Source: Alphaproteobacteria bacterium (GTDB lineage: Bacteria; Pseudomonadota; Alphaproteobacteria; UBA2136; UBA6156). From it: a stretch of 64,000 nt of DNA. The stretch is taken from the NCBI GenBank assembly GCA_027485835.1, contig JAIXQG010000002.1:138232-202231 (forward strand), given 5' to 3'. Under the pieces are notes generated by a model. It saw only the letters and a program-made list of their open reading frames with translations. It searched no databases and was not told the DNA's origin. Made by a program: the position numbers and the translations under genes. Within the stretch, counting starts at the first letter, position 1, and every line of letters begins with the position of its first letter. Positions 1 through 64,000 of this stretch are shown one piece after another.

Positions 1-198
1 AAAGGCGAGCAACTGGTGCTGTTCACAACTGAGGCTAAGGCGACGAAAGAGGCCTTCCGTACCTTTGCCAAGGCCAAGGGTGCGGCCGAGCTGATGTTCC
101 CGCGTCACCTGAAAATCATCGATAAGCTACCGACGCTGGCGACGGGGAAAGTGAATTATCCCAAGCTGACGGAGATGGCAGACGAGGTTATTAAGTAA
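1..198 (+). CDS. C-terminal fragment of an AMP-dependent synthetase/ligase (acyl-CoA/acyl-ACP synthetase family); 5' end lies outside the window
   Basis: ORF runs in frame from the window edge. The C-terminal motif 'LPTLATGKVNYPKL' is typical of the AMP-binding-enzyme C-terminal domain. A hairpin + T-run terminator follows at ~214-236. Confidence 0.45.
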   Translation, partial: KGEQLVLFTTEAKATKEAFRTFAKAKGAAELMFPRHLKIIDKLPTLATGKVNYPKLTEMADEVIK

Positions 199-213
199 CC
201 TCTCTATGAAGAA

Positions 214-236
214 ACGGCCCTTTGGGGCCGTTTTTG
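214..236 (+). terminator. rho-independent terminator (aaacggccc-tttg-gggccgttt + T-run)
   Basis: GC hairpin followed by tttttgtt immediately after the stop of the upstream + strand CDS. Confidence 0.5.
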
Positions 237-237
237 T

Positions 238-531
238 TCAGGCACATGTGACGAACCATAATGCGAGGAGACACAGTGCTGCGGTGCCGAGGATGAGCCA
301 GACGATACGGTCAACATTCCTTTTCCACTGTTCACTGCGCTCTGGCGATTGCAGATTTTTCCGAAAGAGAAGGATAAAGACCAAAAGGATAGCCGAAACG
401 ACCAAGCGTATATCGGTATTCGTGGTAACTGGCCAAATAAAGGTGGTAACGACGCATCCCAGCAATACAGATACGATGCCATAACGCATCCTATTCCACC
501 CCTTGGGGCTTAAAGGACTGTTGAGATTCAT
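238..531 (-). CDS. small 3-TM membrane protein (97 aa), translationally coupled to hemB
   Basis: Its ATG (531..529) overlaps the hemB stop as TAATG. The product has three hydrophobic helices. The region is visibly AT-richer than hemB. Confidence 0.45.
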   Translation of the reverse strand: MNLNSPLSPKGWNRMRYGIVSVLLGCVVTTFIWPVTTNTDIRLVVSAILLVFILLFRKNLQSPERSEQWKRNVDRIVWLILGTAALCLLALWFVTCA

Positions 532-1508
532 TATTCAGCCAGCCAGCGCGCCACTTTGGGAGCAAAGTAGGTGATGAGGATGTCGGCACCGGCGCGGCGG
601 AGGGAAGTCATGCTTTCCATCACCACGCGCTTTTCATCGAGGGCGCCTTTTTCAAAGGCGTAGCACATCATGCTGTACTCGCCGCTCACTTGGTAGGCCG
701 CCAGCGGCATGTTGGATTGCTGGCGGATGCGGGCGAGGATGTCGAGATAGAACATGCCCGGCTTGACCATCAGGATGTCGGCGCCTTCGGCTTCGTCCAG
801 TTCCGCCTCTATCAGCGCCTCACGGGCGTTAGCAGGGTCCATTTGGTAGGTTTTACGGTCGCCCTTAAGGTCGCACCCCGCGGCGGCACGGAACGGCCCG
901 TAAAGGCCACTGGCAAACTTGCTGGCGTAGGCCATGATGGGGGTATGCTCGAAGCCTTCGGCGTCGAGGCGTTCGCGAATGGCGGCAATCTGGCCGTCCA
1001 TCATGGCGGAGGGCGCGACAATATCGGCCCCCGCGCGGGCGCAGATGTAGGCCTGCTGGGCGAGATTTTCCAAGGTATGGTCGTTATGCACGTGGCCGTC
1101 AGCGGTTAATACGCCGCAGTGGCCGTGGCTGGTGTACTCGCAGAAGCAGTTGTCGGAGATCACATTCATATCCGGACAGGCATCCTTGGCGCGGCGGATC
1201 ATCCGCGCCAGCAGGCCGTCGTCTTTGAGGCTATCCGACCCCGTTTCGTCTTTATGGTGGCTGACGCCGAACAGCAGAATGCTGCGGATACCGGCGGCGT
1301 AGGCCTCCTTCACGGCCTTATCCATGGTTTTTTCCGGATGGCGGAAAATGCCCGGCATGGAGGAAATCGGTGTGTTTTCCGAGATGCCTTCTTCAATGAA
1401 CATCGGGTAGACCAGCTGGCTGGCGTTCAGCTGGGTTTCGCGCACCATGGCGCGCAGGGTTTCGGTGCGGCGCATGCGGCGCGGGCGGTAGGGCAGGTCG
1501 AAGGTCAT
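531..1508 (-). CDS. hemB: porphobilinogen synthase (delta-aminolevulinic acid dehydratase)
   Basis: 325 aa with N-terminus '[20 protein letters not shown]...[10 protein letters not shown]', the classic HemB signature. Its start ATG overlaps the hemA stop (ATGA). Confidence 0.93.
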
Positions 1509-2728
1509 GAGGCGAGCTTTCGGTTGAGGTTGGATAACTGGATACTGAGCGCTTGCGTCAGCTGCGCGATGTGCGCGGGGGTATGTAGCGGGCCGGGCGT
1601 GAGGCGCAGGCGCTCTTCGCCACGCGGCACGGTGGGGTAATTGATGGGCTGGACGTAGATATCATGCGCGGACAACAGAGCATCCGATAACTGTTTACAC
1701 AGCGCGGCCTGCCCCACGTGCAGCGGCACGATATGGCTGGGCGTTTGCACCACGGGTAAACCGGCATCCGACAGGCTTTTTTTGAGGCGTGTGGCGTTGT
1801 CGTGCAGTTGGGTGCGCAGGTCTTCGTGGGCGCGCACATAACGGATGCTGGCCAATGCCCCCGCCGCGATGCTGGGCGGAATGGCAGTGGTGAAGATGAA
1901 GCCGCCACCAACGCTGCGGATGAAATCGATACACGCCGCGCTGGCGGCAATGTAGCCGCCAATCACGCCAAAGCCCTTAGCTAATGTGCCTTGGATGATA
2001 TCGATACGCTGCGCGAGGCCAAGCTTGGCCGCCACCCCTGCCCCTTGCGGGCCGTAGAGGCCGACGGCATGGACTTCGTCGAGATACGTGAGGGCGCCGT
2101 ATTCTTGGGCGAGGTCGCAGATGGCCTCGATAGGCGCGATATCGCCGTCCATAGAATAAACCGATTCGAAGGCGATGATCTTGGCTTGCTCCTTCGGGTA
2201 CAGCCTCAGCTTGGCTTCCAAATCGGCAAGGCCGTTATGCTGAAACACCTGCTTTTGGGCGCGGCTTTGACGGATGCCTTCAATCATCGAGGCGTGGTTT
2301 TTGGTATCGGAGAAGATGATGCAGTCCTTCAGGTTTTGGCCCAACGCCCCCAATGTGGTGGTGTTGGCCAAGTAGCCGCAGCCGAACAACAGGGCGGCCT
2401 CTTTGCTGTGGAGGTCGGCTAGCTCGGCCTCCAGCTCCACATGAAGAGGTGTGGTGCCGGAGATATTGCGCGTGCCCCCTGCCCCCGCGCCAAAGGCGTG
2501 CAAGGCCTGCTGCATAGCTTGCAGCACCACGGGGTGGCGGCCCATGCCAAGGTAATCGTTGCTGCACCACACGGTGACGTGGGCGGGCGCGGTTTGAGAG
2601 GCTTCTGGCAGGCCATGGAACGCCATGGGCGGCAGAGCCATATCGCGCTGCATGGGGTGGAAATAGCGGTAGCGGCCTTCGTTCTGGATCTGCTCCAGTT
2701 TATCGGCAAAAAACGTCTCGTAATTCAT
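1505..2728 (-). CDS. hemA: 5-aminolevulinate synthase (ALAS, PLP-dependent alpha-oxoamine synthase)
   Basis: Start chosen at [23 protein letters not shown] (ALAS N-terminal signature). PLP-transferase family motifs run throughout. ALAS-type hemA is characteristic of Alphaproteobacteria. Confidence 0.88.
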
Positions 2729-2871
2729 CGTCGGCTTGTTATTTTTCACATCTCTTGGCAACGGCCCCAGCGTAGGAGTCTTTACGGGTGCCCACAATGC
2801 GAAAAACCTTTGCCCGCTTAAGGTGTAATCAGAATAGGGAATTATTCAGAATTCCGCTTGATCTTCATCAC

Positions 2872-2895
2872 ACAAAAACGGCCCCGAAGGGCCGC
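2872..2895 (-). terminator. rho-independent terminator downstream of rplQ
   Basis: Minus-strand reading gcggccc-ttcg-gggccgt followed by ttttgtg directly after the rplQ stop. Confidence 0.55.
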
Positions 2896-2914
2896 TTTTG
2901 GAGAATTCGTCGGA

Positions 2915-3277
2915 CTATTCCGGCAAGCGGGTCAGTTGGATGACGGCCATATCGGCAGCGTCGCCCTGACGGAAGCCAGCCTTCATCACGCGGGTGTAAC
3001 CACCGTTAACGCCAACAAAACGCGGAGCCACTTCTTCGAACAGCTTCTTCAGCAGAACCGGGTTGGTGATGTCCTTAGCTACATCGCGGCGGTTGGCGAC
3101 AGTGTCGACACGGGCCTTGGTGATGAGGGGTTCGATCACGCGACGGAGATCCTTCGCCTTGGGCAAGGTGGTCTTGATGGTGCCGTGCTCGATGATGTTC
3201 ATGGCCAAGCCGCGCAGCAAGGCTTTGCGGGCCGTGGTGTCGCGGCCGAAGTGACGGTGGGATACGCCGTGAGTCAT
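2915..3277 (-). CDS. rplQ: 50S ribosomal protein L17
   Basis: 120 aa with 'HRHFGRDTTARKALLRGLA...KTTLPKAKDLRRV', a bL17 match. An SD (caggagt) precedes the ATG. Confidence 0.95.
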   Translation of the reverse strand: MTHGVSHRHFGRDTTARKALLRGLAMNIIEHGTIKTTLPKAKDLRRVIEPLITKARVDTVANRRDVAKDITNPVLLKKLFEEVAPRFVGVNGGYTRVMKAGFRQGDAADMAVIQLTRLPE

Positions 3278-3367
3278 GGGTATTACTCCTGAATTCTCTA
3301 ATTACTTGGGGCTATATGGGGGGATTTGGCGGGAGTGTCAAGGATTTTTGGTATTAAAATATAAAGC

Positions 3368-3395
3368 TTGACTTAAGGTATACAATAAATATTAT
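3368..3395 (+). promoter_or_regulatory. sigma-70-like promoter (TTGACT-N16-TATTAT) for the inserted membrane-protein gene
   Basis: Read directly from sequence: ttgact at 3368-3373 and tattat at 3390-3395. An SD (acggaga) precedes the ATG at 3432. Confidence 0.4.
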
Positions 3396-3431
3396 CCCAA
3401 CACACATTGACGTGCAAAACGGAGAAACATC

Positions 3432-3827
3432 ATGCAGGTTATTGTTATTCTTCTGATCGGTTGCCTTATATTCAACCTTTTTTGGGGTAGAATTCTGTTA
3501 GCCTTGATGGAATCGCTATCTGATTCTCCGATTCCATACTACCGCACCATCGCACTATCCTCAGTTATTTACATTGGTGCTGTCTTCTATATCCTCGGTA
3601 TCGAAGACTATCACTATTATTACAAGGAAAAAATAATGCCTGTTTTCTTTGTCTTAACGATCTTCGGGCTTTTAGTTTTCACATTCAGAAGACTGATCGC
3701 CCGCTATGCAAGATTAAGTAACGAACACGCTATCATAAACTCACGGTCGGCGATTTATGTCTCGGCAATATGGATCAGTCTTTCTATCTATGTTTTTTGG
3801 TATGAGAACTTGAAAGACTTCATATAA
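3432..3827 (+). CDS. hypothetical 4-TM membrane protein (131 aa), low-GC inserted gene
   Basis: Complete ORF with its own promoter, SD and a downstream bidirectional terminator. Composition is strongly AT-skewed relative to its neighbours. It sits between rpoA and rplQ, which are normally adjacent. Confidence 0.6.
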   Translation: MQVIVILLIGCLIFNLFWGRILLALMESLSDSPIPYYRTIALSSVIYIGAVFYILGIEDYHYYYKEKIMPVFFVLTIFGLLVFTFRRLIARYARLSNEHAIINSRSAIYVSAIWISLSIYVFWYENLKDFI

Positions 3828-3845
3828 AAAACCACGCACAAAAAA

Positions 3846-3870
3846 GGAGCTTTCGCAGCTCCTTTTTTAT
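3846..3870. terminator. bidirectional rho-independent terminator (aaaaaaggagc-tttcgc-agctcctttttt)
   Basis: Perfect hairpin flanked by an A-run on one side and a T-run on the other. It terminates both the + strand insert gene and the - strand rpoA. Confidence 0.65.
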
Positions 3871-3880
3871 TTAACTTTAC

Positions 3881-4897
3881 TTAGAAAGTCTTGTCGAGAC
3901 GACGTGCGAGGTCTTCGATGTTTTCCGGCGGCCAGCTTTCGAGACGCATACCGAGGCCCAGACCCATTTGACCGAGAACGTCTTTGATCTCGTTGAGGGA
4001 CTTACGGCCGAAGTTCGGGGTCTTCAGCATTTCACTTTCGGACTTCTGCACCAGGTCGCCAATGTAAACGATGTTTTCGTTCTTCAGGCAGTTGGCGGAA
4101 CGGACGGACAGTTCCAGCTCGTCCACCTTCATCAGCAGGTGCGGGTTGATGTCGATCACGTCATCGCGGCGGCCAGCGTCGTCGGCGATGTCTTCGAAGT
4201 TAATGAAGACGCCGAGTTGGTCTTGCAGAATGCGGGCGGAGAAGGCCAAAGCGTCTTCCGGAGCCACTACACCGTTGGATTCGATTTCCATGACCAGCTT
4301 GTCGTAGTCGGTGATCTGACCCACGCGGGCGTCGGAGACCTTGAAGCTGACGCGACGGATCGGGCTGTAGATGGCGTCGATCAGGATGGAACCCGGTTGG
4401 CGCTCTTCGCTCTTGCGGTCGGCAGCCGGAGAGTAACCCTTGCCGGTACCTACGGTCAGCTCGATGCGCAGTTCGCCCTTTTCAGCCAAAGTGGCGATCA
4501 GGTGGTTCGGATCGATGATTTCGATATCGTGGGTGGTTTCAATATCGGCAGCAGTGACCGGACCGGCACCCTTCTTGTGCAGGGTTACGGTTTTCGCCTC
4601 GGTGGCGTGGCTGCGGATAGCCATGGCCTTGAGGTTGAGAATGATTTCCGTCACGTCTTCCATCACGCCCGGCAGGGTGGTGAACTCGTGCACAGCGCCA
4701 TCGATCTTGATGGAGGTGATAGCGGAGCCTTGCAGGCTGGAGAGCAGTACACGGCGCAGAGCGTTACCGAGGGTGTGGCCGAAACCGCGCTCGAGCGGCT
4801 CGATGGTGAAGGTGGCAAATTTCTTCGGATCAGTACCAGCGCTCATACCTACCTTGGTGGGTTTGATGAGCTCTTTCCAGTTGGCTTGAATCTGCAT
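3881..4897 (-). CDS. rpoA: DNA-directed RNA polymerase subunit alpha
   Basis: 338 aa with '[16 protein letters not shown]...[43 protein letters not shown]', conserved RpoA NTD and CTD. Confidence 0.97.
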
Positions 4898-4995
4898 GGG
4901 GTATCGCCTTCCTTAGCCTTTTTATATGAATCTTTTGCACCGAAATCTACGTGGTTAGGGCCGTCGGTGCAAGCGGCCCTAACTACGGTCAACCT

Positions 4996-5406
4996 TTAAA
5001 CGCGGCGGCGCTTACGGGGTTGGCAACCGTTGTGCGGGATGGAGGTCACATCGCGGATGGTCACAATCTCAAAACCTTGAGCTTGCAGACCACGCAGTGC
5101 GCTTTCGCGGCCGGAGCCGGGACCACGCAGCAGCACGTCGAGAACGCGCACGCCGTGCTCCTTAGCGGAACGGGCGGCACCTTCAGCGGCCAGCTGAGCA
5201 GCAAACGGGGTGCCCTTGCGGGAGCCCTTGAAACCAGCCTGACCGGCAGAGGACCACGCAATGGCGTTACCCTGAGCATCGGTGATGGTCACGATGGTGT
5301 TGTTGAAGCTGCTGTAAATGTGAGCGGTTGCCGAAGAAATATTCTTACGGTCTTTACGCTTGGTGGGACGGGCGGACGAAGCGCCCTTCTTTTGCGGAGT
5401 AGCCAT
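4996..5406 (-). CDS. rpsK: 30S ribosomal protein S11
   Basis: 136 aa uS11 signature ([18 protein letters not shown]...[14 protein letters not shown]). Confidence 0.97.
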
Positions 5407-5431
5407 GATTCTGTGTCCTTACCTTCTTGGC

Positions 5432-5803
5432 TTACTTCTTCTTACCCGCAACGCCAGCTTTACGCGGGCCCTTACGAGTACGTGCGTTGTGGCGGGTGCT
5501 TTGACCACGGACCGGCAGACCCTTACGGTGACGCAGACCACGGTAGCAACCAAGGTCCATCAGACGCTTGATGTTGAGGCTTACCTGACGACGCAGGTCA
5601 CCTTCTACGATAAAGCTGGCGTCGATCACGTTACGGATACGACTGACTTCATCGTCGCTCAGGGTGTTGACGCGACGGGTCGGTTCAACTTGAGCTGCTT
5701 CTAGAATTTTATATGTGTTTGCCGGACCAACGCCATAGATATAGGTGAGAGCCACCCATACTTGCTTGTCAGTCGGAATATTAACACCCGCGATACGTGC
5801 CAC
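5432..5803 (-). CDS. rpsM: 30S ribosomal protein S13
   Basis: 123 aa with '[26 protein letters not shown]', uS13. Confidence 0.97.
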
Positions 5804-5890
5804 GAGCTACACTCCTACTTTGAAATTAACTTGAAACTGATGCGACACTGTGCCGCACGCAGCCGACCAACTCAGGCAAGCCAACAAGGC

Positions 5891-6058
5891 TTATGCCTGG
5901 GTAACGCTGTAACGACCGGTCTTACCGTTCTTACGCTTGTCGCGCATGACGATACGAATACGGCCCAGGAACTTACCGGCCTTGTTACGGGTACGACGTA
6001 CCACTTGCAGTTTACGGTCGCGCACTTTTTCAGCGCGGATGGACGAGGCGTAACGCAT
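5891..6058 (-). CDS. 55-aa very basic protein in the rpmJ (bL36) syntenic position; possible divergent Cys-less bL36-like ribosomal protein
   Basis: Not in the ORF track (<60 aa). Translated manually: MRYASSIRAEKVRDRKLQVVRRTRNKAGKFLGRIRIVMRDKRKNGKTGRYSVTQA. An SD (aaggaag) precedes the ATG. Codon usage is CGT-rich like the neighbouring r-protein genes. It shows weak pattern similarity to bL36 (MKVRxSVK...RRGR...). Confidence 0.4.
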   Translation of the reverse strand: MRYASSIRAEKVRDRKLQVVRRTRNKAGKFLGRIRIVMRDKRKNGKTGRYSVTQA

Positions 6059-6244
6059 CTTCAATTACTTCCTTACACTAGAGGGTCAGAGGGGGCATTA
6101 ACAGGTAAAAAACATCTTGGCAAGTATAAAAATCATCTTACCCGTGTGGCTTTTTGCCCCTGCTGGTACCAGCTTCCTCAAACCTCTCGGTTTAACTCTT
6201 GAATTTGCGGTGAAACGGTTGATTCACCACACGACATTGCTGCC

Positions 6245-6505
6245 TTATTTTTTGGCGGGAGGAGTAGCCGGCGCGCCGAGCGACGGTTCCTTTTTACGAT
6301 ACGTAATACGACCCTTGGTGAGGTCATACGGAGTCATTTCCACGGTTACCTTGTCGCCTTCCAGAATACGGATGTTATTCTGGCGCATTTTACCGGAAAT
6401 GTGGCACAGCACAGTCGGGCCGTTTTCCAGTTTAACGCGGAACAAAGTATTGGGCAGCGACTCGGTCACTACACCTTCGAATTCGATTACATCATCTTTA
6501 GCCAT
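6245..6505 (-). CDS. infA: translation initiation factor IF-1 with a short Pro/Ala/Lys-rich C-terminal extension
   Basis: The '[29 protein letters not shown]...[32 protein letters not shown]' S1-like IF-1 core, plus a '[15 protein letters not shown]' tail. Confidence 0.9.
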
Positions 6506-6522
6506 GGCGCGGGTTTAACGCA

Positions 6523-6558
6523 GTTTTCCGCATAAAGCAAGGGGCCTTAGGGCCCCCT
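6523..6558 (-). terminator. hairpin (aagggggcc-ctaa-ggcccctt) between adk and infA; attenuator or weak terminator
   Basis: Strong GC hairpin, but the downstream T-run is poor. Confidence 0.3.
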
Positions 6559-6573
6559 TGTTGAAGCGAAGCT

Positions 6574-7221
6574 CTATTTAGCCCCGAGAAGTTGCAGAAT
6601 ATGCTGATAGACATCCTCGATATTGGCCATGCCATCGAGTGTCACCAAGCGCTGCTGGGCCAAGTAATAGCCCAATACCGGCGCAGTCTGCTGGTTGTAG
6701 ACATCCAGACGGTGACGCACCACGTCCGGCTTGTCGTCGTCGCGCTGGATCAGCTTCTCGCCGGATTCATCGCAAATCCCAGCCACTTTCGGGGGGTTGA
6801 AGTCCTTGTGATAGACCTTCTTGCTCTTCGGCGCGTACAAGCGTCCTGCACGGCGCTCAATCAGCGCCTCGTCGTCCACTTTCAGCTCAATTACCTTGTC
6901 TAACTTCAAATGATGGTTCTGTAGCCATACATCCAGCGCCTCAGCCTGCGCCACAGTACGTGGGTAGCCATCTAGAATCACGCCGTTCTGGCAGTCCGGA
7001 TCTTCCAAACGCTCGAACACCAGTCGGTTAACCAGCTCGTCGTTGACGAGATCGCCCGCTTCCATCACCGACTTCACTTCAACACCCACCGGCGTTTCGG
7101 CGGCAATCGCAGCGCGGAACATATCGCCGGTACTTAGCGCGGGAATACCGAACTTTTCCATCAACTTGGCAGACTGGGTCCCCTTGCCGGCGCCGGGGGG
7201 GCCGAACAGAACAATAATCAT
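6574..7221 (-). CDS. adk: adenylate kinase
   Basis: N-terminal P-loop 'GPPGAGKGTQ' followed by conserved Adk motifs. Confidence 0.95.
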   Translation of the reverse strand: MIIVLFGPPGAGKGTQSAKLMEKFGIPALSTGDMFRAAIAAETPVGVEVKSVMEAGDLVNDELVNRLVFERLEDPDCQNGVILDGYPRTVAQAEALDVWLQNHHLKLDKVIELKVDDEALIERRAGRLYAPKSKKVYHKDFNPPKVAGICDESGEKLIQRDDDKPDVVRHRLDVYNQQTAPVLGYYLAQQRLVTLDGMANIEDVYQHILQLLGAK

Positions 7222-7266
7222 AATGCGTCCTTAGTCCTTAATCGCTTGTTCTTATGTTATTTTTGC

Positions 7267-8646
7267 CTAGGATTTCCTGACGGGCGTGCGGATAAGACCA
7301 CCTTTGCCGCCCTTCATGCTGGTTTTCTTCAGCAGGCTTTCGTATTTCTGGGCAATCAGGGCCGATTGGATGCGGGAGACCGTATCGATCGTCACGCTCA
7401 CCATAATCAGCAGCGAGGTACCACCGATATAGAACGGCAGCGTCGCGTCGCGGTGAAGGATATCCGGCACGGCACAGATAAACGCCAGATACAGTGCGCC
7501 AATGGCGGTCAGGCGGGTTGCCACGCCATCCAGATAGCTGGCGGTGCTGGCACCGGGGCGGATACCGGGGATGAAGGCGCCGGACTTTTTGAGGTTGTCG
7601 GCCGTTTCTTCCGAGTTAAATGCTACGGTGGCCACATAGAAGAACGCGAAGAAGATAATCATGGCCACAAACAACGCCAGATACAGCGGTTTACCAGGAG
7701 TGAGCCATGCACCAATGAACTGCGCCCATGCCGACTCCGGCGCGTACGAGGACATCGTGACAGGCACCATCAACAGCGCACTGGCAAAAATGGGCGGAAT
7801 CACACCGGCAAGGTTCAGCTTGAGCGGCAGGTGGTTATTGTCGCCTGCGGTTGCCCCAAACATACCCTGACGCTTGGGATATTGAATGGCGATACGGCGG
7901 GTGGCGGTTTCCATAAAGGTAATGAAGAAGATGGCCGCAACCGCACCGATGGCGATGACAAACACCAGCAATTCGGAAATGGAACCTGTGCGGGCGAGTT
8001 CGAAGATCTGGAACACTGAGGCGGGCATAGTGGCGACGATACCGGCGAAAATCAGCAGCGAAATGCCGTTACCGATACCGCGGACGTTGATTTGCTCGCC
8101 CAACCACATAAGGAACATGGTGCCGGTGGTGATGGTAAGTGCGGTTTGCAACTGGAAGGCCAGACCGGGGTTGGTGACGAGGTTCATCACTTCGCCATTC
8201 ACAATTGCTGTTTGGTATTGAATGCCGGAAGCCAGACCAAAACCTTGCACAAAAGCAAGCACTACGGTGAGGTATCTCGTGTACTGGTTGATCTTACGAC
8301 GACCAACTTCACCTTCCTTTTTCAGCTCACTCAGCGTGGCCGAGGTTGAGGTAAGAAGCTGGATGATAATGCTGGCAGTGATGTAAGGCATGATATTGAG
8401 CGCGAACACGGCCATGCGCGAAAACGCCCCGCCGGAGAACATGTTGAACAGACCGAACAGGCCGTTTTGCAGGTTCTGCTGATAGCTGGCCAGAACAGTG
8501 ACATCGACACCCGGCAGAGGGATGTGCGTACCGAGACGGTAAATGATGAATGCAAACAGCACAAACAGGATGCGGGTGTGCAAACCTTTGGCTTTGGTGA
8601 GAAGTTCGGCGACTTCCGATTGGGAACCGAGACCGAATTGAGCCAT
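7267..8646 (-). CDS. secY: preprotein translocase subunit SecY
   Basis: 459 aa multi-TM protein with SecY motifs (GIxPYIxASII, etc.). Confidence 0.97.
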   Translation of the reverse strand: MAQFGLGSQSEVAELLTKAKGLHTRILFVLFAFIIYRLGTHIPLPGVDVTVLASYQQNLQNGLFGLFNMFSGGAFSRMAVFALNIMPYITASIIIQLLTSTSATLSELKKEGEVGRRKINQYTRYLTVVLAFVQGFGLASGIQYQTAIVNGEVMNLVTNPGLAFQLQTALTITTGTMFLMWLGEQINVRGIGNGISLLIFAGIVATMPASVFQIFELARTGSISELLVFVIAIGAVAAIFFITFMETATRRIAIQYPKRQGMFGATAGDNNHLPLKLNLAGVIPPIFASALLMVPVTMSSYAPESAWAQFIGAWLTPGKPLYLALFVAMIIFFAFFYVATVAFNSEETADNLKKSGAFIPGIRPGASTASYLDGVATRLTAIGALYLAFICAVPDILHRDATLPFYIGGTSLLIMVSVTIDTVSRIQSALIAQKYESLLKKTSMKGGKGGLIRTPVRKS

Positions 8647-8774
8647 GAAACGATAATTCTCCTAACTAAAAATACTTTCCCCTTTTACGCGAAAGGCTTG
8701 GCTACCGCAAGGTTAGTTAGCTGTTTAAGTGGCGCGCGGGTGGTGGAAATTGCGGCACTACCGGCCATAATAGG

Positions 8775-8812
8775 TAGGATAAATAACGAAACGGCGCCAC
8801 GCGGGCGCCGTT
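8775..8812 (-). terminator. hairpin (ggcgcc-cgcgt-ggcgcc) + T-rich tail downstream of the inserted ORF189
   Basis: Minus-strand reading acggcgcccgcgtggcgccgtttcgttattt. Confidence 0.4.
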
Positions 8813-8832
8813 GTTGTTCGCTTCTTAGTTTA

Positions 8833-9402
8833 CTAATGGAGAGGGTCCAGCAAAATAGGCCCCTTCTCGCCCGAGAGGATATCCACAGCTTTTGTGCTAA
8901 ATCCAAACGGATGCCCGACCGCCAAGCTACGTATGAGGGTAAGAGCCTTCGCAAGATACGGATACTCGCGATGATAACTTACTATTAAGTCCTGAATGTC
9001 CGGCGCGACTTTTGATGGATCAGGGAACCGATACACCGCCATAATGGTTGCAAACCAATGCTCCGCTACCTCCGATGACACCGTTTCATATCTCTTCAGC
9101 AACGCGACATTGTCCCGGTAACGATAGATATGCGGCAGATTGGGATAGTCCTCCGGAACAACGTCCGGCTGCCGAAGCCGCCGCGCAAAGGCGTCGTACC
9201 CTTGCCACATAATGCTTTCTTCGCAGAATTTAAATACCGCAGGCGTATCATCCTTCATAAAAATACGGGCAGAGCCCGGTACATGCGCCTGATACCAGCC
9301 ATGGTCTGCTAGAATTCTCCGAAAGGCTTCAGGCGTTTCTTCGCGATACTTATCAAACAGGCTGAGCGCCTGCCATTTCGGAATTTCGGCACGTACAAAC
9401 AT
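8833..9402 (-). CDS. hypothetical cytoplasmic protein (189 aa, aromatic-rich) inserted between rplO and secY
   Basis: Complete ORF in operon orientation. A rho-independent terminator lies upstream and a hairpin downstream. Composition is lower-GC than the flanking r-protein genes. No family recognised. Confidence 0.55.
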   Translation of the reverse strand: MFVRAEIPKWQALSLFDKYREETPEAFRRILADHGWYQAHVPGSARIFMKDDTPAVFKFCEESIMWQGYDAFARRLRQPDVVPEDYPNLPHIYRYRDNVALLKRYETVSSEVAEHWFATIMAVYRFPDPSKVAPDIQDLIVSYHREYPYLAKALTLIRSLAVGHPFGFSTKAVDILSGEKGPILLDPLH

Positions 9403-9454
9403 GCGCTACCCTTTTGAAAACGTTCCTCGTAGACCTTGCTTATCCTTCATTTGA

Positions 9455-9490
9455 AACAAAAAAACAAGCCCCGGTGTACCGGGGCTTGTT
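9455..9490 (-). terminator. rho-independent terminator right after rplO (caagccccgg-taca-ccggggcttg + T7)
   Basis: Perfect 10-bp stem followed by ttttttt on the minus strand. Unexpected inside the spc operon. Confidence 0.6.
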
Positions 9491-9506
9491 GAAAGCAAAG
9501 GGCTAA

Positions 9507-10049
9507 TTACTTAGCGGCTTTGGCCTTTTGGCTGGTTTCAGCGGTGCGTTCTGCCTTGGGCAGGTAGCGGCCGATGTTTTCCTTCTTCTCGATCAGGGTC
9601 AGAGAGCCACCGGCTTTCTTCACCTTTTCGGCAGCGCTGGCAGAGCAGGCTGCAGCAGTAATGGTCAGCTTGGTCTTCAGTTCGCCGTTACCGAGGATCT
9701 TCAGACCGTCGTAACCCTTCTTGGTCAGACCGGAGGCGATGATGCTCTCAACGGTTACCGGCTTGGAGGCATCCAGACGACCGTCTTCGACCATCTTCTG
9801 CAGCGTACCGAGGTTTACGGTCGCGTAAGTGGTGGTGAAGTTGGTGTTGTTGAAACCACGCATCGGCAGACGACGGTAGAGCGGGTTTTGACCGCCTTCG
9901 AACCCTGCACGCACGTTACCGGATTTACGGGCCTTTTGACCCTTTACACCACGGCCGGAGGTTTTGCCCTTGCCGCTACCGATACCACGACCAACACGGG
10001 TCTTGGACTTGTTCGCGCCTTGGTTATCGCGGATTTGGTTTAATTTCAT
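9507..10049 (-). CDS. rplO: 50S ribosomal protein L15
   Basis: 180 aa with 'MKLNQIRDNQGANKSKTRVGRGIGSGKGKTSGRG', uL15. Confidence 0.95.
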   Translation of the reverse strand: MKLNQIRDNQGANKSKTRVGRGIGSGKGKTSGRGVKGQKARKSGNVRAGFEGGQNPLYRRLPMRGFNNTNFTTTYATVNLGTLQKMVEDGRLDASKPVTVESIIASGLTKKGYDGLKILGNGELKTKLTITAAACSASAAEKVKKAGGSLTLIEKKENIGRYLPKAERTAETSQKAKAAK

Positions 10050-10126
10050 GACTCGGTTTCCCTATATTTGCCATTAATAATTTATTTAAGAGAGAGGTAG
10101 GGCGGCGTTCACCGCCCCTGCCCTCA

Positions 10127-10927
10127 CTACTCTTGGGTGCCTTCAGCAGCCGGAGTTTCGGTGGCTGCCTTCATGCTTTGGGCCTTGGTAACGGTAACGA
10201 CCTTCGGCGCGTCGGTGCGGCGGCCAGCGCCAGCTTCACGACGGGGCTTGGAGTCGCCATCCTTGCGGGGACCACGGCCACCATCGCGACCGCCACGGGC
10301 CGGAGCAGCCTTCTTGGCCTTTTGGGCCTTGGCGGCGTTTTCCAGCATTTCCTTCTGGTCGCCCACGCCCTTCACAGCTTCTACAGCGTGCAGGGTCAGG
10401 TCGGTTACCTTGAGACCACGCTTAGCAGCGATGCTGCGCGGGGTTTCAATGGCAGCAAAGGCGGCAAAGGTGGCGCGGATCAGGTTGAACGGGTTGGTAG
10501 AACCCATAGCCTTAGCCACAACGTCCTTGATGCCCATGGCTTCAAAGATAGCGCGCATTGGGCCGCCGGCAATGATACCGGTACCCGGCACGGCCGGCTT
10601 GATGATCACGCGGGTAGCGCCGAAACGGCCTTGCACGTCGTGGTGAATGGTGCGGCCTTGGCGCAGCGGTACACGTACCATGGTGCGCTTGGCTTCGTCG
10701 GTGGCCTTACGTACGGCGTCCGGAACTTCCTTAGCCTTACCTTGACCAAAGCCTACGCGGCCGGCTTCGTCGCCAACAACAACCAATGCACCGAAGGACA
10801 TGCGACGGCCACCCTTAACGGTTTTGGCTACGCGGCGTACGCCAACGAGCTTGTCGACGAATTCGCTGCGTTCACGCTCTTCGCGGTTGTTCTCGCGGCG
10901 GCCTTCAAATTGACGGGGTTCGCTCAT
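10127..10927 (-). CDS. rpsE: 30S ribosomal protein S5 with ~80-aa Lys/Arg/Gly/Ala-rich C-terminal extension
   Basis: Alphaproteobacterial-type N-terminal extension plus the uS5 core ([24 protein letters not shown]...). Extra C-terminal tail '[24 protein letters not shown]...'. Confidence 0.93.
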
Positions 10928-10942
10928 AATCTCTATCCCTTC

Positions 10943-11308
10943 TTAGAATTTCAGGCCAGCGGCACGGGCGGCATCGGCCAGTACGCGGAGGCGACCGGTG
11001 AAGCGGTAGCTACCACGGTCGAAGTACACTTCCGAAATACCGGCTTTGGTAGCACGTTCGGCTACGGTCTTACCGATCACTTCAGCGGCTTCCATACCAC
11101 GGCCGTTCTTGAGGCTGCCACGCAGCTTCTTTTCCATGGTGGTTGCAGAAACCAGGGTTACACCCTTGGTGTCGTCGATGATTTGAACGGCGAGGTTCAT
11201 GTTGCTGCGGTAAACCGACATACGCAGTTTGCCCGGTGCGGCCTGGCGCAGCTTGTGACGCACGCGACGCGCGCGGCGTTCGGTGCTGGTCTCACGAAGA
11301 ATCGTCAT
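10943..11308 (-). CDS. rplR: 50S ribosomal protein L18
   Basis: 121 aa uL18 signature (RLRVxxSxxHIYAQVIDD-like 'RMSVYRSNMNLAVQIIDD'). Confidence 0.95.
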   Translation of the reverse strand: MTILRETSTERRARRVRHKLRQAAPGKLRMSVYRSNMNLAVQIIDDTKGVTLVSATTMEKKLRGSLKNGRGMEAAEVIGKTVAERATKAGISEVYFDRGSYRFTGRLRVLADAARAAGLKF

Positions 11309-11561
11309 ACTATGACTGCTCCTATTCTGGTTAACCCCCCTGCCCTATGCGTGGGGGAAGTTGCCACGGTTCTGCGCCTGCATGGGCACCGACCCGTGGA
11401 AAGAGCAAGGCCAACCCAAAGGTGGCAATGCTTAGCCGGTATATGGCGGTAAATGAAGAGTTTGGCAAGGGTTGTTGTAGGAAATTATGATAAAAACACC
11501 CCAAAACAAAAACCCCGCTTGCGCGGGATTTTTGCATCGCTTGGCAGCGAGTTCCGAAGAA

Positions 11562-12107
11562 TTACTTCTTCTTGCCTTCCTTCATGGAAATGAACTCGTT
11601 GGTGTAGCGTACGCCCTTACCCTTGAACGGTTCAGGTGCGCGGCGGCTACGTACGTTGGCTGCAAATTCGCCAACCTTCTGCTTGTCCATGCCGGAGACG
11701 GTCACTTCGGTCTGGTCCTTCACCTCAACGGACAAACCGGCGGGGATCTTGATTTCGATCGGGTGGCTGTAACCCAGGGTCATGTTCAGCTGTTGGCCTT
11801 GCACGGCAGCACGGTAACCCACACCGATGAGCTTCAGGCTGATGCTGAAACCGGTGGTGGTACCGAGAACCATGTTGTTAACCAAAGCACGGGCGGTACC
11901 CCAAGCGGCGCTGAGCGTGCGGGGGTTACCCTTGGGCTCGAACGTCAGCTCGGTGGTGCCTTCGTTCACTGCGCTGGTGACAGTGATGTCGGCCGGCAGT
12001 TCAGTGGTCAGGCTGCCTTTGGCACCCTTGATGGTGATGCTGCGGCCATTGATGGTAGCTTCGACACCCTTGGGCAGCGGAAGCGGTTTTTTACCTACGC
12101 GGGACAT
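11562..12107 (-). CDS. rplF: 50S ribosomal protein L6
   Basis: Start chosen at MSRVGKKPLPLPKGV (uL6 N-terminus), 25 nt after the rpsH stop. Confidence 0.92.
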   Translation of the reverse strand: MSRVGKKPLPLPKGVEATINGRSITIKGAKGSLTTELPADITVTSAVNEGTTELTFEPKGNPRTLSAAWGTARALVNNMVLGTTTGFSISLKLIGVGYRAAVQGQQLNMTLGYSHPIEIKIPAGLSVEVKDQTEVTVSGMDKQKVGEFAANVRSRRAPEPFKGKGVRYTNEFISMKEGKKK

Positions 12108-12132
12108 AGTGAATTCTCCTCTTCTGTTCCGC

Positions 12133-12528
12133 TTACATAACCTGGCAAAGAACTTCACCACCCACGTTCAGTTCACGGGCCTTGGTGTCGGTAATGACGC
12201 CGCGGCTGGTGCTGACGATGGAGGTGCCGAGGCCGTTAGAGACCATCGGGATTTCTTGTGCTTGGCTGTAAACACGGCGGCCGGGGCTCGACACACGCTT
12301 GAGCGAGGTAATAACCGGTTGGCCTTGGTGATACTTCAGGGTCACGACGAGCGTACCTTGTACGGTGTCGTTTTCCAGCTTGTAGCTCGTGATGTAACCT
12401 TCGGCTGCGAGCACTTCCAGAATGGAGGCCTTCAGCTTGCTGGCCGGCATACGCACGGTTTCGTGCTTTTGTGCCTGAGCGTTGCGGATGCGTACGAGCA
12501 GATCGGCGATCGGATCGGTAACGGGCAT
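12133..12528 (-). CDS. rpsH: 30S ribosomal protein S8
   Basis: 131 aa with 'MPVTDPIADLLVRIRNAQ', uS8. Confidence 0.97.
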   Translation of the reverse strand: MPVTDPIADLLVRIRNAQAQKHETVRMPASKLKASILEVLAAEGYITSYKLENDTVQGTLVVTLKYHQGQPVITSLKRVSSPGRRVYSQAQEIPMVSNGLGTSIVSTSRGVITDTKARELNVGGEVLCQVM

Positions 12529-12543
12529 ATCTGTATCCTTTCC

Positions 12544-12846
12544 TTACCAGCTGGCCTTGCGTACGCCCGGCAGAAGGCCGAGGCTCGCAAGTTCGCGCAG
12601 CTTGTTACGGGAGAGACCAAAGCGGCCGTTGTAACCACGGGGACGACCCGTAAGGCTGCAGCGGTTGCGTTGGCGGGACTTGGAGCCGTTGCGGGCCAGG
12701 TCGGCCAGCTTTTGCGAGAGGGTCATCTTCTCTTCGAGACCTTCGGCGGCCACGATGGCCTTTTTCAGCTCGGCGCGCTTTTCAGCGTCGCGCTTGCCCA
12801 GTTTGGCGCGAGTGTTCTCGCGGTTGATCATTCCAACTTTAGCCAT
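12544..12846 (-). CDS. rpsN: 30S ribosomal protein S14
   Basis: 100 aa with 'MAKVGMINRENTRAKL...RNRCSLTGRPRGY', uS14. Confidence 0.95.
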   Translation of the reverse strand: MAKVGMINRENTRAKLGKRDAEKRAELKKAIVAAEGLEEKMTLSQKLADLARNGSKSRQRNRCSLTGRPRGYNGRFGLSRNKLRELASLGLLPGVRKASW

Positions 12847-12848
12847 GA

Positions 12849-13508
12849 TTATGCACCCTTCACTTCTTGGGTTTGACGGCTGCGACGGAACGGCATGCCA
12901 AAGGCGGCAAGCAGAGCGCGGGCGTCGTCGTCGTTTTGAGCACTGGTGCAGATGATGACATCCATACCACGCACGCGGTCGGTCTTATCAAAGTCGATTT
13001 CTTGGAAGATAATCTGTTCCTTGATACCCAGAGCGTAGTTACCGCGGCCATCGAATGCCTTGGAGCTTACACCTTCAAAGTCGCGCACGCGGGGCAGAGC
13101 GACAGTGATCAGACGATCGAGGAATTCGTACATACGTTCGCCGCGCAGGGTCACCTTGCAGCCAATCGCCATGCCTTCACGCAGCTTAAAGTTGCTGATG
13201 GACTTACGGGCCTTGGTGGCAACAGGTTGCTGACCGGCGATGAGACGCATGTCAGCCATCGCGCCTTCCAGCAGCTTCTTGTCTTCGGCAGCCTTACCTA
13301 CGCCCATGTTCAGGACGATTTTGGTAACGCGGGGCAGTTTCATGGGGTTGGTATAGCCCAGCTCTTTCGCCAGTTGCGGGCGAATTTGCTTGGCGTACAT
13401 CTCGGCAAAGCGCGGGGTGTAGCCTTCCATTTTCGCGTCTACGCCAGAAGCGTTTTCTGCTTTTTTGGAAGCCTTGGCCGGTGCCTTAGCGGGTTGCTTA
13501 GTAGCCAT
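12849..13508 (-). CDS. rplE: 50S ribosomal protein L5 with Ala/Lys-rich N-terminal extension
   Basis: uL5 core (RLKEKY...NPMxxPRVxKIVxNMGVG). The start at 13508 keeps operon spacing tight. An alternative internal start at ~13430 (MEGYTPRF) is possible. Confidence 0.9.
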
Positions 13509-13523
13509 GACTAGTATCCTTTC

Positions 13524-13931
13524 TTACTTGGACTTGGTCTTGGTGGCAGAGGCCTTAGCCTTGCCAGCAGATTGATCTTTAGAACCCTTCTTGATGGTAT
13601 CAAGAACGGTGTTGCTCGCCTTAGCGATACGAACCTTGGAGCCATCGGCCTCAACACGGTAGCCAACGCGGGTCGGCTTGCCGGTCTTGGGGTCCTTCAG
13701 CATGACGTTGGTCACGTTGATGGAGGCTTCGGCCTGGATTTGGCCCGGTTCGCGCTGCATCATCATGGCCTTGCGGGCGCTGAGGAATTTGTTCACGAGG
13801 TTTACGCCTTCGACGTAAACACGGCCAGTAGCAGTGATCACCTTGGTGATTTTGCCGCTTTGGCCCTTGGACTTACCAGAGATAACGATAACCTCGTCAC
13901 CCTTTTTCAGTTTGGACTGCAGTTGAGCCAT
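13524..13931 (-). CDS. rplX: 50S ribosomal protein L24 with Lys/Ala-rich C-terminal tail
   Basis: 'MAQLQSKLKKGDEVIVISGKSKGQSGKI', uL24 KOW domain. Tail '...KDQSAGKAKASATKTKSK'. Confidence 0.95.
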   Translation of the reverse strand: MAQLQSKLKKGDEVIVISGKSKGQSGKITKVITATGRVYVEGVNLVNKFLSARKAMMMQREPGQIQAEASINVTNVMLKDPKTGKPTRVGYRVEADGSKVRIAKASNTVLDTIKKGSKDQSAGKAKASATKTKSK

Positions 13932-13933
13932 AA

Positions 13934-14302
13934 TTAGAGTACCTCCGGTGCGAGAGAAATGATTTTCATGAACGACTTACCGCGCAGTTCACGAGCCACC
14001 GGGCCGAAGATACGGGTGCCGATCGGCTCGTTCTTCTTGTCGATGAGAACAGCGGCGTTCTTGTCGAAGCGGATGGCGGTGCCATCGGCGCGCAGCGTTT
14101 CCTTGGCGGTACGCACGACTACGGCACGGGCAACATCACCCTTCTTTACCTTAGCGCGCGGAATAGCGTCCTTGATGCTGACGATGATGATATCACCAAC
14201 GCGAGCATAACGACGACGGGTGCCGCCGAGTACGCGGATGCACATTACCTCACGCGCGCCGGAGTTATCGGCGACGTCGAGGCGGGTTTCCTGTTGAATC
14301 AC
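13934..14302 (-). CDS. rplN: 50S ribosomal protein L14
   Basis: 122 aa with '[27 protein letters not shown]', uL14. Confidence 0.97.
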
Positions 14303-14324
14303 GGGACCTGCTCCTCTTACTTAA

Positions 14325-14606
14325 TTACGCTTGCACGTCGGAAGCGCTGTCGGAGATGATGTCTCCGGCGGCTACTACGACGCTCTTGAGTTCAAAGCGC
14401 TTCAGCTTGCTGACAGGCGCGCACTCAATGATTTCAACCACGTCACCCATCTTGCCGGTTTCGGCTTCATCATGGGCGTGGAATTTCTTGCTGGTACGTT
14501 GAATTTTACCATAGATCGGGTGCTTGGTGGTGCGCTCGACATTAACCACAATCGTCTTGTGGCCCTTGGTGGAAACAACGGTACCCTGAAGGACGCGACG
14601 GGGCAT
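14325..14606 (-). CDS. rpsQ: 30S ribosomal protein S17
   Basis: '[23 protein letters not shown]', uS17, with a short acidic tail. Confidence 0.95.
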
Positions 14607-14806
14607 TACTTGGACTCCTTCTTGGATTGCTGGACCATTGCGGTCTTTACACGGGCAATGCTCGTGCGCACTTCGCGCCAGCGGTTTACATTGGCAAGCT
14701 GACCGGCGCTCTTTTGGAAGCGCAGGTTCATTTGTTCACGGCGCAGCTGGAGGAGGACTTCCTTCAGCTGAGCGGCAGACTTGCTAACAATTTCAGACAT
14801 TTGCAT
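14606..14806 (-). CDS. rpmC: 50S ribosomal protein L29
   Basis: 66 aa with '[40 protein letters not shown]', uL29. Its stop overlaps the rpsQ start. Confidence 0.93.
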
Positions 14807-14821
14807 AGCAGTATCCTTTCT

Positions 14822-15238
14822 TTACGCGCCGTGGTGACGGGACACGAATTTGGTCTTTACCGGCAGCTTCATGGCGGCCAGACGGAAGGCTTCGCGTGCG
14901 ATCTCTTCGGATACACCCGCAAGTTCGTACATTACGCGGCCGGGCTTAACGCGGCATACCCAGTATTCCGGGGCACCCTTACCGGAACCCATACGGACTT
15001 CGGCAGGCTTGCGGGATACGGGAACATCCGGGAAGACACGAACCCATACACGGCCACCACGGGCAATGTAACGGGTCATGGCACGACGGGCCGACTCGAT
15101 TTGACGAGCGGTTACGCGTTCGGGTTCCATAGCCTTAAGACCGAATTCGCCGAAGCTCACGTCGGTACCGCCCTTGGCGGCACCGTGGATCCGGCCCTTG
15201 AAGGCCTTACGGTATTTAGTTCTCTTTGGTTGCAGCAT
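14822..15238 (-). CDS. rplP: 50S ribosomal protein L16
   Basis: 138 aa with '[24 protein letters not shown]', uL16. Confidence 0.97.
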
Positions 15239-15268
15239 GGCTGTATTCCTTAATATCAGTTGGCGGCT

Positions 15269-15919
<651 letters not shown>

Positions 15920-15920
15920 A

Positions 15921-16412
15921 TTAAGCCTCCGTCTTTTCAGTAGCGGTTTCAGTTTCGGTAGCCGGAGCAGCCTTAGGAGCAGCTACCTTTTTGGCAGCAG
16001 CCTTAGGGGCTTCAGCCTTCTTGGCAACCGGCTTGGCTTCAGGGGCCTTTTCAGCAACCACGATGGTCAGGTGGCAGCGGTGCTTCAGAATCGGGGCGGC
16101 ACGGCCTTTGGCACGTTGCATCCAACGCTTCTGGTAGGCACCCTTGTCGGCGTAAGCGCGAGCTACGACGAGGTTGTCCACGTTAAGTTGGTGGTTGTTT
16201 TCAGCGTTAGCGATCGCCGAAAGCAGCAGCTTCTTGGTGATCGGGGCCAGCTTTTTGCGGCAGAACGTAAGGTCGTTCAGCGCGCGTTCTACACTCTTGC
16301 CACGAATCAATTCGAGGACAAGGGCGGCCTTCATGGTGCTGCTCTTGACATCGCGCAGGGAGGCGATGGCTTCGTTGTCAGCAACCAGGCGTGGGGCGGA
16401 AGATTTACTCAT
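15921..16412 (-). CDS. rplV: 50S ribosomal protein L22 with Ala/Lys/Pro-rich C-terminal tail
   Basis: uL22 core plus tail '[43 protein letters not shown]'. Confidence 0.95.
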
Positions 16413-16423
16413 ATCGTTCTACC

Positions 16424-16711
16424 TTACTTCTTCTTACCCTGAGCCGCAGCCTTCTTGTCCGGGTGGCCATTGAAGGTACGGGTTGGGGCGAATTCGCCGA
16501 GCTTGTGGCCGATCATGTTGTCGGTGATCAGCACGGGCACGAACTTGTTACCATTGTGAACAGCGAACGCCACGCCGACGAAGTCGGGCATGATGGTGCT
16601 GCGGCGGGACCAGGTCTTGATGACCTCTTTACGACCGGAGGTGAGAACCTTTGCGACCTTCTTGGTCACGCTGGCGTCTACAAACGGGCCTTTTTTAATG
16701 GAGCGAGCCAT
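16424..16711 (-). CDS. rpsS: 30S ribosomal protein S19
   Basis: 95 aa with '[19 protein letters not shown]...[16 protein letters not shown]', uS19. Confidence 0.97.
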
Positions 16712-16731
16712 AGTGTATTACCTCTCCTCTT

Positions 16732-17565
16732 CTATCGTTTATCGTTACGGCGACGGATAATCATCTTGCCGCTCGGTTTGCGCATATTGCGGGTCTTCTT
16801 ACCCTTGGTCGGTTTACCCCAAGGCGTCACTGGGTGACGACCACCGGAGGTCTTACCTTCACCACCACCGTGCGGGTGGTCAACCGGGTTCATTACAACA
16901 CCACGTACAACCGGGCGCTTACCCATCCAACGAGCACGACCAGCCTTACCCAGTTGGGTGTTCATGTGGTCGGGGTTAGATACGGAACCGATGGTTGCGA
17001 TGCAGCTTTCGTGCACGCGGCGGAGTTCGCCAGACGGCATGCGGAGCTGAACGTAGGCACCGTCCTTACCAGCAATCTGGATGCTGGAACCAGCGGAACG
17101 GGCCATTTTGCCACCAGCGCCGGGCTTGAGCTCGACGTTGTGCACAACGGTACCAACCGGGATGTTCTTCAGCGGCAGGGCGTTACCGGGTACGATTTCC
17201 GCTTGCGGGCCGGACATGACCATATCGCCAACCTTCATCTTCTGGGGGGCCAGGATGTAGGACTTTTCGCCGTCCTTATAAGTAATAAGGGCAATGAAGG
17301 CGGAACGGTTGGGATCGTATTCCAGACGCTCAACTTGGGCGGGTACGCCAAACTTGATGCGCTTGAAGTCTACCAGACGGTAGCGACGCTTGTGACCGCC
17401 GCTCTTGTTCCAGTTGGTGGTACGACCGGTGTTGCTACGACCGCCGGTCTTGGACAGCGGAGCCGTCAAAGACTTTTCCGGTGCACCCTTGTGCAGATCG
17501 GAACGGTCGACCGTGATCAGCTGGCGACGGCCAGGAGAAGTCGGGTTGTAGGTTTTTAAAGCCAT
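16732..17565 (-). CDS. rplB: 50S ribosomal protein L2
   Basis: 277 aa uL2 with the conserved [12 protein letters not shown]... C-terminal region. Confidence 0.97.
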
Positions 17566-17584
17566 AACAGGTATCCTTCCCTAC

Positions 17585-17887
17585 TTACTTCACGCCTGCG
17601 CTCAGGTCGACACTTTGGCCGTCCTTCAATTGCACAAACGCTTTTTTCATATCGGAACGCGCGCTCAGTGCACGGGTACGCTTCTTGCCCTTTTGGATCA
17701 GGGTGTTGACCTTCAGAACGTCAACGCCGTACAGACGCTCCATCGCTTCCTTGATTTCCGGCTTAGTGGCGTCCAGCAGCACTTCGAAAGTGAGCCAGTT
17801 ACCGCTTTCGGCAACCTTGGTGGTCTTCTCGGTGACGAGAGGACGCACGACGAGTTGGTACATACGCTCGGTGGGAGTCTTGCTCAT
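17585..17887 (-). CDS. rplW: 50S ribosomal protein L23
   Basis: 100 aa uL23. Confidence 0.93.
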   Translation of the reverse strand: MSKTPTERMYQLVVRPLVTEKTTKVAESGNWLTFEVLLDATKPEIKEAMERLYGVDVLKVNTLIQKGKKRTRALSARSDMKKAFVQLKDGQSVDLSAGVK

Positions 17888-17900
17888 AATTTAGCTCTCC

Positions 17901-18656
17901 TTACTCTGCAGATTTCTTGGCGGCCTTAGGGGCAGCCTTCTTAGCCGGCTTTTCAGCAGCTTCGGTTTTGGCAGCCTTGGAGGCAGCGGCCTTTTTGGCC
18001 GCCGTCTTTTCAGACTTAGCTTCGGTCTCAGACTCTTCACCGCTGAAGCGGGCAACCAGCAGGCTTACAGCCTTTTCGGTCAGCACCAGCTTGTCGCGTT
18101 GCAGAATGTCGTAAACGTTGGCACCCGCGGTCGGGATAACCTTGACGTGCGGCAGGTTGCGGCTGGCCAGGTCGAAGTTACCATCGAAGCTGTCGACTAT
18201 GAACGTGGCGTTCAGCGCGCTCAGCTTGGTCAGCTTGGCAGCCAGATCCTTGGTCTTCGGAGCGGCCAGAGCAGCTTCGCTAACAATGATCAGGTTACCG
18301 GCAGCAGCCTTGCTGGACAGAGCGGTTTTAACGGCCAGCGCACGTACTTGCTTGGGCAAGCTGTGGCTGGTGGTGCGGTTACGGGGACCATGGGATGCGC
18401 CACCACCAACAAAGATGTTGGACGAACGGGCACCGTGACGGGCGTTACCGGATTTCTTTTGCGGGCCGTGCTTTTTCTTGGAACGGTCAACTTCGCCGCG
18501 GGTTTTGGTGTGGGCAAGCCACTCGCGGTTGTTGGCCAATTGCCAGTTTACGGCACGGGCGAGAAGGTCAGCGCGGATATCCAGACCAAAAATATTGGTC
18601 GGGAGGTCTACGGAGCCGGTCTTCTTACCGTCGAGGGAGATGATATCGAAATTCAT
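17901..18656 (-). CDS. rplD: 50S ribosomal protein L4 with ~50-aa Ala/Lys-rich C-terminal tail
   Basis: uL4 core (KKTGSVDLPTNIFGLDIRADLLARAV...). Tail 'EAKSEKTAAKKAAASKAAKTEAAEKPAKKAAPKAAKKSAE'. Confidence 0.95.
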   Translation of the reverse strand: MNFDIISLDGKKTGSVDLPTNIFGLDIRADLLARAVNWQLANNREWLAHTKTRGEVDRSKKKHGPQKKSGNARHGARSSNIFVGGGASHGPRNRTTSHSLPKQVRALAVKTALSSKAAAGNLIIVSEAALAAPKTKDLAAKLTKLSALNATFIVDSFDGNFDLASRNLPHVKVIPTAGANVYDILQRDKLVLTEKAVSLLVARFSGEESETEAKSEKTAAKKAAASKAAKTEAAEKPAKKAAPKAAKKSAE

Positions 18657-18666
18657 GTCGCGTCCC

Positions 18667-19332
18667 TTACTTCATAACTTTGGCGGTTTTGGTCTTGGCC
18701 GCATCGCGTACCATTACGAAGCCACCCTTGGCGCCCGGAACGGACCCCTTGAGCAGAATCAGACCCTTGTCGGCATCTACGCGCACAACTTCAAGGTTGT
18801 GGGTCGTAACGTTTTCAGCACCGTAGTGACCGGCCATCTTCTTGTTCTTGAAGACGCGACCCGGATCTTGGCGCTGACCGGTAGAACCGTGGGAACGGTG
18901 GCTGACGGAGTTACCGTGCGAGGCACGACCACCACCGAAGTTCCAGCGCACCATAACACCGGTGAAACCGCGACCCTTGGTGGTACCACGCACGTCGACC
19001 AGTTGACCGGCGGCGAATTGGTCTACCTTGAGCTCGGTGCCCGGGGCTACCAGGTTTTCCGGAGTTACGCGGAATTCCACCAGCTTCTGCTTCGGCTCTA
19101 CGCCGGCTTTGCGGAAGTGGCCGAGTTCCGGCTGGGTAACGCGTTGAGCCTTCTTGGTGAAGGTACCGATTTGAACAGCGGTGTAGCCGTCCTTCTCAAC
19201 GGTACGGTTGGCAACCACTTGGGCGCCTTCCACTTGCAGAACAGTGACAGGAACGTGTTGGCCCAGATCGTTAAAGATGCGGGTCATACCGACTTTTTTG
19301 GCAACGAGGCCGTGACGGATTTGGCTAGGCAT
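18667..19332 (-). CDS. rplC: 50S ribosomal protein L3
   Basis: 221 aa with '[13 protein letters not shown]...', uL3. Confidence 0.96.
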
Positions 19333-19348
19333 ATCTATCCCCTCCCCG

Positions 19349-19669
19349 TTACAGCTTGATCTGCACGTCTACGCCGGAAGCGAGGTCCAGCTTCATCAGC
19401 GCGTCGATGGTTTGCGGGGTCGGCTCGACGATTTCCAGCACACGCTTGTGGGTGCGCATTTCGAAGTGCTCGCGGCTCTTCTTGTCGATGTGCGGGCTGC
19501 GCAGGACGCAGAAGCGTTCGATTTTGGTCGGCAGCGGAATCGGACCTTGAACCTTGGCGCCGGTACGACGGGCGGTTTCAACGATCTCGAGGGTGGATTT
19601 ATCCAGCACGCGGTGGTCGTAAGACTTTAGGCGAATACGGATGTTTTGTGCGGCTTCGGCGTTGGCCAT
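19349..19669 (-). CDS. rpsJ: 30S ribosomal protein S10
   Basis: Start set at [23 protein letters not shown], preceded by an aaggagg SD 8 nt upstream. The uS10 core ([18 protein letters not shown]...HFEMRTHKR) is present. The longer upstream ORF extension is rejected. Confidence 0.94.
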
Positions 19670-19919
19670 GAAGCGTTTCCTCCTTGTGTGCTTACGCTTT
19701 TGCCAGCGCATTGGCACGGTTACGACAAATGCCAAACCCCCTGTTTTGCCAAGGGTTTGGCTTAGACCTGATATTGGCAAACATCTCCAGGTCGCTATCT
19801 TTTTCCTGCCACAGGCATGCATACGCACACGAGGGCTTGGGGGCGATATAGGCGCTGGGGGCCTAGGTGTCAAGCGGAAAACATAGAAAAATGAATGGGG
19901 GTAAGGGATTTTCTTGCGG

Positions 19920-19960
19920 TGGTGGTTTGGGACAAAAAAGAACCTCCCCGTTTGGACCGG
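19920..19960 (-). terminator. rho-independent terminator (cctctccgg-tccaaac-ggggagg + T-run) after the 146-aa hypothetical gene
   Basis: Hairpin followed by ttctttttt on the minus strand, directly after the stop at 19982. Confidence 0.5.
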
Positions 19961-19981
19961 AGAGGTAGTGCGATATTGAGT

Positions 19982-20422
19982 TTAGGCGGTCTGATTGTAA
20001 TGAATGTACAGCAGGGACGACAAATTGTCGCACCACCAACTTCCGATTGCAGAACTCACTTCGACCCTTCTGTTACCCGTAAACATATAGGGATACGGGA
20101 CACTGTCATCCTCCTCCTGAAAGAAGAATGATACCTTCGAAGTCTTGTTGACCGACGCGAGGTAGCTCAGCACGAAGGCATTCAGAGACTCACGTGGAGT
20201 TGGAAGATCGTCAGTCGCATTTTCAGACCCAGCAAGTTCGAGTTCGACGCCGTCGACGAAGATGATTGTATAATCATCCCCACGATATTTCTGTCTCTTG
20301 TCGATAACTTCTATTTTTTTTGCAGCATCCAGAGCTGCAATAAGTTTGTTGCGGTCTGATTCGTTGATCTGAAGGATGGTGCGGATATTGAGAAGGTCGT
20401 CAGCAAACATATCTTTCTCCAT
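19982..20422 (-). CDS. hypothetical acidic protein (146 aa), lower-GC
   Basis: Complete ORF with its own terminator. No recognisable family. AT-richer than surrounding core genes. Confidence 0.45.
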   Translation of the reverse strand: MEKDMFADDLLNIRTILQINESDRNKLIAALDAAKKIEVIDKRQKYRGDDYTIIFVDGVELELAGSENATDDLPTPRESLNAFVLSYLASVNKTSKVSFFFQEEDDSVPYPYMFTGNRRVEVSSAIGSWWCDNLSSLLYIHYNQTA

Positions 20423-20574
20423 TTGTTTTGCTGGTTATTCTGGATACCATCGGCATACCTCACGCGTAATAACAGCCCTTCGGGCCGTACAAACGGTTCA
20501 GATATGTCGATGGCAGAGCCAGTCTACATTCTTATAGCTGCTGGCACATTTTACTTAGCTGACATAAAGAAAAA

Positions 20575-20600
20575 GCCGCCCGAAGGCGACTTTCTCCTCC
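20575..20600 (-). terminator. rho-independent terminator (gtcgcc-ttcg-ggcggc + TTTTT) after the 116-aa hypothetical gene
   Basis: Read directly from sequence on the minus strand. Confidence 0.5.
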
Positions 20601-20615
20601 CCGAAGGGACGTTCG

Positions 20616-20966
20616 TTAAGCTGAGATACCGAGCTTTGCCTTGAAAAAGTTCAAGGCATCGATAGCTTCCTGCAGCGCCCGCTCTGGGCTGAGGCCGAGA
20701 GCGCGGATGTGAACGTCGGTGGAGTGCGCCGCCAGTTCAGCGGCGGCAGCGAGGAAGTCACCACGCGACGCTTGTTCCTGAGCCGCGTACATCGCGGCTT
20801 CAGGGCCGCAATTTGCGGAATCCCAATCCGTCGGTTCGACAGGAGCTGGAATGGCTTTTGTCTTCTTCACCTCATACAGGAAGCGAGCGCGAGCGCCCCC
20901 GCGTACCGGGTAAGAGGTGGCGAAGAACGAAGCGGCAGCGGCAAGATTAACAGCAGTGTTCGACAT
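20616..20966 (-). CDS. hypothetical Ala-rich protein (116 aa)
   Basis: Complete ORF bracketed by a terminator downstream and palindromes upstream. No family recognised. Confidence 0.45.
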   Translation of the reverse strand: MSNTAVNLAAAASFFATSYPVRGGARARFLYEVKKTKAIPAPVEPTDWDSANCGPEAAMYAAQEQASRGDFLAAAAELAAHSTDVHIRALGLSPERALQEAIDALNFFKAKLGISA

Positions 20967-21221
20967 GATTTTGCTCCTATGGCGTTGGTGTCGACAAAAT
21001 GATCAGTCCCTACGGGACAGAAAAACGGCTCAGTACGAGCCAGTTTCCTGTCCCGTACCTAATGGTACTGTAATTCTTTATATACAGCCTCTCCAGCCGG
21101 TTTTGAAGGCGAACTGACAGGCTTTTTTATTCGTTTTATTTCGAGTCTAATTTATTTAAAAACATACAATTAAACCTTATTAAGTATCTACTACATTAGC
21201 TTTACAGCCCTCCTTTCATGG

Positions 21222-21256
21222 TCAAAAAAGGCCCGCCGTTGCTGGCGGGCCTTGTG
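21222..21256 (-). terminator. rho-independent terminator after gcrA (aggcccgcc-agcaa-cggcgggcct + T6)
   Basis: Perfect stem followed by a T-run on the minus strand. Confidence 0.6.
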
Positions 21257-21276
21257 TCGTGATTGTGATTGGTGGT

Positions 21277-21855
21277 TTAGACCATGGGTCGGTAGCGGCT
21301 GAGGCCGCGGTCATGAAGATCCGTGAAGTGACCAATCTTGACCTTGCCATTAGAGGCTTTCAAACGCTCCAAGTGACCGACGCAGATACTTCCACCCTCT
21401 TTAGCGGCTGGGTTGCCGCAGTAGAGAGCCTGTCCGCCCAAGTCAAAGCGGTCATCGCCGGGCATAAGGTACGTTTTGCACTGACCGTCGGCCAGTTCAA
21501 GCAACGTAACCCCCCGACAGGTAAAGCTTGGCTTCGCCTCGTCTTTCTTTGGCTTTCGTGGCGTTTGGCTGCGGGGCACTACCGGTTGCAGCAGGGCGGA
21601 GTATTTGCCTCCCTTCGGACGTTTGGGTTTGGCCGCAGAGTGTGACGACTTGCCTTTTGCCGCAGGCTTTTTGGCAGAACCTGCCGCCCGCTGCTGGGTT
21701 TTGCGTGCCGGAAGCTTGAGACGATACGCCTTACCCACGACGCAATTGACGGATGGCGCCCCTAACTTTTTGGCGATTTCGCTTTTGGAAAGCCCCTCAT
21801 CCCAATACTTTTTCAGATCTTCGACCGCTTCGGCGGTCCATGAGAACTCGGACAT
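21277..21855 (-). CDS. gcrA: GcrA family cell-cycle transcriptional regulator
   Basis: 'MSEFSWTAEAVEDLKKYWDEGLSKSEIAKKLGAPSVNCVVGKAYRLKLPAR' N-terminal domain, a basic linker, and a conserved Cys-containing C-terminal domain. Confidence 0.82.
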   Translation of the reverse strand: MSEFSWTAEAVEDLKKYWDEGLSKSEIAKKLGAPSVNCVVGKAYRLKLPARKTQQRAAGSAKKPAAKGKSSHSAAKPKRPKGGKYSALLQPVVPRSQTPRKPKKDEAKPSFTCRGVTLLELADGQCKTYLMPGDDRFDLGGQALYCGNPAAKEGGSICVGHLERLKASNGKVKIGHFTDLHDRGLSRYRPMV

Positions 21856-21934
21856 GTCTTACTCCTCGTAAAGAGTCATTTAATAGGAGAAACTGGCTGC
21901 GTAGTGAGTGTTTGTAAGATGTATTTGCATAAGG

Positions 21935-21965
21935 TGCAAAAGAAAAGGGGGCTAAAGCCCCCCCT
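21935..21965 (-). terminator. rho-independent terminator (gggggggc-ttta-gccccc + T-run) after the 129-aa membrane-protein gene
   Basis: Read directly from sequence. Confidence 0.5.
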
Positions 21966-21973
21966 TCCCTCAA

Positions 21974-22363
21974 TTAAAATAGAAAACCGCTCACAAATTC
22001 CCAAACGGGCGTAAAAGGCGCCCAAAGAATTTTGATTGTCGCCCATGCGATAAGCAAGGCGCTAAAATGCATAGCTAGTAACATAAAGACACTGCAAATA
22101 TGCACCATTTCAGCCATCACTGCATAAAGCCTGAATGATTCTTCCCTAAAAAGCATCATCAGAGCCAAGAGTATCAGAAGTACTATTAAACAGGCTGAGG
22201 ACTCAATTAACATTGTCCCTCTCTGCCATGCATTTTTCTCAAGAAGTCGGTTCACATTCAGGCATTTGCCTGAGAGCTTATGCTTGCGTTTAAACCCTTT
22301 AGCCACGTTTTTTGCCTTAGAGTTCAGTTGGTTTCTTAGCTCATTTAAGAGTCCTTTTTTCAT
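21974..22363 (-). CDS. hypothetical small membrane protein (129 aa), low-GC
   Basis: Basic N-terminus plus two or three hydrophobic helices. AT-rich. Own terminator. Confidence 0.45.
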   Translation of the reverse strand: MKKGLLNELRNQLNSKAKNVAKGFKRKHKLSGKCLNVNRLLEKNAWQRGTMLIESSACLIVLLILLALMMLFREESFRLYAVMAEMVHICSVFMLLAMHFSALLIAWATIKILWAPFTPVWEFVSGFLF

Positions 22364-22539
22364 GTTGTTTTTTCCTTATGATAGACCCCACGCGCGGCTG
22401 GGGTGTGCGCCGAGAACCGTTCCTCGTATAGATTTCCTTCCGTTTTAGAGGGTTAAAATGATTATAGATTCACGCATTCTAGTTATTAGTATACACAATG
22501 AATACACCAATTCAAGTATACAAATCAGTTTGGTTCCTA

Positions 22540-22572
22540 AAAAAAGGGCCCCGTGGGGCCCCTTCTCGTTGC
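22540..22572 (-). terminator. rho-independent terminator after rpoC (ggggcccc-acg-gggcccttttttt)
   Basis: Hairpin followed by T7 immediately after the rpoC stop. Confidence 0.65.
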
Positions 22573-22578
22573 GGTCTG

Positions 22579-26703
<4,125 letters not shown>

Positions 26704-26718
26704 AGTGCCAGCCTTTCT

Positions 26719-31134
<4,416 letters not shown>

Positions 31135-31386
31135 TCTTCAACACTTGTCTACGTCTAAACAGGTGTTAGCGATTCCTGCCCCTGAAGGAGCCGGAGGGGT
31201 GCTGTGTATTCGTGTACTAGTACAACAGCACGACACCGCGCTAAAATCCGCGGAGATAGACGGTTATTAGGCCTATTGCAACGCCCTGTCAAGCGGCGGT
31301 TTGTGGGATTTTTTTGGTGTATTTTCATCACGCCTTGTGGCAACGTCAAAGTCTTGTAACACCGACCCCCTTGAAAGGAGGTGACC

Positions 31387-31572
31387 ATGCTTTTTCTGCT
31401 AAACTTATTTTCGCCCAATCACTGGGAATGGAAGCCGGAGTTCACGCCTGACACTCCCCTTCATCCGCTCCTAAAGTGGATTGCATGCGCGTTGCTTACC
31501 TATCTCGCCGTCTATCTGGTGTTCCTGATGCAAGCCCCCATCCGTGGCGTTATGAATCTGATTTTCTCCTAA
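31387..31572 (+). CDS. hypothetical small single-TM protein (61 aa)
   Basis: Strong SD (aaggaggtgacc ATG) with a hydrophobic core. Located antisense to the rpoB 5' region. Confidence 0.35.
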   Translation: MLFLLNLFSPNHWEWKPEFTPDTPLHPLLKWIACALLTYLAVYLVFLMQAPIRGVMNLIFS

Positions 31573-31589
31573 CACACGAGGATCATAAC

Positions 31590-31757
31590 ATGTCCCACGA
31601 TATTCCTCCCGACGTGCCGGATAGATATACTATCCGCCTGCCCTTCCTTGGCTGTTTTCGGTCACCGCTACCGGCCAATGTATGGATCTTAGCCGCCATT
31701 TGCGGCGCCACCGTGCTGTATGGCTATAGCGCCATGATGCGCGGCGATTTTTTCTAA
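31590..31757 (+). CDS. hypothetical small single-TM protein (55 aa)
   Basis: SD (gagga) 7 nt upstream of the ATG. Hydrophobic helix. A rho-independent terminator follows. Confidence 0.35.
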   Translation: MSHDIPPDVPDRYTIRLPFLGCFRSPLPANVWILAAICGATVLYGYSAMMRGDFF

Positions 31758-31767
31758 AGTAGCGCGT

Positions 31768-31795
31768 ACGGCCCGAAAGGGCCGCTTTTTTTGGC
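31768..31795 (+). terminator. rho-independent terminator (cggccc-gaaa-gggccg + T7)
   Basis: Read directly from sequence. Confidence 0.55.
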
Positions 31796-31797
31796 CG

Positions 31798-32106
31798 TTA
31801 AACCGCCGCGTTTGGCTTGGCCCCGCGCTTGATGATGGAGAGATACCCGCCATTACCGCGACTGAGAAAGCGCGCGACGCGGGTGACGGTGGCAAGGGCG
31901 ATTCCGGTACGCGAAGCTACGTCCCGCTGGCTAAGACCCTGATGCAGCAAGCGTGCGGCATGCCAGCGGTCGGCAAAGGCGGCAATTTCGGTCGGCGTGC
32001 AGAGGTCGGCCAAAAAGGCTTTTACCTCTTCCGGAGTTTCTAACATCAGAAATGCGGCATAGAGGTCGGATTCCGACGGCTGATGGTGGGCGAGGTCTTT
32101 TTTCAT
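31798..32106 (-). CDS. YerC/YecD-family TrpR-like DNA-binding protein
   Basis: 102 aa with 'LCTPTEIAAFADRWHAARLL.QGLSQRDVASRTGIALATVTRVARFL', a trp-repressor-like HTH. It sits between rplL and rpoB. Confidence 0.7.
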   Translation of the reverse strand: MKKDLAHHQPSESDLYAAFLMLETPEEVKAFLADLCTPTEIAAFADRWHAARLLHQGLSQRDVASRTGIALATVTRVARFLSRGNGGYLSIIKRGAKPNAAV

Positions 32107-32149
32107 TTCTTATATAGTAGCAGATTGACGAAGATGGGATAGTGTATTA

Positions 32150-32171
32150 ATGTAATATTACGTTATTACAT
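32150..32171. promoter_or_regulatory. perfect 8-bp inverted repeat ATGTAATA-N6-TATTACAT in the divergent yerC / small-ORF intergenic region (candidate operator)
   Basis: Read directly from sequence. A TTGACG -35-like hexamer lies at 32129. Confidence 0.4.
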
Positions 32172-32187
32172 GCGGAGATCTGTAAAA

Positions 32188-32358
32188 ATGCATCTATTCT
32201 TTTCCACCCCCCTCAAACCTATTACCTCTAAAGAAGAAGCCGTGCGTCGCGTCAAAGCCATCATGAAGCGCAAGGAGGCGGCCGAGATTTGCGACGTTCC
32301 GGTCACCGACGAGCCTTTGCGCGAGCTTCCCAGTCACCTTCGTGACCGCGGCCTTTAA
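32188..32358 (+). CDS. hypothetical small protein (56 aa)
   Basis: SD ggaga 9 nt upstream. A terminator lies at 32376-32412. Divergent from yerC. Confidence 0.3.
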   Translation: MHLFFSTPLKPITSKEEAVRRVKAIMKRKEAAEICDVPVTDEPLRELPSHLRDRGL

Positions 32359-32375
32359 GCGCCCCTCCCCTTATT

Positions 32376-32412
32376 ACCCCGCAAGAGCTTTCAGCTTCTG
32401 CGGGGTTTTTCT
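32376..32412 (+). terminator. rho-independent terminator (ccccgcaagagctttcagcttctgcgggg + ttttt)
   Basis: Read directly from sequence. Confidence 0.45.
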
Positions 32413-32434
32413 ATCTAAGCCAATCTAACCCTAT

Positions 32435-32462
32435 AAAAAAACGGGCCAGAGGCCCGTTTTCC
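32435..32462 (-). terminator. rho-independent terminator after rplL (aacgggcc-tct-ggcccgtt + T7)
   Basis: Perfect stem plus T-run on the minus strand directly after the rplL stop. Confidence 0.65.
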
Positions 32463-32477
32463 CGAAACCGGTTAGAA

Positions 32478-32843
32478 CTACTTGAGTTCAACCTTGGCGC
32501 CAGCTGCTTCCAGCTTGGCCTTGATTTCTTCAGCGTCCTTCTTGGCAACGCCTTCCTTAACGACTTGCGGAGCGCCTTCAACGAGGTCCTTGGCTTCCTT
32601 GAGGCCCAGACCGGTCAGCTCACGAACAGCCTTGATCACGTCGATCTTCTTGTCGCCAGCGGCGGCCAGGGTCACGGTGAACTCGGTTTGCTCTTCAGCA
32701 GCCGGGCCAGCAGCAGCCATAACAGCTACCGGAGCAGCGGCGGATACGCCCCACTTTTCTTCCAGCATTTTGCTCAGTTCAGCAGCTTCCATAACGGTCA
32801 GGGTGCTGAGGGTTTCTACGATTTGTTGCAGGTTTGCAGACAT
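32478..32843 (-). CDS. rplL: 50S ribosomal protein L7/L12
   Basis: 121 aa with the conserved bL12 CTD '[38 protein letters not shown]'. Confidence 0.97.
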
Positions 32844-32866
32844 TTTAGTTTCCTTTAATTAAGAGA

Positions 32867-33361
32867 TTAGGCCGCAGCGGCTTCCGAGGTCTTCTCGGAG
32901 TACGCCTTGGTAACACGGGCCAGCTGGCCACCCGGCGCTTGCAGCACACCAATAATCTTGGCGCGAGCTTCGTCGAGGGTCGGAAGTTGGCTGATGGTCT
33001 TCACTTCGGCGGCGCTGAGCACCTTACCGTTCATGGAGCCGCCAACGATGACCAGCTTGTTGTTGGTGTCAGCGAACTTCTGGCTGATACGGGACGGTGC
33101 GATTTCGTCCGCGCTGAATGCGAGGACGGTCGGGCCGACCATAATGCTGGAGAGTTCTTCAAAGGCGGTGCCCTTAAATGCCAGCTTTGCCAGACGGTTT
33201 TTAGCCACCTGTACTTCGCCACCGGCTTCGCGCATCTGGCGACGCAGTTGGCTCATTTCCTTCACGGTCAGACCACGGTAGTGGGCCACCACGAGGGACT
33301 TGGCCGATGCGATACGCTCGGACAGGCTGCCGATAAAGGCTTGTTTCTGGGTACGATCCAT
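32867..33361 (-). CDS. rplJ: 50S ribosomal protein L10
   Basis: 164 aa uL10. Confidence 0.95.
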   Translation of the reverse strand: MDRTQKQAFIGSLSERIASAKSLVVAHYRGLTVKEMSQLRRQMREAGGEVQVAKNRLAKLAFKGTAFEELSSIMVGPTVLAFSADEIAPSRISQKFADTNNKLVIVGGSMNGKVLSAAEVKTISQLPTLDEARAKIIGVLQAPGGQLARVTKAYSEKTSEAAAA

Positions 33362-33590
33362 AGAGGATTCCCTTCCACTTGGTTACTTTGCCTACGCACC
33401 CCATGTGCGCATGCACACCAGTCTGAATTTCTGTGGAAACATCGCAGCCCCCTAAACAGGAGTGCGGATATTGCCCCTCGGTTGGAAATTAAGCCCCGCA
33501 ATTCGTTCAACAAATTACGTACCATGGGCGCCAACGGTCTTCAGGTGTTGGTGGCTCTATACGGGCCCACACCTGATATGTAAAGCAAAA
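33362..33590 (-). promoter_or_regulatory. rplJ 5' leader (probable L10(L12)4 autoregulatory leader and promoter)
   Basis: 228-nt untranslated region between a terminator and rplJ. Assigned by position only. Confidence 0.3.
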
Positions 33591-33596
33591 AAAGCA

Positions 33597-33626
33597 CCCG
33601 CATACGCTGCGGGTGCCCTTCTCTAC
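33597..33626 (-). terminator. rho-independent terminator after the PCP-like gene (gcacccgcatacgctgcgggtgc + T7)
   Basis: Read directly from sequence on the minus strand. Confidence 0.5.
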
Positions 33627-33637
33627 TTATATATAGC

Positions 33638-35242
33638 TTAATCCAGCTTGGCTTTTAAAGTCGCCTTGCGCAGCATGCGGGCCAGCGGAGGCACAACTTT
33701 GGCCAAACGGTCTGCCAACTGGCCCAGCAACTGGCGGCGGCTCAGCACAAACTGCATGTTCAGCACCACACCCAGCAGTGGGGCACCTACCAGCAGCAAG
33801 CTATCGGTGGCGCGCTTAAGCTCGGACTGTGTGGTGACACCCGCTTGCGCCAGCAGCAGCGTGCGAGCACTTGCAGAAGCGACAGCAACAGCATCCACAT
33901 TCCCGCGGTTCACGGCGGCCAGCGGGCTACCATCCACAATCACGATATCGGCCATGTCGGTCAGCATATCGAACAGTACCGGCAAACCACCCGCCTCGCC
34001 CAGCTTGCTCAGGGTTTCCGGATGGCGCGGTGCGGCCAGAAGCTTCATATTCTCGTTACCGGGCATGGGTTGCAAAGCATCCCAGCCGCCTTTTTTGGGT
34101 TTGGCGCCCTTCGGCAATTCCCAGTTACCATCGCCCAAGCCCAGCCATTGGCTCAGCATACGGTCACGCAGGTTCATATCGACCAGAATCACGGTTTTAC
34201 CTTGCTCAGATGTCCGTTCCGCCAACAGCAGGGCCAGCGTGCTGCTGCCTTCCGAGCCCTTCGGCCCCAAAACCACTAACGGCCCACGCAGGTTGCGCAC
34301 CAGAGAGCGGTGCAGGCGGCCGAGCTCACTGAACTCCGACGGGCGCAGCTTTTTGCCACCGGCCATCACATGCAGACCGCGCGGGGTAATATTCAGTTTG
34401 CCCAGCCACGGCAGGGTACCCACAACTTGCATATCACTGGCCTTAGTTGCGTCATCTTCACCTTCAATCACCGCACGGTTGGCAAAGGGCAGCTTTTGCA
34501 GCAAGCCGAACAGCAGGCCACCGAGCAGACCCGCCAGAATCATGTTCGCTACAACACGGGCAGTACCTTGCAGCGGCTCACTCATCGTCGCGGTTTCGGC
34601 AAACCATACCAGCGCTTGGCTCCCGTGGCGGCCAAAGGCTAAATTCACACGGCGCAGGTCGCTTTGCAGCTGCACGGTGTCGCCCTGCAATTTTTCGCTA
34701 CGGGCGTTCAATTCCAAGCGGGTCGCTTCGTCGGCACCATCGGAGGTGGCCAAACGACCGACGATTTCTTTCAGCTCCTGCTGGTTTTGCAGAATCATCT
34801 GCTCCAAGCGCATGCGCTCCGGTGCCAGCAAGGCCTGAATAAAGTTATAGGCCAGTGCATCCGTCATCTGCTCCAAACCTTCCGGCTTGGTGCTGCGGTA
34901 GCTGATGGTCATCAAATTGTTGTTAATGACGCGCAGCGAGACCTTATCGGCCTCAATCTTACGGTGTGCATCAGCACCTGTATCTGCTAGCAATTGCGGG
35001 TTGACCAAAATCTGGCGTAAAGCTTCACCCTGACCAGGCGCGCTAATACTCTGTAACAGTGGCGATTTCGCTTGATCCGACTGCACTTGCAACAAGGCGG
35101 TAGCCTCAAATGTGGGCGGCACCTGCACGCTGTAAATTGCCGCCAGCAGAGTGAACACCACTACAGGCACACCTATTTTGACGCGCACGCGCCACATTTC
35201 TGCCAATGTATTCAAGATGATATTCATAGAGCGCGCTTTCAT
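33638..35242 (-). CDS. polysaccharide co-polymerase (Wzz/GumC/ExoP-like) protein with degenerate C-terminal BY-kinase-like ATPase domain
   Basis: 534 aa with N-terminal TM + periplasmic coiled-coil + second TM topology. C-terminal P-loop-like 'VVLGPKGSEGSSTLA' lacks the Walker-A Lys (GKS->GSS). 'VILVDMNLRD' is a degenerate Walker A'. 'DIVIVDGSP' is Walker-B-like. Confidence 0.65.
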   Translation of the reverse strand: MKARSMNIILNTLAEMWRVRVKIGVPVVVFTLLAAIYSVQVPPTFEATALLQVQSDQAKSPLLQSISAPGQGEALRQILVNPQLLADTGADAHRKIEADKVSLRVINNNLMTISYRSTKPEGLEQMTDALAYNFIQALLAPERMRLEQMILQNQQELKEIVGRLATSDGADEATRLELNARSEKLQGDTVQLQSDLRRVNLAFGRHGSQALVWFAETATMSEPLQGTARVVANMILAGLLGGLLFGLLQKLPFANRAVIEGEDDATKASDMQVVGTLPWLGKLNITPRGLHVMAGGKKLRPSEFSELGRLHRSLVRNLRGPLVVLGPKGSEGSSTLALLLAERTSEQGKTVILVDMNLRDRMLSQWLGLGDGNWELPKGAKPKKGGWDALQPMPGNENMKLLAAPRHPETLSKLGEAGGLPVLFDMLTDMADIVIVDGSPLAAVNRGNVDAVAVASASARTLLLAQAGVTTQSELKRATDSLLLVGAPLLGVVLNMQFVLSRRQLLGQLADRLAKVVPPLARMLRKATLKAKLD

Positions 35243-35488
35243 TGCGTTGTGCCTCGTGGGGCTTCTTTTTTACCGAGGGCCAAAGCCCACCTTTGTTGGT
35301 TGGATATTATAGAGAGGTGCACAAGTCTGGCAATGGTGCTGCCAGACATATCGGCAACCACGATGCACAACACCTTCATACGCTTGACACTTCCGCAACA
35401 TCAGCCTATATCGCCCTCACTACACCCGCGCGTTTAGGCGTTTAGCGGTCTGTGTAGGAGTTATATCAACGAACGGAGAGTATTAGCC

Positions 35489-35920
35489 ATGGCTAAGAAA
35501 ATCGCCGGCTTCGTCAAGCTGCAAGTGCCAGCTGGCGCCGCCAACCCGGCCCCGCCCGTAGGTCCCGCTCTGGGCCAAAAGGGTTTGAACATTATGGAAT
35601 TCTGCAAGGCCTTCAACGCTGCCACCCAGCCGCCGAAGTTTGCCGCAGGCACCCCGATTCCCGTCATCATCACCGCATACGCCGACCGTACCTTCACCTT
35701 CGAGCTGAAGACCCCGCCGGCCAGCTGGTACCTGATGCAAGCCGCCAGCATTAAAAAGGGCGCCAAAACCCCGAACGTGCCGATCGGCCAAGTTAAGCGC
35801 GCTGAAGTGAAGAAAATTGCTGAAGCCAAGATGGTCGACCTCAACGCCAACTCTGTTGAGCAAGCCATGAAGATTATTGAAGGCAGCGCCCGCTCTATGG
35901 GCCTGACCGTAGTAGACTAA
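35489..35920 (+). CDS. rplK: 50S ribosomal protein L11
   Basis: 143 aa with '[43 protein letters not shown]', uL11. Confidence 0.97.
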
Positions 35921-35934
35921 GGAAGGACACGACC

Positions 35935-36642
35935 ATGGCTACTAAGAAGTCCACTAAACTCACCTCCGCCAAGCCGAAAAAGGTTTTCCCGGAGTTTGAC
36001 CGCCTGAAGGCCTACAGCCTTGATGAAGCGCTGAAGCTGCTGGCTACCATGCCGGCTGCCAAGTTCGACGAATCCGTCGACGTTGCGCTGAACCTGGGCG
36101 TAGACCCCAAGTATAACGACCAAATGGTACGTGGCGTTGTGTCGCTGCCCCACGGCAACGGTAAAACCGTCCGCGTGGCCGTGTTCGCCAAGGGCGCCGC
36201 TGCCGATGAAGCCCGTGCCGCCGGTGCCGACGTTGTGGGCCTGGAAGATCTGATTGCTCAGGTTGAAAAGGGCGACATCAACTTCGACCGTGTAATCGCG
36301 ACCCCCGACTGCATGCCGCAGCTTGGTAAAATCGCCCGTATCCTCGGCCCGAAAGGCATGATGCCGAACCCAAAGCTGGGCACCGTAACCCCCAACGTGG
36401 CCAAGGCCGTGAAGGACGTTAAGGGCGGGATGATCGAGTTCAAGGTTGAAAAAGCCGGTATCATCCACGCCGGTGTCGGCAAGCGCAGCTTCTCCTCCGA
36501 CAAGCTGGCTGCCAACATCAAGGCCTTGGTAGACGCTGTGAAGGCCGCCAAGCCCTCCGGCGCCAAGAGCAACTACCTGCTGAAGCTGGCGATTACCGCC
36601 ACTCAAGCCCCTGCCATCAAGGTAGACTTGAGCAGCCTGTAA
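35935..36642 (+). CDS. rplA: 50S ribosomal protein L1
   Basis: 235 aa uL1. Confidence 0.97.
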   Translation: MATKKSTKLTSAKPKKVFPEFDRLKAYSLDEALKLLATMPAAKFDESVDVALNLGVDPKYNDQMVRGVVSLPHGNGKTVRVAVFAKGAAADEARAAGADVVGLEDLIAQVEKGDINFDRVIATPDCMPQLGKIARILGPKGMMPNPKLGTVTPNVAKAVKDVKGGMIEFKVEKAGIIHAGVGKRSFSSDKLAANIKALVDAVKAAKPSGAKSNYLLKLAITATQAPAIKVDLSSL

Positions 36643-36652
36643 GGTTCGCTTA

Positions 36653-36690
36653 CTCAAAACCCCGCTTAGGCGGGGTTTTTTGTTAAGTAA
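36653..36690 (+). terminator. rho-independent terminator after rplA (aaaccccgc-ttag-gcggggtttttt)
   Basis: Read directly from sequence. Confidence 0.65.
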
Positions 36691-36738
36691 TCATTCATTA
36701 AAGCCGCCTAAGTTGGCGGCTTTATAAAGCAATTTGAA

Positions 36739-37080
36739 TTAACCGCCCGCCTTTTCCGAAAACATCTCACGCTTGTCTTCGGCGTCGAGGTCAGCCATTT
36801 CGGCAGCCTCAGGCAGCGGGCCCTTGCTTTCGGAAATATTGGGCCAAATGGCGCTATAGCGCTGGTTGAGATTGGCCCAGTGTAGCTCGTTCGGGCCAAG
36901 CTCTTCATCCGACTTAATCGCTTCAATCGGGCATTCCGGCTCGCATACTCCGCAGTCAATGCATTCGTCCGGGTTAATTACCAGCATATTCTCGCCTTCA
37001 TAAAAGCAACTGACCGGGCAAACTTCCACGCAATCGGTATAGCGGCATTTAATGCATTTTCCGGTAACGACGAACGGCAT
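36739..37080 (-). CDS. fdxA: 7Fe ferredoxin (Azotobacter FdxA-type, [3Fe-4S][4Fe-4S])
   Basis: Start at [51 protein letters not shown], preceded by an aaggagag SD. Two Cys clusters. Confidence 0.88.
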
Positions 37081-37211
37081 GATTCTCTCCTTGAATTTCG
37101 GCACATGGTTACCCTCATTCATGCCGCTTGGCAACAGGGGGCACGCTTGCTTGCAGCCTCATATGTGTGAACGCGGGACTTGCCTGCCATTTCGGGGTAA
37201 CTTACCACAAA

Positions 37212-38288
37212 ATGAAACAAAAGCGCCTGACCAGGTCTGTTTTGGCTATGCCGCACATGTTAGCGGCTTTAGCGGTGCTTTTGTGCGTGCCTGCCGCGCC
37301 AGTCTCGGCTTCCAGCGAGCTCTTTGCACCCACCGACGTCACGGTACGCTATAATCCGATTGGGTATGTGAAGAATTTTCTATTCCCCCCAAAGGCAACC
37401 GAGCAGGCCGAAGCCGCGTTACAGACCTATGCCACGATCGAACCGGCCTCCGGCGGTGCAGAACCCAAAGCCGAAGGACATGGCGAAGCCAAAGCGGAGG
37501 GTCATGGTACGTCCAAAGGTGAAGGTGGCGGCCATGGCGAACCCAAAGCTACCGGTAAAAGCGAAGGCAAGAAGAGCTTTAGTGGTAAAACCATTGGCGC
37601 TATACCCGAGCTGCCGACCGTGACTATCGGTGGCAAGTCAGTCATCAGCAAAGCCGAGCAAACTGCGAACGAACTCAATGATACCACTCCGGAAGGGATT
37701 CGCGAACCCATGATGTTACAGCATCTGGACCGGCGCTTTTCCGTGACACCCTATGCCCACAGCCCTAAGCGGGGCGCCAATGGCGCACAAATTACGGCGA
37801 TTGTCTTTACCGACTTTTCCTGTGGTCAGTGCATGCCGGAACTGACCAAGATTGATGCCGCCTTGGCAGGAGTTTCTAATACCGTGCAAACCATTCACAT
37901 CCATGCACCGATGGTGCGGTTTCAGGACACGAACATGCCGGCCTTTTACGGCAAGGTGGCGGCGCGGGGTGGCGTGTTTTGGAAATACCGTGACATGCTG
38001 CTGGCTAAGCCCACAGTTGAGGCCAACGTGTTGTTTGATAACCTGATTGCCAGCGGCATGGATGTGGCCCAAGCCCGCAGCCTGATGCTGACCGACGCAC
38101 GACGCTTTTACCGCGAGTTGGATGCCGACAGCCTGCTCGCGCGCAGCTTTGGCATCACCAACCCGCCAGTTGTGTTTGTAAATGGCATCCGTGTTGGATT
38201 TGGGGGCATCCCGTTAGAAAAATTGAAAGATGTTCTGGATTACCTGCACAAGCGTATTGAACGCGGCATGAATGAACCGCCGAAGTAA
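37212..38288 (+). CDS. secreted DsbA-like thiol:disulfide oxidoreductase with N-terminal (A/E)-K-A-E-G-H-G repeat region
   Basis: Signal peptide (MKQKRLTRSVLAMPHMLAALAVLLCVPAAPVSA). His/Gly repeats 'EPKAEGHGEAKAEGHGTSKGEGGGHGEPKATGKSEG'. C-terminal thioredoxin fold with CxxC 'FSCGQCM'. Confidence 0.68.
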   Translation: MKQKRLTRSVLAMPHMLAALAVLLCVPAAPVSASSELFAPTDVTVRYNPIGYVKNFLFPPKATEQAEAALQTYATIEPASGGAEPKAEGHGEAKAEGHGTSKGEGGGHGEPKATGKSEGKKSFSGKTIGAIPELPTVTIGGKSVISKAEQTANELNDTTPEGIREPMMLQHLDRRFSVTPYAHSPKRGANGAQITAIVFTDFSCGQCMPELTKIDAALAGVSNTVQTIHIHAPMVRFQDTNMPAFYGKVAARGGVFWKYRDMLLAKPTVEANVLFDNLIASGMDVAQARSLMLTDARRFYRELDADSLLARSFGITNPPVVFVNGIRVGFGGIPLEKLKDVLDYLHKRIERGMNEPPK

Positions 38289-38303
38289 CGCGAGGACAGA
38301 CCC

Positions 38304-40322
38304 ATGAGCACCTCCCTTCGCCACGCCATCAACAGTTTTAGCGAGCAATTGCAGCACCGCCAGCAAGAACGGCGCACCCAACGCATTGCCGCCACGCGTG
38401 CGGAGCAAGAAGACTCCACGACCATGGCGTCGATTCCGCTAAGCCCGGATGTAAGGGCCTTCTTCACCCATATCGCCCAAAGCGTTCAACGAGACCGCCA
38501 GCGTTACCATTTAGCTATCGCTATGGGGGTTGAGAATAGCGAACAGAACGCTGCCGCCAACGCTGTGCCAGGAGCGTTGCCAGATGAATCTCCGTTCAGC
38601 ATTGTCGAAGCTCCTGAGAATCAGGATGCCGCCGCGGTTGCACTGGCCCATGTTTCTCCCGGGCCACATGTGCTGTTGCTCTGGGATGAGTGGATGCGCA
38701 ACGAGCGCCTGATACCAAGTGTGGAAGACAGCCAAAGCATGGGCCGCAGCCCCTGCGGAGCCCTGCTGGTGGCAGAACTGAACAAACTGACGCAAGATAC
38801 TACCGCCAAACCTGCCATGGCGATGAGCCTGATTGGCAAAACCAAGCAATCGGTACAAGCGTTTCTGGATGGTCGCACCAATGACGCCGTAACCTTGCTG
38901 AAAAACGCCCTGCAGAGCGACCCCCATAACCACAGCATTCTGATGTCGCTCTCGCAAATCTCCTACTGGCTGGCGACCAAGGGTGTGCAAAACGTATTGC
39001 CGGAAGCCCGTGATTTTGCCCAACGCAGTACCATTTACAGCGAGAAACAAACTCCCTCGCAAATGGCGTTTTATCAATATACGGCGATTGTGACCGAAAG
39101 CGCCTTCGGTCCCGAGCGTACACTCGAATGGCTGCGTGACAGCGGCATGCTGAACACCGATAATTTCTCGGATAACGGAGACTCCCTGCTTGCCGAACGC
39201 GGTCTTTACCTGCGCGCTTGGTACCTGCTTTCCCAAGTACCTGTTGAGCTCTGGCATGAAGCGGAATTCCGGGCCTTGCTCAACCTCGTTACCAAAGTGG
39301 TTGGTGGGGCCACAGTGTATCTTGCATGGTTCCGTACCCCCCTGCTTACCGCAGCCAGCCTAGGGAAAGATATCCCGATTCTGGAAGAAATCGAGAGACT
39401 GGTACATAGCGCATACCGCCTGCATAGCAACCACTATACAGCCTTTCAACAACTTAGTCCGCAAAGTGGCGATAAACCGTGGTTGCTACGGGTACGCTTC
39501 TTAAGTGCTGTCAAGGCGATCATGACAGTGCCGGCTTTCGATCAGGCCGCCCTGCATTTTTCTCTCGACGGCCAGAGCTGGGAGGAGAATATGACTCCCG
39601 ACCCGGAACTGCGCGCCACCACCGGCTTGCGTGAGTTAACCTATTGGCGCCTGTGGGCACTGGTGCTTACGCCGTATAAGGATATCCGGCAACCCTACCT
39701 GATGCCGGCCGAGGAAACCGCCAGTGACCTCAGCCTACTTGCCAGTTGCGAAGAGCTTTTAACAACCCTTGCCACCACCGAACGCAACCTGATTAAAGCC
39801 CACCTGTGGGATGATTTAAAACCTTGGCTGGTGCGCTGGCAGTTAGAGCACCTGTTAGCCGCCAGCACCGGCAGTAACAAGCCCCGCAGCCGTTTTGCGC
39901 CCAGCCTGCCGCCCTACACCCATTTGTACCGTGCTTGGCAAGACCCGCCCATTTCCTCACTTTTGCCGAGCGAAATTATTGCCGAGAATGCCCGACGCGG
40001 TGCGTTTGCCAGTTTCTTTGAAATTACCGCGGCACTGGAAGGCGCCAACCGCCTGATTAACGACCCTGTGCACGGGCTGGTTGCCAGCCAGAAACGCGCT
40101 TTAGCCGCCGCCAACCGTTATAACCCGAAAAAATTCAAAACCGTCGCGCAGGAATTTGGCAGTAGCGGCGGCAGCGGGCTCCTCATGCTGCTGATGCCCG
40201 TGGGCTTGCTGGGGCTGATGGCGGCGGTGTTCACCTTCAGTGCCAACTGGGGCCAAGCACTGGGGCTTATGCTCGCGCTGGGGGGAGTGGCGGGTGTTGT
40301 GGCACTCAATCTCAAGAAATAA
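38304..40322 (+). CDS. hypothetical 672-aa protein, TPR-like alpha-helical, with C-terminal double-TM anchor
   Basis: The start codon lies 15 nt after the dsbA-like stop, so an operon is likely. No recognised catalytic motifs. The C-terminus 'LLMLLMPVGLLGLMAAVFTFSANWGQALGLMLALGGVAGVVAL' is hydrophobic. Confidence 0.55.
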   Translation: MSTSLRHAINSFSEQLQHRQQERRTQRIAATRAEQEDSTTMASIPLSPDVRAFFTHIAQSVQRDRQRYHLAIAMGVENSEQNAAANAVPGALPDESPFSIVEAPENQDAAAVALAHVSPGPHVLLLWDEWMRNERLIPSVEDSQSMGRSPCGALLVAELNKLTQDTTAKPAMAMSLIGKTKQSVQAFLDGRTNDAVTLLKNALQSDPHNHSILMSLSQISYWLATKGVQNVLPEARDFAQRSTIYSEKQTPSQMAFYQYTAIVTESAFGPERTLEWLRDSGMLNTDNFSDNGDSLLAERGLYLRAWYLLSQVPVELWHEAEFRALLNLVTKVVGGATVYLAWFRTPLLTAASLGKDIPILEEIERLVHSAYRLHSNHYTAFQQLSPQSGDKPWLLRVRFLSAVKAIMTVPAFDQAALHFSLDGQSWEENMTPDPELRATTGLRELTYWRLWALVLTPYKDIRQPYLMPAEETASDLSLLASCEELLTTLATTERNLIKAHLWDDLKPWLVRWQLEHLLAASTGSNKPRSRFAPSLPPYTHLYRAWQDPPISSLLPSEIIAENARRGAFASFFEITAALEGANRLINDPVHGLVASQKRALAAANRYNPKKFKTVAQEFGSSGGSGLLMLLMPVGLLGLMAAVFTFSANWGQALGLMLALGGVAGVVALNLKK

Positions 40323-40486
40323 CCCTGTTTTGGGCTGCCTAGCCATGCCAAGGGGTTGACAGCGCGTGGCGGAATGGGCTAAAGGCAGGCAATCGGTGTG
40401 AATTTCGGTTCCACACCCACAGGTATGAACGGCCCCAAGCACCCTGCTTGACGGCCACACAACAGGCTAACAGACAGGATACACAC

Positions 40487-40684
40487 ATGGCAAAGCGCGG
40501 TGGTAACAGCATTTTCATCAAGATGGTCAGCACAGCCCTGAAGGCTGATGGCAAGAAGACCGGTTACTTTTACGTAACCCGTAAGAACCCGAAGAGCGTG
40601 AACACCACCGAAAAGCTGGAAATGCGCAAGTACGACCCGGTTGTTCGCCAGCACGTCATCTTCAAAGAAGAAAAGATGAAGTAG
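40487..40684 (+). CDS. rpmG: 50S ribosomal protein L33
   Basis: 'MAKRGG...[40 protein letters not shown]' matches bL33. Confidence 0.9.
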
Positions 40685-40712
40685 TCGTTCTTACTTGATT
40701 GCAGGGGCCAAC

Positions 40713-40740
40713 ATGGCCCCTTTTTTGTTGCGCAGCAATT
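40713..40740 (+). terminator. rho-independent terminator after rpmG (ggggcc-aacat-ggcccc + T6)
   Basis: Read directly from sequence. Confidence 0.6.
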
Positions 40741-40783
40741 TTATGAGGTATACAAACAGGTTCTCGCCTTTCAGGAGGAACAC

Positions 40784-41074
40784 ATGATCTCGTCTACTGA
40801 AAACTTTGTTATTTCGTGCAATGACGTACCCGTCATCCTGTTTCTCTCCGATGTGGGAGGAATTCAGGGCCATGTGGTCACCGAATTGAACAAAACGGCC
40901 AACAGGAAGTATCCGCAACTCACGCCGCTGATCAAGGCCCATTACTTAGGGGATCAGGTTGTCGGCGATTTGCCCGTTGTTAAGTTGGCAACGCCTCAAG
41001 ATAAGGATGCCGCCATTACTTCCGCTGAGGAATGGCTGGAGAATCACTTCAGCTTGACAGCCTCCCTTCTCTGA
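40784..41074 (+). CDS. hypothetical protein (96 aa)
   Basis: Near-perfect SD (caggaggaacac ATG). A terminator hairpin lies at 41088-41115. No family recognised. Confidence 0.45.
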   Translation: MISSTENFVISCNDVPVILFLSDVGGIQGHVVTELNKTANRKYPQLTPLIKAHYLGDQVVGDLPVVKLATPQDKDAAITSAEEWLENHFSLTASLL

Positions 41075-41125
41075 TACAATCCCACACGATATGCGAAGGC
41101 GCCCCTTACGGGCGCCTTTACGCGT

Positions 41126-41923
41126 TTAGAGTGTCAATTCCAGTACCACCGGAATATGGTCGGACGGTTGTGTTTTGGTGCGTTCGTCCTGGTCGTGCCA
41201 GACATGTGTAACATGCGGCGTGAGTGTGGGGCTGGTAAAGAGGTAGTCAATCCGTGCACCGTTCTTCGGGTTACGGCCGTAGGTGCGGTAGTCGTACCAT
41301 GAGTAGATGCCTGCTTCGGCATTCACTTCACGAAAGCTGTCAGAGAGGCCATTGTTAACCATCAGCTCGGCCAGCCACTGGCGCTCTTCCGGCGTGAACA
41401 GCACGTGTTTTGCGGCTTTTTCGGGGTTCTCAATGTCGCGCTCGTCGGCCGAGATATTAAAATCGCCGCAGATGATGTAACGCGCGTGCTCGGCAAGCCC
41501 ACGCTGCACATAGGCTTGCAGGTGCTGGTAAAATTCGCGCTTGAAGGCGAATTTTTCACTGGTCGGGCTTTCGCCATTCGGCACATAGGCGCTCACCACG
41601 CGGATGCCGCAGGTGGTGGCGGCTATCAGGCGGCTTTGGCTGCCAAATATTTCCGGCAGGCCTTCGGCACCAAAACCCGTTGCGATATGTTCCAGTGGCT
41701 GGCGGCTGGCGATGGCGACGCCGTTGTACGACTTCTGGCCGTGCATAGCTACGTGGTAACCTAGGCTGGTAAAGGCTTCGGTGGGGAACAGGCTATCTTC
41801 AACTTTGGTTTCCTGCAGGCAGAGAATATCCGGCCGATGGGCCTCTAACCACGCGGTAACATGGGGCAGGCGTGTACGAAGGCTGTTGACGTTCCAGGTG
41901 GCGACTTTTATGACTGATGACAT
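41126..41923 (-). CDS. xthA: exodeoxyribonuclease III (AP endonuclease, EEP family)
   Basis: Start at MSSVIKVATWNVNSLRTRLPHVTAWLEAHRPDILCLQETK. The longer upstream ORF extension is rejected. Confidence 0.9.
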   Translation of the reverse strand: MSSVIKVATWNVNSLRTRLPHVTAWLEAHRPDILCLQETKVEDSLFPTEAFTSLGYHVAMHGQKSYNGVAIASRQPLEHIATGFGAEGLPEIFGSQSRLIAATTCGIRVVSAYVPNGESPTSEKFAFKREFYQHLQAYVQRGLAEHARYIICGDFNISADERDIENPEKAAKHVLFTPEERQWLAELMVNNGLSDSFREVNAEAGIYSWYDYRTYGRNPKNGARIDYLFTSPTLTPHVTHVWHDQDERTKTQPSDHIPVVLELTL

Positions 41924-42236
41924 GACCCACTTTAGCAAACCTGCGCCGCTGACGCGAGAGGCCCTGCAAGCCTTATTGGCACCCGCCCTGCCCGGCGCGC
42001 GTTTTGATATGCGCGACGACACCCATAAGCACCTTGAGCACAACATTGAGGTCGACCACCATGGCGCTCACTTCTTTGTGAAAATCGTGTGGGATGGTTT
42101 TAAAACCTTACCGCGCCTCGCCCGGCACAGGCTGGTTTTCAACTTGTTAACCCAACAGTGGAATGCCAAACAAATCCATTCGTTAAGCCTGCGTTTAATG
42201 ACTGAAGAAGAGGCGACAAAGACATTGCGCGAGTAG
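41910..42236 (+). CDS. bolA: BolA family protein
   Basis: 'FDMRDDTHKHLEHNIEVDHHGAHFFVKIVWDGFKTLPRLARHRLVFNLL...IHSLSLRLMTEEE' matches the BolA fold motifs. Its start overlaps the xthA start divergently. Confidence 0.72.
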   Translation: MTDDMTHFSKPAPLTREALQALLAPALPGARFDMRDDTHKHLEHNIEVDHHGAHFFVKIVWDGFKTLPRLARHRLVFNLLTQQWNAKQIHSLSLRLMTEEEATKTLRE

Positions 42237-42269
42237 ATTTGGTGAGCCCTCTGCGGCTACACTTGGTTT

Positions 42270-44336
42270 ATGGCATTTGTGCTTCCATCGGGTTTGACTG
42301 ACCGCATCGCGGGTATTTCTACCGTGCGCTGGCTTATGCTTTTGGCCATATGGGGCATCGCGGTATTCTTATGGGGCACTTTTGGCGCGTGGACCGAGAA
42401 ACGCGGACAAGATGCCGAGCTTCGTTTAGTAACCCCCTATGCCGAACGTGTGGGAGCGTGGCTCACCCAGCAAACCGATATTCTGGACAGCCTGCAAACC
42501 GATACGCGTCTGGCCGAAGGTGCCAGCTTGCCTGCGGGCGTGGAAAGCTTGCCGGTGCAGCGTGTGCTATATGAATTCGCGTACCTCAACCGCATACCGG
42601 ACGTTTATATTCTCGACCTGTTGCAAGGTAAAAACGGCCGCACGGCAGGCGCTGTTGCGCTACCAGAAACCACCTTGAAGCGCTTTGACAGCCTGCCGGA
42701 TCGCGCCGATACGCTGATGCTCGGGCTGGGGTTAGACCGTGCGCAATTGCTGATGCTGCGGCGTGTGAACGCCCCCCTGCCCCAGAAGCTTTATGCGGCT
42801 GTGCCTGTACGGTTCAGCACCCTTGCCAATGCCGTGCCGACTCTGCCGGAGACCTTTCAGGAGCGGACTTCAAGCCTGATTTTCCCCCATACCGAGGGGT
42901 GGGCCCGCTGGAATATGAAAGGGCCGCAGTTAAACTTGATTGAGGAAGAGACCGAAGGTTTAGGCTCTGACGAGGTTGTGCACATCACCACCGGTTCGCG
43001 CCAAACCACCTATGTGCCACTCGGGGGATTACCGGCTGTTGTTCTGGCGGTGGAAGGCCCGCGTGCGCTTACCTCCACTGCCCTATTACCGCGGCTGATG
43101 GTGTTTATCTGGGCCGTCACCATGAGCTTGATGGTATTATGGCAAGAGCCCGGTTTTCAAAAACTACTGGCACAAAGCACCGCCCCCGTTAAGCCCCTTC
43201 TCGGCAAACTTGCACCGTTGGGGGCCCGCATGAAAGGGCTTGGCCGGCTTTTGCCCGTTGACCAGATTGCCCGCGCCTGGCGCGATGCGCGCGGTACGGC
43301 CCCCTTGGTAGAAGGACCCGGCGAGCTTGATGCCAGCGCCTTCCGTTCCTCACCACGGCGTGCATCATCGGGTAAATCTCCGCGAAAGCCTATGTTAAGT
43401 GCACCCGCGCCGGCCGAGTTGGCAACGGCCGGCCCCGGCGCGTTACCTAAACTGGAGCGCCGCAACCGCCGCCGCGGCAGTGCCTTGGCGGCAACTCCTT
43501 CTCGTCCCCACAGCCAAAACGCCAAACCGGCGTGGGTTTCTCCGGAAAAGAAAGCTCCCAAACCTATCTCCTCTCAATCGAGCGACTCTCAGCCCGCGAT
43601 TGATGAGGAAGACTTGCTGGAAGTGGTGAAGGACTGCCTGCGCCAAAAACGGGTTAAGTTGCTGTACCAGCCTGTATATCGCGCCGCCGACAACATGCCG
43701 ATGATCCACGAAGTGTTCGCGCGCCTGGTACGACGCGATGGCAGCCTGATCTCGCCAGGCGACTTTTTGCCAATTGTGTTGAAAAACAAGCTTTCGCTCG
43801 AGCTGGACCTGATGGTGCTGCGCAAAGTGGTGCAGGAGCATTTTGGCCAAGGCCGCGAGCCGCTAACTCCCCTTGCCGTCAATATTTCCAGCAACAGCCT
43901 TGATGGTATTGCCTACCTGCAGGAAATGACCAGCCAAGGCCCACGCGTGCTGCGCCGGATGGGTTTTGAAGTAAGTAGCCAAGAGATGATACGTGACCCC
44001 AAAGCTCTGAAACTTCTCAAAGATTTGCAAAAGCATGGTGGCAATCTGGCGGTCGATTACTTTGGCGGTGGAGAAGCCATGCTGGATGCCAGCAAATCGC
44101 TCGGTTTCAACTACGTGAAGCTCGATTCCGCCAAGTTCATCGAAACGGATGAGGGCAAGAAGAACCTCATCAAGCTGTGCCACTATGCCAATTCCATCGG
44201 GCTACCGATTATTCTCGAAAAAATCGGGCATCGGGATACGGAGGAGTTCGGGCGTCGTGCGGGGGCGCAATTCCTGCAGGGTTATGCCCTGAAAAGCCCG
44301 GATGAAATGCTAACGCTGACGCAATTGGCATCGTAA
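42270..44336 (+). CDS. membrane-anchored sensor protein with C-terminal degenerate EAL domain
   Basis: N-terminal TM + periplasmic region + second TM. The EAL-like C-terminus carries 'EVFAR', 'DYFGGG' instead of DDFGTG, 'EKIG' instead of EGVE, and 'KLD'. Confidence 0.78.
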   Translation: MAFVLPSGLTDRIAGISTVRWLMLLAIWGIAVFLWGTFGAWTEKRGQDAELRLVTPYAERVGAWLTQQTDILDSLQTDTRLAEGASLPAGVESLPVQRVLYEFAYLNRIPDVYILDLLQGKNGRTAGAVALPETTLKRFDSLPDRADTLMLGLGLDRAQLLMLRRVNAPLPQKLYAAVPVRFSTLANAVPTLPETFQERTSSLIFPHTEGWARWNMKGPQLNLIEEETEGLGSDEVVHITTGSRQTTYVPLGGLPAVVLAVEGPRALTSTALLPRLMVFIWAVTMSLMVLWQEPGFQKLLAQSTAPVKPLLGKLAPLGARMKGLGRLLPVDQIARAWRDARGTAPLVEGPGELDASAFRSSPRRASSGKSPRKPMLSAPAPAELATAGPGALPKLERRNRRRGSALAATPSRPHSQNAKPAWVSPEKKAPKPISSQSSDSQPAIDEEDLLEVVKDCLRQKRVKLLYQPVYRAADNMPMIHEVFARLVRRDGSLISPGDFLPIVLKNKLSLELDLMVLRKVVQEHFGQGREPLTPLAVNISSNSLDGIAYLQEMTSQGPRVLRRMGFEVSSQEMIRDPKALKLLKDLQKHGGNLAVDYFGGGEAMLDASKSLGFNYVKLDSAKFIETDEGKKNLIKLCHYANSIGLPIILEKIGHRDTEEFGRRAGAQFLQGYALKSPDEMLTLTQLAS

Positions 44337-44405
44337 CCACCGGCTACCGGAGCGAAGCGTTATTTTGGCAATGACAAAGCCCCTTCCTAAGTATACGATT
44401 AACCC

Positions 44406-45281
44406 ATGACTGACTTGCAGAAGGTTGACCCCGTCGCCGAATTTACCCGCCAGACGCCGCTGGATTTGCGGCTGGTGATGGCGTTGGCTGGCGAGCGCGA
44501 CCTGAATGCGCGCGAGCAGCAGATTGTCGATAAGCTTCAGCAAGAGCGTGGCGAAGGCTTGTTCTCCGACATGCTATATGCCCTCACCCGCAAGAGCTTC
44601 CCCAGCCGCCAAGCTAAGCTGCTGTGGGCGGAAATTGGCGACCATAGAAAGAAGCTGGAAGGCATTTTAAGCCGCGACCCCGGTGTGGCGCTGGCGGCGC
44701 ACGATTATCTGGTGAACGTGAGTGGCCTCCTCAAAACTGCCGGACTGATTGAAGAGCAGAAGTTTCAGGCGCTGGCCACCGTGGCCAGCCGCGACGGTCT
44801 GACCGGCCTTTATGACAAAACCACCTTTGCCCGCCTGCTGGAAGAAGAGCTGGCGCGCCAAGCCCGCTTTGGCCGACCCGTGACGCTGGTGATGATCGAC
44901 ATCGACCACTTTAAGCAACTGAACGACACCCACGGCCACGCCGATGGCGACGTGGTGCTGGCACAGGTAGCCGAGCTGATTAAGCTGCAAGCCCGTAGCA
45001 CCGATAGTTGCGGCCGCTTTGGCGGCGAAGAGTTTGCCGTGGTGCTGCCGGAAGTGGACACCCACGCCGGTACGCTGCTGGCAGAACGTATCCGTATGGG
45101 AGTGGAAAAGGCTTTTATCGGTACACCTTACAGCGTGACCGTGAGCATCGGGATTGCCACGGGCAATAGCGGTGTGAAGGCTGATGATCTTGTGCGTGCC
45201 GCCGACGCCGCGCTGTATGAAGCCAAGCGTGGTGGACGCAATTGCGTGCGGGTGGCGAAGGAAATTGTGACGACTGTCTAA
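44406..45281 (+). CDS. GGDEF-domain diguanylate cyclase
   Basis: Active-site 'GGEEF' with an I-site 'RSTD' five residues upstream. N-terminal ~120-aa domain of unknown function. Confidence 0.88.
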   Translation: MTDLQKVDPVAEFTRQTPLDLRLVMALAGERDLNAREQQIVDKLQQERGEGLFSDMLYALTRKSFPSRQAKLLWAEIGDHRKKLEGILSRDPGVALAAHDYLVNVSGLLKTAGLIEEQKFQALATVASRDGLTGLYDKTTFARLLEEELARQARFGRPVTLVMIDIDHFKQLNDTHGHADGDVVLAQVAELIKLQARSTDSCGRFGGEEFAVVLPEVDTHAGTLLAERIRMGVEKAFIGTPYSVTVSIGIATGNSGVKADDLVRAADAALYEAKRGGRNCVRVAKEIVTTV

Positions 45282-45808
45282 ACGATTTTCAGTGGAAACT
45301 GTTTAAGAGCCTGATAGCGCCCCACGCCTGTACCGTGGGGTTTGTTCGATTTATAGAGTGTCATTGTGTCAGCCGTAAAGTTGGGAATGGTTATATTCTC
45401 AAACATGGAAATATCTACCGATTGAGGTGGATAGCTGGCGAGAGTGATGTGCGGCATGAACTCGGGAAAGACATACGGCGCGATGCCTTGGGCTGTAGCC
45501 GCTGCCTCTTGCAGCTTGTGCAGGTCATAAAGAGGCTCGGTTCGTTCGGTCATCACTACCAGAAAATGAAGGTCGGGAAGCTCGAATATATGCAATTTAA
45601 GAGGACGTATTTCGAGGGCTGACCACTCCCCTGCCGCCAATAATTTGAGGACATGTTCCAACACCTCTGGCGAAGGCTCGCCAAAATATTTCAGGGTCAG
45701 ATGATAATCGTCCGGATGCGTCCAGTTGGCATCCTTGAGATTTGGGCGGATGGTTTGTAGAATCTGCGTAACTTCCGATGGCACAGGCAGTGCGGTGAAG
45801 TAAGCCAT
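45278..45808 (-). CDS. thpR: 2H phosphoesterase family protein (RNA 2',3'-cyclic phosphodiesterase ThpR/LigT-like)
   Basis: Two H-x-T-x motifs (HLTL, HITL). 176 aa. Its stop overlaps the stop of the convergent GGDEF gene. Confidence 0.75.
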   Translation of the reverse strand: MAYFTALPVPSEVTQILQTIRPNLKDANWTHPDDYHLTLKYFGEPSPEVLEHVLKLLAAGEWSALEIRPLKLHIFELPDLHFLVVMTERTEPLYDLHKLQEAAATAQGIAPYVFPEFMPHITLASYPPQSVDISMFENITIPNFTADTMTLYKSNKPHGTGVGRYQALKQFPLKIV

Positions 45809-45810
45809 GG

Positions 45811-47640
45811 CTAATACCCCTCGTGGGCATCCTTAACGTGAATGTCCATCAGCGCTTTACCGTTGAAAGTGCGGGGTTTGGCGGTGATGGCGAGTGTGAG
45901 GGCGCGGCCGTTGCTGTTGGCCAGCAGCGGGCCGAGCGGGCTGTTCATAGCGCCAAAGCACACGGCGTCCAAATTGGTTTGGCCGGTAGCGTCGGACAGG
46001 CGGAGCTTAAGGTGCTCTTGTGTGGCGCCCACGGTTTTGGCGAAGGTGATGCGTGCGCCTTGCAGGGCCAGCACAGGCTCTGGGTTGCCCGGGCCAAAGG
46101 GCGCCAGTTGCTGCATGGCTTGGCACAACGGTTGGGTGAGGCCTGCGGGATTGGTGGTGGCATCTACCTTGAGGCGCGGCGCCAAGCGGTGGCTGAGTGG
46201 CAGGTGGGCGTCTTCGGTGCGGGCGGCCAGCTGTTGGTGCAGGGCTTCGTTCAGTTTGAGACGGAAAGCGGCGAGATTTTGGGCTTCGAGCGTCACACCC
46301 GCGGCCATGGCGTGGCCGCCGCCGGAAAGCAGCGTATCGGCCGCCGCATGCACCGCTGCACCCAAGTTGAGGCCGTGGATACTGCGGCCAGAGCCCTTGA
46401 GGTGGCCGTTGCTGTCGGTGCCCAATACAAACGTGGGCCGGTTGAATTGCTCCTTCACCCGTGCGGCGACGATACCGACGATGCCGGGGTGCCAGTCGTT
46501 ATGGTGCAGCACCAGCGCGAGGGTGTCTTCGGTAAAGGCGTCCTCGGCCTGCTGGCGGGCTTGGGCGAGGATGGTTTTCTCCATCGTCTGGCGTTGTTGG
46601 TTGAGGGTGTTCAGCGTTTCGGCAAACGGGTAAGCCGTGCCGTCATCTTCCGCGAGCAGCAAGTTCAGCGCGGCTTGGGCACTGTCGATACGCCCTGCGG
46701 CATTGAGGCGCGGGGCAAGGCTGAAGCCGAGCGAGGTTGCGGAGATATCGTCCTTCACGCCCGCTACACTGGCCAGCGCGGCCAAGCCACGGTGCTGCCA
46801 TGTGGCCAACTGTTGCAGACCCTTGGCCACCAGCACGCGGTTGGTGCCGGTGAGTTGCATCACATCGGCCACCGTGGCGAGGGCGACGAGGTCAAGCAGG
46901 TGAATCAGGTTCGGTTCGCGCGTACTTGCAAAAAAGCCGTTTTCCCGCAGGTGGCGGTTAAGGGCCATGAGCAGGTAGAAGGCGATGCCACTGCCGCAGA
47001 GGCCTTGCAGCTCGGAGGTATCATCGTAGCGGTGGGGGTTGAGAATGGCGATGGCGGGAGGGAGCGAACCGTCCGGTTGGTGGTGGTCGGTGACAATCAC
47101 ATCTAAGCCCAGCTCCGCCGCGCGGTTGAGGGCGGCGTGGGCGGTGGTGCCGGTATCCACCGTCACCAGCAGTTGGGTGCCCATCTGCTTAAGTTTGTCC
47201 ATAGCGCCGGGGGTTGGGCCGTAGCCTTCGGTCAGGCGGTCCGGGATATACAGCAGCGGCTGCACGCCAAGCTGGCGCAGGTAGCGGGTGAGAATGGCGG
47301 TGGCGCAGGTGCCGTCCACATCGTAGTCGCCAAAAATCGCGATAATTTCTTTGTTGCGAATGGCGGCAATGAGACGCTCCACAGCCTGCGGCATGGATTT
47401 GAGCGTTGCGGGGTCCGGCAGGGTTTTCAAATTGGGACTCAGGAAGGCCGTGGCGGCTGCGCCTTCTGAATAGCCACGGGCTGCCAGAATAGCCGCGGTG
47501 GGGGCGGGTAAACCCGTGGCTTGCGCCAGTGCCGCGCCAAGGCGGTAGGCGTCCGACGACGTGTCCGGCATCAGCCAATACTGGCCAAGCACGGAGAGTT
47601 GTGAGCTGGCGGAGAACGGCTGGCGTGACGAAGTTAACAT
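45811..47640 (-). CDS. recJ: single-stranded-DNA-specific exonuclease RecJ
   Basis: DHH and DHHA1 motifs (DHHQPDG..., GGGH). Confidence 0.9.
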   Translation of the reverse strand: MLTSSRQPFSASSQLSVLGQYWLMPDTSSDAYRLGAALAQATGLPAPTAAILAARGYSEGAAATAFLSPNLKTLPDPATLKSMPQAVERLIAAIRNKEIIAIFGDYDVDGTCATAILTRYLRQLGVQPLLYIPDRLTEGYGPTPGAMDKLKQMGTQLLVTVDTGTTAHAALNRAAELGLDVIVTDHHQPDGSLPPAIAILNPHRYDDTSELQGLCGSGIAFYLLMALNRHLRENGFFASTREPNLIHLLDLVALATVADVMQLTGTNRVLVAKGLQQLATWQHRGLAALASVAGVKDDISATSLGFSLAPRLNAAGRIDSAQAALNLLLAEDDGTAYPFAETLNTLNQQRQTMEKTILAQARQQAEDAFTEDTLALVLHHNDWHPGIVGIVAARVKEQFNRPTFVLGTDSNGHLKGSGRSIHGLNLGAAVHAAADTLLSGGGHAMAAGVTLEAQNLAAFRLKLNEALHQQLAARTEDAHLPLSHRLAPRLKVDATTNPAGLTQPLCQAMQQLAPFGPGNPEPVLALQGARITFAKTVGATQEHLKLRLSDATGQTNLDAVCFGAMNSPLGPLLANSNGRALTLAITAKPRTFNGKALMDIHVKDAHEGY

Positions 47641-47658
47641 GGCATCATCGTACCATAA

Positions 47659-47685
47659 AAAAGCCGCCCGTGGGCGGCTTTGCCT
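47659..47685. terminator. bidirectional rho-independent terminator (gccgccc-gtg-ggcggc flanked by A6 / T-run)
   Basis: Read directly from sequence. On the minus strand it follows the phasin stop. Confidence 0.55.
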
Positions 47686-47703
47686 TTTGGCCAGTCAATC
47701 CGA

Positions 47704-48165
47704 TTACTTGCTGGATGTGCTGGTAGCGGACTTGGTCGCAGCGGTGGCCGTGCTCTTGAAGGTTTCGAGAGTTTGGCTGGTTTGCTGGGAGATGATGTCG
47801 GTGCACTTGGCTTGGGTCTTCTGCCACTGGGTGGAGATTTCCTGAGCGATGCTTTGGGCTTTCTCGGCGCTGCGCTTGGAGATTTCGGTCTGCTTGCTCA
47901 TGTAGTCTTCGATACCTTTGGCGGTAGAAAGCTCACGCAGGGCTTCCACGCAGTCTTCCATGGTGCTTTGGGCGTACTTGAACTGCTTTTCGGTGCAGGT
48001 GGCGATGGTGTCGGTCACGATGGTGCCAACTTGCTTCATGGCTTCCAGATTTTGCTTGCTGGAGGTGGCAGCGCTCGACCAGTCGAAGAACTTCTGCATG
48101 TTCTGCTGCATGGTTTGAGTGTACTGGGAGGGATCGAACATCTTGGAGAAGTCATTCGTGAACAT
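47704..48165 (-). CDS. phasin family protein (PHA granule-associated)
   Basis: Start at MFTNDFSKMFDPSQYTQTMQ. Phasin_2-like helical protein with an Ala/Thr/Ser-rich C-terminus. Confidence 0.65.
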   Translation of the reverse strand: MFTNDFSKMFDPSQYTQTMQQNMQKFFDWSSAATSSKQNLEAMKQVGTIVTDTIATCTEKQFKYAQSTMEDCVEALRELSTAKGIEDYMSKQTEISKRSAEKAQSIAQEISTQWQKTQAKCTDIISQQTSQTLETFKSTATAATKSATSTSSK

Positions 48166-48305
48166 GTGACGCGAACCTTTATTGCGGGTTATTGTTGATG
48201 GTGGGAGTTTGCGAGGTCGCTCTTCTTCTGTCAACACCTTTTGTGCAACGCACAATGTCTGACAAAGGCTTTACCAAAGCGGTGTTTCTTCCGGCATTGG
48301 TCAGC

Positions 48306-49643
48306 TTATTTGAGGGATGCCGTGGTCACCTTGCGGCGTTCCTTGACCTTCACCTTCATTTCGCGTCTGCCCGCATTTTCAACAACGACTTTTTCCACCT
48401 GATTTACCGTGCTGGCATACTGTGGCTTTGGGGTCTCTACCATATTCACGTTTTCCATGTACTCCGGCTTCGGCATCATCATGGAATTATCAATTTCCGG
48501 CGTGGGCTCCTGCCAGTTCAAGCACCCCGGCTGCCGCACAACTTGCCACAAGCCATTGGCAAACCGATTTGGTGCCAATAATTGCACGTTTACCGGTGAA
48601 TCTCCGTGTTCAATATACTCGGCCAGCACATCGGCGGCACCCGCGGCATAGGCGGTGGCACGCCCGCCCCAGCCACTACCAACCAATACCCCCGGCAGGC
48701 CCGGCCACGGGCCAAGGGCGGGGACAAAGTCCGGCGTTAGCCACTCTTGCGAGACCTTGCACGCCACCAAGCCCGCCTGCTGCAGCGTGGGTATTAAATA
48801 CCCCACATGCTGCTGCAAAGCCCTCACCAACTGGCTATTTGCGTTGGTATTGAAGGTGGCTTGGGCAGGGTCGTTCATACCATCGTAATGCACGTTCATG
48901 TGCAGGGGGTCGACCGGCACCATGTAGAGCAGCCCCCGTTGCAAGCGTTGCAGCATAAGTGGCAAGCCATGAGGTTCGGTATTGCGTAACACCAATACGT
49001 GGCTGCGCGCCGGGCGCAATGGCAAGGCCAGCCCCAACGGCGGCAACAGGCGGCGCAAAGCGCGTGCGCTCGTGAAAATAATATGACGTGCCTGAAAGCG
49101 GCTGCCGTCTTCCAAGGTCAGTTGCGGGTGGTCGAGCTCGACAATCGAGAGCGCGGCGGGGTTCATATGCCGTTGCGGAATACCGGCTGCTACGATGGCG
49201 CGCTGCAGTTTCTGTTGCAGGTCCAGCGGTAACAAGGGTGCCCCTTCCCAACACTTGTAGCCTAACGTACCCCGTACGAAGTCCGGCACCCCTTCCTCGT
49301 AGGTCACATGTTCTCCGCCGAGGGCGTCGATCATGGCTTCGTCTTGCAGTTTTTTAGCACGGCCGATACTGGTGGCAAAGTCGTAGGCGTCCACGCTCGT
49401 TAACGGAATATCGACACCAAATCGTTGCAAAGCATCGCGCCAGCATTGCAGCGAGTGCTGATAGAGAGGTGCGAGAGATTCATCTCCGCCGACCAGCATC
49501 AGCTCGCGGTTCAAAGGTGCATGGGTGGGTGGGGCCTCACCGGCCAGAGTTACCTCGATGCCGCGTTTTTTCAGTGCCAGCGCGGTGAGCAAGGCCAAAG
49601 GGCCGCCACCTACCACCAATACCTGCGTTTGGACATCATTCAT
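48306..49643 (-). CDS. FAD-dependent oxidoreductase (DAO/glycine-oxidase-like)
   Basis: Start at MNDVQTQVLVVGGGPLALLTALALKKRGIEVTL (Rossmann GxGxxG). The upstream ORF extension is rejected. Confidence 0.7.
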   Translation of the reverse strand: MNDVQTQVLVVGGGPLALLTALALKKRGIEVTLAGEAPPTHAPLNRELMLVGGDESLAPLYQHSLQCWRDALQRFGVDIPLTSVDAYDFATSIGRAKKLQDEAMIDALGGEHVTYEEGVPDFVRGTLGYKCWEGAPLLPLDLQQKLQRAIVAAGIPQRHMNPAALSIVELDHPQLTLEDGSRFQARHIIFTSARALRRLLPPLGLALPLRPARSHVLVLRNTEPHGLPLMLQRLQRGLLYMVPVDPLHMNVHYDGMNDPAQATFNTNANSQLVRALQQHVGYLIPTLQQAGLVACKVSQEWLTPDFVPALGPWPGLPGVLVGSGWGGRATAYAAGAADVLAEYIEHGDSPVNVQLLAPNRFANGLWQVVRQPGCLNWQEPTPEIDNSMMMPKPEYMENVNMVETPKPQYASTVNQVEKVVVENAGRREMKVKVKERRKVTTASLK

Positions 49644-49693
49644 AGGTCTCAGCGTGGCTTGACATCTGCGGTGCGTCAAGCAAGGGTGCGCCA

Positions 49694-50605
49694 ATGACCT
49701 TAAGCACTGTGACAAGTCGGATTGAAACAACACGCCTTTTGGGCGGTTTGCCGCTGCGTGACCACCTGCTTCAGCAGGCCCGTACCGCCGTTGCCGCTCT
49801 TGGGGCACCGGTACGTTTGTGTATTGTGCAAGTGGGTAACCATGCGCCAAGCGCCGTTTACATCCGTAACAAACAAAAAGCCTGCGCCGCGGTAGGGATT
49901 GCTACCGAAGTAGTTCATTTACACGAGGGGCAAGGCGAACACGCGTTACACGCCACCTTAAAAGCCCTTGCGATAGAGCCGGATGTCACCGCCGTGCTGG
50001 TACAAACCCCCCTGCCCCGTGGTTGGGATGTTCAGGCCGCGCTCGACCTTGTACCTGCCTTTAAGGATGTAGACGGACTTAGCCGTGCCAGTGCCGCAAT
50101 GCGTTTTACGCAGCCGGAACAGGCTTTGTTGCCCGCAACGCCTCTCGGGGTAATGCGTTTGCTTGAAGCGGCAGGGATTGATGTTGCCGGAGCCGCGATT
50201 GCGGTTATCGGCAAAGGTATGGTGGTCGGCGCGCCGCTGCGCGAGATGTTGCATAATGCCGGTGCCCATGTGGTGGAGATTGATAAAGATACCCCACACC
50301 CTGCGAGCCTGACCCGCGATTGCGACGTGATTGTTGCCGCCGCAGGTGTACCGGGATTAGTCACTGCCGAGTGGGTGAAGCCCGGTGCGGTGGTGATTGA
50401 TGTGGGGCTCACCCGCCATGACGGACTCCTGTTAGGAGACGTGAGCCGGATGGAGGTGGAAGGTGTTGCCGGCACCCTCACCCCCGTGCCCGGTGGCGTG
50501 GGCCCCATGACGGTTGCCAGCCTGATTACGAACATTTGCGACGCCGCCTGCCTGCAACTTGGGCGGCCGCGTACCCCTTGGAAGGTTGACGCGGGCGCCG
50601 AGTAA
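49694..50605 (+). CDS. folD: bifunctional methylenetetrahydrofolate dehydrogenase / methenyl-THF cyclohydrolase
   Basis: FolD motifs (PxPxGxDV, TPVPGGVGPMTVA). Confidence 0.92.
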   Translation: MTLSTVTSRIETTRLLGGLPLRDHLLQQARTAVAALGAPVRLCIVQVGNHAPSAVYIRNKQKACAAVGIATEVVHLHEGQGEHALHATLKALAIEPDVTAVLVQTPLPRGWDVQAALDLVPAFKDVDGLSRASAAMRFTQPEQALLPATPLGVMRLLEAAGIDVAGAAIAVIGKGMVVGAPLREMLHNAGAHVVEIDKDTPHPASLTRDCDVIVAAAGVPGLVTAEWVKPGAVVIDVGLTRHDGLLLGDVSRMEVEGVAGTLTPVPGGVGPMTVASLITNICDAACLQLGRPRTPWKVDAGAE

Positions 50606-50640
50606 GCGCAGTCTGGCGGCACTTTAGGAGTGCAAAAACA

Positions 50641-51270
50641 ATGACTAAACGTTTGATTTCCCCCTTCCTTTTGCTCGGGTGCCTATTAGCAGCCCCAGCC
50701 ATTGCGCAAGAGATTTCTGCCACCCGCACAATCGTGAGCGCTACCGCCAGCGCGTTTCAGGTGATTGACGATACCCGCGCTGAAAACCGCGATGAAGACT
50801 TGATGTATATTCAAGCTGCCGTGGCCCGTAATGAAGCCGCGATTGAAGCTGCCAAGGCGATTTTGAAAACCAGTTTTGATGCCGATGTGCGCATGTTGGC
50901 GGGTGACAGCCTGAAGACCCATGACACCGAACTGCGTACCCTCAAGGCATGGCTGCAATTACATGGCCCCAAGGCCGTGGCGGCACCCGCCCAGCCTGCG
51001 CCCGTGACACCGCCTAAAGTTGTTGCCACAGCTACCGAACCTGCGGAGACTGTACCCGTCATGGCCATGCCCGTGAGCCCCAGCTTGCCTGACGCTCCGG
51101 TTAAGCCCCTGCCCGCCGCAACTGAAGTGACGATTACCACACCGCGTGCCGTAAGTGACACCGACCCCTTGCCGGGTGCGCACCTCAGCATGAACCCCGT
51201 GGAAGAACCCACCATGCAGCTGCTGGATGTTCCGCCGGTGCCGGTTTCGTTAACTCCCCTCACCCAATAA
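50641..51270 (+). CDS. secreted DUF305-like protein lacking the HH motif, with Pro-rich C-terminus
   Basis: Signal peptide, helical DUF305-like core (DLMYIQAAVARNEAAIEAAK) and a Pro/Ala/Val-rich tail. Confidence 0.55.
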   Translation: MTKRLISPFLLLGCLLAAPAIAQEISATRTIVSATASAFQVIDDTRAENRDEDLMYIQAAVARNEAAIEAAKAILKTSFDADVRMLAGDSLKTHDTELRTLKAWLQLHGPKAVAAPAQPAPVTPPKVVATATEPAETVPVMAMPVSPSLPDAPVKPLPAATEVTITTPRAVSDTDPLPGAHLSMNPVEEPTMQLLDVPPVPVSLTPLTQ

Positions 51271-51291
51271 CCAACTTAAAGCAATAACGTT

Positions 51292-51756
51292 ATGAAATAC
51301 TCCGCCCTTCTTCTTGCAGCTCTTGCCTCGCTATCTCTTCCCTTACTGGCAGCCGATAAAGGGAGTCATCATGGCCACACGAACCATGTCGCCCATGACG
51401 CTGCCGCCGCTGGCGCGCCCAGCACGCTGGAGCTGCAACAGGCCAACTCCGTGATGCACAAAGACATGGATATTACCTATACCGGCGATGCCGATATTGA
51501 TTTTCTGCGCGGCATGATTGCCCACCACCAAGGGGCTGTGGAAATGGCCCGCGTACAGCTACGCTATGGTCGCGATGCCAAGGTAACCCGCTTGGCGGAA
51601 GAGATTATCCGTGCCCAAAATCTCGAAATCGCGTGGATGCAAAAGTGGCTGACCCAACTGGAGGCGCAACCGCGTAAGCCGATTGTGACCGAACCGCGCC
51701 GCGGGATGTGGAATGACTCCAACTGGAGCGGCAAAACCTGGTTGGGTGAACGCTAA
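51292..51756 (+). CDS. secreted DUF305 family protein (HH-motif metal-binding four-helix bundle)
   Basis: Signal peptide, then 'DIDFLRGMIAHHQGAVEMARVQLRYGRDAKVTRLAEEIIRAQNLEIAWMQKWL'. Confidence 0.72.
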   Translation: MKYSALLLAALASLSLPLLAADKGSHHGHTNHVAHDAAAAGAPSTLELQQANSVMHKDMDITYTGDADIDFLRGMIAHHQGAVEMARVQLRYGRDAKVTRLAEEIIRAQNLEIAWMQKWLTQLEAQPRKPIVTEPRRGMWNDSNWSGKTWLGER

Positions 51757-51759
51757 ACC

Positions 51760-52011
51760 ATGGCCAAACTCCCTTCGCGCTACTACGCGTTTGCCGTGCC
51801 GCTGTTGTTAAGCTTTGTCATGTCCTTTGTGGTTTCCGGCATTTCTACGCTGCGCGGTGTTGGGCTAGCGCCCGATTTTCTGAATATCTGGATGCATGCG
51901 TGGATGGCCTCGTGGATGGTGGCCTTCCCTGTGGTACTGTTTGTGTTACCTGCCGTGCGGAACATTGTCGGCCTGTTTGTGGAAGAGCCGACGCGTCCGG
52001 CGAAAGGCTAA
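51760..52011 (+). CDS. small 2-TM membrane protein (DUF2798-like)
   Basis: 83 aa with two hydrophobic helices. The start lies 4 nt after the previous stop. Confidence 0.5.
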   Translation: MAKLPSRYYAFAVPLLLSFVMSFVVSGISTLRGVGLAPDFLNIWMHAWMASWMVAFPVVLFVLPAVRNIVGLFVEEPTRPAKG

Positions 52012-52017
52012 TTTAGC

Positions 52018-52626
52018 ATGGCGTCTTACTGCATCTTCGATACCGAATACACGACATGGGAAGGCGCACAGGCCACCCGCTGGAACGGGCGCGGGCAGCA
52101 TCGCGAGGTGTTTCAGATAGGTGCGGTACGGGTGGAAGAGGGTAAAGCTTGGGAGGAACTGGAAACGCTCAGCTTGCTGATACGCCCCCAGCTTAACCCC
52201 GTATTAAGCGCTTACGCGACCCAGCTTACGGGCATAACTCAAGACATGTTGGAACGTGATGGGCTGGAGACGCCTGAGGCTTTGGCGCGGTTTGCCGCGT
52301 TTAGCGGTAACTTGCCCGTATTTTCCAACGGCATGGACCTGCATATTGTGGCGGAAACCTGCGGGTTGCAAAAAGTGATCATGCCGTTAGATCCGCGCCA
52401 GTATTTCTCGCTTCACTATCCCCTCTATGCGGCTTTGGATGCGCATTTTGCGTTTGATCACCGCGAGTATGTCTCTGGCCGCCTGCATGAGCTTGCGCGC
52501 CTTGAGCCCCCTAGCAAGATGGGTGGCGTGCATAATGCGCTGCACGATGTGTGGTCGCTTTTTGCGACCTGCGCATGGCTGAAACAGCAGGGTACCGATG
52601 TTATCGGCGACCTTTTGAAGGCTTAA
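52018..52626 (+). CDS. DEDDh 3'-5' exonuclease, ERI-1/KapD-like (paralog 1)
   Basis: Exo I 'IFDTEYTTWEG', 'IRPQLNPVLSAYATQLTGITQDML' (ERI-1-like segment), Exo III 'HNALHDV'. Confidence 0.78.
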   Translation: MASYCIFDTEYTTWEGAQATRWNGRGQHREVFQIGAVRVEEGKAWEELETLSLLIRPQLNPVLSAYATQLTGITQDMLERDGLETPEALARFAAFSGNLPVFSNGMDLHIVAETCGLQKVIMPLDPRQYFSLHYPLYAALDAHFAFDHREYVSGRLHELARLEPPSKMGGVHNALHDVWSLFATCAWLKQQGTDVIGDLLKA

Positions 52627-53037
52627 CTACTTTTTGTCGCAGTTGGCGGTGCACACCGTTTCTTCCGTTACCGTACCGCCGCAGCGCACGTGGGCGGCGC
52701 GGGCCGAGGCCAAGCAGTTTTCCTCGCACTTGCGCGGGCTGCAATCGCGTTCGTCCAGCATGGAACGCTCGTAGCCCCAGCCTGCGCCACGGTAGCCACC
52801 GCTGCCTAAACCGATACTGGTATGGAACCCGCCCGGGTTGTAGCAGCTACGGGCCATTTGGCGGCAGTTTTCGACACAGGTGTTGGACATGATAATGACG
52901 TTGGAACTGCATAAACGGCCACTTTCGGTTGCGGGCTCGTTCAGAGTGTAGTTGGTGCGGTACACGGGGCCGCAGGCGGCTAATACAGATACGAAGGCTA
53001 TAGTACAGATCAAACCTGTGAGACGATGGATGTTCAT
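52627..53037 (-). CDS. Cys-rich lipoprotein (136 aa)
   Basis: Signal peptide with lipobox 'VLAACG' and 12 Cys in the mature part. Convergent with exonuclease paralog 1 with no spacer. Confidence 0.5.
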   Translation of the reverse strand: MNIHRLTGLICTIAFVSVLAACGPVYRTNYTLNEPATESGRLCSSNVIIMSNTCVENCRQMARSCYNPGGFHTSIGLGSGGYRGAGWGYERSMLDERDCSPRKCEENCLASARAAHVRCGGTVTEETVCTANCDKK

Positions 53038-53092
53038 ATCTTCATATTACCATGATTCAGAATTCGTTACGCCCATTTTACCGTAAGAAATT

Positions 53093-53127
53093 TGACATTT
53101 CCTATAGACATATGTATACACGAATCA
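53093..53127 (+). promoter_or_regulatory. candidate promoter TTGACA-N17-TATACA upstream of exonuclease paralog 2
   Basis: Read directly from sequence in the AT-rich divergent intergenic region. Confidence 0.3.
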
Positions 53128-53154
53128 CACGAGGCCTACAGAGGGAATACCACT

Positions 53155-53835
53155 ATGCCTGATGCATCCCATGTTATTTTTGACACTGAATATGCCACTG
53201 ATGAAGGCGCTCGCGATAGCGACTGGGGTTGCCTCGGTCACCACCGCGAAATCATTCGCATCGGTGCAGCGCGCATCGTTCCGGGCCAACCTTGGGAGAG
53301 CTTTGAAACGCTCGACTTGCTGGTTAATCCGGTATTTGCAGCGCATACCGCCTATACCGAACAGATCACCGGCATCACCCAGGAAATGTTGGATGTAGAT
53401 GGTTGTGATGCTGAACGTGCTTTCCGGCAACTTTATATGTTTATTGATGGTTTGCCCGCGCTTTCGAACGGCAATGACATCAACAAGATTGCCGAAACTG
53501 CCGGACTACAGGGATTCGTCATGCCTTTTGACCCCCTCGAATTCGGTAGTGTACTGAAGCCGATGTATCGGGAACTGGCCAAACACGTTGCCCCTGAATT
53601 GCCTGAGCGGCCATGGGTGAACCACTCCTCCGGCACACTCCACAGACTGGTGGGCATTGACCTGCCGGAAGGATTGGGGGAAGTGCACAACCCGTTGCGC
53701 AACGTCTGGTCGATCCACGTCACACTGGAAGCCCTGCACGAAAGGTACAATGCCGACGTCGTTTCGGAAGTTCTGGATGGAATGGCCAAACGAAAGAGTG
53801 CGTTTAATTACCATTATATGCGAATGGACGATTAA
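53155..53835 (+). CDS. DEDDh 3'-5' exonuclease, ERI-1/KapD-like (paralog 2)
   Basis: Start at MPDASHVIFDTEYATDEG. Same motif set as paralog 1 ('EQITGITQEML', 'HNPLRNV'). Confidence 0.78.
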   Translation: MPDASHVIFDTEYATDEGARDSDWGCLGHHREIIRIGAARIVPGQPWESFETLDLLVNPVFAAHTAYTEQITGITQEMLDVDGCDAERAFRQLYMFIDGLPALSNGNDINKIAETAGLQGFVMPFDPLEFGSVLKPMYRELAKHVAPELPERPWVNHSSGTLHRLVGIDLPEGLGEVHNPLRNVWSIHVTLEALHERYNADVVSEVLDGMAKRKSAFNYHYMRMDD

Positions 53836-53837
53836 TG

Positions 53838-53912
53838 ACATGCCCGCCCAGAGACATCTGGGCGGGCATGTCGTTTTGGCGATAACTAAAAAAAGCCCCA
53901 AATCGGGGCTTT
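53838..53912. terminator. two consecutive hairpin terminators (catgcccgccc...gggcgggcatg; aaaaaaagcccc-aaat-cggggcttttttt)
   Basis: The second is bidirectional (A7/T7) and also follows the minus-strand rpoD stop. Confidence 0.6.
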
Positions 53913-53926
53913 TTTTGGTTTTGATT

Positions 53927-55966
53927 CTAGTTCTCGGCGTAGCTCTTGATACCACGGGCGCGGGACGGGTGGCGCAGCTTCTTGAGGGCTTTCGCCTCAA
54001 TCTGGCGGATACGCTCACGGGTCACGTTGAACTGCTGGCCGACTTCTTCCAGCGTGTGGTCGGTGCTCATACCGATACCGAAGCGCATACGCAGCACACG
54101 CTCTTCACGCGGGGTCAGGCTGGCCAGAATCTTGGTTACGCCGTCGCGCAGGTTGGTTTGCACGGCAGCATCCAACGGCATTACGGCGTTGGTGTCTTCA
54201 ATGAAGTCGCCGAGCGTACTGTCTTCTTCGTCGCCCACCGGGGTTTCGAGGGAGATCGGCTCCTTGGCAATCTTCTGCACCTTGCGGACCTTATCGACCG
54301 GCATGTTCAGCTTCTTGGCCAGCTCTTCCGGAGTAGGCTCGCGGCCCAGCTCGTTCATCATCTGGCGTTGGGTGCGGTTCATTTTGTTGATCGTCTCGAT
54401 CATGTGCACCGGAATACGGATGGTACGGGCTTGGTCGGCAATGCTGCGGGTGATGGCCTGACGGATCCACCACGTGGCATAGGTACTGAACTTGTAGCCG
54501 CGACGGTATTCGAACTTATCGACCGCCTTCATCAGGCCGATGTTGCCTTCCTGAATGAGATCGAGGAACTGCAAGCCGCGGTTGACGTACTTCTTGGCGA
54601 TGGAGATCACCAGACGCAGGTTGGCTTCGACCATTTCCTTCTTCGCGACAGAGGCTTCGCGCTCGCCCTTACGGGTGGTGCCGACAACCTGTTTGAACTC
54701 GGAGACAGTCAGACCGTACGGCTTGGTGAAGTCGTTCAGGGCGTTCTGTTGCTTCTTGAATTCCTTTTCGATGCCTTCCAGCTTGGCTACCAGCTCCTTA
54801 ACGCCCTTTTTGGCCTTCTTCGCCATCTTCTCGAGAAGATCATCGTCGTTTTCGTGACCCAGCCAGGTGTCGAGGTAGTCCATACGGTTCACGCCGGCTT
54901 TGTCGACGACCAAGCGCATCAGTTCGCCTTCGGCCTTGGTGAGGTTGCGGGAGACTTCAAACAGCGTCTGCATCAACTCATCGACACGGTTGTTGGTGAG
55001 CGGAATCTCGCGCATGATCGGCTTCATCTTTTCCAGCAGGTCGGCGTGCTTCTTGGTCTGCTTGGGGTCTACCTTGTTACCGGCCAGACGCTTGACGTCG
55101 ATTTTGGCAAGTTCAATCGCCATCGGCTCCAGCTCAGCAAACAGCTCTACCAGTTTCGGCATCAGCTGCGCTTCCATGGCGGCCAGCGACATGATTTCGT
55201 TATCCTCATCAGCTTCTTCGGCGTTCTCTTCTTCCGAATCGGCTTTCTCTTCCTTGTCGTCCTTGTCGGCAGAGCCATCGGCGCTGATGGCAGACGGCTT
55301 GGAATCGACGACATCGTCATCCTTGGCGTTCAAAGCGGCTTCGGCTTCGTCTAGTTCTTCCTGAGACGGACCCAAGGCGGCCGCGAGGTCGACGACATCA
55401 CGCAGGAAGCGCTTGCCGTCTTGCACTTGTTGGAACCACTCCAGCACCTGACCGTAGCACCACACGCTGCTGAAGAGACCGTCGTTCAGTTTGATCTTAC
55501 CGGCTTCAATGCGCTTGGCCAATTCCACTTCGCCTTCGCGGGTCAGCAGCTCGACGCTGCCCATCTCACGCAGGTACATGCGCACGGGGTCGTCGGTACG
55601 GCCGTAGTCATCGGCCACCGCGTTGGCGGGCTGGGCAATAAGGGCGCCCTTGCTGTTGCCAAAGAAGGCCGGGTGCGCGGCCATCATATCGCCTTCGGAA
55701 TCGTCGGCACGCTTGCTGGTCACCGGCGCGCCAACGGCGACGACAACCTGCATTTGGTCATCATCGTCTTCGTCAGTCAGCACGACTTCGTCGGCCGCTT
55801 CCTGTACGGGAGCGTCGTCGATGTCGACAACAAGGATGTCCTCGTCTACGAGGTCTTCCGAGCTGCTGCGGGTGCCAGTGGGTTGCGTCATCGTGCGGGT
55901 CCTTTCCATCGGGCTCTCAATCTCAAGCGGAACATCGTTCAAAACCGCTGCCAGCGCGGCTTTCAT
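53927..55966 (-). CDS. rpoD: RNA polymerase primary sigma factor (sigma-70)
   Basis: Regions 1.2-4.2 conserved ([66 protein letters not shown]). An acidic spacer is present. The true start may be an internal Met (MERTRT or MTQPTG). Confidence 0.96.
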
Positions 55967-56074
55967 CGTCAGTTCAACTCGTTTGTGTAACCTGTCGTTA
56001 CCATGAGCTATTTTTGGTCTGCTTTTGGCATTCCTAACACAGCTTTTAACGGTGTGACAGAGCTTCTGTTCCTG

Positions 56075-57865
56075 CTAGATGGGGCGCCGCGGCGATGGTG
56101 TCAAGTCTGTGGATGAAGTTTCTTTCAATTCCTTGAACTTATTCCAGTTCTCGGGAGAAAACCAATCGGCATTTTTGACAATTTCTGTATACTTAGAACG
56201 ACTTACCGATTGAGCCTGCCAGAGCTGGTGTTGCTCATGGAAAAGCACCAGTGCGTCGGTGTCGTCCGGCAGGGTCATCACCCCCGTGCTGGTGAGCAGG
56301 TCGGCTACCGTGGTGCTATGCGGGCCGAGCTGGAGGTCTTGCGCCAAGTCTTCCGCCGGCAACTTCAGCACCACGTAGGCGCGCACTACGGCTTGCGCCA
56401 GCTCGGCTAGCGGGCCCGCGGCAAAGGTAATACCTCCGAGAACTTCGTCGACTTGCGGCAAAATCTGCGGCCAGCGGCATACCAGCGCTAACAAGGTGCG
56501 CGTAGCGGCATCACCCTGAATGGCCGGTTTGTAGTCGCGCGGTGCTTGCATCACGCTGGCGGTTTTGGGCGTTTTGCTGCCGTTTGCACCGCCACGGGTG
56601 CCGCGCACGGCTTCCCACAGCTTATCCTTCAGGGTTTGGCCGTAGGCGCGGCGGATGGTGGTGTTCTTAATTTCCGCCAGCAGTTGCGCCATTTCGGCTT
56701 CTACTGTGGCGCGACCGTCTGCGGTGGTAACATCCGCAGCACCAGCGAGCTGTTGCCAGAGCAGATTTTCCAGCGACGTGGTTTGCGTGAGGAGGTTGCG
56801 GAAGGTCGCGATACCATCTTTTTGCACCAAGCTGTCGGGGTCTTCTCCCTGGGGTAGGAAGACAAAGCTAAGGGTGCGGCCGGGCTCGAGCACCCCCAAC
56901 GCGCGGTTGGCCATACGCAGGGCGGCGGTGCGGCCTGCGGCGTCGCCATCGAGGCAGACAATCGGGTGCGGGTGTTGCTGCCAGAGAAGCGTGATTTGCT
57001 CGGCGGTGACGGCGGTACCAAGGGGTGCCACCGCGGTTTTGAAGCCGGCTTGGTAGAGCGCGATGACATCCATATAGCCTTCCACCAGCACAATCTGGCC
57101 CGTGGTTTTGATGTGCGGCTTGGCGCGGTGCAGGTTGTAGAGCAGGTAGGATTTATTAAAAAACGGCGTTTCCGGCGAGTTTAAATATTTCGGCTCACCT
57201 TTGCCCATAACCCGCCCACCAAAGCCGACGACGCGGCCTTGATTATCGTGAATCGGGAACATCAAACGGTCACGGAAGCGGTCGTAATCGCGTCCTTTTT
57301 CGGCCGATTTTTCCGACATGGTGGTGAGACCGGTGGATTTTAATAGATCTGGTGAAAAGCCCTCGTTTAACAGTGCGTTTTTGGTGGCATCCCAACTGTC
57401 TGGGGCGTAACCGAGCTGGAACTCCTGCACCGTGCTATCGGTCAGGCTGCGTTTTTCGATGTACGCACGCGAGGCTTCGTTCAGGCTGCGTTGGTAGAAG
57501 ACGGCAGCGCGCTCTAGCGCTTTGTAGCCATCCTGCCGTTTTTGCGCGGCGGCGGGGTCGGCAGGCTCGTTTTCCGGCAATTTAATGCCGATCTGGCGGG
57601 CGAGACGGCCGACCACTTCGCTAAAGGTACCGCCTTGGGTTTCTTGTACAAAGGTAATCACGTCACCGCCCGCGCCGCAGCCAAAGCAGTAGTAGCTGTT
57701 TTGGTCTTCCCGCACGTGGAAGCTGCCGGATTTCTCGTTATGGAACGGGCAGCAGCCCCACCAGGCGCGACCCTTTTTCTTCATGTTGGGCACGACTTTG
57801 CGCACCTCATCGACTATATTGAGGCGGGATTTGATCTGGTCTATGACGTGCGGCGGATACTTCAT
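56075..57865 (-). CDS. dnaG: DNA primase
   Basis: Zn-ribbon CCPFHNEKSGSFHV...YCFGCGAGG, plus a TOPRIM domain. Confidence 0.93.
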   Translation of the reverse strand: MKYPPHVIDQIKSRLNIVDEVRKVVPNMKKKGRAWWGCCPFHNEKSGSFHVREDQNSYYCFGCGAGGDVITFVQETQGGTFSEVVGRLARQIGIKLPENEPADPAAAQKRQDGYKALERAAVFYQRSLNEASRAYIEKRSLTDSTVQEFQLGYAPDSWDATKNALLNEGFSPDLLKSTGLTTMSEKSAEKGRDYDRFRDRLMFPIHDNQGRVVGFGGRVMGKGEPKYLNSPETPFFNKSYLLYNLHRAKPHIKTTGQIVLVEGYMDVIALYQAGFKTAVAPLGTAVTAEQITLLWQQHPHPIVCLDGDAAGRTAALRMANRALGVLEPGRTLSFVFLPQGEDPDSLVQKDGIATFRNLLTQTTSLENLLWQQLAGAADVTTADGRATVEAEMAQLLAEIKNTTIRRAYGQTLKDKLWEAVRGTRGGANGSKTPKTASVMQAPRDYKPAIQGDAATRTLLALVCRWPQILPQVDEVLGGITFAAGPLAELAQAVVRAYVVLKLPAEDLAQDLQLGPHSTTVADLLTSTGVMTLPDDTDALVLFHEQHQLWQAQSVSRSKYTEIVKNADWFSPENWNKFKELKETSSTDLTPSPRRPI

Positions 57866-58007
57866 CCGATAACCTACTTTTAACTCCCCTTACCTTTTAC
57901 CATAGAGGGCTTGCGGCGTGGGGGCAAGTGTGGTTTATTCCGGTAGCGGCTGTTTTAACGGCTGTTTTTATTTGTGGGACTACAAGACAGAGAAGAAAGG
58001 GAACGCC

Positions 58008-58490
58008 ATGGAGCGCGTACCAATGACGGTTTACGGCTATGACCGACTGACTGCCGAACTGAAAGATTTGATTAGCAACCAGCGCCCGGCTGTAATTGCC
58101 GCGATTGAAGAGGCCCGTGGCCACGGCGACCTGAAGGAAAACGCCGAATACCACGCCGCGAAGGAAAAACAGGGCTTTATTGAAGGCCGTATTGCCGAGC
58201 TAGACAGCAAGCTGAGCCGTGCCGAAGTGATTGACCCTCTGAAAATCAACGGTAGTAAAATTGTGCTGGGCGCCACCATTACCTTGGTGGATGTGGACAC
58301 CGACAAGACCGTGACCTACGCCCTTGTGGGGCCGGATGAAGCCGATTTGGAAGCAGGCCGGATTTCCACCACCAGCCCGGTAGGCCGTGCGCTGCTGGGC
58401 AAGACCACCGGCGACGAAGTGACCGTGCAAGCCCCCAGCGGCAAGCGTGTGTATGAGGTGGAGAAGGTTGAGTATAAGCCGATTGCTTAG
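58008..58490 (+). CDS. greA: transcription elongation factor GreA
   Basis: Start at MERVPMTVYGYDRLTAELKDL. 160 aa. Confidence 0.93.
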   Translation: MERVPMTVYGYDRLTAELKDLISNQRPAVIAAIEEARGHGDLKENAEYHAAKEKQGFIEGRIAELDSKLSRAEVIDPLKINGSKIVLGATITLVDVDTDKTVTYALVGPDEADLEAGRISTTSPVGRALLGKTTGDEVTVQAPSGKRVYEVEKVEYKPIA

Positions 58491-58512
58491 GATTAGCTGA
58501 CTTCAAATACGA

Positions 58513-58537
58513 CAGGCCCCGAGGGGCCTGTTTTCTG
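58513..58537 (+). terminator. rho-independent terminator after greA (caggcccc-gag-gggcctg + ttttct)
   Basis: Read directly from sequence. Confidence 0.55.
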
Positions 58538-58549
58538 TCGATCGCGATC

Positions 58550-59116
58550 TTAAAGAATGTCTACTCGGCCGTGAATTTCCTGAAAGCGCTCACGTGTCAT
58601 TTCCCAATACTCCGCTTGCGTTTCACCATTATGAAAAGGCGGCAGTTGCACCCGTAAACCCAAGGGTAAAAAGCCCTGTTTTTCTTTAATGCGTGCAGAA
58701 GCACGGTTGGAAGGCGCATTGCCGGTTACAACGCGGGTCGCTTCGGTGTGGCTAAACAGCCAATGAAGTACACTCATCGAAGCCTCTTCCATATAACGGT
58801 TCCCACGGAACTCGCTGGCCATCCAGAATCCGCGCCGCCATTCGCCGGTTGAGGCATCCTTTTGCTCCACCATCACGGCACCGATTGGTGCGTCATCTTC
58901 CTTGCGATGAATCATGAATTCCATGGCACGTTTGCCCTCCATCGCGGGGAGGATAATCTGGCTGAGATAAAATTTCGCCCCATCGGCGGGGTAAGGGTTC
59001 GGAACCTCCGGAGGCAGGTACTCCAAAACATCCGGCTGACCAAAATGCTGTTGGATAAACGGTGCATCCGCAATATTTACAGGACGCAGATAGAGGCGTT
59101 CGGTCTCAATTTTCAT
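58550..59116 (-). CDS. GNAT family N-acetyltransferase (RimJ/RimL-like)
   Basis: 188 aa with acetyltransferase fold motifs. Confidence 0.75.
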   Translation of the reverse strand: MKIETERLYLRPVNIADAPFIQQHFGQPDVLEYLPPEVPNPYPADGAKFYLSQIILPAMEGKRAMEFMIHRKEDDAPIGAVMVEQKDASTGEWRRGFWMASEFRGNRYMEEASMSVLHWLFSHTEATRVVTGNAPSNRASARIKEKQGFLPLGLRVQLPPFHNGETQAEYWEMTRERFQEIHGRVDIL

Positions 59117-59126
59117 AACTCATCCT

Positions 59127-59681
59127 TTATCTTAACCAGCGTTTTTCCAGCAAGTGAAAAATACGCGACGGCGTGCCGGAGAGTGGTTGAGGGAGAGTAA
59201 GTGCCGGAATGCCGATGGGTACTTCTTCGGCGCGGGTGGCGGGGGGTTGGCCGCTCAAGTTCAGGCTGGTGCTCACAATCGGCTGGCCTGCCGCTTCAAG
59301 ATATTCCTGCATGTAGGCTGGCTGTGGCAGGCGTACAGCGATAGTACCCTTGCCGCCGGTGAGCAGCTCCGGCAGGCTGGCCAGCGCGGGCAGGATGAGC
59401 GTGGTGGGCGGCTGGCCGGCTTGCCAGTAAGTGGCTATAGCCTCGTGGCATTCGTGCGGAAAAGTTGGACAGAGCTGTGTCAGTTGCGCGGTATGGGCCA
59501 CCAGCACGATGCAACCTTTGGTGGGAACGCGGTTTTTAACCTGTAAGACGTTTTCCAGTGCGGCGGTGTTGAAGGGGTCGGCCACGTAGCCGTACACCCC
59601 CTCGGCGGGGGCGGCACAGACCTGTCCGGCGAGCAGCGCGGCGGCCCAAGTTTGCAGTTCGGGTTGGTTCCATGTCGTCAT
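59127..59681 (-). CDS. tsaC: L-threonylcarbamoyladenylate synthase (YrdC/TsaC family)
   Basis: 'EGVYGYVADPFN...KNRVPTKGCIVL...VSTSLNLSGQPP', YrdC domain. Confidence 0.72.
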   Translation of the reverse strand: MTTWNQPELQTWAAALLAGQVCAAPAEGVYGYVADPFNTAALENVLQVKNRVPTKGCIVLVAHTAQLTQLCPTFPHECHEAIATYWQAGQPPTTLILPALASLPELLTGGKGTIAVRLPQPAYMQEYLEAAGQPIVSTSLNLSGQPPATRAEEVPIGIPALTLPQPLSGTPSRIFHLLEKRWLR

Positions 59682-59778
59682 GCTTGCGGTTTAGCAGATT
59701 TTGACGTATTGGCAAGGTACGAGTACATTATTCGTATACAAACAACATTTACCAACGGCAAACCACGCGGAGGTTCCT

Positions 59779-60135
59779 GTGCCGAAACATATAAACGTCC
59801 AGCATCTTGATGAGGAGCATATTTACGGTATCCGTGTCATGCTCCTTGGAAAAGAGGTGATGATTCATCTCCATTTCAGGGAGATACCTATCGATCATTC
59901 TGACCAGAAGTGGGAGATGGCGTCTTGCGTCAGCGAACGCCTTTGCGTGATTTTTGAGAGTGTGGTTCAGAAGCCAATCGAAATTCACACCTCCAACCTG
60001 GTGACAGTGGTTGTGCGGGATTTCTTCCGAGAAACTCCTGATCTGGCAATGTGGACATTCGAGCGCATTTCCCTCGGCGGCGCTAAGCTCGATTCGGAAT
60101 CCCTAATCAAGTTGCGCAGGTCACTTGTAGCCTGA
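59779..60135 (+). CDS. hypothetical protein (~119 aa from GTG; 144 aa if started at the upstream ATG at 59701)
   Basis: ggagg SD 6 nt upstream of GTG 59779. A terminator follows at 60150-60178. No family recognised. Confidence 0.35.
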   Translation: MPKHINVQHLDEEHIYGIRVMLLGKEVMIHLHFREIPIDHSDQKWEMASCVSERLCVIFESVVQKPIEIHTSNLVTVVVRDFFRETPDLAMWTFERISLGGAKLDSESLIKLRRSLVA

Positions 60136-60149
60136 ACGATCAGACTTTC

Positions 60150-60178
60150 CACGATAGCTCCGGTTTTTCCGGAGCTAT
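60150..60178 (+). terminator. rho-independent terminator (agctccgg-ttttt-ccggagct + atttttg)
   Basis: Read directly from sequence. Confidence 0.5.
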
Positions 60179-60186
60179 TTTTGCAT

Positions 60187-60645
60187 TTAACGCAGGGTTT
60201 TGAAGAAATCTTGCAGCAGCGTGCGGCAGCTGTCTTCTTCGATACCGCCGAGGATGTCCGGTTTAAAGTGCATATGTTGAGGCACGCGGGCGCCGTTGAC
60301 GGTGCCGCCGGATTTGGGGTCGTACGCACCGAAAATGACTGTACCGACACGGGCATGGCATAGGGCGGCCATACACATGGCGCAGGGTTCTAAGGTCACG
60401 GCAAGCGTGCAGTCTTCGAAATACCGGCGGTATTGGAGAGCTTGTTGCAGCACCTGCATTTCGGCGTGGGCGATAGGGTTTTGCGCGGTTTCTACCTGAT
60501 TATGGGCTTCGGCTAGCACATTTCCGTCCGCATCTACCAGCACGGCGGCGATGGGAATCTCTCCACAGCTTACGCCCGCCTTAGCAAGTGCTATGGCGCG
60601 GTGCAGGATTGCGCTGACATTGGGCGCTGGCCGCTTGAGGTTCAT
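60187..60645 (-). CDS. tadA: tRNA-specific adenosine deaminase
   Basis: CDA motifs 'HAEM' and 'EPCAMC'. Start chosen at MNLKRPAPN. Confidence 0.85.
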   Translation of the reverse strand: MNLKRPAPNVSAILHRAIALAKAGVSCGEIPIAAVLVDADGNVLAEAHNQVETAQNPIAHAEMQVLQQALQYRRYFEDCTLAVTLEPCAMCMAALCHARVGTVIFGAYDPKSGGTVNGARVPQHMHFKPDILGGIEEDSCRTLLQDFFKTLR

Positions 60646-60668
60646 AGCCGTTGGTATAGGATGATTGG

Positions 60669-61580
60669 ATGAATACGACAAGTACACAACGCACGGTTGG
60701 GATCGCCTTTCCCTCTTACTACATGCCCGCTGATGAAATTGAACAGGCCCACAAGACGCTGAGCGAACTTGGTTTTTCCGTGCGTTTTGCGTCTAACTCC
60801 GCAATGAAGTACGGGCACTTTGCAGGTACCGAGCTTGTGCGTGTGGATGGACTGGCCGAGCTTATGGCCATGCCAGATGTGGATTACATCCTGATGGCAC
60901 GAGGGGGAAACGGTAATTTGCGGATGCTTGCCGAGCTTGACTGGAATGCCTTTACCCAAAACACCCCTTGGATTGGTTTCAGCGATTCCACGGTTTTACT
61001 CAATGCGCGTGCAGCCCGCACCCAACATAGCGGTTGGCACGCCCCGATGTTTCGACAGTTCCGTGGAGGATTGGAGACCGAAGACTTGCGTCTTGTTATT
61101 GATATTTTGAATGGGAACCCACCCAGTGGCTATGGCTCCAAGCATCTTTCACAGGTTAAAGTCCTCAAGCAAGGCGCAACGACGGGGACCCTGTGGGGAG
61201 GGAATGTAGCTAGTATGCGGAGCCTTTGCGGAACACCGAATATGCCCAAGCCACAGCCGGGTGATATCGTGTTTTTTGAAGATTTGTTTACCAATGACTG
61301 GCATGTTGACCGTGATTTAGAGCAACTGGCACAGGCAGGCTTTTTTGAAAATCTCGGTGGCATGATCTTCGGAAACTTTAGCGAAATATTTGAGTACACC
61401 GCCGTCCCCTTCGAATTTACCATGCGCGAGGTATTTGAACGGCATTCCGCACGGATTAACGGGCCGGTGATTATGGATTTCCCCGCCGGACACGAGGGTT
61501 TAAACCTGCCGTTGCCGATTGGCAAAACCGTGACGCTCACTGCCAGAGCCGACGGCACGACGTTAAGCTGGGAGAACTAA
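60669..61580 (+). CDS. ldcA: LD-carboxypeptidase (peptidase S66, muramoyltetrapeptide carboxypeptidase)
   Basis: 'WIGFSDSTVLL' nucleophile-Ser motif and overall S66 architecture. Confidence 0.75.
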   Translation: MNTTSTQRTVGIAFPSYYMPADEIEQAHKTLSELGFSVRFASNSAMKYGHFAGTELVRVDGLAELMAMPDVDYILMARGGNGNLRMLAELDWNAFTQNTPWIGFSDSTVLLNARAARTQHSGWHAPMFRQFRGGLETEDLRLVIDILNGNPPSGYGSKHLSQVKVLKQGATTGTLWGGNVASMRSLCGTPNMPKPQPGDIVFFEDLFTNDWHVDRDLEQLAQAGFFENLGGMIFGNFSEIFEYTAVPFEFTMREVFERHSARINGPVIMDFPAGHEGLNLPLPIGKTVTLTARADGTTLSWEN

Positions 61581-61581
61581 G

Positions 61582-62286
61582 ATGAGTGCGACACGCCCCG
61601 TGATTGGTGTTTGGATGGACTGGACCGCGAAGAGCACGTTCAGCCCGCGGCCGCATTATGCCATTCGTGAAGGGTACTTTCAGGCGGTGTGGGATGCCGG
61701 AGGCATGCCGGTAGGTATTCCGCTGTTGGAAACCGGCCGCGACGATTACCTGCGCCATGTGGCTGGCGTGGTGGTGCCCGGTGGCGACTACCCCAGCCCT
61801 AGCCGCTGGTATGGCGATGGCCATGGCATACGCGACGAACACCCGCGCACGGTGGTGAATGAGCAGTTGATGCGCGACATGCTGGCTATGGACAAACCGT
61901 TTTTGGCGATTTGCGCCGGGCACCAAGAACTGGCTGCCGCAACGGGTGGGCTACTATATTGGCGGGTTAAGGAAAACCTGCCGGGGGCGAAAAACCACCG
62001 TATTGATGCGCTGGAAGAGACGTCTCACGACATAGAGGTAGTGCCTGGCACCCTGTTGCATAAACTGGTGGGCACCGAGCGTTTTGCGGTGAATAGCCAC
62101 CACCACGAGGCCGTGCGCAGCTTGGGCGAAAGCGTGATTGTGAGCGGACGAGCGCCAGACGGTGTGATTGAGGCGATTGAAGTGCCCGGCAAGCGGTTTG
62201 CGCTGGGCGTGCAATGGCACCCGGAGTTCGGGCTGAGTGAGGCGGACCATGCGCTGTTCGTCGGTTTAGTGAATGCTGCACGCTAG
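61582..62286 (+). CDS. class-I glutamine amidotransferase-like / peptidase C26 (gamma-glutamyl hydrolase PuuD-like)
   Basis: 'LAICAGHQEL' (Cys nucleophile) and 'HHE' triad. Its start lies 1 nt after the ldcA stop. Confidence 0.7.
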   Translation: MSATRPVIGVWMDWTAKSTFSPRPHYAIREGYFQAVWDAGGMPVGIPLLETGRDDYLRHVAGVVVPGGDYPSPSRWYGDGHGIRDEHPRTVVNEQLMRDMLAMDKPFLAICAGHQELAAATGGLLYWRVKENLPGAKNHRIDALEETSHDIEVVPGTLLHKLVGTERFAVNSHHHEAVRSLGESVIVSGRAPDGVIEAIEVPGKRFALGVQWHPEFGLSEADHALFVGLVNAAR

Positions 62287-62324
62287 GCTTGCAATTTGAG
62301 GGGTTTGGCCCCACAAGGTGAACT

Positions 62325-63068
62325 ATGCGATTGAATGTGTATCTCCAACGGGCCGGTATTGGCAGTCGCCGCGAGGCCGAGCGGCTGGTGGAATCTGGCG
62401 TTGTCACCGTAAACGGCCAGCAAGCTACTGTGACCACGGCGGTGGAGGACGGCGATGTGGTGGCGGTGGATGGCAAAACCGTAGGCGTGGAAACCGCTCC
62501 CCTGCCCCGCATTTACAAGTACCACAAGCCGGTGGGCGTCATTATTACCGCCCGCGACCACGAAGGCCGCAAGACGCTTTATGAAGCTCTGGCCGAGCTA
62601 CCCGAAGCCAAGGGTATGCCGCGCGTGATGCCGGTGGGCCGCCTTGACCTGAACAGTGAAGGCCTGCTGCTTTTGACCACCGATGGAGGACTGGCGCAGA
62701 CGTTGATGTCGCCCAAAACCGAATTGCGGCGCGAGTACCACGTGCGCGTGTTTGGCGGGCTTTCCGAGAAACAGCTGGAGCAATTCCGCAAGGGTGTGAC
62801 GGTGGACGGCGTGTGGTACCGCGGTGCCGAAGTGGAGCTGTTGAAGACGGGTGATACCGGCAAGAACCGTTGGTACAAGGTTGTGCTGCGTGAAGGTAAG
62901 AACCGTGAGATCCGCCGTATTTTCAACTATTTTGGCTGCGAGGTGAACCGCCTACTGCGCGTGCAATATGGCCCGTTTACGTTGGGTGACATGCCCAAAC
63001 ATGCGCTGGTGGAAGTACCCGCGCGTGAGGTGGAAGCATTAATAGAGGAGTTGAAGGCCCGTGGCTAA
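62325..63068 (+). CDS. S4-domain rRNA pseudouridine synthase (RsuA/RluB family)
   Basis: N-terminal S4 (RLNVYLQRAGIGSRREAERLVESGVVTVNG) and the catalytic 'PVGRLDLNSEGLLLLTTDG'. Confidence 0.85.
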   Translation: MRLNVYLQRAGIGSRREAERLVESGVVTVNGQQATVTTAVEDGDVVAVDGKTVGVETAPLPRIYKYHKPVGVIITARDHEGRKTLYEALAELPEAKGMPRVMPVGRLDLNSEGLLLLTTDGGLAQTLMSPKTELRREYHVRVFGGLSEKQLEQFRKGVTVDGVWYRGAEVELLKTGDTGKNRWYKVVLREGKNREIRRIFNYFGCEVNRLLRVQYGPFTLGDMPKHALVEVPAREVEALIEELKARG

Positions 63069-63606
63069 CGATCTGTTTTACGACCGGATTATTGCGGGAA
63101 CCTTGAAAGGCCGCAAACTGCTGCTGCCGAAGAGTGAGGGCGTGCGGCCGAGCAAAAACCGTGTGCGGCAGGCGGTGTTCAACCTGCTGGGTGCACGTTT
63201 GAATTTGGATGGCCTGAATGTGGCCGACCTGTTTTGCGGCAGCGGGGCTTGGGGTTTGGAAGCCCTGAGCCGCGGTGCTGCCAAGGTGGTTCTGGTAGAC
63301 ATAGACGACCGCACGGCGGCGACCAATGTGAAGGACCTTGCTGCGGCCAACGTTGCTGTTTTTGCAGCCGACGTGCGCCAGTGGAAGCCTATTACGTTGC
63401 TGGATGTGGTGCTGCTGGACCCGCCCTACGGCAAAGGCTTGGCGCAGGGTGTAATTGACCGTGCCGCGTTGATAGGTAAGCCAGATAGCTGGTGGTGCGT
63501 GGAAACCGGCCGTGACGAACCCCTGAACTGGGACGGTTTTGCAGATGTGGAGTACCGGGATTATGGCGGGAGCCGCGTGTGGGTGGCACGCTATTTAGTT
63601 AACTAA
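63061..63606 (+). CDS. rsmD: 16S rRNA (guanine966-N2)-methyltransferase
   Basis: GTG start overlapping the upstream gene. 'DLFCGSGAWGLEALSRGA' and 'DPPY' motifs. Confidence 0.85.
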   Translation: MANDLFYDRIIAGTLKGRKLLLPKSEGVRPSKNRVRQAVFNLLGARLNLDGLNVADLFCGSGAWGLEALSRGAAKVVLVDIDDRTAATNVKDLAAANVAVFAADVRQWKPITLLDVVLLDPPYGKGLAQGVIDRAALIGKPDSWWCVETGRDEPLNWDGFADVEYRDYGGSRVWVARYLVN

Positions 63607-63615
63607 AAACGAAAA

Positions 63616-63645
63616 CGCCGCCCAACGAAGGGCGGCGTTCTTTAT
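63616..63645 (+). terminator. rho-independent terminator after rsmD (acgccgccc-aacgaa-gggcggcgt + tctttat)
   Basis: Read directly from sequence. Confidence 0.55.
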
Positions 63646-63656
63646 CCGATTGCGGT

Positions 63657-63857
63657 TCAGTTATAGCCGGCAGGCAACTGGCCATTCCAGCCAATGGCGC
63701 CTCCGTAACCGTCGCGCGCAAAGTCGCACAGTTCATCATAAGTAATCGCGCCAAAGATCACGGATTCTGATGGCGTTTTACCCAAGGCTTCGTCACGCTC
63801 GGCCTGTTGCCGGGAACGTGAGGTAATAGAGATAATGTTATTGTTTTCCTTACTCAT
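63657..63857 (-). CDS. hypothetical small protein (66 aa from MSKENNN)
   Basis: Internal ATG chosen. The longer ORF to 63947 lacks support. No family recognised. Confidence 0.25.
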   Translation of the reverse strand: MSKENNNIISITSRSRQQAERDEALGKTPSESVIFGAITYDELCDFARDGYGGAIGWNGQLPAGYN

Positions 63858-64000
63858 GCAATTCCCCGTTGCTGCACATGAAAGCGAACGCCGCACTACA
63901 GCGGCGTTCGAGCTCAGCATCTTTTCGAAATGGGTCAGACGCTGCAACAGCCGTCGTCGGCCATCGTGGCGTGCTGATCGGCCGAGGCCGACTTTTCAGT

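What the first reader, a model, noticed from the sequence alone, without database searches (positions are those of the whole stretch)
52018..53835. Tandem ERI-1/KapD-like DEDDh exonuclease paralogs flanking a Cys-rich lipoprotein
Two clearly paralogous 3'-5' exonuclease genes (each with D-x-E, an ERI-1-like LTGITQ(D/E)ML segment and H-x4-D) lie 0.5 kb apart on the same strand. A minus-strand 136-aa lipoprotein with 12 cysteines separates them. The lipoprotein's stop abuts paralog 1 with zero spacer, and its promoter region is shared divergently with paralog 2. Duplicated small RNA-directed exonucleases with an extracytoplasmic Cys-rich protein is an undescribed arrangement. Possible roles are small-RNA / cyclic-oligonucleotide turnover or a defence/anti-defence module.
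Basis: partly seen in the sequence, partly recalled or inferred. Interest (0 to 1): 0.6.

Follow-up and report, generated by a model that had tools for sequence, protein, structure and literature searches.

The report
Two old exonuclease paralogs, chance neighbours
Two distantly related copies of an ordinary ERI-1/KapD-like 3'-5' exonuclease gene sit either side of a resident lipoprotein gene in a variable patch next to rpoD. Related genomes show this is not a conserved three-gene system, and the second copy has lost one catalytic residue.

Summary
The genes are real. exo1 is 52018-52626 (+), a Cys-rich lipoprotein is 52627-53037 (-), and exo2 is 53155-53835 (+). The two exonucleases are paralogs at 42% identity. 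Their closest solved or named relatives are the ERI-1 family (CRN-4, ERI3, ERI1) and KapD.

1. exo2 does not have H-x4-D. It has H178-x4-N183, while 63 of 65 family members keep the Asp, including its closest relative (67% identity).
2. The trio is not a conserved unit.
   - The lipoprotein is the constant resident of the interval between folD/DUF305 and rpoD. It occurs with no exonuclease in five relatives, some with 83-90% identical lipoprotein.
   - The nearest exo1-bearing relative carries an unrelated ORFan in the exo2 slot.
   - 37 loci with exo homologs from other lineages hold one copy each and no lipoprotein.
   - exo1 and exo2 fall in different subclades and were sisters in 0 of 200 bootstraps, so this is not a recent tandem duplication.

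No defence, mobile-element or cas genes are nearby.

Best reading: exo1 is an intact DEDDh 3'-5' exo(ribo)nuclease, probably co-transcribed with DUF2798. exo2 is a conserved, separately promoted but catalytically compromised paralog. The lipoprotein is an unrelated envelope protein. Interest is low.

The parts
51760..52011 (+). DUF2798 small membrane protein (83 aa). It ends 6 bp upstream of exo1 on the same strand, so the two are probably co-transcribed.
   Evidence: Pfam PF11391, E=1e-18. It lies next to the exo gene on the same strand in the window, L006, L001, L045 and L046/47.
52018..52626 (+). exo1: a 202-aa standalone DEDDh 3'-5' exonuclease with the full catalytic set D8, E10, D107, H172, D177.
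   Evidence: Pfam RNase_T 43.2 bits. Catalytic columns checked. AF2 model pLDDT 91.8. Foldseek matches ERI1, CRN-4, DnaQ and Cas2-DEDDh. Profile hits to CRN-4 and ERI3.
52627..53037 (-). Cys-rich lipoprotein of 136 aa with lipobox LAAC22 and 10 invariant Cys in the mature part. Precomputed annotation places it in family PF27284 (Aq_678). It is the constant resident gene of this interval.
   Evidence: AF2 gives a two-helix, two-strand core with a Gly-rich disordered loop at residues 69-96. No significant match to any solved fold.
53092..53120 (+). Promoter-like element for exo2: TTGACA (53092-53097), a 17-nt spacer, then TATACA (53115-53120). A conserved 5' leader CACGAGGCnTAC and a GA-rich ribosome-binding site follow.
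   Evidence: These blocks are conserved with L044 while the rest of the spacer has diverged. The strict consensus scan did not call it.
53155..53835 (+). exo2: a 226-aa diverged paralog with D10, E12, D108 and H178, but N183 in place of the last catalytic Asp. It has a clade-specific insertion (RPWVNH) and a C-terminal extension of about 25 aa.
   Evidence: Pfam matches only the N-terminal half, 23.7 bits. dN/dS against its L044 ortholog is about 0.1.
53834..53920 (.). Two hairpins (53834-53875 and 53884-53920, the second flanked by A and T runs) between the convergent exo2 and rpoD genes. They are probably terminators.
   Evidence: Inverted repeats I1 and I2. Terminator scan. A sub-threshold Rfam Thr_leader hit here is explained by these hairpins.

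Best explanation
This is a small variable patch of chromosome between the conserved folD-DUF305-DUF305 block and rpoD-dnaG, in an uncultured alphaproteobacterial lineage. Its one constant gene is the Cys-rich Aq_678-type lipoprotein, an envelope protein. That protein more plausibly belongs with the two secreted His-rich DUF305 (CopM-like) proteins beside it than with the exonucleases.

DUF2798 and copies of a standalone ERI-1/KapD-like DEDDh exonuclease come and go in this interval. In this genome two anciently diverged paralogs from different subclades lie on opposite sides of the lipoprotein.

exo1 keeps all five DEDDh residues. By homology it should be a Mg2+-dependent, two-metal-ion 3'-5' exonuclease that removes nucleotides from single-stranded 3' ends, most likely of RNA (3'-end trimming or turnover of short oligonucleotides). 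It is probably transcribed together with DUF2798.

exo2 has its own conserved promoter and its lineage is under purifying selection. Here, however, it carries Asn in place of the metal-binding Asp of motif III, so it is expected to be a much weaker enzyme or inactive.

Shown: gene structure, paralogy, phylogeny, residue loss, and lack of co-conservation. Inferred: substrate, operon structure, loss of activity, and the role of the lipoprotein.
For: Identity of the exonucleases.

Catalytic residues:
- D, E, D and H are kept in all 65 sequences.
- The last Asp is missing only in exo2 (Asn) and P0074 (Tyr).
- exo2's nearest relatives P0073 and P0076 to P0082 all have Asp.
- The same exo2 protein is listed from NCBI and Logan sources, and the Logan contig shows the same gene order.

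Old paralogs:
- exo1 and exo2 are 42-44% identical.
- Bootstrap support: exo1+P0002 100%, exo2+P0073 100%, exo1+exo2 as sisters 0%.

No conserved trio (gene orders between DUF305 and rpoD):
- Window: DUF2798, exo1, lipo(-), exo2.
- L006: DUF2798, exo1, lipo(-), ORFan.
- L044: lipo(-), exo2-type, rpoD.
- L046/47: lipo(-), exo, DUF2798.
- L001 and L045: lipo(-), Y16D, DUF2798, exo.
- L002 and L007: DUF2798, lipo(-), no exo and no relic.
- L003-5 and L050: lipoprotein only.

Other lineages: 35 species-representative genome loci plus L048/49 each hold a single copy, with no lipoprotein or DUF2798 within 8 kb. Contexts there are housekeeping: fabF-mltG-lgt-GGDEF-queA-pheA-exo-atp in nine loci and the dcw cluster.

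Selection: dN/dS is about 0.1 for exo1 against L006 and for exo2 against L044.

Surroundings: housekeeping genes only, with no defence hits beyond the generic DEDDh model. No relative was found in viral contigs.

Effect of the Asp-to-Asn change: in the DEDDh enzyme TREX1, D200N degrades no dsDNA and is dominant in heterodimers (bioRxiv 10.1101/2022.02.25.481063). That D200 is the motif III Asp equivalent to exo2 position 183 is from my own knowledge, not from that paper.

KapD is a proven 3'-exoribonuclease related to Eri-1 and 3'hExo (PMC11736430). DUF305 is the domain of the copper-binding protein CopM (PMC4335983).
Against: - The exonuclease stays inside this roughly 2-kb interval, beside the lipoprotein or DUF2798, in four different gene orders across six genomes. 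That could reflect selection for clustering rather than local shuffling.
- The sample is small: about 11 related loci, several on 1-2 kb contigs where only one side of the lipoprotein is visible.
- dS is near saturation, so dN/dS is only qualitative. It averages over both branches and cannot say whether exo2 has been relaxed since the Asn change.
- Asn can still bind a metal ion weakly, so loss of activity is predicted, not measured.
- The substrate (RNA, DNA or dinucleotides) is inferred only from the nearest characterised relatives, at 14-22% identity.
Confidence: 0.7

Rival explanations
1. The real functional unit is the pair DUF2798 plus exonuclease. A small two-helix membrane protein recruits or regulates the nuclease at the inner membrane. 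The lipoprotein and exo2 are bystanders.
For: DUF2798 is adjacent to the exo gene on the same strand, with gaps of 5-89 bp, in the window, L006, L001, L045 and L046/47. This holds even though order and position relative to the lipoprotein differ.
Against: DUF2798 occurs without an exo gene in L002 and L007. The exo2-type gene has no adjacent DUF2798 in the window or L044. No DUF2798 lies near exo homologs in 37 loci of other lineages. All five linked cases come from one narrow lineage, so shared ancestry can explain the adjacency.
Confidence: 0.12
2. exo2 is a pseudo-enzyme. It binds 3' ends without cutting, or pairs with exo1 to modulate it, much as TREX1 D200N protomers suppress wild-type protomers.
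For: Only the last catalytic Asp is changed, while every other invariant residue of the subfamily is kept. The ORF is intact and has a conserved promoter. Its lineage is under purifying selection.
Against: The closest ortholog P0073 and all other relatives keep Asp, so the change is a single recent substitution in one genome. Another family member lost the same Asp to Tyr with no second copy seen in the 7 kb of its contig that could be read, which looks like sporadic decay. ERI-1-type nucleases are not known to need dimers (own knowledge). No multimer prediction could be run.
Confidence: 0.1
3. exo2 is a normally active exonuclease. Either Asn183 is tolerated or the base call is wrong.
For: Asp and Asn differ by one transition (GAC to AAC). 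Asn can bind metals. The rest of the active site is intact.
Against: The identical protein is recorded from both NCBI and Logan sources, though these may rest on the same reads. The position is Asp in 63 of 65 relatives. The equivalent change abolishes dsDNA degradation in TREX1.
Confidence: 0.12
4. The three genes form one functional module for defence, anti-defence, cyclic-oligonucleotide turnover or small-RNA turnover.
For: The genes are tightly packed, with a zero spacer and a shared divergent spacer. There is a generic match to the PADLOC CRISPR-associated DEDDh model. The lipoprotein is adjacent to an exo gene in the window, L006, L044 and L046/47.
Against: The predicted compartments differ, cytoplasmic nucleases against an exported lipoprotein. 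No cas, CBASS, toxin or mobile genes lie nearby. No viral relatives were found. The family sits in housekeeping synteny elsewhere.
Confidence: 0.04
5. The pair arose by a recent tandem duplication in this genome.
For: Same strand, 0.5 kb apart, clear paralogy.
Against: Identity is only 42%. Each copy is closer to genes in other organisms: exo1 to P0002 (83%) and P0003 (59%), exo2 to P0073 (67%). The two were sisters in 0 of 200 bootstraps. No flanking direct repeats were found.
Confidence: 0.01

Closest known systems
ERI-1 / 3'hExo family nuclease domain (human ERI1, ERI2 and ERI3; C. elegans CRN-4)
   Same: Same DEDDh fold and catalytic motifs, including a long insert between strand 1 and strand 2 and an (L/I)TGI(T/I)Q segment. 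These are the best full-length profile matches among solved structures: CRN-4 E=1.3e-8 and ERI3 E=6e-7. They also give the highest query TM-scores: 1w0h 0.74 and CRN-4 0.73.
   Different: Identity is only 14-21%. There is no SAP or other RNA-binding accessory domain, as the proteins are just the 200-aa nuclease core. The host is bacterial. No substrate is known. exo2 lacks the last catalytic Asp.
Bacillus subtilis KapD (NCBIfam NF005838), a 3'-exoribonuclease of the spore crust (PMC11736430)
   Same: A standalone bacterial DEDDh protein of about 205 aa, related to Eri-1. It is the NCBIfam model matched by the most subfamily members, 10 of 13.
   Different: Scores of about 27 bits fall far below the 169-bit equivalog cut-off. 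There is no sporulation context and no CotY partner. The lineage is alphaproteobacterial, with relatives in CPR bacteria.
CRISPR-associated DEDDh/DnaQ domains (Cas2-DEDDh 8fy9/8fyc; S. thermophilus DnaQ 8h18/8h2f)
   Same: Top Foldseek E-values, a PADLOC DEDDh model hit at E=8.5e-12, and a compact nuclease core.
   Different: No cas genes or CRISPR array were seen in the roughly 22 kb examined around the locus. The protein is not fused to Cas2. The sequence match covers mainly the N-terminal half.
TREX1 D200N/D200H (disease alleles of a DEDDh exonuclease)
   Same: exo2 carries what I take, from my own knowledge, to be the same kind of substitution: motif III Asp to Asn. In TREX1 this change removes dsDNA degradation while the protein still folds and forms dimers.
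   Different: TREX1 is an obligate dimeric DNase. Nothing shows that exo2 dimerises or binds DNA.

Membership tests
DEDDh (DnaQ-like) 3'-5' exonuclease superfamily, Pfam PF00929 RNase_T | Sequence score above the Pfam gathering threshold (24 bits) | tested here: met
   exo1 scores 43.2 bits across the full domain. exo2 scores 23.7 bits in its N-terminal half only, just under the cut-off. exo2's membership rests on its 42% identity to exo1.
DEDDh (DnaQ-like) 3'-5' exonuclease superfamily, Pfam PF00929 RNase_T | All five catalytic residues present: D-x-E, D, H-x4-D | tested here: not met
   Met for exo1 (D8, E10, D107, H172, D177). Not met for exo2 (D10, E12, D108, H178, N183).
DEDDh (DnaQ-like) 3'-5' exonuclease superfamily, Pfam PF00929 RNase_T | RNase H-like alpha/beta fold | tested here: met
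   The exo1 AF2 model has pLDDT 91.8. It gave 88 PDB matches at E<=0.001, and the 50 listed were all DEDDh or DnaQ-type exonucleases. exo2 was not modelled.
ERI-1 / 3'hExo family | Nuclease domain closest to ERI-type nucleases | tested here: met
   The profile search ranks CRN-4 first and ERI3, ERI2 and ERI1 among the next hits. The best query TM-scores are to 1w0h and CRN-4.
ERI-1 / 3'hExo family | N-terminal SAP domain or other RNA-recognition module, as in ERI-1 and 3'hExo | tested here: not met
   The proteins are 202 and 226 aa with the D-x-E motif at residues 8-12, so there is no room for an N-terminal domain.
ERI-1 / 3'hExo family | 3'-5' exoribonuclease activity on single-stranded RNA 3' ends | not testable with these tools
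   This needs an enzyme assay.
KapD (NCBIfam NF005838, equivalog) | Score at or above the curated cut-off of 169 bits | tested here: not met
   exo1 scores 27.4 bits and exo2 has no hit. The best E-value among the 13 subfamily members is 1e-9.
Defence-associated DEDDh nucleases (Cas2-DEDDh, CBASS or other PADLOC systems) | Encoded next to the other genes of a defence system | tested here: not met
   Only the generic DEDDh model matches. The neighbours are folD, DUF305, DUF2798, rpoD, dnaG, greA, recJ and similar genes. The same holds in relatives.
Conserved three-gene module (exo - lipoprotein - exo) | Co-occurrence and conserved order across genomes | tested here: not met
   The order was seen only in the window. 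The lipoprotein occurs alone in five relatives, one exonuclease in four or five, and a single copy without the lipoprotein in 37 other loci.
Bacterial lipoprotein | Signal peptide ending in a lipobox [LVI][ASTVI][GAS]C | tested here: met
   Residues 1-22 are hydrophobic and end in L-A-A-C22. A-C-G-P is invariant in all 10 homologs. No dedicated predictor was run.
Pfam PF27284 (Aq_678) | Match to the family model | tested here: inconclusive
   Precomputed annotation lists PF27284 for the window protein and all 9 homologs. It is marked 'weak' at two places. The local Pfam copy returned no such hit, so I could not rescore it.

The most novel reading that the evidence does not exclude
In this alphaproteobacterial lineage the exonuclease may be held by selection in a mini-cluster with the two-helix membrane protein DUF2798 and the envelope lipoprotein. 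The Asp-to-Asn copy (exo2) would then be a non-cutting 3'-end binder or partner that tunes exo1. Together they would form a membrane-associated nuclease system with a built-in pseudo-enzyme regulator, which has not been described for bacterial ERI-like nucleases.
Probability: 0.07. Interest if true: 0.45.

Novelty: new member of a known kind. Interest (0 to 1): 0.18.

Why it matters
As it stands the finding matters little. It adds two members to an uncharacterised and rare bacterial subfamily of ERI-1/KapD-like exonucleases. The exhaustive search with exo2 found only 41 relatives at E<=1e-10 among 1.84 billion cluster representatives.

It also shows how tight packing can look like a module when the genes are really independent tenants of a variable interval.

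Two small points could interest RNase specialists:
- The subfamily is a stable housekeeping-context gene in gut alphaproteobacterial MAGs (the pheA-exo-atp block) and also occurs in CPR bacteria. It might therefore fill an RNA 3'-end or oligonucleotide-turnover role there.
- The natural Asp-to-Asn variant offers a ready-made catalytic-residue test.

Tried and rejected
- Recent tandem duplication: rejected by the phylogeny and bootstraps and by the absence of flanking repeats.
- Defence or mobile-element context: PADLOC gave only the generic DEDDh model. PHROGs gave only a weak polymerase-exonuclease match for exo1 and nothing for exo2, the lipoprotein or DUF2798. The viral-contig scan found no relative. 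Neighbours are housekeeping genes.
- Exonuclease relics in exo-less relatives: sensitive tblastn on the L002 gap, the L007 spacer, the L006 exo2 slot and L050 found nothing below E=0.09. The differences are clean presence or absence.
- The second gene beside the exonuclease in L001 (199 aa) and the L006 slot gene (203 aa): suspected to be exo2 orthologs, but they are unrelated ORFans with no Pfam or PHROG hits.
- Lipoprotein fold: the AF2 core is confident but there is no significant PDB match, best E=0.43. The afdb50 library was unavailable.
- Metagenome scan with the lipoprotein profile: it gave only two loci, one of them informative (L050: rpoD, lipoprotein, DUF305 with no exo).
- Rfam scan of 50500-54200: only a sub-threshold Thr_leader hit on the terminator hairpins.
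- Literature on DUF2798: nothing functional.
- Source genome: it was not among the species representatives in genome contigs, so the organism is known only as a relative of unnamed Alphaproteobacteria MAGs.
Full report
**1. What is in the sequence**

The ORF list and the DNA give this gene order:
- folD, 49694-50605 (+)
- two secreted DUF305 proteins, 50641-51270 and 51292-51756 (+)
- DUF2798, 51760-52011 (+)
- exo1, 52018-52626 (+)
- a 136-aa ORF, 52627-53037 (-)
- exo2, 53155-53835 (+)
- two hairpins
- rpoD, 53927-55966 (-)
- dnaG, 56075-57865 (-)

Pfam confirms DUF305, DUF2798 and RNase_T; folD, rpoD and dnaG are named from the Pfam families of their orthologs in related loci.

exo1 and exo2 are 42% identical over 207 residues, E=5e-54.

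The minus-strand protein has a hydrophobic N-terminus ending in the lipobox L-A-A-C22 and 12 Cys. Ten Cys of the mature part are invariant across homologs.

The exo1 stop and the lipoprotein stop are adjacent bases. The lipoprotein and exo2 diverge across 117 bp.

**2. Corrections to the observation**

- *exo2 start.* The 247-aa ORF starting at TTG 53092 is an artefact of ORF listing. That TTG is part of a TTGACA hexamer followed 17 nt later by TATACA. Both hexamers, a leader block (CACGAGGCnTAC) and the ATG at 53155 are conserved with the ortholog in L044, while the rest of the spacer has diverged. Public gene calls also give 226 aa.
- *exo2 motif III.* It reads H178-NPLR-N183, not H-x4-D.
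  - In a 65-sequence alignment of the family, the D-x-E, the motif II Asp and the His are universal. The final Asp is missing only in exo2 (Asn) and in P0074 (Tyr).
  - The position aligns with the catalytic Asp of CRN-4 and ERI3.
  - The nearest exo2 relatives, P0073 (67% identity) and P0076 to P0082, all keep Asp.
  - The identical exo2 protein is recorded from both NCBI and Logan sources, and the Logan contig shows the same gene order.

**3. What the exonucleases are**

- exo1 passes the Pfam RNase_T threshold. exo2 scores just below it and matches only in its N-terminal half.
- An AlphaFold2 model of exo1 built on 13 subfamily sequences is confident: pLDDT 91.8, pTM 0.89.
- Foldseek against the PDB returned DEDDh or DnaQ-type nucleases throughout the 50 matches listed. 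The best E-values go to CRISPR-linked DnaQ (8h2f) and the best query TM-scores go to 3'hExo/ERI1 (0.74) and CRN-4 (0.73).
- A profile of the subfamily finds CRN-4 (E=1.3e-8, full length), then ERI3, ERI2 and ERI1 among its next best solved relatives.
- Among NCBI's named families, KapD is hit by 10 of 13 subfamily members, but at about 27 bits against a 169-bit cut-off.
- KapD has been shown to be a 3'-exoribonuclease related to Eri-1 and 3'hExo (PMC11736430).

"ERI-1/KapD-like" is therefore a fair nearest-neighbour label. It is not membership: there is no SAP domain, identity is 14-21%, and the KapD cut-off is failed.

**4. Are the two copies a recent duplication?**

No.
- exo1 groups with P0002 (83%), P0003 (59%) and P0004 (56%).
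- exo2 groups with P0073 (67%), and more loosely with the P0005/P0006/P0074 clade.
- Bootstrap support is 100% for exo1+P0002 and 100% for exo2+P0073. exo1+exo2 were sisters in 0 of 200 replicates.
- No direct repeats flank either gene.

**5. Is the trio conserved?**

I recovered the homologous interval from relatives through exact-protein look-ups and collection scans. Gene orders between DUF305 and rpoD:

| Locus | Order |
|---|---|
| Window | DUF2798, exo1, lipo(-), exo2 |
| L006 (exo1 83%) | DUF2798, exo1, 171-bp spacer, lipo(-), unrelated 203-aa ORFan |
| L044 (exo2 ortholog, 1-kb contig) | lipo(-), exo2-type, rpoD(-) |
| L046/47 (P0003) | lipo(-), exo, DUF2798 |
| L045 and L001 | lipo(-), T4_Y16D-like, DUF2798, exo (plus two ORFans in L001) |
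| L002 and L007 (lipoprotein 83-90%) | DUF2798, lipo(-); no exo and no relic |
| L050 (lipoprotein 89%) and L003-5 | lipoprotein only |

The lipoprotein is thus the constant tenant. The exonuclease is present in roughly half of the relatives, and two copies occur only here.

Outside this lineage, 35 loci from species-representative genomes plus L048/49 each carry a single homolog, with no lipoprotein or DUF2798 within 8 kb. In nine of those loci the gene sits in a housekeeping block, fabF-mltG-lgt-GGDEF-queA-pheA-exo-atp. In a marine lineage it sits inside the dcw cluster.

**6. Surroundings**

Within about 10 kb on either side the window encodes EAL and GGDEF proteins, a LigT-type phosphoesterase, recJ, a phasin, a DAO oxidoreductase, folD, greA, a GNAT, Sua5/YrdC and an LD-carboxypeptidase.
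- There are no integrases, transposases, cas genes or recognised defence genes. PADLOC returns only its generic DEDDh model.
- No relative was found in viral contigs.
- GC content at the locus (0.54) is within the window's range.

**7. The lipoprotein**

- Precomputed annotation files it in PF27284 (Aq_678). My Pfam copy did not return this.
- AF2 gives a confident core of strand, long helix, helix, strand, with a disordered Gly-rich loop at residues 69-96.
- No solved structure matches significantly.
- It is exported while the exonucleases have no signal peptide, so direct cooperation is unlikely (inference).
- Its constant neighbours are two secreted His-rich DUF305 proteins. DUF305 is the domain of the periplasmic copper-binding protein CopM (PMC4335983). 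A role in envelope or metal handling is a plausible lead and no more than that.

**8. How it most likely works**

- *exo1.* By homology to ERI-1-type DEDDh enzymes, D8, E10, D107 and D177 hold two Mg2+ ions. H172 activates the water that attacks the last phosphodiester of a single-stranded 3' end. Its 6-bp spacing from DUF2798 suggests one transcript.
- *exo2.* It has its own conserved promoter. Compared with its ortholog it has evolved under constraint (dN/dS about 0.1, with dS near saturation), so it is not a pseudogene. Replacing a metal-binding Asp with Asn abolishes dsDNA degradation in TREX1 (D200N). That D200 is the equivalent motif III Asp is from my own knowledge. The copy in this genome is therefore probably weak or inactive.

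All activity statements are inference.

**9. Rivals**

| Rival | Confidence |
|---|---|
| DUF2798-exo as the true unit | 0.12 |
| exo2 fully active despite Asn183, or a base-call error | 0.12 |
| exo2 as a non-catalytic partner of exo1 | 0.10 |
| Three-gene defence or signalling module | 0.04 |
| Recent tandem duplication | 0.01 |

The DUF2798 link is the only recurring association: five of five exo1-type or P0005-type loci with visible flanks. All five come from one narrow lineage, and each gene also occurs without the other.

**10. Verdict**

The family label is right. The module interpretation is not supported.

This is a new member, in fact a pair of members, of a known kind of enzyme, sitting in a variable chromosomal interval. 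The subfamily is rare: the exhaustive search with exo2 gave 41 hits at E<=1e-10 among 1.84 billion representatives. It is also uncharacterised, which gives it modest value for RNase biology. Nothing here would surprise a specialist. Interest is 0.18.

Noticed in passing
window 51760-52626; L006 5066-5931; L001 4561-5516; L045 2571-3534; L046 209-1227: DUF2798, a small two-helix membrane protein, lies next to the exonuclease gene on the same strand (gaps of 5-89 bp) in every exo1-type or P0005-type locus with visible flanks, even though the order varies. It is absent near exo homologs in 37 loci of other lineages, and it occurs without an exo gene in L002 and L007.
   Followed up: partly
P0074 (L045 2911-3534): A second family member independently lost the last catalytic Asp (HNAMRY). 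Its close relatives P0005 and P0006 keep it, which suggests sporadic decay of this residue in the subfamily.
   Followed up: partly
L001 5603-5905 (-); L045 1999-2511 (+): A T4_Y16D-like gene (PF26092 by precomputed annotation; phrog_839, E=2e-23) sits between the lipoprotein and DUF2798 in two relatives. It is a phage-type protein of unknown function inside the same variable interval, and it is absent from the window.
   Followed up: partly
L006 6598-7209 (+); L001 3849-4448 (-) and 3459-3722 (-); L002 6439-6624 (-): The slot between the lipoprotein (or the exonuclease) and rpoD holds different ORFans in different relatives, with no Pfam or PHROG match. The rpoD-proximal spacer behaves as a small hot spot for gene gain and loss.
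   Followed up: partly
window 50641-51756: Two tandem secreted DUF305 proteins with His-rich N-terminal regions (HHGHTNHVAHD in the second) are the lipoprotein's conserved neighbours. DUF305 is the domain of the copper-binding protein CopM, so the Cys-rich lipoprotein may belong to an envelope metal-handling set.
   Followed up: partly
window 52624-52629 vs L006 5932-6102: The zero spacer between the convergent exo1 and lipoprotein genes is specific to this genome; L006 has a 171-bp spacer there. No terminator separates the genes in the window, so exo1 transcripts would run antisense into the lipoprotein gene.
   Followed up: no
window 53830-53920: Two strong hairpins lie between exo2 and rpoD. 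The second is flanked by A and T runs and looks like a bidirectional terminator. They produce a sub-threshold Rfam Thr_leader hit (28.5 bits against a gathering score of 55).
   Followed up: yes
L012, L014, L027, L032, L034, L036, L037, L040, L041 (exo at about 8001-8580): In these MAGs, most labelled Alphaproteobacteria, the single exo homolog is embedded in a conserved housekeeping block (fabF, mltG, lgt, GGDEF, queA, pheA, then exo, then the ATP synthase F0 genes). There it looks like a stably inherited core gene.
   Followed up: partly
L048/L049 6001-6612: In a marine metagenome lineage the homolog P0010 lies inside the dcw cell-division cluster, between ftsI and murE, together with several unannotated ORFs.
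   Followed up: no
window 42270-47640: Upstream neighbours are an EAL protein, a GGDEF protein, a LigT-type 2H phosphoesterase and recJ, that is, c-di-GMP turnover and nucleic-acid end-processing genes 4-10 kb from the exonucleases. No linkage was seen in relatives beyond recJ synteny.
   Followed up: no
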